A stretch of 64,000 nucleotides of DNA from Vicinamibacterales bacterium (GTDB taxonomy: Bacteria > Acidobacteriota > Vicinamibacteria > Vicinamibacterales > UBA8438). The DNA lies in NCBI GenBank assembly GCA_965207675.1, contig CBDBMY010000010.1, positions 745,000-808,999 of the forward strand. Direction: 5' to 3'. How positions within the stretch are numbered: position 1 is the stretch's first letter; each line of letters starts with the position of its first letter. This document shows positions 1 through 64,000 of the stretch, in pieces. A program made the translations under genes and the position numbers. The notes beneath the pieces were generated by a model. The model saw only the letters and a list, made by a program, of their open reading frames with translations, was not told the origin of the DNA and made no database searches.

Positions 1-2
1 GC

Positions 3-458
3 TTCGACGCGTGCGTCAGCCACCGCAGCGACACCCTGGCCGGCGACCTGAAGGCGGCCTGCCCGGACGGCATCGACCTGTACTTCGAGAACGTGGGCGG
101 CAAGGTGTTCGACGCGGTGCTGCCCCTGCTCAATCAGTTCGCGCGTGTGCCGGTGTGCGGGCGCATCGCCAGCTACAACGCGACGTCGCTGCCGGAGGGT
201 CCCGACCGGGTCCCCCAGTTGATGGGGCTGGCGCTGGTTCGGCGACTGATGATCCGCGGATTCATCGTATTCGACCACGCGCACCTCGAGCCCGACTTCC
301 TGCGGGACGTGGGGGGCTGGATACGCTCGGGCGAGCTGAAGTACCGCGAACACGTCGTCGAGGGGCTCGACAACGCGGTCGGGGCGTTCCTGGGGCTGCT
401 GCGGGGCGAGAACTTCGGCAAGCTCCTCGTCCGGGTGTCCGACGATCCGACGCGGTGA
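3..458 (+). CDS. NADP-dependent oxidoreductase of the MDR superfamily (YncB/CurA/prostaglandin-reductase-like), C-terminal part; 5-prime end lies outside the window
   Basis: Frame of ORF 93..458 stays open back to nt 3. The translation FDACVSHRSD...GIDLYFENVGGKVFDAVLPLLNQFARVPVCGRIASYN...GENFGKLLVRV matches the typical C-terminal half of this family. Confidence 0.8.
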   Translation, partial: FDACVSHRSDTLAGDLKAACPDGIDLYFENVGGKVFDAVLPLLNQFARVPVCGRIASYNATSLPEGPDRVPQLMGLALVRRLMIRGFIVFDHAHLEPDFLRDVGGWIRSGELKYREHVVEGLDNAVGAFLGLLRGENFGKLLVRVSDDPTR

Positions 459-750
459 GGTGACCGGAAGGCCTCCGGACGGACTCCCCATGCCCCGGGG
501 CGGCCATGATGACCGGAAGCTCTCCCGACGGTTTCCCGATGCCAGAGGCGGCAATGCGGCGGGCCTGCGAGCGAATCGTTGGACAGTCGGGGCATACATG
601 GAAGCGAGGCGACGGGAAGCCCGCCTGACGGTTGTCGATGCCCGGGGACGGCATGAGGTGACCGGAAGCCCGCCCGGCGGTTGCCCGATGCCCGGATGAC
701 GTTGAGATGACCGAGAGTCCTTCCCGGCGGTTTCCGGACGCGCTGGTGCT
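458..750. repeat. Tandem array of ~49-bp units (5 clear copies plus 1 degenerate) that runs into the start codon of the downstream transporter gene
   Basis: Core GACCGGAAGnCnnCCCGnCGGTTnCCCGATGCCnGG starts at 462, 511, 611, 660 and 709. Spacing is 49 nt, with one 100-nt gap holding a degenerate copy. The last copy contains the ATG at 707. Confidence 0.7.
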
Positions 751-2071
751 CATCGGCGGGCTGATCCTGCTGGCCCAGGTTGCGACCTACGTGCTCCCGG
801 CCGGCGAGTTCGAGCGCGAGGGCCGGCAGGTCGTCCGAGGCACCTACCAGGCCGTCGAGGCCGAGCCGCTGCCGCTGTTGACGTTCCTCACCGCCGTGCC
901 CGCGGGCCTGGCCGCCGCGGCCGACATCATCTTCTTCATCCTCATCGTCGGCGGGGTGTTCGGGGTGCTGCGCGCCACCGGAGCGATCGACGCCCTGATC
1001 GGGCTGGCCATCGCGCGCCTCGGCGGCAGCCCGGTGCTGCTCGTCGGCGGCATGGTCACCCTGTTCGCGTTCGGGTCGTCGACGGTCGGCATGGCGGAAG
1101 AGTACATGCCGTTCGTCCCCCTCCTCGTCACCATGTGCCTGGCCCTCCGCATGGACGCGGTGGTGGCCCTGGGCATCGTCTACGTCGGGGCCGGGGTCGG
1201 CTACGCCTGCGCCGCCCTCAACCCGTTCACGGTGCTCATCGCCCAGGACATCGCGGGGCTCGAGCTGACGTCGGGGCAGGCGTTCCGCTGGCTGCTGCTC
1301 GCCGTCTGCCTCGCCGTCGGCGTCGACCACATCCTGCGCTACGCGCGCCGCCTGCGGTCCGATCCGTCGCGGAGCCTGGTGCACGACGTCTCCTACGCCG
1401 GCGGTTTCGAGATGCCGTCCGACGTCAGGCTGACCCCGGCACGGGTCGGGGTGGTGGCGGTGTTCGTGGCCGGGGTGGCGCTCTTCGTCTACGGCGTCAG
1501 CGCCCGCGGGTGGTACCTCACCGAGCTGACCGCGGTGTTCCTGGGCATCGCCCTCGCCGCCGCGGCGGTCGCGCGCATCGCCCCGAGCCGGGCGGCGGCG
1601 GCGTTCCAGGCCGGCGCGGGCGAGCTCGTCGCCACCGCCGTCATCGTCGGGTTCGCCCGCACGATACAGGTCGTCCTGACCGAGGGCCAGGTCATCGACA
1701 CGATCATCAACGGCCTCGCGACGCCGCTGCAGGCCCTGCCCGGCCAGGCCGCGGCCGTCGGCATGCTCGCGGTCCAGACCGTGTGCAACGTGTTCATTCC
1801 GTCCGGCTCGGGGCAGGCCTACGTCACCATGCCGATCATGGCCCCGCTCGCCGACCTCACCGGGCTGAGCCGGCAGACCGCGGTCCTCGCCTACCAGTTC
1901 GGCGACGGGTTCACCAACATGGTGGTGCCCACCAACCCCTTGCTGATGGGCATGCTCGCCCTGGCCCGCATCCCCTACCAGCGCTGGCTGAAATTCGTCG
2001 GCCCGCTGCTCTTGAAGCTGTACCTCGTGGCGGTTGCCGCGCTCATGCTCGCAGTCGCGATGGGGTACTGA
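707..2071 (+). CDS. YfcC/DcuC-type (C4-dicarboxylate anaerobic carrier family) integral membrane transporter
   Basis: 454-aa polytopic membrane protein. N-terminus RRFPDALVLIGGLILLAQVATYVLPAGEFERE and overall layout are typical of YfcC-family proteins. Confidence 0.8.
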   Translation: MTESPSRRFPDALVLIGGLILLAQVATYVLPAGEFEREGRQVVRGTYQAVEAEPLPLLTFLTAVPAGLAAAADIIFFILIVGGVFGVLRATGAIDALIGLAIARLGGSPVLLVGGMVTLFAFGSSTVGMAEEYMPFVPLLVTMCLALRMDAVVALGIVYVGAGVGYACAALNPFTVLIAQDIAGLELTSGQAFRWLLLAVCLAVGVDHILRYARRLRSDPSRSLVHDVSYAGGFEMPSDVRLTPARVGVVAVFVAGVALFVYGVSARGWYLTELTAVFLGIALAAAAVARIAPSRAAAAFQAGAGELVATAVIVGFARTIQVVLTEGQVIDTIINGLATPLQALPGQAAAVGMLAVQTVCNVFIPSGSGQAYVTMPIMAPLADLTGLSRQTAVLAYQFGDGFTNMVVPTNPLLMGMLALARIPYQRWLKFVGPLLLKLYLVAVAALMLAVAMGY

Positions 2072-2206
2072 CGGCGGCCGCACCGTGTCGGCGTCGCCGC
2101 GGCGGAGCACCCCCGGCGGTCGGCCTCGCGCCCGAATCCCCGCGCAAGCGCCCGATACCCGTTACAATGCACGGTTGGGGCCGGATGTCCGGCCGAGGAG
2201 AGCTTC

Positions 2207-3037
2207 ATGAGCACGAACAGCCGGTTCTTCGGCATCGTAACGGTGGCGGCGGTCGCGGTGACGGCCGGGTGCGGGGCACCCGGCGAGCCGGGGGGGGCGG
2301 AGACGGGCGCCGGCCCGGCCGCCGTCTTCGACGCGCGGCCCGACACGATTCAGCTCGTGGCCGACCCCGCGGTGCTGCCCGAGCTGTCCATGCAGGCCCT
2401 CGACGGCCGGACCATCACCACCGCCGATCTGCAGGGCAAGGTCACCCTCGTGAACTTCTGGGCGACCTGGTGCGGCCCGTGCCGGGCGGAGATCCCCGAC
2501 CTGATCCGGTTGCAGGAACGCTATCCCGACCAGTTGCAGATCATCGGCGTGTCGGAGGACGAGGGGCCGGTGGGGCTCGTCGAGCGCTTCGCCGAGCAGT
2601 ACGGCATCAACTACCCCATCGTGATGACCACGCCCGAGATCGATCGCGCGTTCCCGGGCGTGATGGCCCTGCCGACCACGTTCATCGTCGACCCCGACCT
2701 GCGGGTCGTGCAGACCCACGTCGGGCTCGTCAACCCCGGGATCTTCGAGCAGGAGACCCGCTTCCTCGCCGCCATCGACCCCGATATCACCGTCGACCTC
2801 GTCGAGGAGGACCGCCACGGCCGCCTCGTCAACGCCGCCCACGCGACGGAGATCCCCGGTATCGACCTGACGGTGCTGACCCCCGAGCAGCGGGTCACCG
2901 CGCTGCAGCGGCTCAACGAGGAGGGCTGCAACTGCGGGTGCCAGCTCACCCTCGCCCAGTGCCGCATCAACGATTCGGCCTGCGGGTTCAGCCTGCCCCT
3001 CGCCGAGGAGGTCGTCGCGGAGATCGCCGCGTCCTGA
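2207..3037 (+). CDS. TlpA/ResA-like thiol:disulfide oxidoreductase lipoprotein with an extra C-terminal Cys-rich domain
   Basis: Lipobox-like VTAGC; thioredoxin-fold motif VNFWATWCGPCRAEIPDL; SD GAGGAG upstream of the ATG. The C-terminal ~70 aa carry CNCGCQLTLAQCRINDSACGFS. Confidence 0.8.
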   Translation: MSTNSRFFGIVTVAAVAVTAGCGAPGEPGGAETGAGPAAVFDARPDTIQLVADPAVLPELSMQALDGRTITTADLQGKVTLVNFWATWCGPCRAEIPDLIRLQERYPDQLQIIGVSEDEGPVGLVERFAEQYGINYPIVMTTPEIDRAFPGVMALPTTFIVDPDLRVVQTHVGLVNPGIFEQETRFLAAIDPDITVDLVEEDRHGRLVNAAHATEIPGIDLTVLTPEQRVTALQRLNEEGCNCGCQLTLAQCRINDSACGFSLPLAEEVVAEIAAS

Positions 3038-3131
3038 GCGTTGCCTGCGCGGCTCGTTCCACTCGAGGTCGCCGACGGCGCATTGCACGAGAACGAGAGT
3101 TCCGAGACGCGCCTGACCGGCCCCCTGTCGG

Positions 3132-4299
3132 GTGCATCGTCGTGGCGCGATTCAATCTCGTCGAGTCGGCCAATGGCGCGGGCAAGATCCCACGGGCTCG
3201 GCGCATCGTCGGTGGGTCGGACCCAATGGAGCGGGGAAATCCAACCTGCACGGCTGCTGCGGGCGGCCCCGAGAGACTTGGCGGAGCCGATCAGGCAGAG
3301 GGGAGGATCTGGGAGTGGCTCTGGAAGGGCGAGGAATCGCCCGGTGTGGCGACCCGTCTACCCGCGGTACATCAAGGGGCCCTTGCGGCACACGTTGGCG
3401 GTCGCCGACAACGGCGGACGCTTGCAGGTGACCGCCGAGGAGATTGCGTACGCCGAGGATCGGCGGACGGCGCGCGCTACGATGCAGCCGGGGAGTTCGA
3501 TTGGAAGCGGAGTATCGGCCGACGGCGGCCGGCACGCTTTCGACGTGGGGGACGCGAGACATCGGAATCCCCGGGCAACGACGGTGATGACGCGGAACTC
3601 GAAGAGTCGGTCCTGTCGCAGATCCGCGATCCGCGGGTGTACCGCCTCTTGAGCGTACTGCAGAGGGAGTACGAGCGTATTCGCCTTTACCAGAACTGGT
3701 CGTTCGGGCCATCGGCGGCGCTTCGCCGGGACCGCAGTGCCCACGCAGCCAGCGATTTTCTGGACGACGGCGCCGGAAACCTGGCCCTCGTGCTCTCGCA
3801 TTTTCGAGGTTCGGCGAAGAAAGAGCTCGTGGAGGCGTTGCGCGAGCTGTTCGACGGCGTCGTGGACGTGTCCTGCCCGGTGACGGGTGGCGCCGTATCG
3901 CTCTTTCTGGAGGAACGCGGCGGGCGCCAGATTCCGGCGACGCTCCTCTCCGACGGGACGCTCCGCTATCTGAGCCTGCTCGCGATCCTGCTGCACCCCT
4001 CTCCTCCTCCGTTGATTGCCCTGGAAGAGCCGGAGCTCGGTCTGCATCCCGACGTCGTCGCGGAGGTTGGGAAGCGGCTCGTGCAGGCGTCCGAGCGGAC
4101 GCAGATCGTGGTAACGACCCATTCGCGCATCCTCGTCGACGCCCTGACGGACCATCCGTCGAGCGTCGTCGTCTGCGAGAAAGGGAACGGAGAATCGCGG
4201 TTCGAACGCCTCGACGGGGCGAGACTGAGCGCGTGGCTGGACAGGTACAGTCTGGGCGAGCTCTGGAGCTCGGGCGAGCTGGGGGGCAATCGCTGGTGA
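3132..4299 (+). pseudogene. AAA_21/ABC-type ATPase (the usual partner of DUF4276 proteins); N-terminal third disrupted by several frameshifts, C-terminal two-thirds intact
   Basis: Walker A VGPNGAGKSNL is in frame 3 (~3220). RIWEWLWKGEE is in frame 1. LRHTLAVADNGGRLQVTAEEIAYAED is in frame 2. From ~3590 frame 1 carries LSDGTLRYLSLLAILLHP (signature-like) and LIALEEPELGLHPD (Walker B) through to the stop at 4299. Confidence 0.65.
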
Positions 4300-4562
4300 G
4301 CGCCGTCATCTACATCGAAGGCGGCGGCGATCGCGACGAGAACCTCGCGCTAGACTGTTCCGCGCTTCGGCAGTGGCCCAGCCTGGAAGATGTATCCAAG
4401 GATGACGTCTTGGACGCGCTCGAGCGGGCGACCACCGGGTGCCCACGACGCTACGCCAAGGGCCCGGTCTCCTTCGAATTGCTGGAACGGGTCGTTCCCG
4501 CCCGTATCGAGGCCGAGTGCCCGCGTGCGAAGGCGCTTCTGGACTTTCTGCGAACCCTGTGA
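4296..4562 (+). pseudogene. DUF4276-like protein, apparently truncated or internally deleted (89 codons)
   Basis: GTG at 4296 overlaps the ATPase stop (GTGA). The N-terminus VIYIEGGGDRDE resembles the characteristic DUF4276 start. From memory, family members are about twice this length. Confidence 0.45.
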
Positions 4563-4699
4563 AGTGAAGGCAGACCGTTCTCACCTGCGCCCGACCGGAT
4601 GGTACTTCGCTTGGTGGCCGGGTCGTCGATGTCGTGAATCCTCCGTGTTTCGGGTTGCGCGACCCGGCCGGCCGGAAATCAAGTCCCGCCGCTGCGTCC

Positions 4700-7693
4700 T
4701 CACGAACCGGCGGCGACGGCGGCGCCGAGGGTCGAGATGGCCTCGGCGAGCATGCCCGACAGCCCGTCGAGGGTGCCGTCCACCTTCACCGACTCCACGA
4801 ACGCGCCGTCGGAGACCTGCAGCAGCCGGGCGGTCAGGCGGAGCTGTCCGCCGACGTGCTGGTAGCCGCCGGTGACGAGCCAGTCGGCGCCGCGGGCGGA
4901 CGCCACGGACAGGGCGGCGGGTCCGTCGGCGGCGCCGGTGTCGAGGGAGACCAGCGAGACGCCGGGGAAGCCGGCCATCCGCCCGGTGATCTGCGCCGCG
5001 ATGGTGTCGCTGATGGCGTCGTCGGCAGGGTTGCGCGAGATGTTGGCGAACGGGGAGACGGCGATCCGGATCGCCCGGCCCGCGGCCGGGGCGGGAACCG
5101 GATCCGGGGAGGCGGCCGCCCGCGGTGACGGAGCGGCTGCGGCTCCCGGACGCGGGGCGGCGGCTGCGCGAGGACTGGGGCCGGGCGCGGCCGCCGCCAT
5201 CCGCGGCGCCGGTGTCTCGGGCACGTGGCCGGCCAGCTCGGACCGCAGCGCCGCGATGAGCCGGCTCGTCAGGAGGTCGCGGCCGGCGACGGTGCCGTCC
5301 ACGCGGACCGATCCGAGCAGGTCGCCGGTGGCCACGTCGACGATCCGCCCCGTCACCCGTAGCTGTTCTCCGACGCGCTGGTAGCCGCCCCCCGCGAGCC
5401 AGCTCGCCTGGCTGGCCATCGCGCGCTGGATGGCGTTCGACTCGTCGCCGGGGGCCAGCAGCACCACGTCCAGGCCGGCGGCCCGCTGGAGGGCGACGCG
5501 GAGCACCGCCTGCATCTCCTCGCCGATGACGTCGTCGGCGGGGTTGCGCGACACGTTGCGGAAGGGGAGCAGGGCCACCACCGGGCGGGGAGCGCCCGCG
5601 GCGGGCGGGGCGTCGGCGCGGGCCGGCCTCGCGGCGGCGGGTGTCGTTGCATCGCCGGCGCGGGCGGGCCTTGCGGCGGTGGGCATCGGCGCATCGCCGG
5701 CGGGGGCGGCGCGGCCGGCGGGGGCGCGACCTCCGGGTCCGCCGGGCCGCATCGCGGGCGGGGCGCCGGCCGCCGGGGGCGCTCCCGGTGCGTCCGTCGA
5801 CGTCAGGCGGGCATCCCGCCGGCCGGGTCCCGCCGGGCGGGCCCCGCCGGCCGGGCCGCTCGGCGGCGCGGCTCCTGCGGCCGTGTTCCCGGGTCCGCGT
5901 CCGCCGCCGAAACCGGGTCGCCCGGGCTGGGCGCGGGCCATCCTCTCGCCGGCGCCGGCCGGGGGCGACGGTCGCGCGCCGGCACCGCCCGCCGGCGGGG
6001 CCGGGGCACCGCCGCTACGCAGCGCGGCGATGCGCTCGCGGATGGCGGCAATCTGCTCTTCGCGCGTCAGGGTCGGATCGAGCTCGAAGTCGTCGCGAGG
6101 GAGCGCCGGGGCGCGTGCGGCGCCGGCCGCCGGCCGATCGGGGCGGGCCATCTCCTGCCTCGCCGCCCTGATCGGGTCCGGCGTGCCCGCCGGCGTCCCG
6201 GCCGCGGGAACCGCGCTCGGCTCCCGCGCCGGGGCGGCGCGTCGCTCCGCCGGAGATTCCGCCGCGGGGCCGGCGCCCGGCGGCGCCGCCGGGTCCGGGC
6301 GTCGCTCCGCCGCGAGTGCGTCGGGCGGGGGCGCGGTCCGGGCGGCGTCAGCCGGGGTTGCGGTCCCCGGGGCGCCGGCCGCTGTCTCCGCCGCCGCCGG
6401 GGAAGGGGTCGCGGTCCCCGGGGCGCCGGCCGCTGTCTCCGCCGACGCCGGGGTGCCGGCCGCGGTCTCCGCGCCACCCCCGGGCGCGGGGCCGCCTCCG
6501 GCGCGCGCCATTGCCGCGGGGTCCGCCCCCGCCACCTGCACCGCCATGCCCTCGATGACGGCGTCGAGGGCCGAGATGGACACCCGCTCGCCCTCCGCGA
6601 GGCCGCCCTGCACCAGCACGTGCTCGGTCGTCGAGCGCAGGAGATCGACCTGCCGGTAGCGCAGCCGGCCGTCGTCGTCGACGATGAGGACCTGGTCGCG
6701 CCCGTTCAGCGCCGCCCACGGCAGCATGACGACGTCGTCGACGCGCCGACCGGTTATCTCCGCTTCCACGAACATCCCTACCGCCAGCGGGGGCCGGTCG
6801 GGGTCGGGGCCCGGCGCGTAGGGGTCGTCGACCTCGGCCACAACGTGGACCATCCGGCTCACGGGGTCTATCTCGCCCTCCGTGCGCACGATCCGCCCCT
6901 GCCAGGAGAACCGGCGTCCCGCGAAGTCGGCCGACAGGGTGACGGCGGGGCCGGTCTGCTGCTGCGCCCCCCGGTAGGACATCGGCACGTCGACGTAGGC
7001 CAGCTCCTCGTCGGGCAGGGGCAGGCGAACCTCGGCCGAGTCCACCGCGTAGATCCGGCCCACCGCGGTGCCGCGGTTCACGAACTGCCCGACGTCGACG
7101 TCCTTCGTCTGGACCCGCCCGGCGTAGGGGGCGCGCACCTGGGCGCGCTCGAGGTCCCGCGTCGCGCGGTCGATTGCCGCCTCGGCGGAGGCCACCGCGG
7201 CCCGGGCGTCCTCGACCTGCGGCAGCCGCAGGGTGAGGGGGGTCGCGTCGCCCTGGCCGATCTCCTCCCACTCGCGCCGGGCCACCTCCGCCTCCGCCTC
7301 TTCCTGGGCGAGCCTGAGCTGGGCCTGGGCGAGCTGCGACCGGGCCGCGATGAGCGCCTGCTGGTAGTCGTAGGGATCGATCTCCAGCAGGACGTCCCCC
7401 TCCTCGAAGAACCCCCCCACCGCGAAGGCCGGCGACACGGCGATCACCGTCCCCGCGATCTCCGGCACGAGCTGGCTCGAGGTGCGTGGCTGCACCGTGC
7501 CCTGGCTGGACACGGTGAGGTCGACGCTCTCGAACGCGACCGTCTGCACCCGCACCGCCGGCGGCGTCACCACCGGGGTCAAGGTCTCCACCGGCGGGCG
7601 GTTCGCCCACATGACGAAGGCCGCGGCGAGGGCGACGCCGAGCACGAGGATCGGGAGCAGGGCCTTGAGCAGTCGAGTGAGCATGGGTGACAT
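4700..7693 (-). CDS. Efflux periplasmic adaptor (HlyD/MFP family) fused through a long Pro/Ala-rich linker to two tandem TolB-N/LpoB-like domains
   Basis: Start MSPMLTRLLKALLPILVLGVALAAAFV (membrane anchor). The adaptor core includes VPEIAGTVIAVSPAF...GDVLLEIDPYDYQ...APYAGRV...VMLPWAAL. A low-complexity linker spans ~5600-6560. Two in-frame copies of the xxLPFxNxSRNPADD...GGYQxVGxQLRxTxRxxxVxxG module follow (5226-5583 and 4703-5075). Confidence 0.75.
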   Translation of the reverse strand: MSPMLTRLLKALLPILVLGVALAAAFVMWANRPPVETLTPVVTPPAVRVQTVAFESVDLTVSSQGTVQPRTSSQLVPEIAGTVIAVSPAFAVGGFFEEGDVLLEIDPYDYQQALIAARSQLAQAQLRLAQEEAEAEVARREWEEIGQGDATPLTLRLPQVEDARAAVASAEAAIDRATRDLERAQVRAPYAGRVQTKDVDVGQFVNRGTAVGRIYAVDSAEVRLPLPDEELAYVDVPMSYRGAQQQTGPAVTLSADFAGRRFSWQGRIVRTEGEIDPVSRMVHVVAEVDDPYAPGPDPDRPPLAVGMFVEAEITGRRVDDVVMLPWAALNGRDQVLIVDDDGRLRYRQVDLLRSTTEHVLVQGGLAEGERVSISALDAVIEGMAVQVAGADPAAMARAGGGPAPGGGAETAAGTPASAETAAGAPGTATPSPAAAETAAGAPGTATPADAARTAPPPDALAAERRPDPAAPPGAGPAAESPAERRAAPAREPSAVPAAGTPAGTPDPIRAARQEMARPDRPAAGAARAPALPRDDFELDPTLTREEQIAAIRERIAALRSGGAPAPPAGGAGARPSPPAGAGERMARAQPGRPGFGGGRGPGNTAAGAAPPSGPAGGARPAGPGRRDARLTSTDAPGAPPAAGAPPAMRPGGPGGRAPAGRAAPAGDAPMPTAARPARAGDATTPAAARPARADAPPAAGAPRPVVALLPFRNVSRNPADDVIGEEMQAVLRVALQRAAGLDVVLLAPGDESNAIQRAMASQASWLAGGGYQRVGEQLRVTGRIVDVATGDLLGSVRVDGTVAGRDLLTSRLIAALRSELAGHVPETPAPRMAAAAPGPSPRAAAAPRPGAAAAPSPRAAASPDPVPAPAAGRAIRIAVSPFANISRNPADDAISDTIAAQITGRMAGFPGVSLVSLDTGAADGPAALSVASARGADWLVTGGYQHVGGQLRLTARLLQVSDGAFVESVKVDGTLDGLSGMLAEAISTLGAAVAAGS

Positions 7694-7728
7694 CGATGTG
7701 TTCCTCCGGACGACGTCCGCGGCGCCCG

Positions 7729-9183
7729 TCAGTCGGCGGAGCCGGGAATGGCCGGCGCCTCGTCGAACCCGCCGCCGAGCGCGAGATACAGGTCCACCCG
7801 GTTCTCGAGCCGTTGCCGGCGGGCCGCGATGAGGTCCCCTTCCGCCTGCAGCGCGAGCCGCTGCGACTCGAGCACGGTGATGTAGTCGTCGAGACCCGTC
7901 CGGTACCGGTCGTCGGCGATGATCTCGGCCGCGCGCGACTGCTCGGCCGATATCGCGAGGTAGCGTTCGCGTTGGAGGAGGTACTCCTCGGCCGCGAGCG
8001 CGGTCTCCACCTCGGAGAACGCCTGGAGGGCGGTGTTGGCGTATACCGCCAGCTCCTCCGCCGCGCGGGCCTCGGCGCGGTCGACGGCGGCGCGCAGGCG
8101 CCCCCCCTGCAGCAGCGGCTGGATCACGTTGCCGAGCAGGGTCCAGACGCCGAAGTCGCGCTTGACGAGGTCCTGAAGGGCGCCGGTGGCGGTGCCGGTG
8201 TTGGCGGTCAGACTGATGCGCGGGTAGAGGTCGCGTTGCGCCACCCGCAGGCGCTGCCGGGCCGCGGCGATGCGCCGCTCGGCCGCCACCAGGTCGGGGC
8301 GCCTCCGCACGAGCTCGGCCGGAAGCCCGCCGGGAATCGTCGCCGGCGTGTCGGGCAGGTCGGACGGCATCGCGATCGAGCCCGCGGCGTAGAGGCCCAT
8401 CAACACCTCGAGCTGCCGGACGGCGGCGTCGAACTGCTGTCCCCGCTGCTCGCGGAGCGCTTCGGCGTTGGCGAGGTTGGAGAGGGCCAGCCGCACGTCG
8501 AGGGCCGGCCGGATGCCCTCCTCGAACCGCTCGCGGACCTGCTCCGACGAGGCCCGGAAGCTCGCCACCGTGGCCTCGGCGAGCCGGAGCTGCTGCCGCG
8601 CCTCGGCCACCGCGAACCAGGCCTTCGTCGTCTGGCCGGCCAGCGAGAGCTGGGCGGCGCGCAGGTCGGCGGCCCGCGACTGCAGGTCGGCGAGGGCGGC
8701 CCGGGCCCCGGCGCGCAGCCGGCCCCACAGGTCGGCCTCCCAGGTGAGGTCGAGCGAGACCCCGTAGTTGGTGAAGACGGTGCTGAGCACGCGGTCCTCG
8801 GCCCCGGGAATGGGGAAGCCGATGAAGTTCTGCTTCCGCTGCGATCCGTTCAGGCCCACCTGGAGCTGCGGCTGGAGGTCGGCCCCGGCGACCCGCGAGT
8901 CGGCCAGCGCCTGCTCGAGCCGGGACGCCGCCGCCTGCAGGTCGTAGTTCTGCCGGAGCGCCGATTCCACGACGTCGTCGAGGCCGGGGTCGCCGAAGTC
9001 GGTCCACCACGTCAGCGCGGGGTCGCCGCCGGTGTCGGCGCGCGCGGTCCACGCCGCCGGGAAGTCCGGCCCGAGCGCGGGGTGGTCCGCGAGTGGGGCG
9101 GTGGCGCACCCGGCTGCGAGCAGAATCAGGCCGATCGGGGTGCCGGCCCGGTAGAGGAAGCGTGTTCTGGTCCGTGCCGCCAT
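7729..9183 (-). CDS. Efflux outer-membrane factor lipoprotein (NodT/TolC family)
   Basis: Lipobox LLAAGC. WWTDFGDPGLDDVVESALRQNYDLQAA and two OEP-type repeat halves are typical of NodT-family OMFs. The stop lies 35 nt upstream of the adaptor start. Confidence 0.85.
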   Translation of the reverse strand: MAARTRTRFLYRAGTPIGLILLAAGCATAPLADHPALGPDFPAAWTARADTGGDPALTWWTDFGDPGLDDVVESALRQNYDLQAAASRLEQALADSRVAGADLQPQLQVGLNGSQRKQNFIGFPIPGAEDRVLSTVFTNYGVSLDLTWEADLWGRLRAGARAALADLQSRAADLRAAQLSLAGQTTKAWFAVAEARQQLRLAEATVASFRASSEQVRERFEEGIRPALDVRLALSNLANAEALREQRGQQFDAAVRQLEVLMGLYAAGSIAMPSDLPDTPATIPGGLPAELVRRRPDLVAAERRIAAARQRLRVAQRDLYPRISLTANTGTATGALQDLVKRDFGVWTLLGNVIQPLLQGGRLRAAVDRAEARAAEELAVYANTALQAFSEVETALAAEEYLLQRERYLAISAEQSRAAEIIADDRYRTGLDDYITVLESQRLALQAEGDLIAARRQRLENRVDLYLALGGGFDEAPAIPGSAD

Positions 9184-9340
9184 GGTGGTTGGTCGTCGGG
9201 TGTGGCTCCGCGGGCAGGCCGCCGAGCTCCCTTCCTGATCATACCGCGTCGGTGCGCGGGAGGTTCCGGCAGCGGCGCGGAACCGCGTCGCGCCGTTGCG
9301 GGCGGCGCCGGAACCGCCGGTCCCGCGGGCGAAGAATCAG

Positions 9341-9369
9341 TTGAATCCTGATTGCGACCCCGGTATTCT
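9341..9369 (+). promoter_or_regulatory. Putative sigma70-type promoter (TTGAAT-N17-TATTCT) inside an AT-richer inverted repeat
   Basis: This is the only AT-rich patch in the 9184-9568 divergent intergenic region. It is flanked by GAAGAAT...ATTCTTC and AATCAG...CTGATT inverted repeats. Confidence 0.3.
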
Positions 9370-9568
9370 TCAAGCCCGTAGCCGTTCGGCGAGCGGCTGG
9401 GCGGTGCGTGGCGTTCCGCCACCCGCGGCCATCGCGCCTCCGGTGCACCGGCATCGGGGCGTCGCGCCCGCGGGACGGCGGCGGTTCACGCACCGGCACA
9501 TGGACCCGCTGTGCATCGGTGGCGGCGCGCCGCCGTCCATGAACGGGTCGCATCACGAGGGCGCAATC

Positions 9569-10510
9569 ATGGACTTTCTGTTTCAGTACGGGACCGACCC
9601 CTGGGGACAAGAGATCATCATCCGGCTCGCGTGGGGGCTGCTGACCCTGTCGTTCTGGGCCGGTATCGGGTTCGTCGTGTTTCACGCCGTCTACGCCGTG
9701 GTGTGGAAGCCGCGGGTCGAGCCGGAGGAAGGGGCGGGCGCGGCCGATCCCGCCATTCCCGAGAAGATCGTGCGCCACACCAGCGCCGCCCGCATGTTCC
9801 ACTGGGTGATGGCGGCGGCGATGATCGCGCTCCTCGTCACCGGCTTCTTCCCCATCGTGGGGCTCGAGTTCAGCTGGCTGACCATTCACTGGGTGTCCGG
9901 CCTGATCCTGGTCCTGTGCATCGTCTACCACATCGTGCACGCCTCCTTTTTCCTGGACTTCTGGTCGATCTGGATTCTTCCCCGCGACCTGAAGGAGGCG
10001 GTCCAGCGGACCCAGCGACAGCTCGGGGCCACCGTCGCCATCGACAAGCACGGCAAGTACCCGCTCGATCACAAGCTCTACCACCTGGCCGTCACCATCT
10101 TCGGCCTCGTGGTCGCGGCCACCGGGCTGGTGATGATGTTCAAGATCGAGAACCCGATCGTGCCGATGAACGAGCTCCTCCTCGAGGGTGTGACGGCCAT
10201 GTCGAACGACGAGGCGTGGGGCGTCGTCTACGCCACGCACGGCTTCTCGTCGGTGCTGTTCGTCATGCTGACCATCACCCACATCTACTTCGCCATCCGG
10301 CCCGAGAAGCTGTGGATCACGAAGTCGATGATCTTCGGCACCGTGAGCCGCGACGACTATCTGGCGCATCACAGCCCGAAGCGGTGGGACGTCACCCCGC
10401 CCAAGCCCAAGGCCAAGCCCCCGGCCCCGGCCCCGGCCGCCGCGGCCCCGCCGGCCGCGCCGCCGCCGGCCGCTCCCCCGGCCCCGAGCGCAGGCCAACC
10501 GGCGTCGTGA
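9569..10510 (+). CDS. Membrane b-type cytochrome (cytochrome b561 / FdnI / Ni-Fe hydrogenase cytochrome-b-like) with a Pro/Ala-rich tail
   Basis: Four predicted TM helices with conserved His positions (RHTSAARMFHWVMAAAMI, IHWVSGLILVLCIVYHIVH, ATHGFSSVLFVMLTITHIYFAIRPEK). The start is uncertain; an in-frame ATG also lies near 9500. Confidence 0.75.
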   Translation: MDFLFQYGTDPWGQEIIIRLAWGLLTLSFWAGIGFVVFHAVYAVVWKPRVEPEEGAGAADPAIPEKIVRHTSAARMFHWVMAAAMIALLVTGFFPIVGLEFSWLTIHWVSGLILVLCIVYHIVHASFFLDFWSIWILPRDLKEAVQRTQRQLGATVAIDKHGKYPLDHKLYHLAVTIFGLVVAATGLVMMFKIENPIVPMNELLLEGVTAMSNDEAWGVVYATHGFSSVLFVMLTITHIYFAIRPEKLWITKSMIFGTVSRDDYLAHHSPKRWDVTPPKPKAKPPAPAPAAAAPPAAPPPAAPPAPSAGQPAS

Positions 10511-10520
10511 GGAGCAGCAG

Positions 10521-10988
10521 GTGTCCGATACAGCCACCGAGGTTCTGAGGAAACGCATCGACGCGCTCGAGGGGGGCTACGAGTACTTCCTCAGCTACGC
10601 CTCCAAGGGCTACAAGGGTGAGCCGGGCGTCGGCGACGGCGAGTTGCGCCGCCTGCTCGACGGCATGGACCGGGCCCTCGACGGGCTCGGGCCGTTCCTC
10701 GCGGCGATCGTGCGCGAGCGGGGCCTCGAGCCGGCCTCGGCCTACGACGGGTTCATCGACGTGCTCGCCGGCGACGCCGATCGGGCGCGGAAGGTGCTGG
10801 GTCTCGTGCGAGCCCAGCCCGGCATCAGCAGCCAGGTCATCGACAACCTGAACGGGTCGATCCACCTGCGGGCGATGCTCACCGACCTGTTCCTCATCGA
10901 CGAGATACTGCGCCCGCGCGCGTCCGAGGCGATACCGGCGGCGGCCCTCGCCAACGAGAAGCCGCCGCCCGAGCCCGCTTCGACCTGA
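10521..10988 (+). CDS. Hypothetical cytoplasmic protein, translationally linked to the cytochrome b gene
   Basis: GTG start 10 nt after the cytochrome b stop, with AGGAG upstream. High GC3 and a plausible helical composition. No family recognised. Confidence 0.55.
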   Translation: MSDTATEVLRKRIDALEGGYEYFLSYASKGYKGEPGVGDGELRRLLDGMDRALDGLGPFLAAIVRERGLEPASAYDGFIDVLAGDADRARKVLGLVRAQPGISSQVIDNLNGSIHLRAMLTDLFLIDEILRPRASEAIPAAALANEKPPPEPAST

Positions 10989-11287
10989 TTCGTTGGTTCC
11001 GGTTCGTTCCGTTCGCCGCTGCCCTCGCCGGCGGGGTCCGCGCCGCGAGGCTCCGGGTTCTCGTGGGTGGGCGGGCAGGGAGGCATGAACGCGCAGATTC
11101 TTGCGGTGACGCTCCGCGAGGCCTGCGGCGCCGCGGAGGGCGGCGGGGCGGCGGTAGGGCCGATGGAGTCCGCGTCGTAGCCCGGCGCGTACTCCATGGA
11201 AGGTGGGTTGAGGCCCCCGGCGGAGCCGAGGGCGGTGATGGGCGGCCCCGGCGGCCGATTGCGGGCCGCGCGCCAGGGAGAACGACG

Positions 11288-12373
11288 ATGAGCCAGCGCA
11301 GTCATGCGGCGTGGGCGGCGGTCGTGATCGCGATCGGGTGGACGGCGCCGCTGCCGGCTCTCGGGCAGGGGCAGGCCGCGGACGACGCCGAGTCGGCGAC
11401 CGCGTGGACCCTGCCGCGGCTGCCCGACGGCCAGCCCGATTTCCAGGGCTACTGGACCACCCAGACCTTCACCCCCCTCGAGCGGCCCGAGTACCTGGGC
11501 GACAAGGCGTTCTTCACCGAGGAGGAGGCGGCGGCCCTGCACGCGCAGCTCACGGCCGAGGGCGTCGACCCGTCGGCGCGGAGCGCGATCAACATCGAGG
11601 ACGTGGAGGAGAGGGAGCGCGCGCTGTACCAGGTCAACCGCGACCCGTCCTACGTCCACTACGACAACGAGATCTGGCTGCGGACCCCGGTGCCCAAGGG
11701 CCTGTCGACGCGCCGCACGTCGCTCATCGTCGATCCGCCGAACGGGAGGTTCCCGCCCCTGACCCCGGAGGCGGCGGAGAAGCTGGCCGCCGAGGCGGAG
11801 GCGAGGCGGCTCCCGAGCGCGTTCGACAGCCATCTGACCCGGCCGTTCCCCGAGCGCTGCATCGTGTGGGCGCACGAGGGCCCGCCGAACCTGCCGCCGG
11901 CCTACAACGACATCCACCAGATCTTCCAGACCCCCGGCTACATCGTCATCTTCACCGAGCTGAACACCAACCCCCCGCGCATCATCCCCCTCGACGGGCG
12001 CCCGCACGTCTCCGACAGGATCCGCCACTTCGCGGGCGACTCGCGCGGCCGGTGGGAGGGCGACACCCTGGTCGTCGAGACCACGAACTACAACGCGCGC
12101 CGCCGTTTCCGCGGGTCCACCGACGCCCTGCACGTCGTGGAGCGCTTCACGCGCATCGGCCCCGACGAGATCCGCTACGAGTTCACCGTCGACGATCCGA
12201 ACACGTGGACGGCGCCGTGGAGCGTCGAGCTGCCGATGGTGACGACCGAGGGGCCGATGTACGAGTACGCCTGCCACGAGGGCAACCACGACATCCGGCA
12301 CATCCTCGAGATCTACCGGAACCTGGAGAGGCAGGCGGCGGAGGCCGAGGCGGCGGAGCAGGCGTCGAGGTAG
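11288..12373 (+). CDS. Secreted hypothetical protein (YEYACHEGNHD motif family)
   Basis: Signal peptide MSQRSHAAWAAVVIAIGWTAPLPALGQGQA and a 361-aa ORF with coherent codon usage. No named family recognised. Confidence 0.7.
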   Translation: MSQRSHAAWAAVVIAIGWTAPLPALGQGQAADDAESATAWTLPRLPDGQPDFQGYWTTQTFTPLERPEYLGDKAFFTEEEAAALHAQLTAEGVDPSARSAINIEDVEERERALYQVNRDPSYVHYDNEIWLRTPVPKGLSTRRTSLIVDPPNGRFPPLTPEAAEKLAAEAEARRLPSAFDSHLTRPFPERCIVWAHEGPPNLPPAYNDIHQIFQTPGYIVIFTELNTNPPRIIPLDGRPHVSDRIRHFAGDSRGRWEGDTLVVETTNYNARRRFRGSTDALHVVERFTRIGPDEIRYEFTVDDPNTWTAPWSVELPMVTTEGPMYEYACHEGNHDIRHILEIYRNLERQAAEAEAAEQASR

Positions 12374-12384
12374 GGGGCGAACGG

Positions 12385-12864
12385 ATGACGATTCGGACGG
12401 CACTGACGGCAGGGCTGCTCGTTGCCGCAACGGCGTTTCCGCTCGCGGCCGGGGGCGGGCAGCAGGCGAGGACACGGAGACCCGAGCCGCAGGTCGAGTT
12501 CGTCCAGACCGTCGGCTGCGTCGAGCGCCGGACCCGGGAGGAGTCGACCTGGTGGCTGACCCGCGCCGCCGAGCCCACGGTGACGCGGGCGGGCGTCTTC
12601 AACGAGGACCAGGTCGGCGAGGCTCGGGAGACCGCCTTCGGCGACGGCGAGTTCCGCCTCATCGGATTCGCCGACTTCCTGACCCCCGAGGGCCTGCTGA
12701 ACTTCGGCGACCGCGCCCTCTTCACCGACCCCGACCAGATCAACGCCAGCGGCGAGTTGCGGCCGGGCCGCACGGTGCTCGTGAAGGGCCTCCTCATCGA
12801 GACCGACGGGGAGTCGCGCATCAACCTCACGTCGGTGGTCGGCCTCGCCGACGCCTGCGAGTGA
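12385..12864 (+). CDS. Secreted hypothetical protein
   Basis: ATG 11 nt after the previous stop; signal peptide MTIRTALTAGLLVAATAFPLAAG. Confidence 0.6.
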   Translation: MTIRTALTAGLLVAATAFPLAAGGGQQARTRRPEPQVEFVQTVGCVERRTREESTWWLTRAAEPTVTRAGVFNEDQVGEARETAFGDGEFRLIGFADFLTPEGLLNFGDRALFTDPDQINASGELRPGRTVLVKGLLIETDGESRINLTSVVGLADACE

Positions 12865-13231
12865 GCGGTCGCGGGTGGCCGCGGCGTCTCGCGCCGACGG
12901 GGCCGCCTGCGCGCCAGCCGGCGTGTTCCGGGCCGGCGGACGGGCGAGACTCGCGCCACCGCTCGATGCCGCGGCCCCGTCGTCTCCCGGCCCGTCCCTC
13001 GGTCCCCTGGATCCATGACTCTCGCGCCTGGACGACCGCGGGTGACTGCGGGCCGGGGCCGTCGCCGCTATCGTGGACGACCGCGTCCGCGATAGCGCTA
13101 CCTGCGACCCACCGCAACAGCGGGTCGAGGGGACGGTGCAATGCTGACGACGGGCGTCGAGGGGACGCGCAATGCCGACACGACGGTGAGGGTCGCGGTC
13201 GGCCCGGACACGGAACTCGCAGGAGGTCGAC

Positions 13232-14935
13232 ATGAAGCGTCGCGCGTTGCTCGCGGTGTGCGTATTCGCCGGCGTCGTCCTGGCGACGGCGTATCCCGGT
13301 CAGGCGCAGGTGCGGGAGGTCACTCCGGTCACCGACGCGATGCTGCAGAATCCCGACCCCGCCGACTGGTTGAGCTGGCGGCGCACCCTCGACGGGTGGG
13401 GATACAGCCCGCTCGACGAGATCGACCGCGGCAACGTGGGCGAGTTGCGGCTCGCCTGGTCCTGGGGCCTCGAGCCCGGGGTGTCGCAGACGACGCCGAT
13501 CGTGCACGACGGCGTCATGTACGTCGCGAACCCCGGCAACGTGGTCCAGGCCCTCGACGCGCGCACCGGCGACTTCATCTGGGAGTACCGCCGCGAGATG
13601 GACGAGCGGCGCCGGAGCGCGGCGCAGATGCGCAGCCTCGCCGTCCACCGGGACCTGGTCATCCTGAACACCGTCGACGCGCACGTCGTCGGGCTCGATG
13701 CCCGAACCGGCGAGGCGCGCTGGGACACGCCGGTCGCGGGCGGCCAGGAGGGCTACACCTTCTCGAACGGGCCGATCGTCGTCGACGGGACGGTCGTCGC
13801 GGGCCTGACGGGCTGCGGGCGCTACCGCGACGACACCTGCTACGTCGTCGGCGTCGACTCCGGCACCGGCCGGCTGCTCTGGCGAACCTCGACCATCGCC
13901 CGGCCCGGCGAGAGCGGCGGCGACACCTGGGGCGACCTGCCGCTCATGTTCCGCGCCGGCGCCGACGCCTGGATGACCGGGAGCTACGACCCCGTCACCG
14001 GGCTCGTCTACTGGGGTACTTCGCAGCCCAAGCCGCACAACCGCGACGCCCGCGGCACGGCCGGCGACGCCCTCTACAGCAACTCGACCCTCGCGCTCGA
14101 CCCCGCGACCGGCGAGATGAGGTGGTACTACCAGCACATCCCGGGCGATTCGCACGACATGGACGAGTCGTTCGAGCGCATCCTGATCGACTACGACGGC
14201 CGGCAGTCGCTGTTCACGATGGGCAAGCTCGGCATTCTCTGGGAGCTCGACCGCGTCACCGGCGAGTTCCGGCGCGCGCTCGATCTCGGCTACCAGAACA
14301 TCGTGGACGTCCACCCGCGGACCGGCGAGGTGACCCATCGCGACGGGATGCTGTCGGACGTCGGCGAGGAGCTCTTCTTCTGCCCCAGCACCGGCGGCTT
14401 CAAGAGCTTGCGGGCGATGGCGTATCACCCCGGGACCGAGGCGCTGTACGTGCCGCTCAACCTCAACTGCGAGACCGCCGCCTTCGCCCCCGTCGAGCGA
14501 CGGGCCGGGGGCGGCGGGGGCGGCGCCGTGCGCGGCCGGCTGAACCACTTTCATCCCCAGGCGCCGGACCAGCTCGGCGAGCTCCAGGCGCTGGATCTTC
14601 GGACCGGCGAGACCCTCTGGCGCCAGCGTCTCCGGGTGCCCTACAACACGTCGGCGCTGACGACCGGCGGCGGCCTGGTGTTCATCGGCGACTGGGGGCG
14701 GCGCGTCCACGCCTACGACGTGCGGACCGGCGAGCCCCTCTGGCAGAGCCGGCTCCCGACCATGGCGAACGGGTTCCCCATCACCTATGCCGTCGACGGC
14801 CGGCAGTTCGTCGCGTTCGTGGCCGGCCCGTCCATCGGCGGCTCGAGCTGGGCGACGATCCTCCCGGCCGACCTCCTTCCCGAAGAGCGCAACCCGCGGG
14901 GCGGCAGCGGCGTCTTCGTCTTCGCGTTGCCCTGA
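13232..14935 (+). CDS. PQQ-dependent dehydrogenase (methanol/ethanol-family-like quinoprotein beta-propeller), paralog 1
   Basis: AGGAGG SD and a signal peptide. The N-terminal signature VTDAMLQNPDPADWLSWRRTLDGWGYSPLDEI is followed by repeated W-motif propeller blades. Confidence 0.85.
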   Translation: MKRRALLAVCVFAGVVLATAYPGQAQVREVTPVTDAMLQNPDPADWLSWRRTLDGWGYSPLDEIDRGNVGELRLAWSWGLEPGVSQTTPIVHDGVMYVANPGNVVQALDARTGDFIWEYRREMDERRRSAAQMRSLAVHRDLVILNTVDAHVVGLDARTGEARWDTPVAGGQEGYTFSNGPIVVDGTVVAGLTGCGRYRDDTCYVVGVDSGTGRLLWRTSTIARPGESGGDTWGDLPLMFRAGADAWMTGSYDPVTGLVYWGTSQPKPHNRDARGTAGDALYSNSTLALDPATGEMRWYYQHIPGDSHDMDESFERILIDYDGRQSLFTMGKLGILWELDRVTGEFRRALDLGYQNIVDVHPRTGEVTHRDGMLSDVGEELFFCPSTGGFKSLRAMAYHPGTEALYVPLNLNCETAAFAPVERRAGGGGGGAVRGRLNHFHPQAPDQLGELQALDLRTGETLWRQRLRVPYNTSALTTGGGLVFIGDWGRRVHAYDVRTGEPLWQSRLPTMANGFPITYAVDGRQFVAFVAGPSIGGSSWATILPADLLPEERNPRGGSGVFVFALP

Positions 14936-14997
14936 TTCGACCTGCTACGGCACCGGCCTCCGACGACCCGGCGGCCGCCGTTGCACGACGCCAAGCC

Positions 14998-15519
14998 TCA
15001 CGCCCCCCGCAGAACGGTGGTGATCGGCAGACGCGAGGCGCGCATCGCCGGCGCCATGCCGCCGATGACGCCGAGTGCGATGGCCCACCCGAGAGCGAGC
15101 CACAACGACTCCAGCGTCACCCGGAACGCAAAGGCCAACTGGGACCCTGCGGCCGGGTTGAGCGTCGATGCGTTATAGCCGTCGAGCGCCGCGTACACGA
15201 CGGCGGCGCCCAGGATGCCCCCGGCGAGCGCAAGCACCGTCGCCTCGACCAGGACCGAAACGACGACCGGAACGGCGTGGAAGCCGAGGGCGCGGAGGGT
15301 CGCGATCAGCGGTCCCAGGTCCACGGCGAACCCGGCAGGGAGCACGGCCATGTAGGAGTGCCGCGCGGACACGACCGCGCAGACCGCGCCGAAGGCGAGC
15401 AGCACGATCAACTGCGCGTTGCGGTTTCGCGGCGCCAACGCGAGAAGACGGATTGCGAGCACGGACAGGAAGGCGATGTGGGCACCGTCGATGGCGGCGT
15501 AGAGAAGGTGCAGGTTCAT
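14998..15519 (-). pseudogene. C-terminal FtsX-domain fragment of a MacB/LolE-type ABC permease
   Basis: IATLRALGF...VLVEATVLALAGGILGA...GMAPAMRASRLPITTVLR is a typical FtsX C-terminus. The N-terminal TM helix and periplasmic domain are missing, and no partner ATPase is adjacent. Confidence 0.55.
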
Positions 15520-15597
15520 CGAGTCACCCGCGGCGGTACCGCCGGTCGGCGTCGCACCCCGGTGATCGCGACGAGTCCCTCCTCGAGCCGCTGTCCG

Positions 15598-15760
15598 TCA
15601 GTGCCAGCATGGCGGGCGATGCATGGGTCGCGATGCCGCCAGTCGGCTCTTGCAGTTGATCGCGATGGCGAGCGCCTGAGGGTCGAGGCGCCGCGCGGCG
15701 CGCCACAGGCGTCCGCCGGTCGTGGCCAGTGTCAGTACTTCGTCGCCCACTGGTTGATTT
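15598..15760 (-). pseudogene. Remnant of a second copy of the partner/AbiEii-like module (partner tail plus internally deleted toxin)
   Basis: KINQWATKY-stop overlaps VGDEVLTLATTGGRLW...LDPQALAIAINCKSRLAA. Compare REINGWAKYSL-stop overlapping VGEVLTLRTTAGPLW...LDPDALAIAVNARTRVAA in the intact module at 15997-17492. Confidence 0.55.
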
Positions 15761-15761
15761 T

Positions 15762-15975
15762 CCAGGCGCTGGACCTGCGAACCGGCGAAGCGTCATGGCG
15801 GCCGCGTCTCCGCGTGCCCTACAACACCGCGGCCCTGACCACCGGCGGCGGCCTGGTGTTCATCGGCGACTGGGGGCGGCGCGTCCACGCCTACGACCGT
15901 TGACCGGCAAGCCGATCTGGCAGAGCCGGCCCGACCACGGCCCGGGGGGCGCAAGCACGGTCGCCGTCGACCAGT
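15762..15975 (+). pseudogene. C-terminal fragment of a PQQ dehydrogenase paralog
   Basis: QALDLRTGEASWRPRLRVPYNTAALTTGGGLVFIGDWGRRVHAYD, then a frameshift and LTGKPIWQSR. Nt 15841-15897 are identical to 14663-14719 of paralog 1. Confidence 0.75.
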
Positions 15976-15996
15976 CGCGCCGAGGCTGTCGCGCGT

Positions 15997-16953
15997 TCAG
16001 CGCTCGGAGTCGAAACGCCTGCCCGCTGCCCGGGTTGGCGGCGTGGGAGCCACGCGCCCTGTTTCCCATTCGACAGGGGGCAGTGACGGGTCCGCGACGG
16101 CGCTCCGCGCGCATTCGAGCAGGCGGTCGCCGCCGAGAACGTTGTAGTAGAAGTACTCGTTCAGGCCGTTCAGCGCGAAGCCACGGTCGAGCTCGTCGGG
16201 CGCGAGCTCGATGCGATTGGGGCTGCCGTGTCTGGTTTCGGTTTCGATGATGGTCCGGTCGCCCTCGGTGTGGAGCGCCACTCGCTGGTAGATCGCGCCT
16301 TGGGCCGAGGCCGCGGCGCGCAGCCCCAGCCTTTCCGGGTCGTCCTGCATCGACTCGGGCACGCCGAGGAGCTGCTCGTCGGCCTCACGGCCGAATCGGC
16401 TGTTGGCCTTCTCCCACGACATGCACACCAGCTCGGCGGCGACGCGCGTTCTCGCGTTGACGGCGATCGCGAGGGCGTCGGGGTCGAGCTGGTCGGCCTT
16501 GATGACGTCGAAGACGTCGCGAACGGGGGCCCTGGCCGCTCGCTCCATCTTGCCGTGGAGTATCTGGGCGTTCGACAGCACGACGAACGGTTCGCCGTCG
16601 ACGATGGCGGTCTGTTGCGCGCCGGCCGGCCGCGGCTGGAGCTTCGACACGTCGAGGAGGCCGGTACCGAAGTCGATCTTCAAGTGGTCGTCGCGGTATC
16701 TGGGTCTGCCCCCGAGCTTCGTGAGGGCTTCCTCGAGCCGCGGCCGCAGGTAGCCGAGGTTCGTTCCGGGCCCGGTGGTCAGGTCGATGTCGAAGCTGTC
16801 GCGGTGTTGGAATCTGGCCGCGAGCGTCGTTCCTCCGCCGAGACGGCACTCGTGGGGTGCGCCCGGCAGCTCCGCGAGGCACTCCGCGACCGCTTTCCTG
16901 ACCAGCCGCCACAGGGGCCCGGCGGTGGTTCTCAGAGTGAGTACTTCGCCCAC
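15997..16953 (-). CDS. Nucleotidyltransferase, AbiEii/AbiGii (DUF1814) toxin-like
   Basis: CRLGGGTTLAARFQHRDSFDIDLT fits the GG-x-aL...R-x-S-x-DIDL nucleotidyltransferase motif of the family. The GTG start at 16953 overlaps the upstream gene by 22 nt. Confidence 0.6.
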   Translation of the reverse strand: MGEVLTLRTTAGPLWRLVRKAVAECLAELPGAPHECRLGGGTTLAARFQHRDSFDIDLTTGPGTNLGYLRPRLEEALTKLGGRPRYRDDHLKIDFGTGLLDVSKLQPRPAGAQQTAIVDGEPFVVLSNAQILHGKMERAARAPVRDVFDVIKADQLDPDALAIAVNARTRVAAELVCMSWEKANSRFGREADEQLLGVPESMQDDPERLGLRAAASAQGAIYQRVALHTEGDRTIIETETRHGSPNRIELAPDELDRGFALNGLNEYFYYNVLGGDRLLECARSAVADPSLPPVEWETGRVAPTPPTRAAGRRFDSER

Positions 16954-17492
16954 CCGTTGATCTCGCGGATTCGCTCCCCGCAGTCGAAATCGGCCAGGTG
17001 CAGCGCGCGCACGAGCTCGCGGTCCGTGTATGCCCGCTGCGCCCACGCCTCGAGGAGCTCGTGAAACGCCGCCTCGCGGCCCCAGGCGGACACGATGGCC
17101 CGTTGGCGGTCGGTCGGGCGGGTAGCCCGCACGGCGTCGTAGAACTCGCTCGCGGTGGGCCGGGTCTTCCAACCGGCGCAGCTGCTCATCAGGCGGAAGT
17201 GCACGGCGTCGGCGTGTCTGCCGGTTCGCGCGTCCGGGTCCTCGAGCCGCTCGAAGTCCCGGGCCGTCGCGGGGTCGTCGCTGAAGGCGGAGGGCGGGAG
17301 GAGCGTCGCCAACGCCCATCGATCGGGCTCTCGCAGGCGCCGCTCGATCTCCTGCCGTACTCGTGCGGGCGCGTTCCCGGGCGTGCCGTCGACAGGGATG
17401 GGAGCGTGGGCCGGAGAAGCGGCCCGTGGCCGGTCGCCGGGGGCGGCAGGCTCGTGCTCGACGGTATGGTCTCCACCCTTCACGTCGTTCAT
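16932..17492 (-). CDS. Hypothetical protein, upstream overlapping partner of the AbiEii-like gene (possible non-canonical antitoxin)
   Basis: 186-aa ORF starting MNDVKGGDHTV, overlapping the toxin-like gene start. I see no AbiEi-type winged-helix signature. Confidence 0.5.
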   Translation of the reverse strand: MNDVKGGDHTVEHEPAAPGDRPRAASPAHAPIPVDGTPGNAPARVRQEIERRLREPDRWALATLLPPSAFSDDPATARDFERLEDPDARTGRHADAVHFRLMSSCAGWKTRPTASEFYDAVRATRPTDRQRAIVSAWGREAAFHELLEAWAQRAYTDRELVRALHLADFDCGERIREINGWAKYSL

Positions 17493-17672
17493 GATCGTTC
17501 GTTCCACCGGCGGCGCGCAAGGGCGGGGCGGCGGGCAGGCTCCCGGCGCGAGAGCAGTGCCTTGTCGCGCGGATCGCGTCCGAGTTGGCGGGAGTCGTGG
17601 ACGTCTTGCCCTCGGTCGCTCGGCCAGTCGGCCAGCGGCGGGCCGCACAGCGATCGACGATGAGCAGCGCCG

Positions 17673-18833
17673 TTACGCCGCACGCTTGACGTCAGTGCCC
17701 GCGCGTCGGTTGATCCTCACGAACAGCTTCAGAAACAGCTCGACCGGAGCCAGCCGTATCGCCACTTCGCGGATGCCGCACGCGACGGGGTTCATGGCGC
17801 GCATGACTCTCGCCGTCCGGCGCCCTTGGGCCACGAGGACGGCCGTCTTCGGGAGCCGCTCCCGTTCGTACGCCCGCAGGGCGTCCGCCACGTTCGCGCC
17901 TTCACCGAGGGCCTGGCCGAGGGCGACGGCGTCGACAATCGCCTGGGCCGCGCCCTGGCCGGTGTGCGGCAGCAATGGATGCGCGGCGTCCCCGAGCAGC
18001 GTCACGACACCCTCGCCCCAGTGCGGCAGGGGGTCGCGGTCGACCAGCTCATCGCAACGCAGCTCGTCGGTATCGGACGCGACGGCACGAAAGGTCGCAT
18101 CCATGCGCGGCGACATGTGCGCCACGATGGCGGCGGGGTCCCGCGTATCGGGCGGGACGATCTCGCGCGCGAGCGACAGATACCAGTAGATCGCGGTGTC
18201 GCCGGCCCGGACGAGAACCGACTCGAGACCCCGACCGAGGTACATGATGGCGGACAGGTCGCCCAGATGATGCCCGGCGTCGGAAGCGCCCCGCACCGCG
18301 ACGATGCCGCACGCCCGCGGCGGCGGCTCCGAGGGATGGAGCATGCGGCGGATGGCGGACCCGACCCCGTCCGCCCCGATCAGCAGGTCACCCTCGGCGG
18401 TCTCGCCGGACGCGGTGTGGATGGCGACCCGGTCGCCGTCCGCCCTGAATCCGGTGACTCTGCTCCCGAACGTGATCGCGTCCGGACCGAGCGCCTCGAG
18501 CAAGGCGCCGTACAGCGCCGAGCGAACGGTGACGACCATCGGACCGCCGAGCGCTGCCTCGGACGACGGCAACTCGGCGCGCTTCAGAACCGTGCCGTCC
18601 ATGCGGCGGAGCTCGCCGCGCGTCGGCCGGAAGCCGCGTGCCAGAACGGCGTCGGCGACGCCCAGTTGGCGGAGCGCCGCGATGGCGTTGGGCGCCATGC
18701 CGAGCCCGAAGCCGAGCTCCCGCGCCGATGCCGCGCGCTCGAACAGCCGAACCTCCCAACCCGCTTGCCGGAGAGCGATTCCGGCCGACAGGCCGCCGAT
18801 GCCCGCGCCGACGATGAGGGCGGTACGCTTCAT
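17673..18833 (-). CDS. FAD-dependent monooxygenase (UbiH/salicylate-hydroxylase class), paralog A
   Basis: MKRTALIVGAGIGGLSAGIAL dinucleotide-binding motif, DGVGSAIR, and GDAAHPLLPHTGQGAAQAIVDA FAD-binding motif. Confidence 0.85.
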   Translation of the reverse strand: MKRTALIVGAGIGGLSAGIALRQAGWEVRLFERAASARELGFGLGMAPNAIAALRQLGVADAVLARGFRPTRGELRRMDGTVLKRAELPSSEAALGGPMVVTVRSALYGALLEALGPDAITFGSRVTGFRADGDRVAIHTASGETAEGDLLIGADGVGSAIRRMLHPSEPPPRACGIVAVRGASDAGHHLGDLSAIMYLGRGLESVLVRAGDTAIYWYLSLAREIVPPDTRDPAAIVAHMSPRMDATFRAVASDTDELRCDELVDRDPLPHWGEGVVTLLGDAAHPLLPHTGQGAAQAIVDAVALGQALGEGANVADALRAYERERLPKTAVLVAQGRRTARVMRAMNPVACGIREVAIRLAPVELFLKLFVRINRRAGTDVKRAA

Positions 18834-18990
18834 CCGCGGGTACCTCCAAACGAGACAGGGCATATGCCGTCCGCGTGCCGTCCCGGCGAGGTTGGCATGG
18901 ACGAAAGCGTCTCAACCTCGACGACATCGGCGGCTGCTCCTCGACAGGCCGGTGCGGCGATGACGCCCCACCGTAGATGCGGCTGCAACA

Positions 18991-20273
18991 CTACCGGCTG
19001 ACGTCGGTCCCGGCGCGGCGATTGATGGCCGCCCACATCTTCACCAGGGGCTTGATGGGCGTCAGCCGCACGGCGACTTCGCGCAGCCGGCACGCCACCG
19101 GGTTCGTGGTGCCCATGATGCGTGCCGTCCGGCGTCCCTGGGCCACCAGGACCGCCGTCTTCTCGCCCCGGTCGCGCTCGTACGCCCGCAACGCGTCGCC
19201 GACGTTCGCGCTCTCGCCTAGCGCAACGCTCGCATCTCGCTTGACCGGCGCACGCTGGCCGCCACTAGCTAGCTAGCGGGAACCTAGGGGACGCGCTTTG
19301 ACCCCCACGCCCGCAACGCGTCGCCGACGTTCGCGCTCTCGCCTAGCGCCTTCCCGAGCGCCACCGCGTCGACCATCGCTTGCGCCGCGCCCTGGCCGGT
19401 GTGCGGCAGCACCGGGTGGGCCGCGTCTCCGAGCAGGGTGACGACGCCCCTGCCCCAGAACGGCAGCGGGTCGCGATCGAAGAGCTCGTCGACGCGCATG
19501 TCGGTGGTCCCCGACGTCACCACGCGGAACGTCTCGTCGAACCACGGCGACACGTGCCTCAGAATCGCCGCCGGATCCCGCATGCCGGCCGGCAGCAGCT
19601 CCTGCGCCAGCCCGAGCCCCCAGTAGATGCCGGTGTCGCTCGCCCGGGCCAGGAACGATTCCACCCCTCGTCCCATGTAGTGGATGCCGGACAGGCCGTC
19701 GAGGTGATCCACGGCACCGTGCGCCGCCGCGCGCACCGCGATGAGGCCGCTCGACCGCGGCGGCGGCTCCGACGGATGAAGTGCACGCCGAATCACCGAC
19801 CCGGCGCCGTCCGCGCCGACCAGCAGGTCGCCCTCGGCGGCGTCTCCGTCCGCGGTCCGCAGAGTGACACGGTCGCCCGCCACCGAGAACCCGGTCGCTT
19901 CGCAGTCGAGCGTGACCGCGTCCTCCCCGATCGCCTCCAGCAGGGAGCCGTGGACGGCCGGCCGCAACGCCACCACCGTCGGGCCGCCCATCACCTCCGG
20001 CGGGGGGAAGTCCGCACGCTTCAGGATGGTGCCGTCCATCCGCCGCGCCTCGCCCCGCGTCGGCACGACCCCGCGGGCCAGCACCACGTCGGCGACGCCC
20101 AGCTCGCGCAGCGCCGCCATCGCGTTCGGGGCCACGAGCAGCGCGAAACCGAGCTCCCGCACCGACGCGGCGCGCTCGAAGACGCGGACGTTCCAGCCCG
20201 CCTTGCGGAGGGAGATGGCAGCCGAGAGGCCGCCGATGCCGGCACCGACGATGAAGGCTGTGCGGAAACCCAC
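18991..20273 (-). pseudogene. FAD-dependent monooxygenase paralog B, split by a 124-bp insertion/duplication
   Basis: The 5-prime part (19284-20273) ends ...ALGESANVGDALRAWGSKRVP-stop. The 3-prime part (18991-19224) resumes ALGESANVGDALRAYERDRGEKTAVLVAQGRRTARIM..., matching the C-terminus of paralog A. Confidence 0.75.
19225..19306. other. Insert of about 80 bp containing CTAGCTAGCTAG (19265-19276; stops in all six frames) plus an adjacent CCTAGG, bounded by 43-bp perfect direct repeats (19182-19224 and 19307-19349)
   Basis: Read directly from the sequence. This is the only (CTAG)n run in the window, and CTAG is otherwise sparse here. Confidence 0.9.
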
Positions 20274-20450
20274 TTGTCACTCAGCAGCGTGAGTCGCCGG
20301 ATTTGCCGTAACCCGTTCACAAGTAACGGCCCACTGCTGTGCAGCCGACCGCCATTCCGCGTCGATTCCCACTCTCCACACCGGGTCTGTGACCCCTCGC
20401 CTCCCGCTTCCGCGGAGCTTCACCCTCCGTGCGCGACAGCCATGGCGTCG

Positions 20451-20636
20451 TCAAGGGGCTTCGTGCGCATCGATGATGGTCCTGGCGACGCGGAACCCGA
20501 CGGTGTCCCGGCGCTGCGATGGGAAGTACGTCTGACGACTCGCGCCGCCGCGGTGCGCGGAGCGCATGACGTCCGCCCCGGACGGAAACGAGCCACCACG
20601 TCTTGTTCGGGCCAGCTCGTTGCTCACGACGAGCAC
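20451..20636 (-). pseudogene. C-terminal fragment of a formylglycine-generating-enzyme (SUMF1/FGE-sulfatase) domain protein
   Basis: RGGSFPSGADVMRSAHRGG...RRDTVGFRVAR matches the conserved C-terminal RGGSW...R...GFR motif. No upstream part of the domain is present. Confidence 0.45.
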
Positions 20637-20644
20637 GGGATCTC

Positions 20645-20822
20645 GCCGTTGGGGGTGAAGTCGAGGATCTCCGTCTCCCAGACGAGCTCGCCGGTGCGGG
20701 CGTCGACGGCGTAGATGTAGTCGTCGTTGCTCGTGTCGATGATGCGGGTGCCGTGGATGGCGATGTTGCGGTTCAAGCTGACGAGGCCGCGGATGTAGTC
20801 GTCGATGTCGTCGGGTTGATAC
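20645..20822 (-). pseudogene. Internal fragment of a PQQ dehydrogenase paralog
   Basis: PDDIDDYIRGLVSLNRNIAIHGTRIIDTSNDDYIYAVDARTGELVWETEILDFT. Nt 20709-20815 differ at one position from 24713-24819 of paralog 2. Confidence 0.75.
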
Positions 20823-20862
20823 AGGACACTAGTAGGTCGCTCATGGGCCGGGCTCTGGACGG

Positions 20863-21756
20863 CTACGACGTGACGGTGACCTTCACATAGCCATTCGTCC
20901 AGCAGCACTGGTTGCCGGCGGAGCTGTCGACCCGGCCGAAGCTGTCGGCGCGCACACGGATCACGTACTCGCCCGGCTGCTGGAAGGTCGCAGTCGTGGT
21001 CACCATCCCCTCTGTCTCGGCGAGCGGCTCCGTGTGCGGGCTGAAGACCACCGCGCCCGGACCGGCATGCTTGAACCAGGTCACGTTCAGCGCCGCGGGG
21101 TCGCCCCGCCGTCTGACCGGGAGCGGTTCTTCGTCCCGCACGCTGTCATCATGGAGCCAGACGGTCAGTGAAAGCGGCGTGTCCACCGACGCGCGCATCG
21201 GCTCCGCGTCGATCCCGGTGGGACCCCGGCCGGCAGGGCCGTCGGGGCTGAAGCGGACCAGTGGGGGCTGCGACCCCATAGCCATCGGCCATCGGAGCTG
21301 GTAGGCACCGGTCTTGGCGCTTCCAGGCACGGAGAAGGTCCGTTCCTGGTTGACCAGGGTCCAGACGACGTCGCCGCTGAAGCTGGCCGGCACGGTCACG
21401 GTGAACACCCCCCGCTCCCGGTCTCGCCGGCGCCTGCTCGTGGCGCCCCCACGCGCGACAGGCGGGAACGACGTGGGTTGCCGGCCGTCGAACTCCGCCG
21501 GTTCGATGAAGTTGTCAGGACCCAGGGGAATCTCCAGAACCTCGGTCAGGTTGAGGTTGGAATAGCCGAACGACAGGGTGAAGGTTCCATCCGGATTCCG
21601 GTACCAGCCGTCGAAGAACGGGGCCACCCGAAGTCCGTTCGGCGGCAGCGGGGTAAGTGGTCGTTCTCGCTGGGCCCACAGCGATGGGGAGCCGATGAGC
21701 ATTGCGGCTGCGAGGCCGCCCGCGAGCCATCGTCCGAGCACTGGCGTTCCCTCCAT
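20863..21756 (-). CDS. Secreted hypothetical protein, last gene of the quinoprotein/monooxygenase cluster
   Basis: Start MEGTPVLGRWLAGGLAAAMLIGSPSLWAQ (signal peptide). 297 aa, ending ...NQCCWTNGYVKVTVTS. No family recognised. Confidence 0.65.
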   Translation of the reverse strand: MEGTPVLGRWLAGGLAAAMLIGSPSLWAQRERPLTPLPPNGLRVAPFFDGWYRNPDGTFTLSFGYSNLNLTEVLEIPLGPDNFIEPAEFDGRQPTSFPPVARGGATSRRRRDRERGVFTVTVPASFSGDVVWTLVNQERTFSVPGSAKTGAYQLRWPMAMGSQPPLVRFSPDGPAGRGPTGIDAEPMRASVDTPLSLTVWLHDDSVRDEEPLPVRRRGDPAALNVTWFKHAGPGAVVFSPHTEPLAETEGMVTTTATFQQPGEYVIRVRADSFGRVDSSAGNQCCWTNGYVKVTVTS

Positions 21757-21842
21757 CAACGCGTTGCCGCCGAAAAGCGAGAGAGCCTCTCGATACCGAG
21801 AGGCTCTCTCGCCACAGACCAATTCCGCACGTCTCCGTGCTG

Positions 21843-23201
21843 CTACTCCTCGTTGTCCGTCTGCCTGCGACTCTCCCGCTCGGCCGCCAGACGCTCGTAG
21901 CCCTCGTCGTCGAGATGCGTCACGGCGATCCATGCATGCGACATCTCGTCCGCCGTACGGCTGCCCGGTCCCACCCACTGATTCGGGTCGGGGTTCTGCG
22001 GGTTCCCGGCCGTATTGTCGTAGTAGCCGGTGATCACCAGGACGGACCCCGCCGGGACGAGCGGTGCGGCGTCTTCTGCGTAGATGTGACTGGTGTGCCA
22101 GTCGTTGGTCCAGTTGGACACCGAGCTCACCATCTCCAGCTCGCCCGTCTTCGGATGGAAGATCTCGAGAGTCTTGCCCACCAGACGGAAGTGACCGTGC
22201 GGTTGGAAGCTGTCGATCCGCACCGGGGTCTCGAAGGAATGGAACCCCTGCGTCATCGCCGTGCCATGCGGTGGGAGCTCGAGCTCGCTGCCCTTCATCA
22301 GCAGGGAATACAGCTTGAGATCCTGTTGGTATTGCACCTGCTCCTGATGGCCCTCCGGGTAGAGCCACACGCCCATCTCGACCACGTCGTTCTCGATGAC
22401 CTCGCCGGTCGGATAGTAGTGGACGTCCCAACTGACCATCGAGTCGGCCGGGAGGAGACGACAGGCGTCCTCCGGAACGATCTCGCCGACCTTCCCGAGC
22501 GCGTACTCGGAGAGCCGCTCGACCTGGACCCACTCCCCGCTCTCCTCGTCGAAACCGAGCACCTGGCTGTTGGCGTGGTGCGCGGCGGCGCGCCCCTCGG
22601 GCGACGGCTTGACGGAGACCGCCTTGAGGCACCGGTCCTCGGTCAGGCCGGTCGGCACGATCGGCCGCCACCAGACGTCCGACCCATCGGCCGCCAGCGT
22701 GTACGGCTTCGTCCGGATCACCAGGTCCGGCGGGCCGAACTCATCCGCATAGGCCCACTCGCTGAGATCCGGAAACGACAGCGGCGGCGGAAGATCGGCC
22801 GGGTCGCCAAGGGGTGCCCCGTCGTCCACCCAGCGGGCTATCGTCTCGATTTCGGACAGGCTCAGCCGGAGGTCGTCCTTCAGCTCCTGAATCCCGATGT
22901 CGCGGTCGTATCGATAGGGCGGCATCTCGCCCGTTACCACGCGCTGCTTGATCGACCGAGCCCAGGGGCGCACTTCCTGGTAGGTCGTGAGCGACATCGG
23001 GCCGATCGAGCCGGGCCGGTGGCACTGCTGGCAGTTGCTCTGGAAAATCGGGGCGATGTCCCGAGCGAAGGTCACCGCGGGCGCGTCGCCGGGCGATTGG
23101 GCCGCCGCGGGCGCGCCCCAGGTCACACTGAGGACAGCGACCCCAAGACTCCAGGCAACCACCCGGCCGCCCGACGAAGCGTGGAGGGGAATGTTGAGCA
23201 T
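21843..23201 (-). CDS. c-type cytochrome domain fused to a PHM/DBH-like (copper type II ascorbate-dependent monooxygenase-like) dicopper domain
   Basis: Signal peptide, then FARDIAPIFQSNCQQCHRPGSIGPMSL (CxxCH). Candidate CuH ligands are AAHHAN and WDVHYYP. Candidate CuM ligands are FQPHGHFRL and ADEMSHAW. Confidence 0.7.
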   Translation of the reverse strand: MLNIPLHASSGGRVVAWSLGVAVLSVTWGAPAAAQSPGDAPAVTFARDIAPIFQSNCQQCHRPGSIGPMSLTTYQEVRPWARSIKQRVVTGEMPPYRYDRDIGIQELKDDLRLSLSEIETIARWVDDGAPLGDPADLPPPLSFPDLSEWAYADEFGPPDLVIRTKPYTLAADGSDVWWRPIVPTGLTEDRCLKAVSVKPSPEGRAAAHHANSQVLGFDEESGEWVQVERLSEYALGKVGEIVPEDACRLLPADSMVSWDVHYYPTGEVIENDVVEMGVWLYPEGHQEQVQYQQDLKLYSLLMKGSELELPPHGTAMTQGFHSFETPVRIDSFQPHGHFRLVGKTLEIFHPKTGELEMVSSVSNWTNDWHTSHIYAEDAAPLVPAGSVLVITGYYDNTAGNPQNPDPNQWVGPGSRTADEMSHAWIAVTHLDDEGYERLAAERESRRQTDNEE

Positions 23202-23439
23202 AACGACACCTCTCAGGACACCCTGGTTCCGAAACGCACATCCTACTACAGAATGTCCGTCCCGGGCGAGTTCTCGATTCGTGGCCGCTGGGCCGGCAAC
23301 CCCGTCGGTCAGCTCAAGCCAATGGCAGGGTCTGCTTGGCGCTCACAAGCTACTGACTACACGGGGTTTACGGCAAACAGGCTGTCCGTGGTTCACGTGA
23401 CTGTCAGCACAGCCCTGGACCCCAACGGAATCTCATTGG

Positions 23440-25197
23440 TCACTCAGGCAGGGCGAACACGAACAGGTTGTTCCCCGCGCTGGGCCGCAGCTCCGGCGTC
23501 AGCCCGAGGAACCCCGACGCGGTGCCGGCCGAGCCGGTGCCGACGGCGACGTACTGGCGGCCGTCGACGGCGTAGCTGATCGGGAAGCTCGTCACCGCCG
23601 AGCCGAGGTTGATCTCCCACAGCACCTCGCCCGTGTCCTGGTCGAACGCCCGGAACCGCCCGTTCACGTCGCCGCCGAACACCAGTCCGCCGCCGGTCGC
23701 GACGAGCGACATGGTGGCGGAGCGCTGCGAGTGGAGCCAGCGCGTCTCCCCCGTCTCGGCCGAGATCGCCTGCACGGTGCCGACCTGGTCCATGCCCGGC
23801 GCGATCTGGTTGCGGACGGCGAGGGCGTAGTGGCTGCCGGCGTCGGTCGAGGCGAGCATGCGCGCGCAGACGTTGCGCAGCGGCATGTACATGGTGTTGG
23901 TCAGGGGGCTGTAGGCGCCCGCCTCCCAGTCCTTGCCGCCGAACCAGCTCGGGCACGCCAGCACCTCCTGGCCCTCGGCGGTGAAGACGATCTCGCCGTT
24001 GGGGGTGACCGCCCCGGTGGCGCCGTCGATGTCGGTGATGACGTTCTGGGGGACGGTCGGGGTGGCCCAGAGGAACTCGCCGGTCTCGCGGTCGAGGGTG
24101 TAGACGACGCCGGTCTTGCCGGGGATGCCGGTCACCACCCGCCGCGTCTCGCCGGCGGTGAGGCCGGGGTTGATCCAGGCGACGGCGGCGGGGTCGGGGG
24201 CGACCGCGGTGTCGACGAGGAGCCGCTCGAACGGATGGTCGAGGTCCCAGTGGTCGTTCAGGTGCTGGTAGTACCAGACTATCTCGCCGGTGTCGCCGTC
24301 GAGGGCCAGCGTCGAGTTGTGGTAGAGGTGCGTGTTCTCGATGCCGCCCCGCAGGAACTTCGGTGCCGGCGAGGTGACCGAGGTGCCGACGTAGACGAGG
24401 TTCAGCTCGGGGTCGAAGCTGGGGGCGGTCCACGACCCGACGTGCACGCGGTCTTCGAAGGGCACGTCGCCCCACGTCTCGTCGCCGGGCTCGCCGGGGG
24501 CGGGCACGAGCCGCCGGCGCCACAGCTCGTCGCCGGTCTCGGCGTCGTGGGCCACGATGACGCACGCCTCGGGTCCCGCCCACGGCCGGCAGCTTCTTCC
24601 CGAGAACGCCTTGCCGGCGGCGGTGATGGGGCCCGACGAGTGCCGGGCGGGGTTCACCGTGTAGTCGAGGATCTCGGTCTCCCAGACCATCTCGCCGGTT
24701 CGGGCGTCGAGGGCGTAGATGTAGTCGTCGTTGCTCGTGTCGATGATGCGGGTGCCGTGGATGGCGATGTTGCGGTTCACGCTGACGAGGCCGCGGATGT
24801 AGTCGTCGATGTCGTCGGGCAGGTCGCGGCGGTGCTCCCAGAGGAGATCGCCGGTCACCGCGTCGATGGCCTGGGTGACGTCGTTGGGGTTCGGCATGTA
24901 GAGGACGCCGCCGTAGGCGATGGGCGTGCCCTGCTGGCTGCCGGACGCGAGGGCCCGCGTCCACACCATGCGCAGGTCGCCGACGTTGGTGCGGTCGATC
25001 TGGTCGAGGGGGCTGTAGCCCCAGCCGTCGAGGGTGCGGCGCCACATGAGCCAGTCGCCGTCGGCCGGGTCCGCGAGCATGGCGTCGGTGACGGGGACGA
25101 AGTCGTCGCCGGTCTGCGCGGCGGGGTGCGAGACGAAGGCCGCCGCGACGACGGCCGCCGCCGTCAGCCAACGGACTGCGGTATGCGCTCGGTTCAT
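23440..25197 (-). CDS. PQQ-dependent dehydrogenase (quinoprotein beta-propeller), paralog 2
   Basis: Signal peptide, then VTDAMLADPADGDWLMWRRTLDGWGYSPLDQI, collinear with paralog 1. Confidence 0.85.
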   Translation of the reverse strand: MNRAHTAVRWLTAAAVVAAAFVSHPAAQTGDDFVPVTDAMLADPADGDWLMWRRTLDGWGYSPLDQIDRTNVGDLRMVWTRALASGSQQGTPIAYGGVLYMPNPNDVTQAIDAVTGDLLWEHRRDLPDDIDDYIRGLVSVNRNIAIHGTRIIDTSNDDYIYALDARTGEMVWETEILDYTVNPARHSSGPITAAGKAFSGRSCRPWAGPEACVIVAHDAETGDELWRRRLVPAPGEPGDETWGDVPFEDRVHVGSWTAPSFDPELNLVYVGTSVTSPAPKFLRGGIENTHLYHNSTLALDGDTGEIVWYYQHLNDHWDLDHPFERLLVDTAVAPDPAAVAWINPGLTAGETRRVVTGIPGKTGVVYTLDRETGEFLWATPTVPQNVITDIDGATGAVTPNGEIVFTAEGQEVLACPSWFGGKDWEAGAYSPLTNTMYMPLRNVCARMLASTDAGSHYALAVRNQIAPGMDQVGTVQAISAETGETRWLHSQRSATMSLVATGGGLVFGGDVNGRFRAFDQDTGEVLWEINLGSAVTSFPISYAVDGRQYVAVGTGSAGTASGFLGLTPELRPSAGNNLFVFALPE

Positions 25198-25269
25198 GGT
25201 CGTGACTCCCGTCCGTGATTGCGGGGCGATCTGTACTGAGGCCCCATTCTACCCGTGTCCGTGAGGCAC

Positions 25270-26316
25270 TCACTGCCAGCGGAACACGCGCAACGCGACC
25301 ACGAACGAGACCGCGCCCCAGCCGGCGAGGATGCCGAGCTCGCCGCCGACGCCGGCCAGCCCGTGGCCGTTCAGCATCACGCCGCGCAGCGCGTCGATCA
25401 TCGCGGTGAGGGGGAGCACGCGGATGAACGGCTGGGCCGCCTCGGGGAAGTTCGTCACCGCGAAGAACACCCCACTGCAGATGAACATGGGCATCATCGC
25501 CACGTTCATGATGCCGGAGACGCCCTCGATGGTGCGGGCGCGGCTCGCCGTCAGCAGCCCGATGCCCCCGAAGGCGAGGGCGCCGAGAAGCGCCACCGCC
25601 AGGAGGGTCGCGAAGCCCCCCTCGCTCCCGACGCCGAAGAACCAGGCGGCGAACCCGAGGAGCGCGAGCATCTCGAGGCCCAGGAACGCGAGCCGGGAGA
25701 TGACCAGCGACGCCAGGAAATGCGAGCGGCGCATGGGGGTGGCGACCATCCGCTTCAGCAGCTTGCGCGACCGCGCCACCACGATGCCGAACCCGAGCCC
25801 CCACATGCCCGAGCTCATGATGTTCATGCCGAGCAGGCCCGGCACCAGCCAGTCGATGTACCGGCTGCCGGGGGTCGCGACCTCCTCGGTCCGGGCCGCC
25901 CCCGCGGGGGCGTGACCGGCCTCGCCGGCCAGGGCCCGGTCGACGAGCAGGCGCGCGAGGCGGCTCTCGGGGCGGACCGGGTCGTAGCGGTACGTCGGGG
26001 GCGATCCGGACACCACGACGAGATGCGCGCGCCCGTCCCGCAGCAGGGCCAGCTCGTCCTCCTCCGAGGCGGCGAACGGCTCCAGGTCGCCGGTGCGCGC
26101 CAGCGCGTCGAGGACCGGCGCCGCGCCCGGCGCGTCCCTGACCGCCACCGGCACCGGCTCCTCCCCGCGGGCCTGGAACGCGATGCCGAGGGCCAGGGCC
26201 ATGAGGATGGGGAAGACGAAGATCCAGAACACCATCTCCGGCTCGCGGATGGTCAGCTTGAACCGGGCGAGGGTCAGGGCGGCGAGCGGCTGCCGCATGA
26301 GGCCGCCGTCAGCCAT
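25270..26316 (-). CDS. ABC-2 type exporter permease
   Basis: Six-TM ABC-2 layout. The ATG overlaps the inferred stop of the ATPase gene (ATGGCTGA). Confidence 0.8.
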   Translation of the reverse strand: MADGGLMRQPLAALTLARFKLTIREPEMVFWIFVFPILMALALGIAFQARGEEPVPVAVRDAPGAAPVLDALARTGDLEPFAASEEDELALLRDGRAHLVVVSGSPPTYRYDPVRPESRLARLLVDRALAGEAGHAPAGAARTEEVATPGSRYIDWLVPGLLGMNIMSSGMWGLGFGIVVARSRKLLKRMVATPMRRSHFLASLVISRLAFLGLEMLALLGFAAWFFGVGSEGGFATLLAVALLGALAFGGIGLLTASRARTIEGVSGIMNVAMMPMFICSGVFFAVTNFPEAAQPFIRVLPLTAMIDALRGVMLNGHGLAGVGGELGILAGWGAVSFVVALRVFRWQ

Positions 26317-27272
26317 CGCGGAGGTGCCTTCCCGTCAGCGAGACGAAGACGTCCTCCAGGGTCGCGGCGTGGCTCGTGACCGAGTCGAGCGCGACCCCGG
26401 CTTCCTCGGCGAAGCCGCAACAGGGCCGGCAGCGTCTGCTGCAGGTCCTCGGCCCCGAGCTGCCGCCGGTCCCCGTCGCGGCCGACGCCCCTGACGCCCG
26501 GCAGCGCGGCCAGCCGCGCGTCGAGCTCGTGCCCGTCGGTGGCGCCTTCCTGTCCGGCCGACAGGCCGAACTCGATGACGTGGGCCGCCCCCAGCGAGGC
26601 GATCAGCTCGCGCGGCGTCCCCTCCGCGATGACGCGGCCCCCGTCGACGATGGCCACGCGGTCGCAGAGCACCTGCGCCTCGTCCATGTAGTGGGTGGTC
26701 AGCAGGATGCTGCCGTCCGCGGCCCGGAACCGCTGCAGCACCGACCAGAGCTGCCGGCGCGACTGGGGGTCGAGCCCCGTCGTCGGCTCGTCGAGGAAGA
26801 GCAGCTCGGGGTCGCCGACGAGCGCGCACCCCACGGCCAGCCGCTGGCGCTGCCCGCCCGAGAGATGGACGACCCACGTGCCCGCCTTCGATTCGAGGCC
26901 GACCGTCTGCAGCACGCCGGCGACCGGCCGCCCCTCGCGGTAGAACGAGCGGAACAGCCCGAGGGTCTCGGCCACCGTCAGCCTCTCGTCGAACTGCGTC
27001 TCCTGCAGGTGGATGCCGAGCCGTTGCCGCAACGCGTCGTCATCCGCGCCCCACCGCGTCCCCAGCACCTCGACCGCGCCCGCGTCCGGCGCCAGCAGCC
27101 CCTCGAGGATCTCGATGGTGGTCGTCTTGCCGGCCCCGTTCGGCCCCAGCAGGCCGAAGCACTCGCCGCGGCGCACCGCGAGATCGAGCCCGTCGACCGC
27201 GGTCAGGTCGCCGTAGCGCTTCACGAGGCCCCGGCAACCGAGGGCCGGACTGCCGGCCATGGTCGAAGACAT
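26309..27272 (-). CDS. ABC transporter ATP-binding protein (DrrA/CcmA-like) with a probable 1-nt frameshift near the 3-prime end
   Basis: Walker A GLLGPNGAGKTTT, signature LSGGQRQRL, Walker B LLFLDEPTTGLD. After ...QQTLPALLR (near 26408-26418) the family-typical tail FAEEAGVALDSVTSHAATLEDVFVSLTGRHLRDG-stop is in the adjacent frame. Confidence 0.8.
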
Positions 27273-27285
27273 CGCCAGGAGCCGT

Positions 27286-29626
27286 TCAGAACCGGAGCAG
27301 GCGGTTCACCTTGACGATGAACGCCCGGTTGTTGAGGACCGGGAACCGTCCGAACCCGTCGAGCCCGGTGTTCCGGTCCTCGTTGTAGACGACGAAGAGC
27401 TCGCTGCCGGGGCGGTACTCCCAGCGGAAGCGGATGTTCGCCGACACCTGGTTCAGGCGCGAGTTGTACTGCACGAGGGCGCTCGCGAACATGAGCGGCG
27501 TCATCGTGTAGGTGGTCCGCGCGCCGACGAGATCGGTCCGGAACTCGCCCTGGGGCAGGTCGATCCAGTTGATCGACAGCGAAGGCTCGACCGAGAACTG
27601 GTTGGTGATGGTGACCCGGCCGCGGCTGACGCCGAGGGTGGTCTTGGTCCCCCCGTAGAAGGAGCCGTGCTCGGCCATGACGTTGGCCGAGAAGCGGCGC
27701 TGCTGGCCGAAGTTGTAGCCGAGCTGCAGGTTCGTGAAGTCGTAGCCGGCGACGGGGAGGACGACGCCGGGCGCGATGCGGAACGGCCGGGGCAGGAACT
27801 CGTACGAGTCGATGGCGCTGACGGTGAGCTGGTCGCTGTTCTCCCACTCGATGGTGAACAGGCCTGTGGCCTCGCGGGTCTCGACCGCCCCGCCCAGGTT
27901 CTCGACGTAGGCGAGCGAGCCGGTGCCGACGAAGCGCCGCACCGCCGCGATCGACGCGGGGCGCGGGCTGAAGCGGAACTCCGCGAAGCTGCGGCGCATG
28001 TCGCGCCGCCGCACGAAGCCGACCTCGGGGCGGAAGTCGGGGCCGATCAGCAGGTGCTCGAGCTGCACGCCGTAGCGGTCGCCGGCGTAGTCGAGGTGGC
28101 CCCGGTAGCTGGTGTCGTTGCCGGTCAGGCCGCCGGTCGAGGTGCGGGCCCAGTGGGTGTTGACGGTGAGGTCGTCGTAGAAGCCGAAGGCGCCGTCGAC
28201 GCCGTACGCGGCGTTCGACCCGTCGCCGAGCTGGTGGCGCGACCGGCCCGTGAACATGGCCCCGACGCTGCTGCGCCGCAGGACGTCGCGCTTGGCCCGC
28301 AGCACCGTGAAGTTCGTCGGCAGGACCTCGGGCGGCTCGTCGTCCCGCGCGCGGGGGTCGAGCAGGTCCGCGGGCGTCTCGTCCTCGAACGGGAGCGCGC
28401 CGGCGTGGATGTTGAGGGCGCCCAGGGTCCAGAGGCCGGCCCGCCCGGTCAGCCGCCCCCCCGCCCGCAACGGCACCTCCCGGGCCTGGTGGAGGCCGAT
28501 GCGACGGCTGTAGAAGAGGATAGGCGTGTCGCTGACGCCGGCGAGCCGGCCGCTCGTCGACGCCCCCCCGAAGCTGAACGTCCCCTGGTTCTCCAGGAAG
28601 AACTCGCGCTTCTCGGGGAAGAACAGGTTGAAGCGGGTCAGGTTGATCTGCTGCTCGTCGGCCTCGACCTGGGCGAAGTCGGGGTTGGCGGTGAAGTCGG
28701 CGGTCAGCCCCTGCGTGACGCCGTACTTGACGTCGAGGCCCAGGTCGCCGCCCGGATCGTTGGTCGTCGACCCCGACGCGGCGGCGGTGGTGACGTCCCC
28801 GATGACGTACGGCTTGACCTCGACCAGCCGCGACGCCTCGGGGGCGTCGATGCCCACGAGGGTGGCCGCGAGCGAGGCGCGGAAGTGCCCGCGCAGGCTC
28901 TGGGCGGCCGAGAGGGGGGTGAGGTAGGACGACTCGTTCCGCCAGCGGTTGACTCTCCGCGCCTGGAAGCCCCAGGTCTGGGGGCCGGCGCCGGGATAGC
29001 GGAGCGACTTGAACGGCAGCGCCGTCTCCATCACCCATCCCCCCTCGAACCGGCCGACGGCGACGTCGTAGACCGGGTTCCAGTCGATGTTGATCTGCGA
29101 CTCGTTGACGACCTCGGCGTCGAGCCGGCCGCCGACCGCCGACACCTCGAAGAGCACCCCGTTGCGGCGGGAGTAGAAGGTGTCGAACGACCACGCGAAG
29201 TTGTCGTCGCGCACGATGCGGATGTTGTCGCGCCGCATCTCGCTCGCCATGACGCGGTCCGGCCGCGACTCCCAGCAGCGGGCGACCACGTAGACCTGGT
29301 CGTCGTCGAACAGCAGCCACACCTCGGTCTTCTCCGAGGCCGGCGCGCCCTCCACGGGGTCGTTCTGGATGAAGTCGGACATCGACGCGACCCGGGCGTA
29401 GACCGCCTCGTCGAGCCGGCCGTCGATGCGGAGCGGGGCGTCGATGCGGACCGCGCGGACGGTCACGCCGGAGCCGTCGCGGGCGATGACGGCGGGCGGG
29501 ACGGGGGGCGGGGGGCCGAAGATCTGCGTCGGCCGCGGGGCCAGGGCCTGCTGGGCGGCGGCGCCAGTCGCGCCCGCTGCCGCCAGCAGGAGGGCGGCGA
29601 GGGCCCGGAAAGCTGCTATACTGATT
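27286..29626 (-). CDS. CBM9-like / DUF5916 domain-containing secreted (probably outer-membrane) protein
   Basis: Signal-like AAFRALAALLLAAAGATGAAAQQ, then RIDGRLDEAVYARVASMSDFIQNDPVEGAPASEKTEVWLLFDDDQVYVVARC (CBM9-like) and a long beta-rich C-terminal region. The start codon is uncertain: no ATG/GTG/TTG lies between the signal peptide and the tRNA. Confidence 0.65.
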
Positions 29627-29640
29627 GTTCCCCGGCCGTG

Positions 29641-29717
29641 CGCCCTTAGCTCAGCTGGATAGAGCGTCTGGCTACGAACCAGGAGGCCGCAGGTTCGAAT
29701 CCTGCAGGGCGCGCCAC
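29641..29717 (+). tRNA. tRNA-Arg (anticodon ACG), CCA encoded
   Basis: Cloverleaf folded by hand: acceptor GCGCCCT/AGGGCGC, anticodon loop CTACGAA, T-arm GCAGGTTCGAATCCTGC. Confidence 0.9.
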
Positions 29718-30036
29718 TTCCTTTCCTCACGATCCCGTCCCGATTCCCGTTGCGGCCGCCGCCGTCCGGCCGAGCATCGTCGTCTGCGTCATCGCGTGCT
29801 GCCCCTCGACATCCCGCCCGAGCCCATCGGCCGTCGTCCGCTGGCGCGGAATATCCATCGTATCCCACCCGGGACCCGATTCCTGGAAGCCGGTGCACGG
29901 CGGTGAGGCTGTGGACTGCCGCCGGCGGGACCACCGATCCCGGCAACGGGCCCGTGGGGCGCGCGGCCTGGGGGGGGAGGTGCGGCAGGCGCTCGGGGGC
30001 GGTGCCCGATGGACGGCAGGGGGCGGCGCTGGGCCG

Positions 30037-30065
30037 TTGAACGCGGCGTCGCGGGGCGATAGACT
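30037..30065 (+). promoter_or_regulatory. Putative sigma70-type promoter TTGAAC-N17-TAGACT upstream of PQQ dehydrogenase 3
   Basis: Spacing counted directly. GGAGGA SD at 30090-30095 and GTG at 30101. Confidence 0.35.
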
Positions 30066-30100
30066 GCCTGCGGACAGGCTTCGACCGTTGGAGGAGACCG

Positions 30101-32068
30101 GTGTCATTCAGACAGATGCGTTGGACCCTTGCCGCGTTCTCGCTCGCTCTGCTCGCGCTGGCGGCCTCCGCCGAGGCGCAGCCGGCCGGCGACCTCGAGT
30201 GGCCGACCTACGGCGGCGACCTCGCGAGCACCCGCTACTCGCCGGCCGACCTGATCACGGCCGACAACTTCGGCGACCTCGAGCTCGCGTGGACGCTCGG
30301 CACCGACAACTTCGGCCCCGAGCCCGAGTACAACCTGCAGTCGACGCCCCTCATGGTCGGCGGGGTCCTGTACACGACCGCGGGCACCCGGCGGGCCGTC
30401 GTCGCGGCCGACGCGGCGACCGGCGAGCTGCTGTGGACGCACCGCCTCGACGAGGGCGAGCGGGGCGCGGCGGCGCCGCGGCGGCTGTCGGGGCGCGGCC
30501 TGGCGTACCGCGACGACGGCGGCGCGGGCGAGATCTTCTACGTCACGCCGGGCTACCAGCTCATCGGCCTCGACGCCGCGACGGGCCGCCGGCTGCCGGG
30601 CTTCGGCGAGGACGGCATCGTCGACCTGAAGCTGACCCTGGACCAGGACATCGACCCGGTGACGGGCGAGGTGGGGCTGCACGCCGCCCCCATCGTGTCC
30701 GGCGACACCATCGTGGTCGGGGCCGCGCACCTGCCGGGCGGCCGGCCGCGGTCGATGCAGAACGTCAAGGGGCACATCCGCGGCTTCGACGCCCGCACCG
30801 GCGACCGGAAGTGGATCTTCCACACCGTGCCCGGCGCCGACGAGTTCGGCAACGACACCTGGCTCGGCGACTCGTGGCGCTACACCGGCAACACCGGGGT
30901 GTGGGGGCAGATGACCGTCGACGCCGAGCTCGGCATCGCCTACTTCGCCACCGAGATGCCCACCAACGACTACTACGGCGGGCACCGGCACGGCGACAAC
31001 CTGTTCTCGGACAGCCTCGTGGCCGTCGACCTCGAGACCGGCGAGCGCCTCTGGCACTTCCAGTTCATCCACCACGACGTCTGGGACTGGGACCTGCCGT
31101 GCGCGCCGATCCTCGTGGACATCACCGTCGACGGGCGGGAGATCAAGGCCATCGCCCAACCCAGCAAGCAGACGTGGCTCTACGTCTTCGACCGGGTCAC
31201 CGGCGAGCCGGTGTGGCCCATCGAGGAGCGCCCCGTCGAGGCGTCGAACGTGCCGGGCGAGCTGCTGGCCCTCACCCAGCCGTTCCCCACCCGGCCCCCC
31301 GCCTACGACCGGCAGGGGGTGGGCGTCGACGACCTCGTCGACTTCACGCCCGAGCTGCGGGCCGAGGCCGAGCGCATCGTGTCGAACTACCGCATGGGCC
31401 CGATCTTCACGCCACCGACGGTCTCGGTGCCCGAGGGGCCGTGGGGCACCCTGATGCTGCCGTCGCAGGCGGGGGGCACGAACTGGCCGGGGGCCTCGTA
31501 CGACCCCGAGACCGGCATCATGTACCTCTACAGCTACACGCAGGTGGTGTCGCTGGGGCTCGTCAACGACCCCGAGCAGTCGGACATGAACTTCATCCGG
31601 GGGCGGTCGCCGGAGATCTCGGCCGCCGAGGCGTCGCTGACCATCGAGGGCATTCCCATCATCAAGCCGCCGTGGGGGCGGATCACGGCCATCGATCTCA
31701 ACCAGGGCGAGATTCTCTGGCAGGTGCCGCACGGCGAGACGCCCGACAACATCCGCAACCATCCGCGGCTGGAGGGGGTCGACATCCCCCGTACCGGGCG
31801 GGTCGGGCGCATCGGTACCCTGAACACGAAGACCCTCGTCATCGCCGGCGAGGGGGGGATCTTCACCACGCCGTCGGGCGAGCCCGGCGCCATGCTCCGG
31901 GCCTACGACAAGATGACCGGCGAGGAGGTCGGCGAGGTCTACATGCCGGCGCCGCAGTCCGGATCGCCGATGACCTACGTGCTCGACGGCGTGCAGTACA
32001 TCGTGGTCGCCACCAGCGGCAGCGGCCAGCCCGGCCGGCTGCTGGCGTACCGGCTGCCGCCGGACTAG
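30101..32068 (+). CDS. PQQ-dependent dehydrogenase (glucose/quinate/shikimate-family-like, soluble with a signal peptide), paralog 3
   Basis: Signal peptide, then WPTYGGDLASTRYSPADLITADNFGDLELAW and propeller repeats. 655 aa. Confidence 0.85.
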   Translation: MSFRQMRWTLAAFSLALLALAASAEAQPAGDLEWPTYGGDLASTRYSPADLITADNFGDLELAWTLGTDNFGPEPEYNLQSTPLMVGGVLYTTAGTRRAVVAADAATGELLWTHRLDEGERGAAAPRRLSGRGLAYRDDGGAGEIFYVTPGYQLIGLDAATGRRLPGFGEDGIVDLKLTLDQDIDPVTGEVGLHAAPIVSGDTIVVGAAHLPGGRPRSMQNVKGHIRGFDARTGDRKWIFHTVPGADEFGNDTWLGDSWRYTGNTGVWGQMTVDAELGIAYFATEMPTNDYYGGHRHGDNLFSDSLVAVDLETGERLWHFQFIHHDVWDWDLPCAPILVDITVDGREIKAIAQPSKQTWLYVFDRVTGEPVWPIEERPVEASNVPGELLALTQPFPTRPPAYDRQGVGVDDLVDFTPELRAEAERIVSNYRMGPIFTPPTVSVPEGPWGTLMLPSQAGGTNWPGASYDPETGIMYLYSYTQVVSLGLVNDPEQSDMNFIRGRSPEISAAEASLTIEGIPIIKPPWGRITAIDLNQGEILWQVPHGETPDNIRNHPRLEGVDIPRTGRVGRIGTLNTKTLVIAGEGGIFTTPSGEPGAMLRAYDKMTGEEVGEVYMPAPQSGSPMTYVLDGVQYIVVATSGSGQPGRLLAYRLPPD

Positions 32069-32160
32069 CGGTCCGCGCCGCCGGTGCGGCTTCCGCTCGG
32101 GGCGGTCGGGTCGGCGACACCGCGTGACGCCGTGGCCGAGCCGCAGGTAGCGGCCGAGCC

Positions 32161-32357
32161 GCAGGTGTCGATTCAGGGTCGGGAGTCCGGACCGAGGGAA
32201 CCCGTTGGCCCTGGTGGGTTGAACGGCAGGCGCAGCCGCTTCCGGCCGAGGCGTCTGGCCCGGCATGGCGGCGGGGGGTCGCAGGTGGCGGTTCAGGGTC
32301 AGGAGCCCGCGCCGCGGAAACCGGTCGGGTTCACGGTGAGTTGAACGGCAGGCGCAG
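32161..32357. repeat. Two ~76-bp imperfect direct repeats, 120 bp apart, in an intergenic region
   Basis: GCAGGTGnCGnTTCAGGGTCnGGAG...GTTGAACGGCAGGCGCAG at 32161-32235 and 32281-32357. An 18-bp mini-duplication (GGCCGAGCCGCAGGT) lies just upstream. Confidence 0.7.
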
Positions 32358-32411
32358 GCTTCGGGCCCAGGGTTCCCGGCCGGCGCGGCAACACCACGAA
32401 GGAGCGGCGCC

Positions 32412-33596
32412 ATGACTCGCAGCACGACATCCATCGGCCGCCGGCGGTTTCTGCAGACTGGCGCGCTCGGCCTCGGGGCCGGCGCGCTCGGCCCCGGCCT
32501 GGCCGCGGGCCAGGGCGGCGGCATCGGGTCGGGGAGCGCGGCCGAGCCGGGCGCCGGCCGGGTCCGGATGTCCGGCGACGGCCTGGGGTTGACCCCGGCC
32601 GACCACGGCCGGATCCTCAGCCGGCTCGCCGACGAGGGGCGCATCGCCCGCGACAGCTACTCGAACGGCGGCGTCGTCGGCGAGCTCGAGGAGCGGTTCG
32701 CGGCGCTGCTCGGCAAGGAGCGCGCCGTGTTCATGCCCACCGGCACCCTCGCCAACCACCTCGCGGTGCGCGCGCTCGCCGGCGGCCGGGGCCGGGCCAT
32801 CCTGCAGGCCGAGGCCCACCTCTACAACGACTCGGGCGACTGCGTGCAGACGCTGAGCGGCATCACCCTGATGCCGCTGGCCCCGGGCCGCGCCACGTTC
32901 ACCCTCGAGGAGGTCGAGGAGGTCGTCGATCGCACGGCGGGCGGCCGCGTGTCGCGGCCGGTGTCGGTCATCTCCATCGAGACCCCGGTGCGCCGGCGCT
33001 TCGGCGAGCGCTTCGATCAGGCCGAGCTCGACCGCATCGCCGCCTTCGCGCGCGACCGGGGCATCCGGCTGCACATGGACGGCGCCCGGCTCTTCCTGCA
33101 GAGCGCATGCACGGGCGTCGACGTGGCCGAGTACGCGCGCCCCTTCGACACCGTGTACGTCTCGCTCTACAAGTACTTCAACGCGGCGTCGGGCGCGATA
33201 CTGGCCGGCCCGCGGGCGCTGCTCGACGACATGTACCACACGCGCCGGATGTTCGGCTCGGGGCTGCCCGGGGCGTGGCCGTTCGCGGCGGTGGCCCTGC
33301 ACCACGTGCCGGGCTTCGTCGATCGTTTCCGGCGGGCCGTCGAGGTGTCCGAGGCGTTCATCGAGCGGGTCACCCGGCACGACGCGTTCGCGGTGGAGCG
33401 CATGCCGGCCCCCACGAACCTCTTCCGGCTTCGGGTCTCCGCCGACAACACGGCCGGCTTCCGCGCGCGGCTGCGCGACCGCGGTGTCGATCTCGGGCGC
33501 CCCGGCCCGGACGGCCGCGTCCTGGTCGGCGTCAACGAGACCTGGAACCGCGCGACGGCCGAGTCGCTGGCGGAGCACTTCACCGCGTCGCTGTAG
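32412..33596 (+). CDS. Threonine aldolase / beta-eliminating lyase family PLP enzyme with a twin-arginine signal
   Basis: N-terminus SIGRRRFLQTGALGLGAGAL (Tat motif). FMPTGTLANHLAVRAL, HMDGARL and SLYKYFNA (PLP-Lys context) are typical of low-specificity threonine aldolases. Confidence 0.7.
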   Translation: MTRSTTSIGRRRFLQTGALGLGAGALGPGLAAGQGGGIGSGSAAEPGAGRVRMSGDGLGLTPADHGRILSRLADEGRIARDSYSNGGVVGELEERFAALLGKERAVFMPTGTLANHLAVRALAGGRGRAILQAEAHLYNDSGDCVQTLSGITLMPLAPGRATFTLEEVEEVVDRTAGGRVSRPVSVISIETPVRRRFGERFDQAELDRIAAFARDRGIRLHMDGARLFLQSACTGVDVAEYARPFDTVYVSLYKYFNAASGAILAGPRALLDDMYHTRRMFGSGLPGAWPFAAVALHHVPGFVDRFRRAVEVSEAFIERVTRHDAFAVERMPAPTNLFRLRVSADNTAGFRARLRDRGVDLGRPGPDGRVLVGVNETWNRATAESLAEHFTASL

Positions 33597-34005
33597 AAGC
33601 CCGTGCGCGCGCGGCCTCCCGGAGGGGTGGCCGAAACGGAGCCGCCGCCGGTTGGTGCACCTGGCGCCGCCGGTCGGTGCACCTGACCTTGTGACGGCGC
33701 GCGGCGACAGGGCCTGCCCCGTGACCATTGCACCGCCGGCCGACCCGCATGCGCCGTCGTGGCGGCCGCCCGATGGGCCCTCGGAGGAGGGATGTCGTCG
33801 GTGACCGACGGCATCCGCGGCCGCCGCCCGTGCGACTCGCGCCGCCGGCTGCCGCATGAACCTTTCCCGCGGACGCCCCGTATACACCGGACAGGACCGG
33901 GGGCGGCCGGCATGGCCTGACCGCGTACCTCGGACGAAACACGCGGGCGCATGCGGCCCATGACCCCCGGTCGTGCGGCATCGCCCGAATCCCGGGAGGG
34001 GCACA

Positions 34006-34668
34006 GTGACCAAGGCAACGACGGCTGGGCGAGCGGCGCTCGCGGTGATGGCGGTGTTCGTGGCGTCGGGAGCGGCCATCGGCCTGCACGCCGCGGAGTC
34101 GCAGCAGGACCCGCAACCCTGGGTCCACCTCGACATGACGGGGCAGACCAGCATGAGCCTCAACCTGCCGCTCGCCGCCATCGAGGCGGCCCTGGCGATG
34201 GCGCCGGAGGCCATCGTCGACAGCGACGGGCAGCTTCAGCTCGGCGGTCAGCGCGAGATCCCGGTAACCGCCATCCGCGCCGCGTGGAGCCAGCTCCGCG
34301 ACGCCGGCGACGTCGAGATCGCCAACATCCAGGACGGCCAACAGAGCGTCCGCATCGCCAGGGAGGGCGACACCATCCTGGTCGACGTCACGGGGACGGA
34401 CGACGGGGATGACGCCGGGGGCGAGGGCGGCGCCGACGAGGGCGCCGACCAGGACGACGCCGGGCGGGGCCGCGCGCGCGGCTTCGCCGGCGAGGTGCAG
34501 GTCCGGGTGCCCGTGAGCGTGGTCGACGCGCTCCTGTCCGGCGCCGGGGAGACCCTCGACGTCCGCGCCGCCATCCAGGAGCTCAGCGCGCTGCGGGGCG
34601 AGATGGTCCAGGTGGTCCATCCCGAGGGCCGCATCCGGGTGTGGATCGACGAGAGCCCGACCCAGTAG
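34006..34668 (+). CDS. Secreted hypothetical protein with an acidic Gly/Asp-rich insert
   Basis: GTG start 5 nt after GGGAGGG; signal peptide AALAVMAVFVASGAAIGLHA. No family recognised. Confidence 0.55.
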   Translation: MTKATTAGRAALAVMAVFVASGAAIGLHAAESQQDPQPWVHLDMTGQTSMSLNLPLAAIEAALAMAPEAIVDSDGQLQLGGQREIPVTAIRAAWSQLRDAGDVEIANIQDGQQSVRIAREGDTILVDVTGTDDGDDAGGEGGADEGADQDDAGRGRARGFAGEVQVRVPVSVVDALLSGAGETLDVRAAIQELSALRGEMVQVVHPEGRIRVWIDESPTQ

Positions 34669-35046
34669 CGGTCGCGCGACCGTGCGGTCGGGTTGGGTCT
34701 CGCCGGCGCGAGGACCCCTGCGGAGCAGGTTCACGGATCGATGACATCCCGACCCGGCGGCGGCCGTATAAGGCCGGTGCCGGGCGGGACAGGACGGGGC
34801 GGCCCGCGGAACGGGCGCCCCGTTCGCATGTACGAGCGTTCGTCGGGTCTGGGGAACTCGCCGTGGCGGGGCCGGGGGATCCGCGGTAGTACGGTGCCGC
34901 CGGCCGCGGATGACAGCGACTCGTCGGCGGGATTCGTCGGGGCGGCGGTGCGCAAGCCCGCGGCCGACGCCGGGCGACCCCGCGATCGGCATGGACTCCG
35001 CCGGCGCGAACCTCCTGCGACGACGCTTGTCGAACGAGACTCGAGC

Positions 35047-35568
35047 ATGGGCACGCGCGAAACCGCTGACGCCACAGGAGAACGCGGGCCGGCCACCGGC
35101 GCGGCCGCCGACGAGCGGTGGATGCGCGAGGCGCTCGCCGAGGCGCGGCTCGCGCGCGGGCGGGGCGAGGTGCCGGTGGGCGCCGTCGTGGTGCTCGAGG
35201 GCGCCGTCGTCGGGCGCGGGAGCAACCAGCCGATTCACGCGACGGACCCCACCGCCCACGCCGAGATCGTCGCCCTGCGCGACGCCGCCCGCGCCCTCGG
35301 CAACTACCGGCTGAGCGGCGCCGCGCTCTACGTGACCGTCGAGCCGTGCCTGATGTGCGCCGGCGCCCTGGTCCACGCCCGCATCAGCCGGCTCGTCTTC
35401 GGCGCCGCCGAGCCCAAGGCGGGCGCGGTCCGCTCGACGATGCGCGCGCTCGACCACCCTGCGCTGAACCATCGGGTCGAGGTCGCCGGCGGCGTGCTCG
35501 AGCCCGAGTGCACCGAGCTGATTCAGACGTTCTTCGCGGAGCGCCGGGCCGAGCGGAGGAAGGCTTGA
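35047..35568 (+). CDS. tadA: tRNA adenosine(34) deaminase
   Basis: WMREALAEARLA...EVPVGAVVV...HAEIVALR...TVEPCLMCAGAL are the CDA-fold zinc motifs in the TadA arrangement. Confidence 0.85.
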   Translation: MGTRETADATGERGPATGAAADERWMREALAEARLARGRGEVPVGAVVVLEGAVVGRGSNQPIHATDPTAHAEIVALRDAARALGNYRLSGAALYVTVEPCLMCAGALVHARISRLVFGAAEPKAGAVRSTMRALDHPALNHRVEVAGGVLEPECTELIQTFFAERRAERRKA

Positions 35569-35590
35569 TCCGCGTCGCCGAAGGGGTAAC

Positions 35591-36967
35591 ATGGGTACCC
35601 GCTTCGACCGAGAGATCCGGGGGTTCCGCATGCGTCACCTTGGCAGCGTTCGTTCCAGATGGATGCGCGTCGGCCTCGGCGCCGGTCTGGCCGTGCTCGC
35701 GGTGGGGCTCGCCGTCGCGCAGGCCCAGCCGGTGCAGCGGCAGTCGCCCCGGGGGGGTGGGCAGCTCCCCGACGCGGGGACCTTCCGGACCGGCGTCACC
35801 CTGATTCGCACCGACGTCATCGTGCGCGACGCCGACGGCGTCTTCGTGCCCGATCTGACCCCGGCCGATTTCCGTATCGCGGAAGACGGCGTGCCCCAGG
35901 AGATCGCCTCGCTCGTGCTGGTGCACGGCGGCCGGGTCTTCAACCAGCTCTCGCCGACGCCGGCCGTGCAGGAGGGCATCATCCTGCCCGGCACCGCGCC
36001 CGCGACCCAGATGGCGGGGCGCATCTTCATCTTCTTCGTCGATGCCATGCACCTCGAGCCGCAGAGCACGCCGCGGGTCCGCCACTTCATCAAGGACGTG
36101 GTCGACATCCTCGTGCACGAGGGCGATCTCGTCGGGCTGATCTCGAACGACTCGGCGGGCACGGCGATCGACATCACCTACGATCGAGAGCTGGTGAAGG
36201 CCTCGGTCGACGGCATCATCGGCACCGGCCTGACCCCGCGCGAGCTGATCATGGATGTGCAGGACAACCGGGACGGGCCGGAGGAGCTGCGCTGGCGCGC
36301 CCATCGCGCCTTCATGACCGTGAACACCCTCCTCGAGAACCTGGAAGCGGTCCAGGATCGGCGCAAGGTCCTGATCTACGTCAGCACCGGATACGACCTG
36401 AATCCGTTCGAGCTGCAGCGGCTCTACCGGACCAACCGGGCAGATCGATTCCTGCGCGACCGCCGGTCGGATCTCGCCGCCAACGACCCCGAGATGAGGG
36501 CGCGGCTGGCCCCGTTCGATCGGATTCAGCGCCAGGGCACGGTGTTCTCGGACTCGGAGCTGGTCGGCGAGATGGAAGAGCTGGCCGCCGCCGCCAATCG
36601 CACCAACACGACGTTCTACACGCTGGACCCGCGCGGCCTCGTGTCGAGCCCCGACATCGACTACGACGTCCCGCTCGAGGCCTGGCGCGAGTACCAGCTG
36701 GCGGCGCGGTCCAGCCTGCGCACGCTGGCCGAGCTGACCGGCGGCATCTCCATCGTCAACACGAACAACTTCGAGGGGATGCTCCGTCAGATCGACGCCG
36801 AGACCAGCGACTACTACATGCTCGGCTACTACACGAGCAACCCCGATCCGACCCATCGGCACCGCGCCCTCGACGTGACCGTGGCGCGCGACGGCGTGGC
36901 GGTGCAGTCGCGCACGTCCTATACGCTGAGCTGGCCCGCGACCGCCGGCGTGGCGGGGGGACGATGA
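35591..36967 (+). CDS. VWA domain-containing protein (TIGR03436-type, acidobacterial VWFA-related)
   Basis: Signal peptide, then FRTGVTLIRTDVIVRDADGVFVPDLTPADFRIAEDGVPQEI and a VWA-like core. Ends ...YYMLGYYTSNP...VTVARDGV. Confidence 0.8.
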   Translation: MGTRFDREIRGFRMRHLGSVRSRWMRVGLGAGLAVLAVGLAVAQAQPVQRQSPRGGGQLPDAGTFRTGVTLIRTDVIVRDADGVFVPDLTPADFRIAEDGVPQEIASLVLVHGGRVFNQLSPTPAVQEGIILPGTAPATQMAGRIFIFFVDAMHLEPQSTPRVRHFIKDVVDILVHEGDLVGLISNDSAGTAIDITYDRELVKASVDGIIGTGLTPRELIMDVQDNRDGPEELRWRAHRAFMTVNTLLENLEAVQDRRKVLIYVSTGYDLNPFELQRLYRTNRADRFLRDRRSDLAANDPEMRARLAPFDRIQRQGTVFSDSELVGEMEELAAAANRTNTTFYTLDPRGLVSSPDIDYDVPLEAWREYQLAARSSLRTLAELTGGISIVNTNNFEGMLRQIDAETSDYYMLGYYTSNPDPTHRHRALDVTVARDGVAVQSRTSYTLSWPATAGVAGGR

Positions 36968-37710
36968 CCGTGCGCGCCGGGCTCGCGGTCCTGCTGGCGC
37001 TGCCCGGCATGACGACGGCGACGGCCTCGACGGCGTCGGCCGCGCAGCGCCCGGCCGCCGTGCTCGCGGAGGTCGGCGCCGTGCTGCGTGAAGAGCTGGA
37101 CCTGCGGCGCATCGACTACCGCGTCGACGGCGCCGAGGTCACCCTGTCGGGCGAAGTGCCGACGTTGTGGGTGAAGACCCGGGCGATCGACCGCGTCCTC
37201 GAGATCGAGGGCGTCGACACCGTCGCGAGCGAGCTCGTGATTCCCGGCCGGGAGGACGACGACGAGATCGCCGCGGACGTCGGCGCGGCGATTCGAGGCT
37301 ATCGGTACAACACGATCTGGGACTACGTCGGAGGCTCGGTCGTCGACGGCGTCGTCACCCTCAACGGCAGCGTGACGCCGGACCGGGACAAGCCGGGCGA
37401 GCTGTTCGACCGCCTCGCCCGCATCCCCGGCGTCCAGGACGTCGTCCTCGATCTCTTCGTGCAGTCGTCGTCCCGCCGCGATCGGGATCTGCGCCGGCTC
37501 ATCGCGCAGCGGGTGCAACGGCACCCCGTGTTCGCGCAGTATCTCCTGCTCGCCGACTCGCCGTTCCGCATTCTCGTCCACGAGGGAGAAGTGCTCCTCG
37601 TCGGCTCGGTGCGCAGCGGCGTCGAGAGTCGGGTTCTCGAGCAGATCGCCCGCCAGGCGTTCGAGACCGTGCGGGTGATCAACCGGCTGCAGGTCGGCAG
37701 CCAGGGCTGA
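36964..37710 (+). CDS. BON domain-containing periplasmic protein
   Basis: ATGA overlap with the VWA gene and a signal peptide. Repeated BON-like segments (VTLSGEVPTLWVKTRAIDRVLEIEGV, VTLNGSVTPDRDKPGELFDRLARIPGV, VLLVGSVRSGVESRVLEQIARQ). Confidence 0.7.
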   Translation: MTVRAGLAVLLALPGMTTATASTASAAQRPAAVLAEVGAVLREELDLRRIDYRVDGAEVTLSGEVPTLWVKTRAIDRVLEIEGVDTVASELVIPGREDDDEIAADVGAAIRGYRYNTIWDYVGGSVVDGVVTLNGSVTPDRDKPGELFDRLARIPGVQDVVLDLFVQSSSRRDRDLRRLIAQRVQRHPVFAQYLLLADSPFRILVHEGEVLLVGSVRSGVESRVLEQIARQAFETVRVINRLQVGSQG

Positions 37711-37788
37711 TCGTCGCCTTCGGCTCCGCTGGCGCCCAACCAACCCTCCAGGGAACTTGGAGCCGTGTGTCCGGAAGGGAGACCCGTC

Positions 37789-38325
37789 ATGAAGAACATC
37801 GCCGCAACGGCCCTGCTGCTCTTTGCCGCCGGCGCCGCGCCGGCGGCGGCGCAGCCGGCGTGGACCACGACGGAGCTGGGCGGCGGCAGCGCCCAGTTCC
37901 AGCTCACGAACGAGGACGGGGCGTCGCTCATCCTCGTGTGCGAGCTCCGGGGCGTCAACGGGGGGTTCGAGTTTCCCGCGCCCGTGGACCCGACGGAACG
38001 GGCCACCCTGCGCGCCGTTCCCGGCGAGCGCCAGAACGTGGCGGTCGTGCCCATCAGCGACCGCCTGTTCCAGCTGACCGGCGGCCGGGGCGTCGATACG
38101 TTCCTGCGGCTGCTGCGCACCACCGCGAATCTCCGAGTGACCCTGAGCGGTGAGCGGGCGGCCTTCCAGGTGTTCGGCAGCGACTCGATCGTGTCGGAGT
38201 GTCTGCAGCGGCAGGAGCCGCCGCCCGGGGGCTCCGCCAGCTCTTCTGTTCGTGGTGGGTGGGCGTCGCCGTCCGGATTCCCGAATCGGGTCCCCCTGCG
38301 CTTGGTCAACCCTGTGACGCCGTAA
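37789..38325 (+). CDS. Small secreted two-Cys protein, paralog of 46958..47428
   Basis: Signal peptide MKNIAATALLLFAAGAAPAAAQ. Collinear with the other copy (GGGxAxFxL, ILxCxLxGV, VPGERQNxAVxPxSDR, LLRLLRTTANL, FxVFGS...CLxRQ). Confidence 0.6.
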   Translation: MKNIAATALLLFAAGAAPAAAQPAWTTTELGGGSAQFQLTNEDGASLILVCELRGVNGGFEFPAPVDPTERATLRAVPGERQNVAVVPISDRLFQLTGGRGVDTFLRLLRTTANLRVTLSGERAAFQVFGSDSIVSECLQRQEPPPGGSASSSVRGGWASPSGFPNRVPLRLVNPVTP

Positions 38326-38330
38326 TCGAC

Positions 38331-38361
38331 CGGGCCGGAAGCTCACGTCGCTTCCGGCCCG
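38331..38361. terminator. 12-bp GC-rich hairpin between convergent genes (bidirectional terminator candidate)
   Basis: CGGGCCGGAAGC-tcacgtc-GCTTCCGGCCCG. No clear U-tract. Confidence 0.45.
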
Positions 38362-38386
38362 GCCTGCCCGAAACGTCAACCCCCCG

Positions 38387-41300
38387 CTAGAACCCGTAGC
38401 GCAGGCCGAAGTTCGCCTGACGCGGGAACCCGCCGCCCCGCAGCGACGTGTAGTTCAAGAACGAACCGCTGTTCTGGTTCCCGTTGGCCGGGTTCCAGTT
38501 CGTGCGGTTGGTCAGGTTGATGACGTCCAGGTAGATGTCGATCGTCTGGTCCGCGCGCGGGCGCACGCGATAGCCGAACCGGAGGTCGAGCTGGAGGTAG
38601 TCGGCCGAGCGCGCCGCGGCCTGGCACCCGACGGCGTTGATCAGCTCGCAGCTGCCCCGGGTCTGTTCCACCGTGATGGGGTTCGCCCCGGTGCCGGTGT
38701 ACATCCCGGGCGGCAGCGGATCCCAGAGCGAGCCGTTCTGGTTGATGTCGATCGTGCTGTCGTAGATCGTGAACGGCAGCTCGGTCATGTAGCGGAGGAT
38801 GGCGGCGGCGGTGATGCCGCCCGGGAGCTCGGTGTTCCCGCTGAGGGTCAGGATGTGCCGCCGGTCGGTCTCGGCATCCTGCCAGTTCTCGGCCATGTTG
38901 AGCTCGCCGAGCACCTGGCTCTGGACGCCGTTGAGGCTCGGCCCGTTGGTGCCGTACTGCTCGAACGAGTTTCCGTGCGAGTGTCCCCACGCATACGACA
39001 GGCGGGCGCCCCATCGGTCGGCGTAGCGCTTCTCCACCGCGAGGTTCAGCGCGTCGTACGAGGACCGCCCGACGCTCTCGATGGACAGCACGCGGTTGAT
39101 GAACGTGCCCGCGAGCGGGTACCCCGTGCGGGGATCCATGGCGCCCCCGGGGTAGAACACCGTGTCCGTCCGGTCCTCGACCCGTTGCCCTCCGAAGGCG
39201 CCTCCCACGTCGTAGTAGGTCAGCGGGTCGGACTGGCTCATCCCGTCATGCCGAAACGGCGCGAGGTAGTTGATCCGGTTGAGCAGGTCGCGGCCCCGCA
39301 TCATGATGTAGTCGGCCGAGACCGACAGGGTCGGCATCAGCTCGCGCTCGTAGCCCACCGTGAACTGGTGGAACCAGGGCTGGTTCCGCCGCTCGTTGTC
39401 GAGGTAGACGCGGGCCTGGTTCAGCTGCTCGGCCCCCGAGAAATTGGCGGCGACCCAGTCGTGGTTGACGAGCACGCACCCGTTGGTGGGGTTGCCGGTG
39501 GCCGGCGGGCACTGGGAGAAGAGCGGGTCGCCCGGCCTCACGATGATGGTCGCGGCGATGAGCTCCGGATCGGTCGCCGGCAGCCCGAGCCGCGGGTTGG
39601 GGTCGCGGTTGAAGTTCCGCGGGAAGGTGACGTCGAACGACGACTGGGTGGCGGGGTCCTGCAGGACGTTGTCGAGCCCGCTCAGGAGCGTCCGGTCGTA
39701 GAAGCGGCCGTAGCCGACCCGCATGACCGACCGGCCGTCGCCCTCCACGTCGTAGGCGACCGACAGCCGGGGCGAGAAGTTGTCCCAGTCGCGCGGATCC
39801 TCGCCCGGCGGCATCAGCGGATTGGTCGTCAGCCTCCCGTGCAGCCGCTCGGCGTCGTATCTGATGCCGAGCCCGAGGGTCCATCGGTCGTTGAGCGTCC
39901 ACTTGTCCTGGAAGAACAGCTCCAGGCTGTCGCCGGGGTAGTCGAAGAACCGCCCGTTGGGGTCGCCGACCCGAATCCGGAGCCGGTCGGGGTAGGTGAA
40001 GAGGTTGTCGACGTCGAAGGGCAGGGTCTCGCTCGCCATCCGGAACTCCCCGCCGAGGTGATTCTCGCTGAAGTCCCTGATGGCGTTCACGTTCCAGCTG
40101 CCCCCGAACTTGACGTCGTGGTCGCCCATCTTGTCGGGGATGAACCACGACGTCGTGTTGGTGAACTGCCACTGGAAGTCGTCGCGGCCGCCCGAGGTGG
40201 TGTCGATGTTGTCCTGGTAGCTGCTGGTGTAGTACCCGGGCGGCAGGTCGCGCATCACGCCGGTCCGCAGCGTCGGTCCGCCCGCGGCGACCCACTGCGA
40301 GGCCCCGCCCGCGAACCGCTCCTCGCTCCGCATGCCCCGGAACGTGTTGACCACGTTGTTGCCGAGGACGCTGGTGGCGCTCCCGACGATCATCCACTCG
40401 TCGTCGTCGTTCTCCGAGGTCGCGTTGATCGTCCGCAGGGTCGACGCGAACACGTTGAGCTCGGGACTCAGCTCGCGCAGGTGCCGCACCGCGAACGAGT
40501 GGTTGGCGCTCAGCTGCTGGTCATAGCGGAGCAGGTAGTTCCAGGCCTGCCAGTCCTCGTTCGACGTGCGGTCCAGGTCGCGGCGGTTGTTGAAGATGCG
40601 CGTCCGGCCCGGCTTGGTGAGCCGCCGCTCGAGGCTGGTGAAGAAGTGGGCCCGGTCGCGGATGACGGGGCCGCCGAGCACGCCGCCGAACTCGTACTTG
40701 CTGTTCTCGGGCTTGTCGTTGCCCGCCTGCTGGGTGAGGTAGTCCGTCGCCGTCATCGCCGTCGACGTGCTGTAGCTGAAGGCGGCGCCGCTGATCTGGT
40801 TGGTGCCCCGCTTCGTCACCGCGTTGATGATGGCGCCGCTCGCCCGACCGAACTCGGCGTCGAACTGGTTGGTGATGACCTGGAACTCGGAGACCGACTC
40901 GATCGCCACCTTCACCTGACTGCCGCCCGCGCCCGCGCTGGTGGAGTCGGCGTTGTTCGCGCCGTCGGTGTTCAGCGTGCTCGCCGCCCCGGTCTGCCCG
41001 TTGGCGATGATCGAGTCGTTGCCCTGCGACGCCGACGGGTTGAACTGAAGGCCCGGCAGGGTCGCGATGGCGGCGAACGCGGACCGGTTCACCAGAGGCA
41101 GCTCCACCAGCTCGTCGGCCTGGACGGTGCCCCCCACCTCGGCGGAGGTCAGGTCGACCAGCGGCGTCTCGCCCGAGACGGTGATGGTCTCCTCGATGCC
41201 GCCGACGGTCAGCACCATGTCGAGGTCGGTCGTCTGGCCGACGGTCAGCACGTAGTCGGTCCGCTCGGCGGTCGAGAAGCCCGGCAGCGTCGCGGTCACC

Positions 41301-41539
41301 GTGAAGGTGCCGGGCAACAGCTGCGCCGCGAAGTAGGTGCCGTCACTCGAGGTGAGGAGCTCGCGGAACGTGCCGTCGTCCTGGTTCGTGATGAGAACGG
41401 TGACGCCCGGCAGGACGCCGCCCTGTTCATCGGTTACGCGACCACGAAGCTCCGTTCGACCGACCTGAGCGAGAGCGAGAGTAGCCGTCGCACCGAGCAA
41501 CAGTGCGCCGGTGACCAGCAACGCTGTGAGTCTCCGCAT
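38387..41539 (-). CDS. TonB-dependent receptor with N-terminal carboxypeptidase-regulatory-like domain (Oar-like)
   Basis: Signal peptide, then ELRGRVTDEQGGVLPGVTVLITNQDDGTFRELLTSSDGTYFAAQLLPGTFTVTATLPGF, a plug region, and a C-terminal barrel ending FPRQANFGLRYGF. Confidence 0.85.
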   Translation of the reverse strand: MRRLTALLVTGALLLGATATLALAQVGRTELRGRVTDEQGGVLPGVTVLITNQDDGTFRELLTSSDGTYFAAQLLPGTFTVTATLPGFSTAERTDYVLTVGQTTDLDMVLTVGGIEETITVSGETPLVDLTSAEVGGTVQADELVELPLVNRSAFAAIATLPGLQFNPSASQGNDSIIANGQTGAASTLNTDGANNADSTSAGAGGSQVKVAIESVSEFQVITNQFDAEFGRASGAIINAVTKRGTNQISGAAFSYSTSTAMTATDYLTQQAGNDKPENSKYEFGGVLGGPVIRDRAHFFTSLERRLTKPGRTRIFNNRRDLDRTSNEDWQAWNYLLRYDQQLSANHSFAVRHLRELSPELNVFASTLRTINATSENDDDEWMIVGSATSVLGNNVVNTFRGMRSEERFAGGASQWVAAGGPTLRTGVMRDLPPGYYTSSYQDNIDTTSGGRDDFQWQFTNTTSWFIPDKMGDHDVKFGGSWNVNAIRDFSENHLGGEFRMASETLPFDVDNLFTYPDRLRIRVGDPNGRFFDYPGDSLELFFQDKWTLNDRWTLGLGIRYDAERLHGRLTTNPLMPPGEDPRDWDNFSPRLSVAYDVEGDGRSVMRVGYGRFYDRTLLSGLDNVLQDPATQSSFDVTFPRNFNRDPNPRLGLPATDPELIAATIIVRPGDPLFSQCPPATGNPTNGCVLVNHDWVAANFSGAEQLNQARVYLDNERRNQPWFHQFTVGYERELMPTLSVSADYIMMRGRDLLNRINYLAPFRHDGMSQSDPLTYYDVGGAFGGQRVEDRTDTVFYPGGAMDPRTGYPLAGTFINRVLSIESVGRSSYDALNLAVEKRYADRWGARLSYAWGHSHGNSFEQYGTNGPSLNGVQSQVLGELNMAENWQDAETDRRHILTLSGNTELPGGITAAAILRYMTELPFTIYDSTIDINQNGSLWDPLPPGMYTGTGANPITVEQTRGSCELINAVGCQAAARSADYLQLDLRFGYRVRPRADQTIDIYLDVINLTNRTNWNPANGNQNSGSFLNYTSLRGGGFPRQANFGLRYGF

Positions 41540-41892
41540 ACTTTGCCTCCTCCAGAGGTATCTTCGAAGTACGGACGAACTCATTGCAGTACTTGTTCCA
41601 AGCTCGACTTCAAGTCAGTTTCCGGCGCTCCGTCCTGGTCTCCTCGATGCCCCCCACCGTGACGATGACGTGATTCCCGTCATTGCCCGTCCTTCCAATG
41701 CCGGCGGAAACGCTCCCGGGAGCCGAGCGAATCCAACACATCGGATCGCCAACCAACCGTTTGGGCGGTCACCCCTTCCCGCATGGACGGGCTCGCGCGG
41801 CGCGCGGCGAGCTTGGACGCAGCCGGGAATCTGCGCGGTCCGGCAGATTCCCGGCGGAAGCCACGGCAGGCCGTCGGAGCCGCGGTCCGCGG

Positions 41893-42870
41893 CTACGGCT
41901 GGATCGACGACAGGATGCCGGTCGCCGTCGCCGCGAAGCGGCCGTTCGGCTCGCGGTCGAGGTAGATCCTGAACTCGGCCGCCGCCTCGGCCATCTGGCC
42001 GGCGTTGAGGTTCGCCATGCCGAGCCAGTAGTGGGCCTCGCCGTGATTGGGGTCGAGCTCGAGGGTCCGCTCGAACTGCTGCCGGGCCTCGTCGAGGCGT
42101 CCCGAGTTCCAGAAGATGAGGCCCTGGTCGAACACGGCGGTGGGGTCGTCTGCCCCGCCTCCGCCGGAGAGCCGCGCCGATGCGGCGCTCGCCTCGGCCG
42201 CGTCGTCGAACCGCCGCTGCGCGTTGTAGATCTCGGCCAGTCCGTCGTAGGTCTCGGCGTTGGCCGGTTCCAGGGCCAGCGCCGCCCGGAAGGCCGCCTC
42301 GGCCTCGTCGTACGCCCCCAGCCGGCCTTGCACGATGCCGAGGTTGCGCTGGCACTCGGCGCACTCCGGCGTCGTCTCGAGCGCCGCCCGGAAGAACGCG
42401 ACGGCTGCCGCGAGGTCGCCCCCGCGGAACGCGGACAGCCCCTGCTCGAAGGCGTCGGTGGTGGCGGCGCGGGCGTCGAGCGCGGCGCGCTCCTCCTCCG
42501 ACACGCTCTCCCGGTACACCTCCTCGAGGGTCCGCAGCGCCAGGTCCTGCTCGAGCTCCTGCCCGGCGCTGAGGTCGATCGCGACGCGGTTGATGCCGAC
42601 GCCCTCCTTGATCGCGGTGAGGGTGTAGGGGCCGCGAACGAGCCCCATCTGCAGGTACTCGCCCTCGGCGTTCGTCGTCACCTCGTAGCTCCGTGCGAGG
42701 CCGCCTTCGTACACCAGCGTGACTGTGACGCCGTCCACGACCTGGCCGGCGGCGTCGGTGATCACGCCGAAGACACGGGCGTTGTTCTGCGCCGGCGCCG
42801 TCGCCGCCGCGGCGAGCGCGACAGCGATGAACGGGACGAGCGAGCGGCACAGTCTGGTTGTTGCGAACAT
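41893..42870 (-). CDS. Secreted protein with a carboxypeptidase-regulatory-like domain followed by TPR repeats
   Basis: Signal peptide, then ARVFGVITDAAGQVVDGVTVTLVYEG...GPYTLTAIKEG. Several TPR-like units follow (AEAAFRAALALEPANAETYDGLAEIY, ARQQFERTLELDPNHGEAHYWLGMA). Confidence 0.75.
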   Translation of the reverse strand: MFATTRLCRSLVPFIAVALAAAATAPAQNNARVFGVITDAAGQVVDGVTVTLVYEGGLARSYEVTTNAEGEYLQMGLVRGPYTLTAIKEGVGINRVAIDLSAGQELEQDLALRTLEEVYRESVSEEERAALDARAATTDAFEQGLSAFRGGDLAAAVAFFRAALETTPECAECQRNLGIVQGRLGAYDEAEAAFRAALALEPANAETYDGLAEIYNAQRRFDDAAEASAASARLSGGGGADDPTAVFDQGLIFWNSGRLDEARQQFERTLELDPNHGEAHYWLGMANLNAGQMAEAAAEFRIYLDREPNGRFAATATGILSSIQP

Positions 42871-43584
42871 GGCCTCTTCCCCTTTCCACTTCGACATGGC
42901 TTCACGCGAGCAATCGACGCCGGTCCGCCCGATCGTGCGGGTGATACCCACGGTTGATTTCGACTATAGTGGGCAACTGAACCTATCCTACCAGCGCGCC
43001 GCGGCGATTGCACCGGCCGCGAGGCGTTGGGCTCCGGACGGCGGCCGTCGCGCCCGACCGGACCGTTTGGCGTCTCGACCCCGCGGAGCTCGCCCGAAGG
43101 GAGACACGCACTGCTGAAGACGCTCGCCACGGCGGTGGCCCTCGCGATTCCACTGCATTGGACGCCTTGGCCCGGTCCGGTTGGGCCGCGTCACAAGGAC
43201 AACGTCTGGGACGTGTCAACATGAACCGAAACGAGCTCTGCCGGCCGGAGCGGCGACTGCCGGCACGTGTCTTGCACGATATCGAACGTCGCCTCCCGCA
43301 GGGAGATCGACCCAGGCCGCCCTGTCGGCTTCCGGGGGGCGCGAGCGGCGCGTCGAGCCCGCCTCGGATCGATATCGCAGCCATCAGGCGTGGGGGCTTC
43401 GTGAAACGACGGACGAGGATTCTCGTTGCCGCCGCCCGGCCCGGCGAGAAGCCATCCTGATCGCGAATCAGGTGTCCCGAAGGAGGTGGCAGCCAACCTG
43501 GACAACCCACGCGTCGTCGCCGTCCGGCGTCGAGCAGACATCACGTCGTTACCCTCGGAGATTCGTCTTTGCAGGAGGTGGAAC

Positions 43585-46500
43585 GTGCGGAAGCTCGCAG
43601 GACTCACGGCGACCGTCATCCTCGTCGCCCTGACGGCGACAGCAGCCGTTGCCCAGCAGGGCACGGCCGAGCTTCGGGGCAGCGTGACGGACGAGCAGGG
43701 CGGGGCCCTGCCGGGCGTCGCCATCCTCATCACGAACCAGGACAGCGGCACCTTCCGGGAAGCGCTCTCCGGCGGGGACGGCAGCTTCTTCGCCAGCCAG
43801 ATGCTGCCGGGCACCTTCACCATCACCGCCCAGCTGCCCGGGTTCCGCACGTTCGAGCGGACCGGCTTCGCCATCGGCGTCGGGCGGACGCTCGACCTCG
43901 ACATCGTGATGACGATCGGCCAGCTCGAGGAGACCATCACCGTCTCGGGCGAGGCGCCGCTCGTCGACCTCACGTCGGCCGAGGTGGGGGGCACCATCAC
44001 CAGCGAGGACCTGACCGAGCTGCCGCTGGGCAACCGCAGCTACTTCTCGGCGGTGGCCCTGCTGCCGGGGATGCAGTTCAGGCCGTCGTCCAGCCTCGGC
44101 AACGACTCGATCATCGCCAACGGGCAGCACCCGGGCACCAACAACGTGCAGGTCGACGGCTCGGCGAACAACGACGACAACTCCGGCACCTCGGCGGGGG
44201 GTCAGACCCGCGTCGCCCTCGAGTCGGTGCAGGAGTTCCAGGTGATCACGAACCAGTTCGACGCCGAGTTCGGCCGGGCCACGGCGCGGTGGTCAATTCG
44301 ATCACGAAGCGGGGGACCAACGAGTTCACCGGCGCGCTGTTCAACTACTTCACGTCGTCGGCGATGACCGACTCGACGTGCTGTCGCTCCAGCGGGGAAT
44401 CGAGAAGCCCGACCAGCAAGCAGGAGTTCGGCGGCGTCATCGGCGGGCCGATCCTCCAGGACCGGATGCACTTCTTCTTCAGCCTGGAGCGGCAGCTCGT
44501 CGCCCCGAGCCGGACGCGCGTCTTCCCGGACGAGCGGTCCGACCTGAACTACTCGACGACCGAGAGCTGGGAGGCCTGGAACTCGTTGATCCGCGCCGAC
44601 CACCAGGTCAACGCAGCAACTCCTGGGCGTTCCGCTGGCTGAGGGAGCTGGCGCCGCAGTTCGACCTGCTGGGCAGCCGGACCGCGACCTCGGCAGCTGG
44701 AGGACGAGACCGACAACGACCAGACCTACGTCGGGAGCTGGACCAGCGTCCTCGGCAGCTCGCAGGTGAACACGGTCCGGATCTCGGCGACGCGCGAGCA
44801 GTACTGGCGCGGCAATCCGTGCTGGCGGGCGCAGGGGACTTCGACCCTCACCGCGCGGGGCAGCACGGCGCAGGCGGCCTGCCTGCCGCAGTACCAGTAC
44901 CAGGACTTCCAGGACAACGCGCTGGGCAGTTCGCCAGAGGGAACCGCGACCACCACTGGAGCTACTCGAACACCTTCTCGTGGTTCGTCCGGACCGGGCC
45001 GGCGACCACGACCTCAAGTTCGGGGCCACCTACCACCGCACCAACATGTTGTGGCGCACCAGAGCGACCTGAACGGCCTGTTCGGGTTCGGGACCAACCG
45101 CGGCGTTCCACCGGGACGACTTCTCGACCTACCCGGAATGGTGCTCAGACATCCGCGTCGGCGGGCAGCTCTAGTACGCCCACGCTGTACAACACGCTGG
45201 AGGCGTACGCCCAGGACAAGTGGCAACTGAGCGACCGTCTGACCCTCAACCTGGGCGTCCGCTACGACCTGGAGGTCTTCCCTCTCGAGAACCCCGACAA
45301 CCCGTGGCGGGCCAGTTCAACGGCGGGGCGGAGGGCAACTACCCCATCGACTACAACAACGTCTCGCCGCGGACGTCGTTCGCGTACGACGTGGCGGGTG
45401 ACGGGCGCTCCGTCGTCCGGGGCGGCTACGGCATCTTCTACGACAAGACCATCGGCCTACCAGGTCACGCGGACGTCGCGGTTCGCGCCGTACTCCGATT
45501 CGTACGTGGTGCGCTTCCCGGCGACCGGCGTCGACCCGGGCCCCGAGATGGGCATGCGGCCGAGCGGCCACCTCGGGGGCCTTATCGACACGTCGACCAC
45601 CGGCTGCCCGGCCCAGGTGAACAACGGCGGATGCCTGGCCATCAACCGCGACTACCTCGACCAGTTGTTCCCGCCGGGGACCCGGGCCGTGAACACCGGT
45701 TGGGTCTTTTTCGACCACCCGGACCGGAAGCAGTCGTACACCCACCAGCTCACGTTCGGGTACGAGCGCGAGCTGACGCCGGTCCTGTCGGCGTCGGTCG
45801 ACTTCGTCAGCATGCACGGCCGCGACCGGCAGATGCTGATGGAGGCGCGCCCGCAGGTGCGCGACGGCATGCTGCGTGCGGATCCGGTGACCCGGATGGA
45901 CGCGCTCGGACTGGTGCCGGGGCTGAACGACGTGCTGATGTCGGGCGACAGCTACGAGGGAGGCCGCGTCTCGTTCGTGCAGAACCTCGGCACGAGCAAG
46001 TACCAGGCGCTCAACTTCCAGTGGAGAAGCGCTACAGCGACAACTGGCAGATGCGGGCGGTCTACTCCCTGGGCAAGTCGGAGGGCAACTCCCTACTACC
46101 TCGACGCGAACTGGGCGCAGGTCGGGAACGACCTGAACATCGACCAGCTCTGGGGGCCGAGCCGGTACGACCGCCGGCACAACGTGACGCTCAGCGGCCG
46201 GACGGAGATCCCGGTGTTCGGCGGCGTCACCTGAGCGGCGCCATGCGCTACATGAGCGGCGCGCCGTTCACGATCCACGACACCAACTTCGACCCGAACA
46301 TGAACGGGTGGGGTCCGGACCCGATCGCGGCCGGCATGTACGAGGGCGAGGCGGGCACCAACCGCAACCCCATCACGGTCGATAACGCCGGCGGGCCCGG
46401 GGCGCGTACGGGCCCGACTTCATGCAGTTCGACATCCGGCTCGGCCATCGGTCGCGCTGGAGCGACCGCCAGACGCTCGACATCTTCTTCGACGTCTTCA

Positions 46501-46634
46501 ACGTCACGAACCGCGGGAACTTCAACAACCCGACGGGGGACATGCGGTCGAGCAACTTCCTGAACCTCACCTCCCTGTGGGCGGGCAGCGGCTTCCCGCG
46601 GCAGGCGCAGTTCGGCATCCGCTGGGGGTACTAG
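43585..46634 (+). pseudogene. Oar-like TonB-dependent receptor, paralog of 49077..52160, disrupted by many frameshifts and at least one in-frame stop
   Basis: GGAGGTG SD plus GTG. Collinear homology to the intact paralog hops between ORFs 43426..44367, 43569..44642, 44378..46234, 44766..45230, 45220..46563 and 46422..46634. A TAG lies near 45171. Confidence 0.8.
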
Positions 46635-46725
46635 CCGAGACGGACGGCGTCGTCGAGGACTCGTTGCGGTCGGGCCGGGCGGCGGACGCGCCGTCCGGCC
46701 CGAACCGTAGAGCGGCGGCCCCAGC

Positions 46726-46834
46726 GTGGGTTCGGCGGCGACCTTCCCCCGTTGTCACCGCCTTGGTTTGGCAACCCTGGACCGGGGTCGCTGGATGTGC
46801 GTGGGTTCCGCGTCGACCTTCTCCGTTGTCACCG
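46726..46834. repeat. Two ~35-bp direct repeats, 75 bp apart, in an intergenic region
   Basis: GTGGGTTCnGCGnCGACCTTCnCCGTTGTCACCG at 46726-46760 and 46801-46834. Confidence 0.65.
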
Positions 46835-46957
46835 GGGTTGCCCGGCGCCTCGATCGCCGTCTGTTTCTCGTCGCCGGGCGCCCGGCATCTGGCAGAGAGC
46901 GAGCTCCAACACACCGTTCACCGTTCGGATGACGCGGCACCGCCGAGGGGAGACACC

Positions 46958-47428
46958 ATGTCGAGATCCATCGCCGCGTTGTTGACGGTCGCGGTTTCCG
47001 CGTCACCGGCGGCGGCGCAGGCCGTGTGGGACGCGCGGGAGCTCGGCGGAGGCGGGGCCGAGTTCCGGCTCGGCAACGGCGAGGGGGCCGCCATCATCCT
47101 CGCGTGCCAGCTCGGGGGCGTCAGCGCGGGGTTCGAGTTCGCCGAGCCGATCGAAACCACCGGAAGCGCGTCGGTTCGGGGGGTGCCCGGCGAGCGGCAG
47201 AACATCGCGGTGGCTCCGGTCAGCGACCGCGTGATCCGGGTCACGACGGGCCGGGGAATAGAGGTGCTTCTGCGGCTGCTGCGGACCACCGCCAACCTCT
47301 ACGTGCGCGCGGGCGGCGCACGCGCGAACTTCGAGGTGTTCGGGAGCGCCCCGCTCGTCACCCAGTGCCTGGAACGCCAGGACGAAGCGATACCCAACCC
47401 CACGCGCCGATTCCGCAGCTTCCGCTGA
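46958..47428 (+). CDS. Small secreted two-Cys protein, paralog of 37789..38325
   Basis: Signal peptide MSRSIAALLTVAVSASPAAAQA. Same conserved blocks and two Cys positions as the other copy. Confidence 0.6.
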   Translation: MSRSIAALLTVAVSASPAAAQAVWDARELGGGGAEFRLGNGEGAAIILACQLGGVSAGFEFAEPIETTGSASVRGVPGERQNIAVAPVSDRVIRVTTGRGIEVLLRLLRTTANLYVRAGGARANFEVFGSAPLVTQCLERQDEAIPNPTRRFRSFR

Positions 47429-47564
47429 CCTCGTTCGGCTCGGTCTCCCGCCCGGCGGCGCAACGGCCCGGCACCGTCCAGGCGGAGTCGTCCGGTGTCG
47501 GCCCGCCGGCGGCGGCACGGCCGCGCCGGCGCCGGCGATCCTCTCCAAACAGACAATCAGCCGC

Positions 47565-47593
47565 TTGCGTAACAGGCAATTGGCCGCTAGTGT
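47565..47593 (+). promoter_or_regulatory. Putative promoter TTGCGT-N17-TAGTGT, 9 nt upstream of the ATG (short leader)
   Basis: Spacing counted directly. It overlaps a direct repeat of GTAACAGGCA. Confidence 0.35.
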
Positions 47594-47602
47594 AACAGGC
47601 AC

Positions 47603-48850
47603 ATGGCCGCCATCCGGCCGTTGCTTCCGCGTTCGCTGGCGCCGTCCGTCCAGGAAGCCCTGGCGGATACCCCCGTCGTCTGCCTGCTCGGTCCGAGGCA
47701 GAGCGGAAAGACCACGCTGGCGCAGCACGTGGCGCCGGATCGCGCATTCGTCAGTCTCGACGAGCACAACTACCACCGGACCGCCGTGGAGGATCCGGCC
47801 GGATTCGTCGCGAGCCTGCCGCATGCGGTGACCCTGGACGAGGTGCAACGCGCCCCGGCGCTGCTCTCCGCCGTCAAGCGCACCGTCGATCGGGACCGCC
47901 GTCCCGGTCGTTTCCTGCTGACCGGCTCGGCCAATCTGCTGCTGGTGCCGACGGTCACCGAGTCGCTGGCCGGCAGGATGGAAATGGTGCAGCTGCAACC
48001 GCTCAGCGAATCGGAAAAGGCCCGCCGCCCCGGCCGTTTTCTGCAGGCCCTGCTGGAGGGCGCGTTCGAGCCGGGCATCGGCCCCGAGACCGATCCCGCC
48101 GAGCCGACACTGGCCGAGCGACTGGTGGCCGGCGGCTATCCCGAGCCTCTGGCGCGGTCGCCGCGGCGCGCACGCCAATGGCACCGCCAGTACCTGCGCG
48201 CCATCATCGAACGGGACGTCCGGGACGTGGCGCGGGTCAGGGACGCCGGTGATCTGGCCCGGCTGCTGGAGCTGCTCGCGCTGCGCAGCGCCGAGCTGCA
48301 CAACGCCAGCGCGCTGGCCGGGGATCTCGGCGTGCGGCGGGATACCATCGACCACCATGTCGCCGTGCTCGAACGGCTCTTTCTGGTGCGCCGCCTGCCG
48401 GCCTGGCGCCGGGATCAGGCCAGACGGCTCGTCACCGCCGCCAAGGTCCACCTGCTCGACAGCGGCCTCGCCGCGACGCTCGCGGGTCTGACGGCCGGCG
48501 ACTGGCTCGATCGGCGGGACCGCATGGGCCACCTGCTCGAGTCGTTCGTCGTCCAGCAACTGGTTGCGCAGGCCGGCTGGACGGACCCCGATCTGCGTTT
48601 CTGGCATTTTCGCGACAAGGATGGGGTGGAGGTCGACGTGGTGGTGACCCGCGGCCGGAAGACCTGGGGCATCGAGGTCAAGGCCGCCGCCGCCGTCACG
48701 TCGGGAGACGGACGCGGCCTCGTCCGGCTCGCAGAGCGTTGCGGCGACGACTTCGAGTCGGGGACGCTGCTCTACGCCGGGCGGGACGTGTTCCCCCTGC
48801 GTGACGAGCGCCTGCACGCCGTGCCGTTGAGCCGGCTGTGGGAAATGTAG
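47603..48850 (+). CDS. AAA_14-type ATPase with a C-terminal DUF4143 domain
   Basis: Walker A LLGPRQSGKTTLA, VTLDEVQRAP (Walker B-like), RFLLTGSANLL, then KVHLLDSGLA and a restriction-endonuclease-like tail typical of DUF4143 proteins. Confidence 0.8.
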   Translation: MAAIRPLLPRSLAPSVQEALADTPVVCLLGPRQSGKTTLAQHVAPDRAFVSLDEHNYHRTAVEDPAGFVASLPHAVTLDEVQRAPALLSAVKRTVDRDRRPGRFLLTGSANLLLVPTVTESLAGRMEMVQLQPLSESEKARRPGRFLQALLEGAFEPGIGPETDPAEPTLAERLVAGGYPEPLARSPRRARQWHRQYLRAIIERDVRDVARVRDAGDLARLLELLALRSAELHNASALAGDLGVRRDTIDHHVAVLERLFLVRRLPAWRRDQARRLVTAAKVHLLDSGLAATLAGLTAGDWLDRRDRMGHLLESFVVQQLVAQAGWTDPDLRFWHFRDKDGVEVDVVVTRGRKTWGIEVKAAAAVTSGDGRGLVRLAERCGDDFESGTLLYAGRDVFPLRDERLHAVPLSRLWEM

Positions 48851-49017
48851 CGTACGGATCGCAAGCCGACCGGGTGGGCGCACAAGGCCGTCGGAGGACG
48901 TTCGTCTGCCAGCTGATCGAGCGCGAGGACGCGGGCGATACGACTGACTCGACGGGCTCTGGGGCTTCCGCCGGCGGTTCGCAGGAAATCCGCTGGCGGT
49001 TTGCAGGAGAGTGAAGA

Positions 49018-49050
49018 GGGCCGGACGCAATGGCGCCCGGCCCTTTTTCT
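49018..49050 (+). terminator. Rho-independent terminator candidate
   Basis: GGGCCGG-(12-nt loop)-CCGGCCC followed by TTTTTCTT. Confidence 0.55.
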
Positions 49051-49076
49051 TCACGTGTCGCCGACGACAGCCGGGG

Positions 49077-52000
49077 CTAGAAGCCCCAGCGGATGCCGAA
49101 CTGCGCCTGCCGCGGGAAGCCGCTGCCCGCCCGCAGCCCGGTCAGCACGAGGAAGTTCCCGCGCATGTCACCGCTCGGGTTGTTGAAGTTGGCCCGGTTG
49201 GTGATGTTGAAGATGTCGAAGAAGACGTCGAGCGTCTGACGGTCGGCCCAGCGCGTCCGGTGGCCGAACCGGACGTCGAGCTGCAGGAAGTCGGGGCCGT
49301 ACGCGCCGTAGGGCCCGCCCGCGTAGTCGACGGCGATGGAGTCCTGTCCCGAGCCGGTGTAGCTGCCGGGGGACAGGAAGTCGGGGCCGATGCCGTTCTG
49401 GTCGAGGTCGAAGTTGCTGTCCTGCAGGTGGAACGGCTGGCCGCTCATGTAGCGCAGCACGCTGCTGAAGGTGATGCCGCCCATCACCGGGATCTCCGTC
49501 CGGCCGCTGACCGTGAAGTTGTGCCGGCGGTCGTACTGGCTCGGCCCCCAGAGGCAGTCGAGGTTGAGGGCGGCGCCGACCTGGCAGAAGTTGGTGTAGG
49601 TGAACCACAGGGAGTTGGTGTCCTTCTTCGCCAGGGCGTAGACGGCGCGGAAGCCCCAGTTGTCGGCGTAGCGCTTCTCCAGCTGGAAGTTCAGCGCGTT
49701 GTAGGTGCCGCTGCCGTTGCTGGTCGTGAAGCGGACGTCGCCGGCGTACCAGTCGTCGCCGTCCAGCGTGCCGGCCAGCACCCCGAACGCGTCCGACCGG
49801 GTGACAGGGTCGGTGCGGCCGGTGCCGGCCCGCAGGCGCGGGTTGAGGTTCTGCCGCATGTGGGTGTCGCGGTCGAGCTGCCGGACGTAGTCGACCGACG
49901 CCGAGAGCACCGGGGTCAGCTCGCGCTCGTAGCCGATCGTGAGCTGGTGCGAGTAGGGCTGCTCGCGGTAGGGGTTGTCGTACTCGATCGCGGCGGTGTT
50001 CAGGCGGCGGGACCCCGCCGGGAACAGCTCGTTCAGCACCTGCCGGTTCACCGTGGGGCACGCGCTGCCGTTCGGGTTCGCGGGGCAGCCTCCCGGCGTG
50101 ACCTCGATCAGGCGGAAGAGGTCGCCGCCGGGCGCCATGCCGTTCGAGGGACCGGGGTCGGCGGTGTCCTGCGGGAAGCTGGCGATGAACGAGTCGATGT
50201 ACGGCGTGTCCTCCCGGTAGTTGTTGACCGCGTATCCCAGGGTCTTGTCGTAGAAGATGCCGTAGCCGCCGCGCAGCACCGACCGGCCGTCGCCGGTGAG
50301 GTCGTAGGCGAAAGACGTGCGGGGCGCCCAGTTGTTGTAGTCGATGGGGTACGTCCGCCCGCCGAGGCCGGCCGGCGAGCCGATGCCCGGTCCGCCCAGG
50401 GCGGAGGGAACGCCGATGGCGTCGGGGCCGAAGAACGGGTTGTAGTCGTTGGCGATCGGGAAGATCTCGAGGTCGTAGCGGAATCCCGCGCTGATCGTCA
50501 GCCGGTCCGTCACCTGCCACTTGTCCTGCGCGAACGACTCCAGCGTGTGGAACTCCGAGGGGTACATCAACTGGCCGCCGACCCGGACGTGCAGCCGCTC
50601 GGGCCACGTGGAGAAGTCGCTCGCGCTGAACGGCATGTCGGAGTCGAAGATGAAGGTGCCGTTCTGATTGCCCTGGTCCCGCCACAGCATGTTGGTGCGG
50701 TGGTAGGTCGCGCCGAACTTCAGGTCGTGGTCGCCCATCCGGTCGGGCACGAACCACGAGAAGGTGTTCGAGTAGCTCCAGTGGTGGTCGCGGTTGCCGC
50801 GCGCGCTGTCGTGCGCGTTGTCCTGGAAGTTCCTGAAGTTGTACCGCGGCAGGCACTGCGACTGCAGGGTCGGGAAGTCGGCGTCGGAGGCGCCGAACCC
50901 GCCGAGGTCGCGCCAGCACGGATTGGCCCGCCACCACTGCTCGCGCGTCGCCGAGACGCGGAAGGTGTTGACCTGCGAGTTTCCGAGGACGCTGGTCCAG
51001 CTCCCGACGTAGGTCTGGTCGTTGTCGGTCTCGTCCTCCAGCGAGTTGAGGGTCGCCTGGCGGCCGCCGAGCAGGTCGAACTGGGGCGCGAGCTCGCGCA
51101 GCCAGCGGAACGCCCACGAGTTGCTGGCATTGACCTGGTGGTCGAAGCGGATCAGGGTGTTCCACGCCTCCCAGCTCTCGACCGTCGTGAAGTCCAGGTC
51201 GGGCCGGGTCGGGAACACCTTGGGCCGGCTCGGGGCGACGACCTGCCGCTCGAGGCTGAAGAAGAAGTGCGCCTGGTCGGGCACGATCGGCCCGCCGATC
51301 ACCCCTCCCCACTCCATCTTGCTGCTCGGCGCCTTTTCGAAACTCTCGTTGGCCGCCTCGAAGTAGTTGGGGCTCGTCAGCTTCTCGCTGGTGTAGTAGT
51401 CGAACGCGGCCCCCGTGAACGTGTTGGTGCCCTGCTTGGTGATCGAGTTGATGACGGCGCCGCGGGCCCGCCCGAACTCGGCGTCGAACTGGTTGGTCAG
51501 GACCTGGAACTCCTGCACCGACTCGAGGGGGACGCGGGTCTGGCCGCCCGCCCAGGTGCCGCTGTTGTCGTCGTTGTTGGCGGCGCCGTCCACCGACACG
51601 TTGTTCGTCCCCGGCGTCTGGCCGTTGGCGATCATGGTGTCGTTGCCGAGGCTCGACGACGGGTTGAACTGGATGCCCGGCAGCAGCGCGATGGCCGCGA
51701 AGTAGCTGCGGTTGCCGGTCGGCAGCTCGGTCAGGTCGCCGGTGTTGATGGTGCCCCCGACCTCGGACGAGGTGAGGTCGACGAGGGGCGCCGCCCCGGA
51801 CACGGTGATGGTCTCCTCGATGGCCCCGATCGTCATCACGATGTCGAGGTCGAGCGTCCGGCCCACGCCGATGGCGAAGTCGGGGCGCTCGAACGAGGCG
51901 AACCCCGGGAGCTGGGCGGTGACCCGGAACGTGCCGGGCAGCATCTGCCCCGCGAAGAAGCTCCCGTCCGCGCTCGAGACGACCTCGCGGAACGTGCCGG

Positions 52001-52160
52001 TATCCTGATTGGTGATCAGGATGCTGACGCCGGGCAGGGCGCCGCCCTGCTCGTCCGTCACCGAGCCGCGCAGCTCGGCGCGCCCCTGCTGGGCGTGGGT
52101 GGTGGCGCCCGCCGCGAACAGCAGGGCGACCGCGGCGAGAATGACCGTCGTTCGTCTCAT
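49077..52160 (-). CDS. TonB-dependent receptor with N-terminal carboxypeptidase-regulatory-like domain (Oar-like), intact
   Basis: MRRTTVILAAVALLFAAGATTHAQQ signal, then ELRGSVTDEQGGALPGVSILITNQDTGTF... and a C-terminal FPRQAQFGIRWGF. Confidence 0.85.
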   Translation of the reverse strand: MRRTTVILAAVALLFAAGATTHAQQGRAELRGSVTDEQGGALPGVSILITNQDTGTFREVVSSADGSFFAGQMLPGTFRVTAQLPGFASFERPDFAIGVGRTLDLDIVMTIGAIEETITVSGAAPLVDLTSSEVGGTINTGDLTELPTGNRSYFAAIALLPGIQFNPSSSLGNDTMIANGQTPGTNNVSVDGAANNDDNSGTWAGGQTRVPLESVQEFQVLTNQFDAEFGRARGAVINSITKQGTNTFTGAAFDYYTSEKLTSPNYFEAANESFEKAPSSKMEWGGVIGGPIVPDQAHFFFSLERQVVAPSRPKVFPTRPDLDFTTVESWEAWNTLIRFDHQVNASNSWAFRWLRELAPQFDLLGGRQATLNSLEDETDNDQTYVGSWTSVLGNSQVNTFRVSATREQWWRANPCWRDLGGFGASDADFPTLQSQCLPRYNFRNFQDNAHDSARGNRDHHWSYSNTFSWFVPDRMGDHDLKFGATYHRTNMLWRDQGNQNGTFIFDSDMPFSASDFSTWPERLHVRVGGQLMYPSEFHTLESFAQDKWQVTDRLTISAGFRYDLEIFPIANDYNPFFGPDAIGVPSALGGPGIGSPAGLGGRTYPIDYNNWAPRTSFAYDLTGDGRSVLRGGYGIFYDKTLGYAVNNYREDTPYIDSFIASFPQDTADPGPSNGMAPGGDLFRLIEVTPGGCPANPNGSACPTVNRQVLNELFPAGSRRLNTAAIEYDNPYREQPYSHQLTIGYERELTPVLSASVDYVRQLDRDTHMRQNLNPRLRAGTGRTDPVTRSDAFGVLAGTLDGDDWYAGDVRFTTSNGSGTYNALNFQLEKRYADNWGFRAVYALAKKDTNSLWFTYTNFCQVGAALNLDCLWGPSQYDRRHNFTVSGRTEIPVMGGITFSSVLRYMSGQPFHLQDSNFDLDQNGIGPDFLSPGSYTGSGQDSIAVDYAGGPYGAYGPDFLQLDVRFGHRTRWADRQTLDVFFDIFNITNRANFNNPSGDMRGNFLVLTGLRAGSGFPRQAQFGIRWGF

Positions 52161-52340
52161 GTGGGACCTCCCCTCGGTGAACGCGAATCGACGACTGCGA
52201 ACGGCAGGGCGCAGACGTAACCGCAGGAGCCGAGGGCCCTGCGTTTGCGAATCTGTCGTTCGGAAACAGTAATCATGCAAGGCGCGTGCCGGCCCTCGTC
52301 ATCCCCGCGGCGGGTGTGTTTCGGCCGTGTTCCAACAGGC

Positions 52341-52426
52341 TGGCCCGCCCCACGTCGTCGCCTTCGGCTTCGCTGGGCGCCCAACGAACCCTGCAGGAGT
52401 CCGCGCCGTTCTACGGCGCAGACTCC
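52341..52426. repeat. ~85-nt intergenic REP/MITE-like element, copy A
   Basis: TGGCCCGCCCCACGTCGTCGCCTTCGGCTTCGCTGGGCGCCCAACGAACCCTGCAGGAGTC...TTCTACGGCGCAGACTCC. Related copies lie at 53315-53396, 53397-53466 and, inverted, at 58474-58573. Confidence 0.6.
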
Positions 52427-52528
52427 CAGGGCGCCAGAAACGGCGGCACGACCGCCCATCCGGATCGAGCCCGGTCATTCACCATGTTGGTCTGGGACTC
52501 CAGTTTCTTGGATTGAATCCCCGACCGG

Positions 52529-52558
52529 TTGCGTACGGCTTTGCGGGCAGCGTACACT
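52529..52558 (+). promoter_or_regulatory. Putative promoter TTGCGT-N18-TACACT upstream of tRNA-Ser
   Basis: Spacing counted directly. The same architecture recurs at 54488-54517. Confidence 0.4.
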
Positions 52559-52739
52559 AGAAGGGCGTCCATACCAACCGCGCATGATCGCCGGCCGGCT
52601 CGGCAAGGGCGCGGGCGGATCGGTCGAGGTGCCAGATGAAACCCGACCGAGGAGCCGCGCGGGCGGGCGGTCGGACGGCGTGAAGAAGAGCGCCCCGTCC
52701 CGGGGTGCAGCCCACCGAGAGGTGGGTTCCGGTCCTTGC

Positions 52740-52830
52740 GGAGAGGTACCGAAGTGGTCGTAACGGGGGCGCCTCGAAAGCGTCTTGTCGGGTAACCGGC
52801 ACGTGGGTTCGAATCCCACCCTCTCCGCCA
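52740..52830 (+). tRNA. tRNA-Ser (anticodon CGA) with a long variable arm, CCA encoded
   Basis: Folded by hand: acceptor GGAGAGG/CCTCTCC, 3-bp D-stem, anticodon loop CTCGAAA, variable arm, T-arm GTGGGTTCGAATCCCAC. Confidence 0.9.
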
Positions 52831-52850
52831 CTCCTTCCTGGCAGAGACCC

Positions 52851-53279
52851 ATGACCAGATTCGCCCTGGCGTTCACGGTCGCCGGCCTGCTGGCCGCCTG
52901 CGCCGCCGAAGAGCCGGCCGGGCCGGAGCCCGCGGCAGTGAGGACGCTGCCCGGCCCTGGCGGCGTCGCGACCATACCCTTCACCTCGGTCCGCGTCTGG
53001 TTCAACGACGAGACCGATCCCGGGCAGAGCTCGCTCGCGCTGGAAGGCCCCGACGGCAGCATTTCGCTGGTCGGGGTTCATTCCATGGGCGAGGGTGACC
53101 TGATGGCGGCCGTCAGCGGGGCGACGTACCCGGGCGAGTACACTCTCACGTGGACGGCGGTGAGCACAGGCGGCGCGACCGCCACCGGCGACGTGCAGTT
53201 CACGGTGGCGTCGCCCGAGCCCGCGACGGACGAGCCCCCGGCCGGCGACGGGGCCCAGGTGCCGGGTGACCGGGACTGA
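52851..53279 (+). CDS. CopC-domain-like lipoprotein (canonical His ligands not evident)
   Basis: Lipobox LLAAC. The pattern VRVWFNDE...SSLALEGPDGSISL...YPGEYTLTWTAVSTGGATATGDVQFTV follows the CopC/YobA fold pattern. Confidence 0.55.
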   Translation: MTRFALAFTVAGLLAACAAEEPAGPEPAAVRTLPGPGGVATIPFTSVRVWFNDETDPGQSSLALEGPDGSISLVGVHSMGEGDLMAAVSGATYPGEYTLTWTAVSTGGATATGDVQFTVASPEPATDEPPAGDGAQVPGDRD

Positions 53280-53314
53280 GCCCGGCTGGCGCCTCCGGGT
53301 CCGGCCGCGGGTCC

Positions 53315-53466
53315 TGGCCCCGCCCATCGTCGCCTCTCGGTTCCGCCGGGCGCCCAACCATCCCTGCGGAGTCGGTGGTTCTACGGCGCAGACTCCTGGC
53401 CCCGCCCATTGTCGGCTGCGGCTTCGCTTGGCGCCCGGCCAACCGCCGTGCCACGGCGCAGACGCC
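53315..53466. repeat. Two adjacent copies (B and C) of the ~85-nt REP/MITE-like element
   Basis: See copy A. Both end in ACGGCGCAGAC(T/G)CC. Confidence 0.6.
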
Positions 53467-54167
53467 TAGAGCTCCAGCCGGCCGTTGAAGACCATGTCCT
53501 CGAGCTCGAACGTCCGCTCGATGCTCGCCTCGGCGATCTCCGTGACGAACTCGACCTCCTCGTCGGCGAGGGTGATCGCGTCGCCTCGGGGAAACAGGTA
53601 CAGGATGACGGCGCCGTTGCCTTCCGGCTCCGCGGCGGCCTCGATGGGCAGGATGGGCCGCTTCCCGGGGCGCTCCAGGCGCGCCCCGGCCATGAGCGCG
53701 GCGGGGTCGAGCCGCGCGAAGGGGCGGGGCAGGCCGGCGACGACGATGAAGTAGCCGGTCGGGCGCTGGGCCAGGAGCTGGCGCCCCGCCGAATCGAGGG
53801 CGCTTCCCTCGCCGATCCGGCCGCGGACGATGGCCTGCCGCATCGGCAGCGCGCTGCGCCACTGCACGACGAGCCGGCTCTGCCGGGCCGGGCCGAACCC
53901 GTCGCCGCCTCCGAAGCCGCGGCCCCCGCGGCCGCCACCGCCCACCCCGCCGATCCCCCCCGCGACAGGGTTCCGGTCGTTGAGGGCCGTCTGCGGCGCC
54001 CGCGGGAACACCACGGTGATGCGCTTGGCCCACGGCGAGTTGGTCACCATGCGCTGGACGTCCCGGTCGGACCAGTCGGTGAACTCCTTCTCGTCCCAGA
54101 AGTCCGCCGCCAGTACCGCGCAGGCCGCCAGCCAGACGATCGCGATCGAGCCGTGCCGTCGTCTCAT
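53466..54167 (-). CDS. Secreted hypothetical protein with an internal Gly/Arg-rich patch
   Basis: Signal MRRRHGSIAIVWLAACAVLAA, WDEKEFTDWSDRDVQRMVTNSPWAKR, then GGIGGVGGGGRGGRGFGGGDGFG. Confidence 0.6.
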   Translation of the reverse strand: MRRRHGSIAIVWLAACAVLAADFWDEKEFTDWSDRDVQRMVTNSPWAKRITVVFPRAPQTALNDRNPVAGGIGGVGGGGRGGRGFGGGDGFGPARQSRLVVQWRSALPMRQAIVRGRIGEGSALDSAGRQLLAQRPTGYFIVVAGLPRPFARLDPAALMAGARLERPGKRPILPIEAAAEPEGNGAVILYLFPRGDAITLADEEVEFVTEIAEASIERTFELEDMVFNGRLEL

Positions 54168-54487
54168 GTTGCACCTTCCCTTCCAAGACGCAGCCGCACG
54201 ACGTACGGGGAGGCAGTCCCCGCCGCCGGAAACGGTACCTCGGCAAGCCGCGTGCCGGCAACAGTCGCCGTCGCGACGGGTGTGTTCGGCCGTGTTGCAC
54301 GGCTCTGGCACGAGCGGTCGCGGCGTGGCCGCCCCTCAAGGCAGCGTCCTCGTTCGGCATGTCGATACAGCGAATCCGACCTGATCGGGGGGACGCATGG
54401 CTCCGGGGGACCTCCAGGTCTGGAGGCGCAGAGGCAAGGTGCCGCGATCGGCGGCAATCAGTCAACCTGGGTCAGATCCCGGGCCGG

Positions 54488-54517
54488 TTGCGAACGGGCT
54501 GGCCGGCAACGTACACT
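54488..54517 (+). promoter_or_regulatory. Duplicate promoter-like element TTGCGA-N18-TACACT
   Basis: Same spacing and -10 hexamer as 52529-52558. Confidence 0.35.
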
Positions 54518-54728
54518 GAACGGCGCTAGTACCGACCGTGCGGTGGTCGCGTCCGGCCCGGCAGGCGCAAGCAGGTGGCTTGAGACGCCGGCCGAGTTCG
54601 ACCGTCGCCGCGCGGGTGGCCGTCAACGGTAGATCGGGCTTGGCCCGGCCCCGGCTCGTCGGCCCGTCAGCGTGAAGAAGGGCGCCCCGCCCGGGGCGCA
54701 GCCCGCCCGAGGCGGGTCCGTCCTGTGC

Positions 54729-54820
54729 GGAGAGGTACCGAAGTGGTCGTGACGGGGGCGCCTCGGAGGCGTCTTGTCCGGTAATCGGCACGTGGGTTCG
54801 CATCCCATCCTCCTCCGCCA
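54729..54820 (+). pseudogene. Degenerate duplicate of tRNA-Ser (anticodon position reads CGG; T-loop and acceptor stem damaged)
   Basis: Collinear with 52740-52830. Differences are anticodon loop CTCGGAG, T-loop TTCGCAT, and a 3-prime acceptor strand CCTCCTCC that no longer pairs with GGAGAGG. Confidence 0.65.
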
Positions 54821-54911
54821 TTGTCTCGTCGCAAGGCATCGAGGTGCGGCGGCCGCATCGTTCACGACAACACACGAATGACGATGCGGGCCGTGCCGGG
54901 GAGTAGAGAGC

Positions 54912-55562
54912 ATGCGTATGTCGGTGAAGGGAAAGAGTGTTCGGTTGTTCGGCGTCGTCGCGGTGGTTGCGGCGGCGGCCGTCATGGCGGGCGACGCGGC
55001 GGCGCAGAACCGGGCGCTCAGCACGCGCGGGCACACGGCCACGCAGATCGCGGGCAGCTACAACGCCGAGGGTCGCTACGAGGGGGGCCGCTGGATCGAC
55101 ATCCACTATGGCCGGCCCATCCTGCGCGGCAGGCAGGGCATCTTCGGCGGCGGCGGGGAGTACGGCCAGCGCATCTACGCCGGGGCGCCGCTCTGGCGGG
55201 TCGGCGCGGACCAGACGACCACCTTCACCACCGAGGCGGACCTCCTCATCGGTGGGCAGCGGCTCGCCGCCGGGGAATACACCATGTTCGCCGACCTGGC
55301 GGATCCGTCGGCGTGGACGCTGATCTTCGCCACGTGGGGCGTCAAGCAGACCTTCGGGGACGACGACCCGAATACGCTGTGGGGCGCCTACGGCTACGAC
55401 GACAGCAGGGACGTCATGCGCACGGTCATGTCGGTGGAGACCGCCGGCCGGTCCCTGGACCAGTTGCAGATCGGGTTCCTCGACATGACCCGGCAGGGCG
55501 GCACGATGTACGTGCACTGGGACGACCAGTTGGCGACCGTGTCGATCGAGCTGGCCGACTAG
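54912..55562 (+). CDS. DUF2911 domain-containing secreted protein
   Basis: Signal peptide, then IHYGRPILRGRQGIFGG...APLWRVGADQTTTFTTEADLLIGGQRLAAGEYTMF...WTLIF, matching the DUF2911 pattern. Confidence 0.75.
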   Translation: MRMSVKGKSVRLFGVVAVVAAAAVMAGDAAAQNRALSTRGHTATQIAGSYNAEGRYEGGRWIDIHYGRPILRGRQGIFGGGGEYGQRIYAGAPLWRVGADQTTTFTTEADLLIGGQRLAAGEYTMFADLADPSAWTLIFATWGVKQTFGDDDPNTLWGAYGYDDSRDVMRTVMSVETAGRSLDQLQIGFLDMTRQGGTMYVHWDDQLATVSIELAD

Positions 55563-55671
55563 CGCTGCGTCATGACTGAAATGTGCGGGCATGGGTGCTG
55601 TGATTCGTCAACGACCGCACGCTGCAGACCCATGCCCGTATCCGAAGACCGGTACGTGACGCACAACTAGA

Positions 55672-58218
55672 ATGGGCCCAGGCCGCCCGCCGGTCGTGAT
55701 TCGTACCTCCGCGTCTCGCGGCGCAGCCGCCGACCTCCGCGTCGAGGTGCCCGCCTACGAGCGCCGCCGGCTCGAGGACGTCGGGTTCATGACCGCCATG
55801 ACCCTGACCCTGCTCGGCAACTACCAGCAGACGGGGCACTTCGGGGGGCCGCTGGCCTATACGCCGTACAACGTCGCCCTGCACCTCGCCGGGCCCGAGA
55901 ACGGCGGCCTGTGCTACGACTACCGCCGGCCGAAGCACCCGTTCGGCGACAAGCTGCTGCTCGCCGGCGGCCACAACATCCCGACCCTGTACGCCCTGTG
56001 GATCATCATGGGCGAGGCGATGGCCCGCCGCCACGCCGCGACCGGCGACGACCGCTTCCGGGTCGACCCGGACGTCGCGATGCTGTCCATCGACTGCCTG
56101 GGCTTCCGCCGCGGGGCGGGGGCCCTGCGGACCCTGCTCGCCGACGCCGGCGTCGAGGGCGATCCGCTCTTCGCCCAGGCCGGGCTGCGCGGCATCCGCT
56201 CGCTCGCCGGGCACTCCGAGACCACCGACCTCATCAACGACGTCAACGGCGGCCCGTCGGGCATCGGCGTCGCCACGGCGGCGGGCAAGGCCGCCTTCTG
56301 GGACTTCATGGGGGCGGGGGCGTCCCCGAAGGTCGTGGCCCTCGAGGGCGAGTTCGCGATGACCTCGGGGCATTCCCAGGAGATGAAGACCCAGGCCGTG
56401 GCCCAGCAGGTCGGCAAGCGGCTGCGCATTCTGCTCTCCTACAACAACGCGGGCATCGACGACTCGCTCGTGGGCGGCGTGGTGTCCGAGTCGATGGACG
56501 GCTACGAGGTCGCCGACCAGTGGTCCGCCTACGGGTGGAACGTGCTGTCGGTCGAGGACGGCAACGACTACGACCACGTGCTGGCCGCGTTGCGGGCCAT
56601 GGAGACCTGGGACCCCGAAGACCGGCGCCCGATGATCGTCGTCGGCCGCACCACGAAGGGGTGGTGGCCGGCGGCGCGCGACGGCGCCATTCCCGGCTTC
56701 GGCGCCCAGGTGGTGGGCTACCCCAGCCACCCCTACTCCATGAAGATGAACTCGCCGTACTTCGTGGCCCTCGCCGAGACCTTCGAGCGGCGCTACGGCG
56801 TCTCTTTCGAAGGCATCCGCGACGGCGCGGCGGGCGGCGAGGCGGAGCGGCTGCGGCAGTTCAAGACCAACGTCGACGTGGTGATGTCGCTGCTCGAGCG
56901 GGACGGCCTCGGGGACTGGCTGACGGACCGGATGGTCGAGATCGGCGACCGCGTGCGCGACGACGTGACGCTGCGGTTCGACGTGACGAGGGACCCCTTC
57001 CGCGACGACCGCCTGCGGGTGGACCGCCTGCCGGTCGAGCCGCAGAAGGTGAGCGCGCGGCTGAACGGCGACGCGCGGGAGATCGGCATCGAGCTGTTCA
57101 AGCCGGCGGGCGCCAACGCCGGCACGCGGCGGGCGATCTCCGAGGTCATCAAGTGGATGAACCACGTTACCGGCAACCGCTTTCTCACCCTCTCGGCTGA
57201 CCTGTCCAGCTCGATCAACGTCGAGAAGGGATCGCTGACCGGCCACTACGACCCCTGCTCCAATCAGGCGGGGACGCGTCTCAAGGCGGCCATTCAGGAA
57301 GCCGGTAACGCGTCGACGGCGGTGGGCCTCGTGGGCCAGACCGCGTCCCTCGACCCGGCCGTGCACAGCGGGGTCTGGGCCCTGAGCGGGAGCTACGGCG
57401 CGTTCACGCCGCTCATGTACCTGCCCGCGCGCATCTGGAGCCAGCAGAACCAGGACAGCCCGTTCCGGGTCGGCGTGCTCCACATCCTCGCCGGGCACTC
57501 GGGGCCCGAGACGGCGGCCGACGCGCGCACCCACTTCGGCATCTTCGCGCCCCAGGTGTGGAAGCTGTTCCCCCGCGGGCAGGTCATCACCCTGAGCTTC
57601 TGGGACTACAACGACGTGGCGCCGGGCTACTTCGCGGCGGCGGAGATCGCCGCCCGCGATCCCAAGGTGGGGGTGATCGTGCTCGAGGTGGCGCGGCCGG
57701 ACCTGCCGGTGGCCGACCGCTCGACGTTCGCCGACTCCGATCTGCGGTCCGCCGCCAAGGGGTTCTACGTGCTGCGCGACTTCGCGCCGGGCCGGCCGAA
57801 GCACGGGTACGTGGTCGCCCAGGGGGCCAGCTCGACCTTCAATCTCGTCAAGGCGCTGCCGGCCCTCGAGGAGCGGGGGGTCAACGTGAAGGTCGTCGCG
57901 GCCATCAGCGAGGAGCTGTTCGACCGCCAGCCCGCCGCCTACCGCGACGCGGTGCTGCCGCCCGAGGCGCGCTACGACCTGATGGTGGTGACGACGGGGA
58001 CGCGGCGCGTGTGGCCTCTTCGCGACGCGGGGCCGCTGACGGGGGAGTACTCGCTCGTCTCCGACTGGCACGACCGCTGGCTGACCGGCGGCCTGGAGCC
58101 GGACGTGATTGCCGAGGCGCGCCTCGACGAGGCGTCCGTCATCGCGGGAGTGGTGCGGTTCGCGGAAGAGCGCGACGCGCGCCTCGCCCGGCAGCGGCAC
58201 GCGCTGGCCGCCCTGTGA
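55672..58218 (+). CDS. Transketolase-family thiamine-diphosphate enzyme, long form (about 850 aa)
   Basis: TGHFGGPLAY, GGPSGIGVATAAG, LEGEFAMTSGHSQE...LLSYNNAGID (TPP/Mg motif region). The C-terminal Pyr and TK-C-like regions include AGHSGPETAADARTHFG. The start is uncertain (ATG 55672 or GTG 55747). Confidence 0.7.
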   Translation: MGPGRPPVVIRTSASRGAAADLRVEVPAYERRRLEDVGFMTAMTLTLLGNYQQTGHFGGPLAYTPYNVALHLAGPENGGLCYDYRRPKHPFGDKLLLAGGHNIPTLYALWIIMGEAMARRHAATGDDRFRVDPDVAMLSIDCLGFRRGAGALRTLLADAGVEGDPLFAQAGLRGIRSLAGHSETTDLINDVNGGPSGIGVATAAGKAAFWDFMGAGASPKVVALEGEFAMTSGHSQEMKTQAVAQQVGKRLRILLSYNNAGIDDSLVGGVVSESMDGYEVADQWSAYGWNVLSVEDGNDYDHVLAALRAMETWDPEDRRPMIVVGRTTKGWWPAARDGAIPGFGAQVVGYPSHPYSMKMNSPYFVALAETFERRYGVSFEGIRDGAAGGEAERLRQFKTNVDVVMSLLERDGLGDWLTDRMVEIGDRVRDDVTLRFDVTRDPFRDDRLRVDRLPVEPQKVSARLNGDAREIGIELFKPAGANAGTRRAISEVIKWMNHVTGNRFLTLSADLSSSINVEKGSLTGHYDPCSNQAGTRLKAAIQEAGNASTAVGLVGQTASLDPAVHSGVWALSGSYGAFTPLMYLPARIWSQQNQDSPFRVGVLHILAGHSGPETAADARTHFGIFAPQVWKLFPRGQVITLSFWDYNDVAPGYFAAAEIAARDPKVGVIVLEVARPDLPVADRSTFADSDLRSAAKGFYVLRDFAPGRPKHGYVVAQGASSTFNLVKALPALEERGVNVKVVAAISEELFDRQPAAYRDAVLPPEARYDLMVVTTGTRRVWPLRDAGPLTGEYSLVSDWHDRWLTGGLEPDVIAEARLDEASVIAGVVRFAEERDARLARQRHALAAL

Positions 58219-58473
58219 AGGCGGGTGCCGGAGCCTTCCCGGCGGACCGCCTTCGCACCGCCGAGCGCGACTTCGTGGCGTCGGCGGTCACCGATCGGCC
58301 GGCGTGTGCGCCCGGTCGAGACCCGCCGGCCGCCTCGCGGTCCGGCGCCGAGCGATTTGCCGAAGGCCTGACGAGGGCCTCCAACCACGCCCGCGACTCG
58401 CGTCGTTGTCCCGCCGTGGGGCGGAGGCCCCGGGAGTCGGCGTCACCCCGGTGCGCACCGATCCCGGCAGCCA

Positions 58474-58573
58474 GGAGTCTGCGCCGTGGGACGGCCCCGC
58501 CGGAGGAGGCGCAGGCTCCCCGCAGGGTTGGTCGCCCGCCGGCGGAGCCGAAGGCGACAAGGGCGCGGGAGGC
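58474..58573. repeat. Inverted copy (D) of the ~85-nt REP/MITE-like element, immediately downstream of the 58574 stop
   Basis: GGAGTCTGCGCCGTGG...CGCAGGGTTGGTCGCCCGCC...AGCCGAAGGCGACAA is the reverse complement of the copy A/B consensus. Confidence 0.55.
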
Positions 58574-59113
58574 TCACTCGCGCCGGTAGACCAGCGTGGC
58601 TTCGACGTCGCCGCGCCGCGTCGACCGTACGGTCTCGACGGTCATCGTGCGCCCGTCGGCGCTCAGCGTCCGCCGCTCGGTGAACTCCAGCGAGAAGTCG
58701 CCGAGCGGCGTGCTGGCGCTCTGCGTGCCCTCGGTGACGAGGGCGGCGCCGTCCCAGCGCGACCGGGCCGTCTGCTCGCCTCTCGGTCCCGAGTTGGTGC
58801 TCTCCTCGCCGTCGAGGCGGTAGGTCGCGGCCCGGCTGCCGCCGTCGGACTGCTGCTCGATGATCAGCATGGTCGGGGTCTGGACGATGACGAGCGTCCG
58901 GGCGCCCCCGCCGAATCCGCCCCCGCCCTGCCGCCGACCGCCCCCGCCGCCGAACAGCCGGCGGCCCCTGCCGCCGATATCGGGAAGCTCGCTGGCTTCG
59001 GCGTCGAGGTGCCACGTGCCCGAGAAATCGGTGCCCTGGGCCGCCGCCGGCGCCGCGAGGGCCGCCGTCGCCAACAGAGCGAGGGGAACGAACGCAATAC
59101 GGAGTCTCGTCAT
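58574..59113 (-). CDS. Small secreted hypothetical protein with a Gly/Arg-rich patch
   Basis: Signal MTRLRIAFVPLALLATAALAAPAAAQG, GTWHLD, GGRGRRLFGGGGGRRQGGGGFGGGA, then a beta-rich tail. Confidence 0.6.
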   Translation of the reverse strand: MTRLRIAFVPLALLATAALAAPAAAQGTDFSGTWHLDAEASELPDIGGRGRRLFGGGGGRRQGGGGFGGGARTLVIVQTPTMLIIEQQSDGGSRAATYRLDGEESTNSGPRGEQTARSRWDGAALVTEGTQSASTPLGDFSLEFTERRTLSADGRTMTVETVRSTRRGDVEATLVYRRE

Positions 59114-59289
59114 GGATGGTCTCCCCGGACAGGCGAATCTCATCGGTCGCACCGCCCTTCGGTCTTGCGCCGGCCCGCGGGCGTTTCCGCCGCCCGCGCC
59201 GTCCGATGCCGAAGCGTGCAATGGCGTGGACCCCGGGGGCGGCCGCTTTATTCCCGCTCTCCACCGCACTCGCAACGTCCCGCCGGCCC

Positions 59290-59565
59290 GTGCCGCACGC
59301 ACCACTTCGCCGCTTGGCCTCCAAAACGTTCGGCCTGCTGGCGGCCGACGAGGGCCGGCCTGTGCCGCGCGCCCGCCACCTCGTCGCATTGGCGTCTGCA
59401 CGTGCGGCGGCCGACGAGGGCCGGCCTGTGCCGCGCGCCCGCCACCTCGTCGCATTGGCGTCTGCACGTGCGGCGGCCGACGAGGGCCGGCCGTGCCGCG
59501 CGCCCGCCACCTCGTCGCATTGGCGTCTGCACGTGCGGCGGCCGACGAGGGCCGGCCTGTGTCGC
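59290..59565. repeat. Tandem array of a 66-bp unit (3 near-perfect copies plus partial or degenerate flanking copies)
   Basis: GCGGCCGACGAGGGCCGGCCTGTGCCGCGCGCCCGCCACCTCGTCGCATTGGCGTCTGCACGTGCG starts at 59341, 59407, 59473 and 59538. The third unit is 1 nt shorter. Each unit has the GCACGTGC palindrome and a CGACGAGG...CCTCGTCG inverted repeat. Confidence 0.85.
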
Positions 59566-59711
59566 CGGACCGGGGGACCGTCGCAGGAGGCCCCGCTCGA
59601 CGCCGGCGAGCGTGACGAGCCGGCCGTCGCTCGTCCGATTCGCGCCGGATTTCCGTCCCGTTCGCGCCGCCCCACACGCTCCGGCGGCCGTCCCCGGCCC
59701 CATTATTCACC

Positions 59712-59740
59712 TTGACAGCGCCGTGACGCCGCCCCATAAT
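59712..59740 (+). promoter_or_regulatory. Near-consensus sigma70 promoter TTGACA-N17-CATAAT
   Basis: Spacing counted directly. It lies about 335 nt upstream of the start of the five-repeat protein gene. Confidence 0.45.
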
Positions 59741-60074
59741 TGGAGCCGGGTACGCGGTCAAGCCCATCCCTCCAGGCATCGGCTTTTCCCAGGGCCGATA
59801 TGAGCAGTACGTAGGCGTTGTCCGTCGTTCGCGACGGAGCAGTGCTTCATGGGACAGTCCGAACAGAGCGTCTTGCGGTGGCCGCCCGAAACGGGCGGGT
59901 CATTGCGCCTGTCCGTGGACGCCGTCGTGGCCCGCGGTGGCGGCAACGACGCCACGCCGCGGCCGCGCTGAGCCTCGGCGCCGCCGCGCGGCAGATCGTT
60001 CCGCGAAAGCGCGGCTCGGGCTCGTTCCGTGAGGGTTTCGGGAGCAGGTCATGGGAACCGTCGAGGAGGGGAGC

Positions 60075-62309
60075 ATGTCGAACCGGTCCGGGATGCTGGC
60101 TGGTCTGACCGCGTCGCCGTGGGCGTGGCGCGGGGTCGTTCTGGCGGGGGCGCTCGCGGTGGCGCAGCCCGCGGTGACGTTCGGAGCGGGAGTGGATACG
60201 TACAAGTGGCTCGGTGAGCTGGTGGCGCTCGACGAGGGTGCGCGCAAGCTGACCGTCACCTCGAGGGTCATGGCCCCGGGGGGCCTCGACGTCGCGGGGC
60301 TGGAGCCGGGTGATCCCATCCTGATCACGTGGTCGGGGTCGGACCACGGCGCCCAGGGCATCGCCGCCGTCGCGCCCGACGACGGCGCGGGCCTGTCGCC
60401 GGGGGACCGGTTCCGGCTCCGGGCGCGGTTCGTGGCCGCCGACGCGGCGCGGCAGTCGCTGACGTTCTCGGTCAGCGGCCCGTCCAGCGAGCTGGCCCCG
60501 TTGCGGGCGGCCATGCAGGGCACCTGGGCGACCGTCACCTCGCCGCATCGGCCCGCGCACGGGCCGGCCGCGGTGACGGCCGTCGATGCCTACGGGGCCG
60601 GGAACGGCCACGGGCCGGCCGCTGGCGACACCTACGACTGGAACGCCGAGCTGGTCTCGCTCGACGACGCTGGCCGGTCGCTGACGGTCAGGTCGCGCCT
60701 CGTGTCGCCGACCGCGGCGGCCGACGGGCTGGAGCCGGGCGACGCCGTCCGCATCACCTGGTCGGGCTACCGTGACCGTGCGGCCGGCGTGCGGGCCGTG
60801 CGCCCCGCCGACGACTCCGGGCTCTGGGGCAGCGAGCGGTTCCTGCTCGACGCCGAGCTCGTCGCGGTGGACTCGCGCTATGTGACGTTCTCGGTCGAGC
60901 CGCCCGCCGACGGCATCGATGCGGTGCGGGCCCTGAGGCCGGGCGCGTGGGCCACCGGCACGTCGCCGCACCGGCCGTCGGCCAAGGCCAAGGCGGTCGC
61001 CGCCTACGCGGCGTCGCCGGCCGACGTCCCGAAGACCGCGGACGCCGCCTACCGCTGGCACGGCGAGCTGGTTTCCCTCGACGGCGCCGGCAAGACCCTG
61101 ACCGTCAAGTCGCGCCTGGTGTCGGACGCGGCCGCGGCGTCGGCGTCGGCCCTCGAGGCGGGCGACTCCATCGTCATCACCTGGTCGGGCTTCGAGGACC
61201 GGACCGACGGCATCCGCGCCGTCGAGCGCGACTCGGGGCTGTGGGGCGACGGCGGCTTCCTGCTGCAGGCGACGTTCGTCGAGACCGACTCGGCGCGGCG
61301 CTACCTGACGTTCTCGGTCGAGCCCCCCGCCGACCGCGTCACGGAGCTGCGCGCCATGACCAGCGGGAGCTGGGCGACGCTCTCGTCGCACCACCGTCCC
61401 GCCGCCGGCGAGGCCCCGGTGCTGACCGTCGACGCCTATGCGCCGTCCATGGCCCCGCGGCTGGCCGGGAGGGCTCCGGCCGCCGGCGACACCTACGAGT
61501 GGCGGGGCGCGCTGGTGTCCCGCGACGAGGACGCCGGCACCATCGACGTCCGGTCCCGCATCGTCTCGCCGTCGGGGAGCGTGGCGGCCGATCTGAAGGC
61601 CGGCGACCCCATCGTCATCACCTGGTCCGGGTTCGACGACCAGGCCGACGGCATCCGCGCCGTCAGGCGCGACGACGGGTCGGGGCTGTGGGGCGGCGAC
61701 CGCTTCCTGCTGAAGGCGAAGTTCGCCGCGGCCGAGGGCCAGTACGTGACCTTCACGGTCCAGCCCCCGGCCGACAGCGCCCCGCTGATGCAGGGGCTCA
61801 CTCCCGGCGCCTGGGCCATCGGCACCTCGCCCCACCGGCCCGACTTCGCGGCCGAGGCGGTGACCCTGGTCGACGCCTACGACCCCGCCCGCCGCGCCCG
61901 CCGCTACGCGTGGAACGGCGAGCTGGTGTCGCTCGACAAGGCCGACGCCGTCATCACCGTGTCGGCGCCGGTCGAGGAGCACGTCTTCCGCTACGTCGAG
62001 CGGTTCGGCAAGGGCGACCAGGTCGTGCTGATCTGGACGCCGACCGCGAACGGCGACCGCGCCATCCGGTACCTGGAGCTGCGGGAGCAGTCGGTGCTCG
62101 AGCACGGCTACGTGCTGCCGGTGCAGTTCGAGGGGTCCGACGCGGACAGCGGCCGCATCACCTTCAGCACCCCGATCCCCGCCCGCGCGGCGAGGGCCCT
62201 CAAGGGCGCCGGGCCGGGCGACTGGATCACCGCGACCTCGCTGTTCGATCAGTCCTACGAGCACGCCGCCATCATCGCGATGGCGGTGGAGAGCGACCTC
62301 GCGGAATAG
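60075..62309 (+). CDS. Secreted protein made of five tandem ~140-aa repeats of an unrecognised domain
   Basis: GAGGAGG SD 5 nt before the ATG at 60075; an upstream in-frame ATG at 60051 is also possible. Signal-like N-terminus. The repeat consensus DTYxWxGELVSLDxxGxTLTVxSRxVSP...LExGDxIxITWSG...GIRAV...LWG..RFLLxAxFV...YxTFSVxPPAD...LRA...GxWATxTSPHRP...AVxxVDAY starts at nt 60195, 60627, 61041, 61488 and 61899. Confidence 0.75.
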   Translation: MSNRSGMLAGLTASPWAWRGVVLAGALAVAQPAVTFGAGVDTYKWLGELVALDEGARKLTVTSRVMAPGGLDVAGLEPGDPILITWSGSDHGAQGIAAVAPDDGAGLSPGDRFRLRARFVAADAARQSLTFSVSGPSSELAPLRAAMQGTWATVTSPHRPAHGPAAVTAVDAYGAGNGHGPAAGDTYDWNAELVSLDDAGRSLTVRSRLVSPTAAADGLEPGDAVRITWSGYRDRAAGVRAVRPADDSGLWGSERFLLDAELVAVDSRYVTFSVEPPADGIDAVRALRPGAWATGTSPHRPSAKAKAVAAYAASPADVPKTADAAYRWHGELVSLDGAGKTLTVKSRLVSDAAAASASALEAGDSIVITWSGFEDRTDGIRAVERDSGLWGDGGFLLQATFVETDSARRYLTFSVEPPADRVTELRAMTSGSWATLSSHHRPAAGEAPVLTVDAYAPSMAPRLAGRAPAAGDTYEWRGALVSRDEDAGTIDVRSRIVSPSGSVAADLKAGDPIVITWSGFDDQADGIRAVRRDDGSGLWGGDRFLLKAKFAAAEGQYVTFTVQPPADSAPLMQGLTPGAWAIGTSPHRPDFAAEAVTLVDAYDPARRARRYAWNGELVSLDKADAVITVSAPVEEHVFRYVERFGKGDQVVLIWTPTANGDRAIRYLELREQSVLEHGYVLPVQFEGSDADSGRITFSTPIPARAARALKGAGPGDWITATSLFDQSYEHAAIIAMAVESDLAE

Positions 62310-62351
62310 GAGGCGTCCTCTCGGCGGCGAGTAGGCGTCGGCGGGCAAGTG

Positions 62352-62391
62352 AAGCCCCGCGTAGCGGAATGCTCGCTGCGCGGGGCTTTTC
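62352..62391 (+). terminator. Rho-independent terminator
   Basis: AAGCCCCGCG-(loop)-CGCGGGGCTT followed by TTTCG, 43 nt after the stop at 62309. Confidence 0.7.
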
Positions 62392-62530
62392 GTCTCTCGT
62401 CACTCGCGGGTGCTTCTGGCCGCAGCGACCCTGTAGCTGACGGTCTTGTGCGGCGGGACAAGCTCCCCTGACGCAGGTTGTTGCGGCCCCGTGTGCGAAC
62501 CCTGATGACGGGGTGCGTTTCCTTCCCTGA

Positions 62531-62699
62531 CCGTGGCTGCCCGCCGGCGAGCGCGGTCACCGTCCGTTCGGTCCCTCCTCACCGGGTCAGGCGGCCCGGA
62601 CCCACCGGATGAGCGTCGACCGTGACTGCCCGCCGGTGAGCGCGGTCGCCGTCCGTTCGGTCCCTCCTCACCGGGTCAGGCGGCCCGGACCCAGCGGAT
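62531..62699. repeat. 89-bp tandem duplication covering the 3-prime end of the minus-strand permease gene and its downstream flank
   Basis: 62531-62610 and 62620-62699 are near-identical. Both include TCAGGCGGCCCGGACCCA, the reverse complement of ...WVRAA-stop. Confidence 0.8.
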
Positions 62700-63998
62700 C
62701 AGGGTCTTCAGGTCGGGCGGCTTGCCGTACATGAGCAGCCCGATCCGGAACACCTTCGCGGCGACCCACACCGCGCCCACCACCGACGCGAGGCCGACGG
62801 CGATCGACAGCCAGACCTCCCACCACGGCGGCGGCTGGCTCGACCCCAGGCGCAGGAGCATGCCGAACGAGTTGATGGGGGGCAGGTGGCTGACGGCGAC
62901 GGCGAGGGTCGAGCCGGGGTTCCGGGACACCGCCGGCCAGATGAACCAGGGGACCATGAGCACCAGCATCAGCGGCATCTGCAGCGACTGCGCCTCGGTC
63001 ATGTCGTTGACGGCCGCCCCCACCGCCAGCATCAGCGACCCGAACATGAAGAACCCGATGAGGAAGAAGATCGCGAGGTAGACGATCAGCCACGGATCGA
63101 GGAGGCCGAACAGCGAGAACGTCGACAGCAGGACCAGCCCCATGGCGACGTAGAGGCCGATCATGACGAGGCTGATGGCGACGGCCCCGAGCAGCTTGCC
63201 CGCCATCAGCTCCATGGGGGACACCGCCGACAGGAGCACTTCGACCACCCGGCTCGACTTCTCCTCCACCGTCGACGTCAGCATGGTCTGGCCGCCCCCC
63301 ATGATGCCCATGAACATCAGGATCATGAACGCCATGGGCAGCATGAAGTTGAGCCCGTCGACCGTCTCGCGCTCCGCGTCGGGACTCACCGTCGTCGACC
63401 CCGGCCTCGGCACCCGGAGCAGCGCGTCGATGGCGTCCCGGTCCAGGGACTGCGCAGCGACGCGGGCGTCGACGATGGCGTCACGGACGCTGTCGTGGAT
63501 GAAGTCGAGGTCGCGGTCGTCGAGGCCGGGCGGCACGAACAGGTCGTAGGTGCCGAACCCTTCGGCGGCGTCGGCCGTGACCGCTTGCTCGTGGATCACG
63601 ATCAGGGCGGTGTGCCGCAGCCCGTCCGCCTCCTCGTTGAGCCACGCCTTCGCCGCCTCGACGTCCGCGTCGGCCGGCAGCGCCAGCAGCCGCACGTTCG
63701 GGACCGGCCCCAGGGTGTCGTCCATCGTCTGCGCGATCGCCGCCTCGGCCATCCCGCGGACCGCCTCGGGAGCGGCGCCGAGGCCGCGGCGGAACTCGTC
63801 CATCCGCCGCTCGGCCACCGCCTCCGGATCGAGGGCGGCGCTCAACGCCGGCAGGACGGCGCCGGTGGGGTCGACGACGGCGTACTCGCCCTCGACCTGG
63901 AAGCTCCGGTCGTCGAAGATCCGCGGCCCCACGAGGACCATGACCACGCCGATGGCCGGCGCGATGAGCAGCCCGGCGATGAAGCCCTTGGTCAGCAC
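62676..63998 (-). CDS. ABC-2 family (NatB/YhaP-like) transporter permease with a large extracytoplasmic domain; N-terminus probably outside the window
   Basis: TM1, a ~190-aa soluble region, then the ABC-2 core (TVEEKSSRVVEVLLSAVSPMELMAGKLLG... and multiple TM helices). The ORF reaches the window edge. Confidence 0.75.
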   Translation of the reverse strand: MLTKGFIAGLLIAPAIGVVMVLVGPRIFDDRSFQVEGEYAVVDPTGAVLPALSAALDPEAVAERRMDEFRRGLGAAPEAVRGMAEAAIAQTMDDTLGPVPNVRLLALPADADVEAAKAWLNEEADGLRHTALIVIHEQAVTADAAEGFGTYDLFVPPGLDDRDLDFIHDSVRDAIVDARVAAQSLDRDAIDALLRVPRPGSTTVSPDAERETVDGLNFMLPMAFMILMFMGIMGGGQTMLTSTVEEKSSRVVEVLLSAVSPMELMAGKLLGAVAISLVMIGLYVAMGLVLLSTFSLFGLLDPWLIVYLAIFFLIGFFMFGSLMLAVGAAVNDMTEAQSLQMPLMLVLMVPWFIWPAVSRNPGSTLAVAVSHLPPINSFGMLLRLGSSQPPPWWEVWLSIAVGLASVVGAVWVAAKVFRIGLLMYGKPPDLKTLIRWVRAA

Positions 63999-64000
63999 CG

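Follow-up and report, generated by a model that had tools for sequence, protein, structure and literature searches.

The copper type II ascorbate-dependent monooxygenases, i.e., PHM, dopamine β-hydroxylase (DBH) and tyramine β-monooxygenase, are extracytoplasmic enzymes with a two-domain β-sandwich fold (PF01082 and PF03712). Their copper ligands follow an HH..H / HxH..M pattern. To our knowledge, as far as known families go, the set HH, H, HxH and M is specific to O2-activating PHM/DBH chemistry. That electrons can flow from PQQ to haem c in the periplasm within one system is known from the type II quinohaemoprotein alcohol dehydrogenases (1kb0, 1kv9, 1yiq). In these a PQQ propeller is fused to a cytochrome c domain, and the electrons are passed on to azurin or into the respiratory chain; a copper monooxygenase is not their acceptor. 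An ABC ATPase and an ABC-2 permease beside a PQQ dehydrogenase are known from the ped/exa-type PQQ alcohol dehydrogenase clusters of Pseudomonas (TIGR03864 ATPase, TIGR03861 PedC permease).

The locus presented here is from a soil Acidobacterium of the Vicinamibacterales and lies in a window of 64,000 nt, i.e., the whole stretch of DNA that was analyzed. GC3 frame analysis and the listing of open reading frames yield six genes, g1 to g6, all on the minus strand, with intergenic distances of 13, -43 (an overlap), 72, 238 and 86 nt. The features are as follows.

29640..29716, plus strand: tRNA-Arg(ACG) (ARAGORN; Rfam tRNA 68.8 bits), abutting the 5' end of g1 on the opposite strand
27286..29625, minus strand: g1, DUF5916 protein (PF19313, 71 bits) with an N-terminal CBM9-like domain, a signal peptide and the C-terminus ...RLLRF
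26274..27272, minus strand: g2, ABC ATPase, DrrA/NodI-like (PF00005 ABC_tran, 101 bits)
25270..26316, minus strand: g3, ABC-2 permease (PF12698 and PF01061 ABC2_membrane), overlapping g2 by 43 nt
23440..25197, minus strand: g4, PQQ-dependent alcohol/sugar dehydrogenase (PF01011 PQQ, 207 bits) of the 4CVB / sorbose dehydrogenase / DepA type
23202..23439, minus strand: g4-g5 spacer, 238 nt, 59.7% GC vs 71% in the genome
21843..23201, minus strand: g5, signal peptide, mono-haem cytochrome c domain and PHM/DBH-fold dicopper domain
22812..23072, minus strand: g5 cytochrome c domain, residues 44-130 approximately, with CQQCH at nt 23019-23033 and an invariant GEM93PP
21846..22775, minus strand: g5 PHM/DBH-fold dicopper domain, residues 143-452, from model and Foldseek
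22575..22580, minus strand: g5 H208-H209, proposed CuH ligands together with H261 (nt 22419-22421)
22191..22199, minus strand: g5 H335-G-H337, proposed CuM ligands together with M420 (nt 21942-21944, in ...ADEMSH...)
20863..21756, minus strand: g6, secreted protein of 297 aa with two Ig-like β-sandwich domains, partner of g5
20655..20815, minus strand: what is left of a second PQQ dehydrogenase copy, 161 nt long and repeating g4 nt 24659-24819 in direct orientation

A preliminary description of this DNA had listed the same six minus-strand genes, and its spacings were identical on recomputation; its end coordinate, 29626, was one base off. The identities it proposed are correct for all six genes. 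The periplasmic or envelope location which it had claimed agrees with signal peptides on all four secreted products. The six-gene boundary is arbitrary. Downstream of g6 the minus-strand run goes on to about 14998 and takes in two FAD monooxygenase genes, therefore co-directionality by itself is unremarkable. No recognisable terminator was found, and this together with the short gaps still allows read-through transcription of all six genes in the source strain. The PQQ dehydrogenase remnant lies 48 nt downstream of g6 (95.7% identity to g4 over 161 nt by blastn; 60% over 100 aa by tblastn). Longer second copies are retained in the related loci L001 and L004, and the window has three PQQ dehydrogenase paralogues.

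The product of g5 is exported. A haem c domain with CxxCH is followed by a two-domain PHM/DBH fold at the C-terminus, and within this fold exactly the six PHM copper ligands are invariant. In an alignment which included paralogues at 28-34% identity the five His (H208, H209, H261, H335, H337) occur in all 81 sequences and M420 in 80 of them; five other His residues that were checked are variable. The arrangement H208-H209...H261 fits the HH...H pattern of PHM, as verified on the PHM sequence. CxxCH is found in all 76 family sequences in which the N-terminus is covered, and M93 is invariant. When the g5 model was compared with the PDB by Foldseek, each of the top 31 matches was a PHM or DBH structure (E 5e-10 to 1e-7, target TM 0.5-0.58; next match 1e-5), with a model of moderate confidence (mean pLDDT 61.7, haem domain below 50). 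The only profile match of g5 itself is a weak one to cytochrome c, and HMMER and hhalign produced no match to PHM, Pfam Cu2_monooxygen or PDB sequences. Paralogues of g5 reach PF03712, one of them above the gathering score (27.4 vs 23), and the paralogue P0406 matches weakly both PF03712 and PF01082. Fold, ligand invariance and this paralogue bridge confirm the earlier assignment as a PHM-like dicopper monooxygenase with its own cytochrome c.

g6 has 2736 homologues; among the 120 of them listed, every one is named 'hypothetical protein' and no Pfam match occurs. g6 itself matches neither Pfam nor NCBIfam. Its model (pLDDT 57) gives generic Ig-like matches only. A Q-C-C-W stretch (residues 283-286, nt 20899-20910) is invariant.

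What is conserved at this locus is the pairing of g5 with g6. In the g5-anchored set of 80 genomes 64 loci were informative, i.e., had at least 1.2 kb downstream. In 61 of these g6 is located directly downstream of g5 in the same orientation, often with a gap of just 4-30 nt. The 64 loci span Acidobacteriota (Vicinamibacterales), Acidimicrobiia and Gemmatimonadota/Longimicrobiales. g6 is the obligate partner of g5. Together they are a widespread two-gene module, for which no characterisation was found. Clustering of all neighbours showed no other family widely shared around g5, and the flanks are very heterogeneous: peptidases M28 and S9, aconitase-family proteins, a kinase, TonB-type barrels and FAA hydrolase.

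A different picture emerges for g1 to g4. They adjoin g5 solely where g5 is at least 98% identical, and not in all such relatives. The order g1-g6 is retained in four related species genomes (L001, L002, L003, L005). In L004 and L007 an insertion of about 5 kb sits at the g4/g5 junction; in L056 g5-g6 are 99% identical, yet none of g1-g4 lies within 10 kb. The preliminary description had proposed a single six-gene system and had itself named gene-neighbourhood conservation as the test that could refute it. The six-gene claim is unsupported because synteny is not conserved; only g5-g6 is kept across phyla. Synteny across relatives therefore resolves the layout into three units: a DUF5916 protein, an ABC-2 exporter plus PQQ dehydrogenase, and a haem-copper monooxygenase plus partner.

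g1 is a stand-alone unit. It matches PF19313 at 71 bits with a cut-off of 22.6, and CBM9_1 below threshold (19.1 bits, cut-off 23.4); the protein is probably an outer-membrane β-barrel. ATG, GTG and TTG are all absent between the tRNA-Arg and the signal peptide, and only ATC at 29625 or ATA at 29619 is available as a start. DUF5916 genes were solitary in 78 metagenome loci. Where g1 is 84-85% identical, L162-L164 carry DUF5916 alone, without ABC genes. At the same level of identity L161 and L165 have DUF5916, inserted AAA_15/21 genes and then ABC-ABC2-PQQ, with g5-g6 missing.

The second unit, g2-g3-g4, is contiguous in every relative having these genes (L001-L005, L007, L161, L165), i.e., within a narrow clade only. 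g2 scores 239.8 bits against TIGR01188 drrA, under the cut-off of 312, and g3 scores 67.9 bits against drrB, far under its cut-off. g4 is a soluble periplasmic enzyme without a haem domain; it matches PDB 4cvb with an E of 1e-134, further matches being 7wmd and 4mh1. It carries the motif W-D-L-D at residues 317-320 (nt 24235-24249 including the following His). PMC11996626 regards D-x-D as the lanthanide signature of a clade of sorbose dehydrogenases in which Acidobacteria abound, and on this basis the motif of g4 can be read likewise.

By blastn the spacer ahead of g5 is conserved upstream of g5 in L001-L007 and, at 78%, in L056; the last 50 nt or so are additionally conserved in L008, L010 and L015. 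Its g5-proximal 130-190 nt accompany g5 regardless of the upstream gene. The fold z-score is -2.3, and the spacer has no Rfam match. Probably the g5-proximal part is a promoter or leader of g5's own.

Links of the monooxygenase pair to PQQ dehydrogenases and DUF5916 are weak but recurrent, in a minority of unrelated lineages. This much of the joint oxidative system of the preliminary description, i.e., quinoprotein with monooxygenase and DUF5916 with monooxygenase, is retained in weaker form, whereas the unity of six genes is not. L055 encodes in a single ORF of about 1086 aa the order cytochrome c, sGDH (PF07995, E 2e-112), cytochrome c, PHM-like domain and TPR. Co-oriented PQQ dehydrogenases adjoin G5/G6 in L011, L068 and L080. 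PQQ-type genes amount to 1.95 per 100 kb near G5 vs 1.01 in control loci, an about two-fold enrichment over a crude control in genomes full of PQQ dehydrogenase paralogues. Some marine Acidobacteria have up to 70 such paralogues per genome (PMC11996626). DUF5916 adjoins G5-G6-like pairs in differing orders in L008, L094, L113 and L148, and is nearby in L019, L060, L080 and L127. Four DUF5916 genes in 497 kb of flank compare with 0.25-0.5 expected (P 1e-4 to 2e-3), if one assumes, as we did, 3-6 copies per 6 Mb. Other g5 relatives are fused to AhpC/TSA-redoxin or EF-hand domains; therefore, a different electron partner, or even a different chemistry, may apply.

How, then, is the locus to be understood? 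One may still take g1-g6 as one operon of the source lineage, a periplasmic or surface oxidative system in which a substrate leaves through the ABC-2 pump, is held or handed on by DUF5916 at the outer membrane and is then oxidised by quinoprotein and copper monooxygenase. Co-direction, short gaps, the order shared by four genomes, the excess of DUF5916 beside G5-G6-like pairs and the PQQ-cytochrome c-PHM fusion are in its favour. We consider it unlikely. The ABC pair is missing from all other G5-G6 neighbourhoods save L042, in which it lies some 4 kb off and in the reverse orientation, and no ABC gene is directly downstream of DUF5916 in any of the 80 more distant DUF5916-anchored loci. The proposed partners are missing in about 95% of DUF5916 loci and 75% of G5 loci. 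The series is interrupted by insertions at both g1/g2 and g4/g5, L056 dispenses with g1-g4, and g5 has a conserved upstream region of its own.

Two further alternatives concern the g5-g6 pair itself. G5 might be a haem-copper redox protein instead of a substrate hydroxylase, serving oxidative-stress or thiol/peroxide chemistry, copper handling or as a terminal sink reducing O2 or H2O2, with G6 as an accessory or metal-handling protein. The superfamily relatives P0443 and P0503 with their AhpC/TSA-redoxin and thioredoxin-like domains point in this direction, as do the heterogeneous flanks devoid of a recurring catabolic partner and a largely conserved WPMAMGS (MxM) motif and His230 in G6. Yet the full PHM ligand set including the CuM Met is invariant in G5, the Met and His residues of G6 are not strictly invariant in the wider alignment, and neither protein matches copper-chaperone or peroxidase families. 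This, too, appears improbable. Even less credible, indeed very improbable, is that G6 is the substrate of G5, a residue such as W286 beside the invariant C284-C285 being hydroxylated en route to a quinone-like or cross-linked protein-derived cofactor, with G6 as the functional enzyme or binding protein. Maturases dedicated to a partner protein are known (MauG/pre-MADH, LodB/LodA, MbnH/MbnP), and the strict one-to-one pairing with short gaps and the invariant Q-C-C-W would be in line with this. However, the G6 model is of low confidence with generic Ig-like folds only, and the substrates of known PHM-family enzymes are small molecules or the termini of peptides. Moreover, G5 is more conserved than G6 (99% vs 95-97% in close relatives), which is unusual for a maturase.

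The reading we prefer, and regard as reasonably probable, is a lineage-specific juxtaposition of three units, with G5 as an ascorbate-independent dicopper monooxygenase and G6 as its obligate partner. In this reading the DUF5916/CBM9-like envelope protein g1 stands by itself as unit A; g2-g4, in which a soluble PQQ dehydrogenase comes after a DrrAB-like ABC-2 exporter, form unit B; and unit C is g5-g6, the sole part conserved across phyla. G5 would be a periplasmic, non-coupled enzyme in which haem c replaces ascorbate. Two electrons per turnover would enter at the haem, from soluble cytochromes or directly from a PQQ dehydrogenase such as g4, and proceed via CuH to CuM, where O2 would be activated for C-H hydroxylation of a periplasmic substrate. 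G6 may be a subunit that binds or presents the substrate, or else a factor in maturation. PQQ dehydrogenases and DUF5916 would be occasional, not fixed, partners; the ABC-2 exporter would be outside the g5-g6 module.

Bacterial proteins of the AhpC/TSA-redoxin, cytochrome c and PHM-like type (P0443, P0503), for which no characterisation was found, share the cytochrome c plus PHM-like core (matched by the g5 C-terminal domain at E 1e-23 to 1e-29), but differ by extra thiol-peroxidase or thioredoxin domains. The ped/exa clusters resemble g2-g4 in layout. However, g2 and g3 are far under the respective family cut-offs (158.9 vs 302 bits; 48.1 vs 241 bits), their best matches are DrrA/DrrB and NodI/NodJ, and a PedF cytochrome, a binding protein and a regulator are absent from g2-g4. 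g4 aligns end-to-end with the PQQ alcohol dehydrogenase of Pseudogluconobacter saccharoketogenes (4CVB), sorbose dehydrogenase (4MH1) and DepA-type enzymes (7WMD) (E 1e-134 to 1e-120), with WDLD where 4CVB has WDSE. The haem domain of the type II quinohaemoprotein alcohol dehydrogenases is lacking in g4, whose closest relatives are the haem-less 4CVB/SDH/DepA enzymes. Here it is the acceptor enzyme that bears the haem c, and L055 unites all parts in a single polypeptide. With PHM and DBH, g5 shares fold, location, the ligand pattern at similar spacing and the local motifs VHY, HxH and DEM. It differs from PHM in being bacterial, only about 10% identical and beyond the reach of HMMER and hhalign. 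It also differs from PHM and DBH by an obligate separate partner gene, by the absence of DOMON and PAL domains, and by a fused N-terminal c-type haem domain, which suggests that haem rather than ascorbate is the reductant of g5.

The window comes from a genome of the Vicinamibacterales (Acidobacteriota). The six genes under study, g1 through g6, all lie on the minus strand. The GC content of the window is about 71%, which crowds ORF lists with spurious frames. Genes were called with a GC3 frame filter and by inspection of the translations:

27286-29625, minus: g1, DUF5916 protein, signal peptide at its start
26274-27272, minus: g2, ABC transporter ATPase
25270-26316, minus: g3, ABC-2 permease
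23440-25197, minus: g4, PQQ dehydrogenase, signal peptide at its start
21843-23201, minus: g5, haem c plus PHM/DBH-type protein, signal peptide at its start
20863-21756, minus: g6, secreted partner, signal peptide at its start

The gaps between successive genes, 13, -43, 72, 238 and 86 nt, were recomputed and equal those in the preliminary description. Its domain calls were mostly confirmed by Pfam and NCBIfam, in which g5 yields a weak cytochrome c match only and g6 none. Promoter and terminator scans found no sites, and tRNA was the sole match of the Rfam scan. The six-gene boundary is a choice and not a feature; the minus-strand run goes on downstream through two FAD monooxygenase genes. 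The nearer, HpxO/UbiH-like gene (18991-20273, minus) is split into a 329-aa ORF (19284-20273) and, in a different frame, a 93-aa ORF (18991-19272) which matches the missing C-terminus; the split reflects either a sequence error or a pseudogene with a frameshift. It is followed at 17673-18863 by a paralogue that is intact. Two short plus-strand ORFs also look like fragments of one disrupted gene: 43486-44367 carries the CarboxypepD_reg/Plug part of a TonB-type outer-membrane protein and 45506-46234 a piece of a TonB-type β-barrel (profile positions 501-681). Intact TonB-type paralogues are located at 38387-41539 and 49077-52160.

The preliminary description had proposed that the six genes form a single system or operon. 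A check of neighbourhood conservation, which that description itself had named as the refuting test, does not support this view. Beyond the species or genus only g5-g6 is conserved; g2, g3 and g4 occur together only in close relatives, and g1 is solitary elsewhere. The synteny of loci anchored on g5, of loci anchored on DUF5916 and of loci with closer orthologues thus divides the region into three units, i.e., g1 alone, g2-g3-g4 and g5-g6. It is largely by chance adjacency in one lineage that the six genes look like a 'system'. For annotation this is a caution: co-directionality and short gaps do not define a system in these high-GC genomes.

g1 scores 71.1 bits with PF19313 (cut-off 22.6), spanning only profile positions 7-97 of 572, and 19.1 bits with PF06452 (CBM9_1, cut-off 23.4), a domain recorded for the homologues P0258, P0305 and P0314. 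A DUF5916 profile found nothing in the PDB, and we found no characterisation of DUF5916 in the literature. In 80 metagenome loci anchored on DUF5916 at 45-60% identity it is mostly a solitary gene, and none of them has an ABC gene directly downstream. Two loci with 84-85% g1 identity (L161, L165) present a PQQ2 gene on the minus strand, DUF5916, inserted AAA_15/21 genes, ABC, ABC2 and PQQ, followed by HicAB or DUF488 genes; g5-g6 is absent. In L164 (84%) DUF5916 is found without any of the other five genes, and it is likewise solitary in L162 (74%) and L163 (70%). The AAA_15/AAA_21 genes at the g1-g2 junction of L161 and L165 encode OLD/AbiEii-like ATPases, with which the window ORF 3637-4299 was grouped; in L161 the gene after PQQ is HicAB. 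Insertions of the defence and toxin-antitoxin type seem to accumulate in these neighbourhoods. A 361-aa window gene of no known family (11288-12373) belongs to a cluster with members close to DUF5916 in 11 of the 80 metagenome loci as well. Concerning the start of g1, none of ATG, GTG and TTG occurs between the signal peptide and tRNA-Arg(ACG), which is on the opposite strand (29640-29716); the only options are ATC (29625) or ATA (29619). Database homologues of g1 are called 35-40 aa longer, an extension which would cross the tRNA.

The trio g2-g3-g4 is contiguous wherever it is present in close relatives. The transporter genes match NCBIfam models below cut-off (in brackets): g2 TIGR03864 with 158.9 bits (302.25) and g3 TIGR03861 PedC with 48.1 bits (241.35). 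The best matches of g2 and g3, drrA with 239.8 (312.45) and drrB with 67.9 bits (223.05), are also below. With scores well under the cut-offs, an assignment as Ped-type or GldA-type transporters was rejected. g4 matches PF01011 with 207 bits (cut-off 26.7) and TIGR03075, the PQQ methanol/ethanol family, with 315.9 bits (cut-off 480). Its alignment with 4CVB spans the whole protein (E 1e-134), a vicinal Cys-Cys is absent, and its relatives are 4CVB, sorbose dehydrogenase and the DepA enzymes, all of them without haem. This haem-less class requires an external electron acceptor.

In total the window holds three PQQ dehydrogenases, 13232-14935, g4 and 30101-32068, plus a second ABC-2 permease; no PQQ biosynthesis genes were seen among the window genes scanned. 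A D-x-D is present in g4 (WDLD, 24235-24249) and in the divergently placed PQQ2 (WDWD, 30101-32068); the third dehydrogenase has no WDxD motif. D-x-D is treated as a signature of lanthanide dependence (PMC11996626), and marine Acidobacteria are reported whose genomes encode as many as 70 PQQ dehydrogenases of the lanthanide type (PMC11996626). The third dehydrogenase lies in a plus-strand stretch, 9443-14935, together with cytochrome b561 (9443-10510) and three ORFs that are small or unknown; together these genes may form a further unit. A 161-nt direct repeat (20655-20815), 48 nt downstream of g6, is 95.7% identical to g4 nt 24659-24819, and a minus-strand ORF (20624-20908) covers the region. 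The repeat is what is left of a second copy of a PQQ dehydrogenase gene, and g5-g6 is hence flanked on both sides by PQQ dehydrogenase sequence. L001 and L004 keep longer second copies.

A different picture emerges for g5 and g6. With g5 as the anchor we retrieved 80 GTDB loci, each including flanks of 10 kb; the proteins of the window served as queries against these loci, and all predicted neighbours were clustered. G6 is positioned directly downstream of G5 on the same strand in 61 of the 64 loci which have enough downstream sequence, and the gap is often only 4-30 nt. These loci are from Vicinamibacterales, Acidimicrobiia and Gemmatimonadota/Longimicrobiales. Neighbour clustering in the 80 loci yielded no widely common family besides G6. 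G5 is strictly paired with G6. The genes g1-g4 adjoin g5 only in genomes in which g5 is at least 98% identical; genes with 98-99% identity are found in several Vicinamibacterales MAG chromosomes. About 5 kb are inserted between g4 and g5 in L004 and L007, and in L056, with a 99% identical g5, the upstream genes are wholly different. Within the 238-nt spacer between g4 and g5, the 130-190 nt next to g5 are AT-richer than the genome and travel with g5 in all genomes with at least 98% identity, regardless of the upstream gene; the last ~50 nt ahead of g5 are still recognisable at 83-89% g5 identity. Probably, this segment is g5's own promoter or leader. Tandem G5-G6 duplications and extra G5 paralogues occur within single loci (L066, L070, L071 and L076 from Gemmatimonadota/Longimicrobiales, and L010 and L015), and several genomes hold two to three separate G5 loci.

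G5 is an exported protein carrying a haem c motif. All 76 sequences that include the N-terminus have the CxxCH motif (C57-Q-Q-C60-H61), and M93 (GEMPP) is shared without exception by the 81 aligned family members; both the class I c-type haem motif and the distal Met are thus in place. PF13442 scores 23.2 bits in g5 (cut-off 27) and occurs in all 21 homologues, PF14376 in 20 of them.

The C-terminal region was examined in an AlphaFold model of g5 built on 21 homologues. The haem domain is modelled poorly; residues 143-452 mostly have a pLDDT of 70-90. A Foldseek search of the PDB with this model returned as its top 31 matches exclusively PHM (peptidylglycine α-hydroxylating monooxygenase) or DBH (dopamine β-hydroxylase), with E-values of 5e-10 to 1e-7 and a probability of 1.00; the alignments comprise about 300 columns at a target TM of 0.50-0.58, and the next match has an E-value of 1.4e-5. 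The model thereby predicts the two tandem β-sandwich domains of the PHM catalytic core. For the copper ligands we aligned 81 family members taken from related loci, five of which are paralogues with only 28-34% identity. The CuH ligands predicted from sequence, H208, H209 and H261, are invariant in all 81, as are H335 and H337 of the predicted CuM site; its M420 is conserved in 80 of 81. The other five His conserved among close g5 homologues vary across this alignment. The motifs AHHAN, VHYYP, PHGHF and ADEMSH of g5 compare with VHHML, VHYGD, VHTHH and SDEMCN of PHM, the sequence of which was verified against the PDB. These six residues, H208, H209, H261, H335, H337 and M420, are the predicted equivalent of the PHM ligand set HH..H / HxH..M.

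Direct sequence searches gave a different result. The Pfam models PF01082 and PF03712 do not match g5 or its 21 close homologues even at E-values up to 10, phmmer and a profile hmmsearch of g5 against the PDB returned no PHM match, and hhalign of g5 against the single verified rat PHM core fails (probability 0.3). The paralogues provide a bridge. L015:4354-5451 passes the gathering score of PF03712 (27.4 bits vs 23), weaker PF03712 matches exist in L035, L010, L015:6004, P0406 and P0443, and P0406, a more distant representative, weakly matches both PF03712 and PF01082. What argues for homology of g5 with PHM is solely the predicted fold, the ligand pattern and this paralogue bridge; together they back the PHM-like copper monooxygenase with its own cytochrome c domain suggested in the preliminary description. 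The G5 family is large, with more than 4569 clusters at 90% identity, and the PHM-like domain alone has 3319 clusters at 50% identity (E up to 1e-3). There is no Pfam or NCBIfam model for the catalytic domain of g5 or for G6, and consequently the family is annotated just as 'cytochrome c' or 'hypothetical'. In the literature we found no characterisation of a bacterial PHM-like family.

G6 has 2736 homologues; the 120 listed are all named 'hypothetical protein' and have no Pfam domain. A low-confidence model of g6 (pLDDT 57) has two Ig-like sandwiches. Its structural matches were all generic ones of the Ig-like, filamin or S-layer kind, a g6 profile found nothing in the PDB, and G6 paralogues have only sub-threshold PKD matches. 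The most striking invariant element is Q283-C-C-W286 near the C-terminus, in addition to many invariant Asp, Asn, Arg, Tyr and Trp. As to function, a substrate-binding or -presenting subunit ranks above a maturation target or a metal chaperone. A role as MxM-type Cu(I) chaperone is less likely, since M158, M160 and H230 show some variation in the wider alignment. In about 10 loci (L052-L055, L057, L058, L060, L063, L067 and L072) a third gene of 310-390 aa without a Pfam domain (old cluster c5, new cluster c10) is directly 3' of G6 and may be a lineage-specific third component.

A link of the PQQ dehydrogenase and of DUF5916 to the monooxygenase, as initially suspected, survives in part: it recurs in a minority of unrelated lineages yet is not general. 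DUF5916 adjoins G5-G6-like pairs in L008, L094, L113 and L148 with differing gene orders, and is in the vicinity of such pairs in L019, L060, L080 and L127. In the DUF5916 flanks 4 pairs in 497 kb far exceed the 0.25-0.5 expected on our own assumption of 3-6 such pairs per 6 Mb (P 1e-4 to 2e-3). PQQ-type propeller genes number 1.95 per 100 kb near G5 vs 1.01 in DUF5916-anchored control loci (P ~0.0075), and in L011, L068 and L080 a PQQ-type gene is directly adjacent to and co-oriented with G5/G6. The strongest individual case is an ORF (L055:16420-19686, minus) which runs without interruption for about 1086 aa in the order signal peptide, cytochrome c, sGDH (PF07995, E 2e-112), cytochrome c, PHM-like domain and TPR. 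As a Rosetta-stone fusion it joins a PQQ sugar dehydrogenase and the haem-copper module; its PHM-like domain has all six ligands, and the same locus also contains a normal G5-G6 pair. Caution is indicated because the background of PQQ dehydrogenases is high and other relatives are instead fused to AhpC/TSA-redoxin or EF-hand domains. In Gemmatimonadota-type loci genes for NHL-repeat six-bladed propellers (cluster c8) are located beside G5, G6, PQQ or DUF5916 genes, e.g., L068:10906-11994 and L080:3145-4395. We considered them as PAL-like lyases; PAL (3fvz), the lyase half of animal PAM and an NHL propeller, matches with 9e-15 and generic NHL proteins far better with 4e-39, so this is only a lead.

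G5-G6 is a widespread pair predicted, from sequences and models, to be a haem-copper monooxygenase, for which we found no characterisation in the literature. G5 would be a non-coupled dicopper monooxygenase with its own haem c as reductant in place of ascorbate. The haem would be reduced by periplasmic donors; PQQ dehydrogenases such as g4 are plausible. Since the haem c domain is fused, a donor other than ascorbate appears probable for the predicted enzyme. A more far-reaching reading we put forward tentatively, as possible rather than probable: G5-G6 would stand for a large class of PHM/DBH-type copper monooxygenases in bacteria which do without ascorbate and have been missed by annotation. 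These enzymes would be reduced via a c-type haem of their own and be connected to dehydrogenases of the periplasm, the natural donors being PQQ enzymes (cf. the L055 fusion); they would have a dedicated new-fold partner and act on an extracytoplasmic substrate; in some lineages an NHL propeller could contribute a PAL-like second step.

Enzymes of the PHM/DBH type are the textbook animal enzymes of neuropeptide and catecholamine biochemistry, and their two uncoupled copper sites have long posed a puzzle as to mechanism. A branch in bacteria that has a covalent haem c donor would be a natural ascorbate-free system in which to follow electron delivery to CuH and CuM. It would also add C-H hydroxylation as a new periplasmic activity of the abundant Acidobacteriota, Gemmatimonadota and Acidimicrobiia of soils and seas, and possibly a sink which couples PQQ dehydrogenases, perhaps lanthanide-dependent ones, to oxygenation chemistry. 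The G5-G6 pair deserves experimental work.

Compared with known systems, the trio g2-g3-g4 resembles the ped/exa-type PQQ-ADH clusters with an ABC-2 transporter, but stays below those NCBIfam cut-offs. With PHM, DBH and TBM (tyramine β-monooxygenase), the known enzymes nearest to it, g5 has the predicted fold and ligands in common; it differs in that it fails the Pfam test, has an added haem domain and needs a partner gene. For these three reasons we file g5 as a distant bacterial variant which would work like PHM, and not as a regular member of the family.

Follow-up and report, generated by a model that had tools for sequence, protein, structure and literature searches.

A gene for a five-module tandem-repeat protein in a Vicinamibacterales acidobacterium and the conserved leader RNA motif upstream of it

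The window analyzed here is a 64,000-nucleotide stretch of DNA from a Vicinamibacterales acidobacterium. Positions 60075 to 62309 of its forward strand hold a genuine gene, monocistronic and self-contained, for an acidic repeat protein of ~75 kDa without cysteine. In the list of open reading frames (ORFs) for the window the frame runs from 60051 to 62309 (+) and yields 752 aa, while initiation at ATG 60075 gives 744 aa plus the stop codon. Judged by its surroundings, ATG 60075 is the likelier start over ATG 60051, as GGAGG (60065 to 60069), within the Shine-Dalgarno (SD) region GAGGAGGGGAG (60063 to 60073, +), lies 5 nt upstream, and this ATG and SD are kept in 20 orthologs. The GC content of the three codon positions from 60075 to 62309 (0.71, 0.57, and 0.96) marks 60051 to 62309 as the coding frame, and a third-position value (GC3) of 0.96 is found in that frame only. 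An antisense ORF of 833 aa (59847 to 62348) was rejected as a high-GC artifact, the GC3 signal sitting in the sense frame. Homologs were recovered in 89 clusters, those as low as 43% identity retain the repeat architecture, and dN/dS for the coding sequence is 0.21 to 0.43.

The protein had been described, in an earlier reading made from the sequence alone (the sequence-only reading), as five tandem copies of a module with two conserved halves. In the 744-aa form, the envelopes of an HMM made from the five units fall at aa 41 to 184, 185 to 322, 323 to 465, 472 to 610, and 609 to 744; adding 8 returns the starts of that reading in the 752-aa form (49, 193, 331, 480, and 617). On the forward strand, unit 1 occupies 60195 to 60626, unit 2 60627 to 61040, unit 3 61041 to 61469, followed by a short low-confidence linker, and unit 4 61488 to 61904. 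Unit 5 (61905 to 62306, aa 611 to 744) is a divergent C-terminal cap, VSAPVEEHVFRYVERF...IRYLELREQS...LFDQS. In pairwise BLASTP, units 1 to 4 are mutually 46 to 54% identical (E values of 1e-33 to 1e-46), whereas unit 5 against units 1 to 4 reaches 28 to 31% (1e-10 to 3e-13); a second set of identities is 47 to 56% and 25 to 29%, respectively. DNA identity among units 1 to 4 is 66 to 71% where detectable, and unit 5 is essentially undetectable at this level. This divergence excludes a recent amplification, in agreement with the sequence-only reading.

Both halves of the repeat are real and, at ~65 aa each, share a common origin (hhalign probability, 95.6%; E, 1.3e-8), so that each ~140-aa unit is an anciently duplicated ~65-aa half. 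Five modules, each a duplicated small β-barrel-like half, make ten subdomains in beads-on-a-string order. Unit 4 modeled alone is all-β and confident (pLDDT, 86.4; pTM, 0.83), and the full-length model has folded units with low-confidence linkers between them (pTM, 0.40). Trp, Gly, and hydrophobic residues occupy the invariant positions of the module, which has no conserved residues of catalytic or metal-ligand type.

The claim that the module fits no known domain family held up against profile, sequence, and fold comparisons. The best hits of the full protein have E values of 0.053 in Pfam (13.8 bits against a cutoff of 26.6) and 0.12 in NCBIfam, none of 117 units scanned singly reached a curated cutoff, ten single-unit relatives have no Pfam or NCBIfam match covering the module, and the module has no match among PDB sequences. 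A known fold was taken to require a Foldseek E value of 1e-3 or less with a TM score of at least 0.5 for a confident model; the unit model against PDB gave a best E value of 0.058 with TM below 0.35, and the full-length model gave only generic multi-β-domain matches with TM of about 0.1. A phage or defense origin was likewise set aside, with no match in PHROGs or PADLOC. Missed by current domain and structure libraries, the module is a target for structural genomics and Pfam curation.

Two groups of known barrels come nearest. CusF-like and OB-type periplasmic β-barrels (CusF_Ec [PF11604], TOBE_2, DUF5666, and S1) are also exported, all-β, and ~65 to 70 aa long, and the strand pattern G-x-V-x-x-D ... 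T-V/F ... G-D-x-V-x-V/I is similar in OB-type barrels and the module subdomains. However, the likeness consists of recurrent faint profile matches (E, 0.01 to 0.09) under curated cutoffs, the subdomains of the module are always fused as A-B pairs that are repeated in tandem, and the module has no Met/His metal site. For CusF_Ec itself, hmmscan gave E values of 0.012 to 0.087 and 13 to 16 bits, below the cutoff of 27, and no Met of a CusF-type His/Met/Met (plus Trp) metal site is conserved in the module. Membership in CusF or another OB-fold family was therefore rejected on these sub-threshold matches and on an hhalign probability of 0.3% when the profile of the unit was aligned with CusF of E. 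coli. The best local structural likeness, at Foldseek probabilities of 0.5 to 0.8, is to riboflavin-synthase-like and FAD-binding (siderophore-interacting protein) β-barrels, and riboflavin synthase, like the module, has two tandem homologous barrels. Yet this match is not significant (E of 0.017 or more; TM of 0.34 or less), and those proteins are cytosolic cofactor-binding enzymes, whereas the module has neither sequence similarity to them nor a cofactor motif.

That the repeat protein is Sec-exported is suggested by a signal peptide judged manually, from the hydropathy profile and the N termini of homologs. It spans aa 1 to 30 (60075 to 60164, +), with a basic n-region (R4/R19), a hydrophobic core at residues 16 to 30, and a predicted cleavage site at A28-V29-A30|Q31, and it contains neither a lipobox nor a twin-arginine motif. 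Equivalent N termini are present in all homologs and single-unit relatives compared, and the full-length model has a low-confidence helix at aa 15 to 28. The description of the protein as secreted is thus upheld as regards the Sec-type signal peptide, which does not itself give the final site, be it periplasm, outer membrane, or surface.

Far from being confined to this repeat protein, the module defines a larger family, with 307 or more representative clusters (at 50% identity) that are mostly single-unit proteins of ~175 aa. Current domain databases lack the family, which most often takes the form of an exported protein with one module, a signal peptide being found in all single-unit relatives examined. 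It spans more than one phylum, with one member on a metagenome-assembled genome labeled Gammaproteobacteria. Among Vicinamibacterales, the homolog search called for in the sequence-only reading revealed repeat-number variation from 3 to 7 modules, in which the first and the divergent last module hold position and internal modules expand, contract, and homogenize. Unit 5 stays terminal across subfamilies, and one single-unit subfamily resembles it. The accompanying search for conserved neighbors produced none across subfamilies or single-unit relatives, and gene neighborhood was dropped as a functional clue: synteny is confined to close orthologs, contexts differ between subfamilies, and those of single-unit relatives are heterogeneous. 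Despite these nonconserved neighbors, a long intergenic region always lies upstream of family genes. A Rosetta-stone link between the small secreted protein encoded at 58574 to 59113 (-) and the C-terminal extension domain of 280- to 310-aa relatives was abandoned, as the two have no similarity.

Transcription signals flank the gene on both sides. A σ70-like promoter (59712 to 59740, +) consists of a -35 box, TTGACA (59712 to 59717), a 17-nt spacer, and a -10 box, CATAAT (59735 to 59740), a match at 11 of 12 positions of the consensus, for which shuffles give an expectation of 0.1. Both hexamers are exact in 16 of 20 orthologous loci with variable spacer sequence, and the layout recurs in distant subfamilies. 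Downstream, an intrinsic terminator (62351 to 62392, +) comprises a 17-bp GC-rich hairpin (62351 to 62389) followed by UUUU; the 3' region folds at -56 kcal/mol, and an equivalent hairpin, its stem varying, and U-tract occur in all 12 orthologs checked. The strong SD, clean terminator, near-consensus promoter, and long leader (~330 to 335 nt) that had been described are all present, with SD and terminator conserved in orthologs. Together, these clean elements offer a useful model, and possibly a source of parts, for gene expression in Acidobacteriota.

A second upstream feature fared differently. A tandem array of a 66-bp unit in 3.4 copies (59340 to 59565; inter-copy matches, 98%) lies 150 to 370 nt upstream of the -35 box and had been taken to suggest tight regulation. 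The array is missing from all 20 orthologous loci, the closest of which contain short single-copy fragments and the others nothing, and the unit has no further copy elsewhere in the window. It is a strain-specific minisatellite with no evidence of regulation; we set it aside as a conserved regulatory feature, and it probably has no functional role. Regulation is more plausibly carried by the family-specific RNA motif of the leader.

This motif (59748 to 59799, +) lies at the 5' end of the leader and is composed of hairpin P1 (59748 to 59765, +) with GGUCA in its loop, a CU-rich linker (59766 to 59777, +) containing CCCUCC, and hairpin P2 (59778 to 59799, +), whose loop reads UUUUCCCAGG here and CUAYUCCCARG in other clades. 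In every subfamily the motif begins 6 to 9 nt past the -10 box, and in a scan of reference genomes all 16 promoter-linked copies stand upstream of a module-family gene. A covariance model from another clade detects the motif in the clade of the window. In an alignment fitted to the model and containing two probable false matches, 92.7% of cells are paired compared to 33 to 43% in slid controls, none of 500 shuffles reaches the score, and five pairs change on both sides. The model-based alignment was used instead of an RNAalifold consensus on a MAFFT alignment, which paired only invariant columns because the latter is not structure aware. The loop sequences GGUCA, CGGCU, and CCCA are invariant. 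An Rfam cmscan at E of 1 or less found nothing in the leader of the window or in those of three other subfamilies, and assignment to a known RNA family was dropped. The leader is a conserved, covarying structured element fixed upstream of one gene family and in this generic sense a structured cis-regulatory RNA; its family-specific motif is a candidate new cis-regulatory element.

Conservation extends beyond the motif. Across 20 orthologous leaders, the first ~150 nt are better conserved than the coding sequence and 59900 to 60040 is variable. The rest of the near-invariant block (59800 to 59895, +) includes hairpin P3 (59821 to 59838, +; UCCGUCG-UUCG-CGACGGA), also present in the minimum free energy (MFE) and centroid folds, as well as the beginning of a possible upstream ORF. 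This putative ORF (59849 to 59971, +) has 40 codons, beginning MGQSEQSVLRW; all 20 orthologs keep its ATG and an open frame, of 27 to 49 codons. Its codon-position pattern is weak, its variant codons comprise 17 synonymous and 53 nonsynonymous ones, and a conserved leader peptide was not adopted, the substitution pattern of the always-open frame being not clearly coding.

How the leader might act is suggested by predicted pairing. In the clade of the window, the CU-rich linker is predicted to pair with the SD (ΔG of about -28 kcal/mol; z, -2 to -3), a pairing seen in the MFE and centroid folds; in the L002-type clade the linker-SD complementarity is no better than chance. Loop-SD complementarity (CUACUCC with GGAGUAG) was discarded as a universal mechanism, as it does not exceed that with shuffled SDs outside the clade of the window. 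Whole-leader folding z-scores of -1.6 and +0.7 are not significant, no attenuator terminator is visible after the motif, and an alternative pairing of an invariant GGG with the CCC of the P2 loop is possible. Leaders with 5'-terminal stabilizer hairpins or anti-SD stretches, of which the E. coli ompA 5' UTR and slpA leaders are examples, likewise have a hairpin at about +1 ahead of an envelope-protein gene, and anti-SD leaders have a CU-rich stretch with complementarity to the SD, as predicted here. Unlike ompA- and slpA-type leaders, the motif described here is conserved across genera, tied to one gene family, and without an Rfam match; support for its predicted pairing with the SD is confined to one clade.

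The reading that we favor, and hold to be somewhat probable, is that the repeat protein, with its ten barrel-like subdomains, serves the cell envelope in a structural or multivalent binding role without enzymatic activity, its expression being set by the leader. It would reside in the periplasm or at the surface, with the number of modules determining its length or valency. The near-consensus promoter would probably drive high-level production, and the conserved hairpins with which the mRNA begins may stabilize the transcript, gate its translation, or both; in the clade of the window, the CU-rich linker could pair with the GGAGG ribosome-binding site. For abundant surface-layer proteins, stabilization of mRNA by long structured 5' UTRs has been reported (PMC3666127). 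Vicinamibacterales are abundant, largely uncultured soil bacteria whose envelope biology is almost unknown, and should the protein turn out to be a major envelope or matrix component, it would bear on how they build their surface and contact soil particles and polymers.

A bolder proposal, possible yet on the improbable side, joins two novelties. The module would define a new β-barrel superfamily, a fused pseudo-dimer of ~65-aa barrels without a relative in PDB, and the multi-module genes of Vicinamibacterales would stand under a new class of cis-regulatory leader RNA, made up of two hairpins, whose loops GGUCA and CUAYUCCCARG are invariant, and a CU linker of anti-SD type, that senses a ligand or its own protein and switches translation of an abundant envelope protein.

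Self-assembly into an S-layer, with modules tiling the cell surface and the strong promoter and leader providing very high and stable expression, is unlikely. Tandem-repeat surface and S-layer proteins such as Lactobacillus SlpA share a signal peptide, a modular all-β, acidic, and Cys-free build, matched here at ~75 kDa, and repeat number that varies between lineages. S-layer genes are likewise monocistronic, have strong promoters, and carry long structured 5' UTRs that stabilize the mRNA (PMC3666127), as in the near-consensus promoter, ~330-nt structured leader, and strong terminator of this gene; the fairly relaxed dN/dS and varying length also resemble those of surface proteins. However, Pfam and NCBIfam searches gave no domain for anchoring (SLH or otherwise) or for lattice formation and no match to a known S-layer family, and the module is unrelated to the Ig, Big, FN3, PKD, and SLH domains of surface proteins. 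Moreover, in its commonest form the family consists of single 175-aa modules, unlikely lattice formers, a Sec signal peptide alone is insufficient for crossing the outer membrane of a diderm, and a literature search for S-layers in Vicinamibacteria gave nothing relevant.

We also doubt that the leader RNA is the key element and the protein incidental, with the RNA serving as a ligand- or protein-responsive, riboswitch-like switch that its own product might bind. The greater conservation of its first ~150 nt relative to the coding sequence, the family-specific motif with covariation-supported hairpins and invariant loops, the possible GGG/CCC alternative pairing, and the capacity of the CU linker to pair with the SD are all consistent with such a switch. 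Nevertheless, an aptamer would be expected to be larger and more complex than this motif, there is no attenuator terminator behind it, the pairing with the SD lacks conservation from clade to clade, and, with no Rfam relative, nothing points to a ligand class. A stabilizing 5'-terminal hairpin is a simpler account of its position at +1.

Still less do we expect a periplasmic metal or ligand "sponge" or chaperone, in which each barrel would bind a metal or small molecule in the style of CusF, TOBE, or OB folds and the repeats multiply capacity. Faint matches to CusF_Ec, TOBE_2, S1, and DUF5666 recur among independent members, units 1 to 4 have a conserved His in an SPH(R/H/W/Q)P motif, a cytochrome c' domain (PF01322; E, 2e-6) is fused to one relative, the window also contains a CopC-domain gene at a distance of 7 kb, and one IMG record bears the automatic label "tolerance to divalent cations" for a fragment. 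However, every match falls under its curated cutoff, the hhalign comparison with CusF is as poor as given above, no Met or Cys is conserved, the His is missing from unit 5 and most single-unit relatives, and metal-resistance genes are not consistently adjacent. On the faint sub-threshold matches to CusF, S1, and TOBE, the protein might have a small-ligand-binding role.

A spurious gene, that is, a chance open frame or antisense artifact in 75%-GC DNA, where long false ORFs are many and several, including the 833-aa antisense ORF, overlap the locus, is effectively refuted by the confinement of the GC3 signal to the sense frame, the repeat architecture kept in distant homologs, dN/dS below 0.45, the confident unit structure model, and a promoter, SD, and terminator that are all conserved.

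The repeat gene at 60075-62309 (+) encodes an exported, modular, all-β, cysteine-free protein of a family covered by no domain or structure database searched, and its expression unit is self-contained and includes a 5' RNA element specific to the family. The sequence-only reading had described five tandem repeats with two conserved motif halves each. MAFFT alignment of the five units reproduces those motifs, and the HMM then built from them places the units at aa 41-184, 185-322, 323-465, 472-610 and 609-744 of the 744-aa form, in agreement with the claimed positions after an 8-residue offset. Identity is 46-54% among units 1-4 (BLASTP, E 1e-33 to 1e-46) and 28-31% between these and unit 5, the divergent C-terminal cap (E 1e-10 to 3e-13). 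DNA identity among units 1-4 is 66-71% where detectable, so the repeats are old, as had been supposed, rather than a recent amplification. Profile-profile comparison matches the first half of the unit to the second (95.6% probability, E 1.3e-8, 59 columns), so each unit derives from a ~65-aa subdomain that was duplicated long ago; an acidic insert lying exactly at the half/half junction of unit 1 in some homologs fits this build.

A basic n-region is followed at the N-terminus by a hydrophobic core (aa 16-30) and an AVA|Q site, with neither lipobox nor twin-arginine motif, and every homolog has an equivalent; the mature protein is ~75 kDa with a pI of 5.0. The AlphaFold2 model of unit 4, with 117 aligned units as input, is confident and nearly all β (pLDDT 86.4, pTM 0.83), and the full-length model (pLDDT 70.6, pTM 0.40) resembles beads on a string, with five folded units and linkers of low confidence between them. 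No catalytic or metal-ligand residues are conserved in the module. We lean, by a small degree, toward a non-enzymatic structural or multivalent-binding protein of the cell envelope, probably produced at a high level, with a leader that would set the stability and/or translation of its mRNA.

Among 20 aligned orthologous leaders, the first ~150 nt past the -10 box (59745-59895) are near-invariant, more conserved than the coding sequence, and the ~140 nt beyond vary freely. Across subfamilies, the motif (core at 59748-59799 in the window) comprises a hairpin, P1, with GGUCA within its loop, a CU-rich linker (CCCUCC or CCUUCC) and a second hairpin, P2, whose loop reads CUAYUCCCARG in clades other than the window's. 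Starting 6-9 nt past the -10 box, the motif is present in every subfamily examined except two, those of locus L035 and of locus L003, whose gene directly adjoins an upstream ORF. It also lies upstream of family genes at loci L042, L034, L045, L037 and L033. Searched for in 185,579 reference genomes, the invariant core gave 27 hits, against roughly 11 expected by chance by our own estimate. All 16 of those in Vicinamibacterales or other Acidobacteria have a TTGAC...TATAAT promoter in front and a module gene 260-450 nt downstream, and the 11 in other phyla have neither; among the reference genomes, promoter-linked copies occur only upstream of family genes (16/16). A covariance model drawn from the L002-type clade alone places the motif correctly when run on the window's clade (E 0.002-0.9, 554 kb searched) and matches no chance locus. 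The model-based alignment, fitted as it is to the model and with two probable false matches in it, has 92.7% of cells paired (33-43% with partners slid) and five pairs changed on both sides; none of 500 shuffles reaches its covariation score. 5' stabilizers classically take the form of a hairpin at +1. Long structured 5' UTRs give S-layer mRNAs their long half-lives (PMC3666127), a likeness on which a true S-layer protein could be argued for; we regard this as unlikely for a family in which most members are 165-185 aa long, a signal peptide plus a single unit.

Equally unlikely, in our judgment, is that the leader truly switches in response to a ligand or protein, which would be compatible with any role of the protein. 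The window's clade offers some material for control of translation by the leader: the CU linker and P2 loop show complementarity to the ribosome-binding region at a ΔG of about -28 kcal/mol (z = -2 to -3 relative to shuffled SDs), and UCCCUCC:GGAGGGG pairing appears in both the MFE and centroid folds of the window's leader. This does not recur in the L002-type clade, and whole-leader folding z-scores are not significant, so SD occlusion is hypothesized for the one clade. Four leader variants had no match in Rfam 15 at E <= 1. A 40-codon upstream ORF (MGQSEQSVLRWPPE..., 59849-59971, +) is open in 20/20 orthologs, its ATG directly 3' of hairpin P3, which contains GGAG. Its variant codons (17 synonymous, 53 non-synonymous) give a weak signal that does not convincingly mark it as coding, and open frames of ~40 codons easily arise at 75% GC.

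The SD, near-consensus promoter and terminator that had been read around the gene all recur in orthologs. The promoter (TTGACA-17-CATAAT, 59712-59740) has both hexamers intact in 16 of 20, with a variable spacer, and its layout recurs in distant subfamilies; the terminator (62351-62392), a 17-bp GC-rich hairpin with a U-tract, is present in 12/12 examined, its stem varying. GGAGG stands 5 nt 5' of ATG 60075, both being kept in 20 orthologs, and this ATG is the likelier start, giving 744 aa. The 66-bp array (59340-59565; 3.4 copies, 98% identical) had been counted, with the promoter and leader, as a sign of tight regulation. It does not support that reading: the array is absent from all orthologous loci, the closest relatives holding short single-copy fragments, and is a recent strain-specific intergenic minisatellite.

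Placement of the module outside known families also stood. Pfam and NCBIfam gave zero matches for the full protein, 117 individual units and ten single-unit relatives; a profile search of PDB sequences with the module reached an E no lower than 0.29; and Foldseek against PDB gave a best E of 0.058 and TM <=0.34 for the unit 4 model, with generic hits only for the full-length model. PHROGs and PADLOC held no meaningful match for the protein. The matches that do recur, all of them faint, are with small β-barrel families only (RNase II S1, TOBE, CusF, LSM, DUF5666), and Foldseek gives its top probabilities for barrels of the riboflavin-synthase-like or FAD-binding kind; the ~65-aa subdomains are thus probably small barrels. 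Tested against named families, the module could be assigned to none; for CusF, hhalign against the unit profile gave a probability of 0.3%. A CusF/TOBE-like ligand or metal "sponge" would draw on these resemblances, and in a cysteine-free protein lacking conserved ligands it seems slightly less plausible again than an S-layer. The overall type, a secreted tandem-repeat β-module protein, is already familiar; the module, its pseudo-dimeric build and its dedicated leader RNA are absent from the libraries searched. For structural and RNA studies the locus is a solid target with clear limits.

An exhaustive module-profile search of 1.84 billion representatives found 307 proteins at E <= 1e-3, of which 220 reach E <= 1e-10. 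All 89 homolog clusters are labelled "hypothetical," and source names across the family are either that or obviously automatic. A second single-unit type resembles unit 5, often with a C-terminal ~100-aa two-Cys domain (G-x-W...C...G-x-C...F-T-x-x-K) for which there is no family match; in one such relative the fused domain is a CxxCH-bearing cytochrome c' (PF01322, E 2e-6). Unit-5-type proteins with extra fused domains include P0150, P0138, P0156, P0160 and P0166. One single-unit gene lies on a contig of a MAG labelled Gammaproteobacteria, and another is from Terriglobia. Multi-unit proteins have 3-7 units, with unit 1 and the cap keeping their positions. Internal units of homologs P0032 and P0060 are 90-96% identical within each protein, against 47-56% in the window's, which indicates recent duplication or concerted evolution in some lineages; the units here are old. 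Module number is therefore evolutionarily plastic.

That the gene is an artefact can be dismissed: GC at codon positions 1/2/3 of ORF 60051..62309 (+) is 0.71/0.57/0.96 within a window of 67-76% GC, marking the true coding frame, and dN/dS against six orthologs is 0.21-0.43. The latter indicates purifying selection, somewhat relaxed, as is common among envelope proteins. An 833-aa antisense ORF overlapping the gene is a compositional artefact, the GC3 of 0.96 marking the + frame. Reference genomes assign the window to Vicinamibacterales (Acidobacteriota); they contain 21 loci orthologous to it, 79-96% identical.

Conserved neighbors, also sought, extend only to close orthologs, which share with the window a transketolase-like gene, a small secreted protein and an ABC-2 permease. 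More distant subfamilies and single-unit relatives lie in unrelated contexts, no partner gene being conserved across them, and the repeat gene is a stand-alone unit, always with a long intergenic region upstream. The transketolase-like gene (55672-58218, +; 848 aa, N- and C-terminal domains matched weakly, E about 1e-9) has the highest DNA conservation in the neighborhood (88-96% identity across orthologous loci). The gene at 58574-59113 (-), syntenic in close orthologs only, encodes a 179-aa signal-peptide protein without Pfam match. Its sequence includes a low-complexity stretch rich in Gly and Arg and, toward the C-terminus, a β-rich part, and has no relationship to the C-terminal extensions that single-unit relatives carry. 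Divergently transcribed upstream genes at L001 (6420-7367, -) and L002 (6428-7390, -), representing two subfamilies, encode mutually related ~315-aa proteins (50% identity over 109 aa, E 8e-33) with no Pfam match; no such gene adjoins the window's repeat gene. An 89-bp direct repeat (62529-62706; 2.0 copies, 93% identical) covers the 3' end of the minus-strand permease gene (stop 62676) and adjoining downstream sequence, and looks as if the end of the gene had been partly duplicated in tandem. Upstream of the repeat gene, 49077-55562 holds many envelope genes, with a TonB-receptor-like outer-membrane β-barrel bearing a CarboxypepD_reg domain (49077-52280, -), a CopC-domain protein (52785-53279) and a DUF2911 protein (54912-55562).
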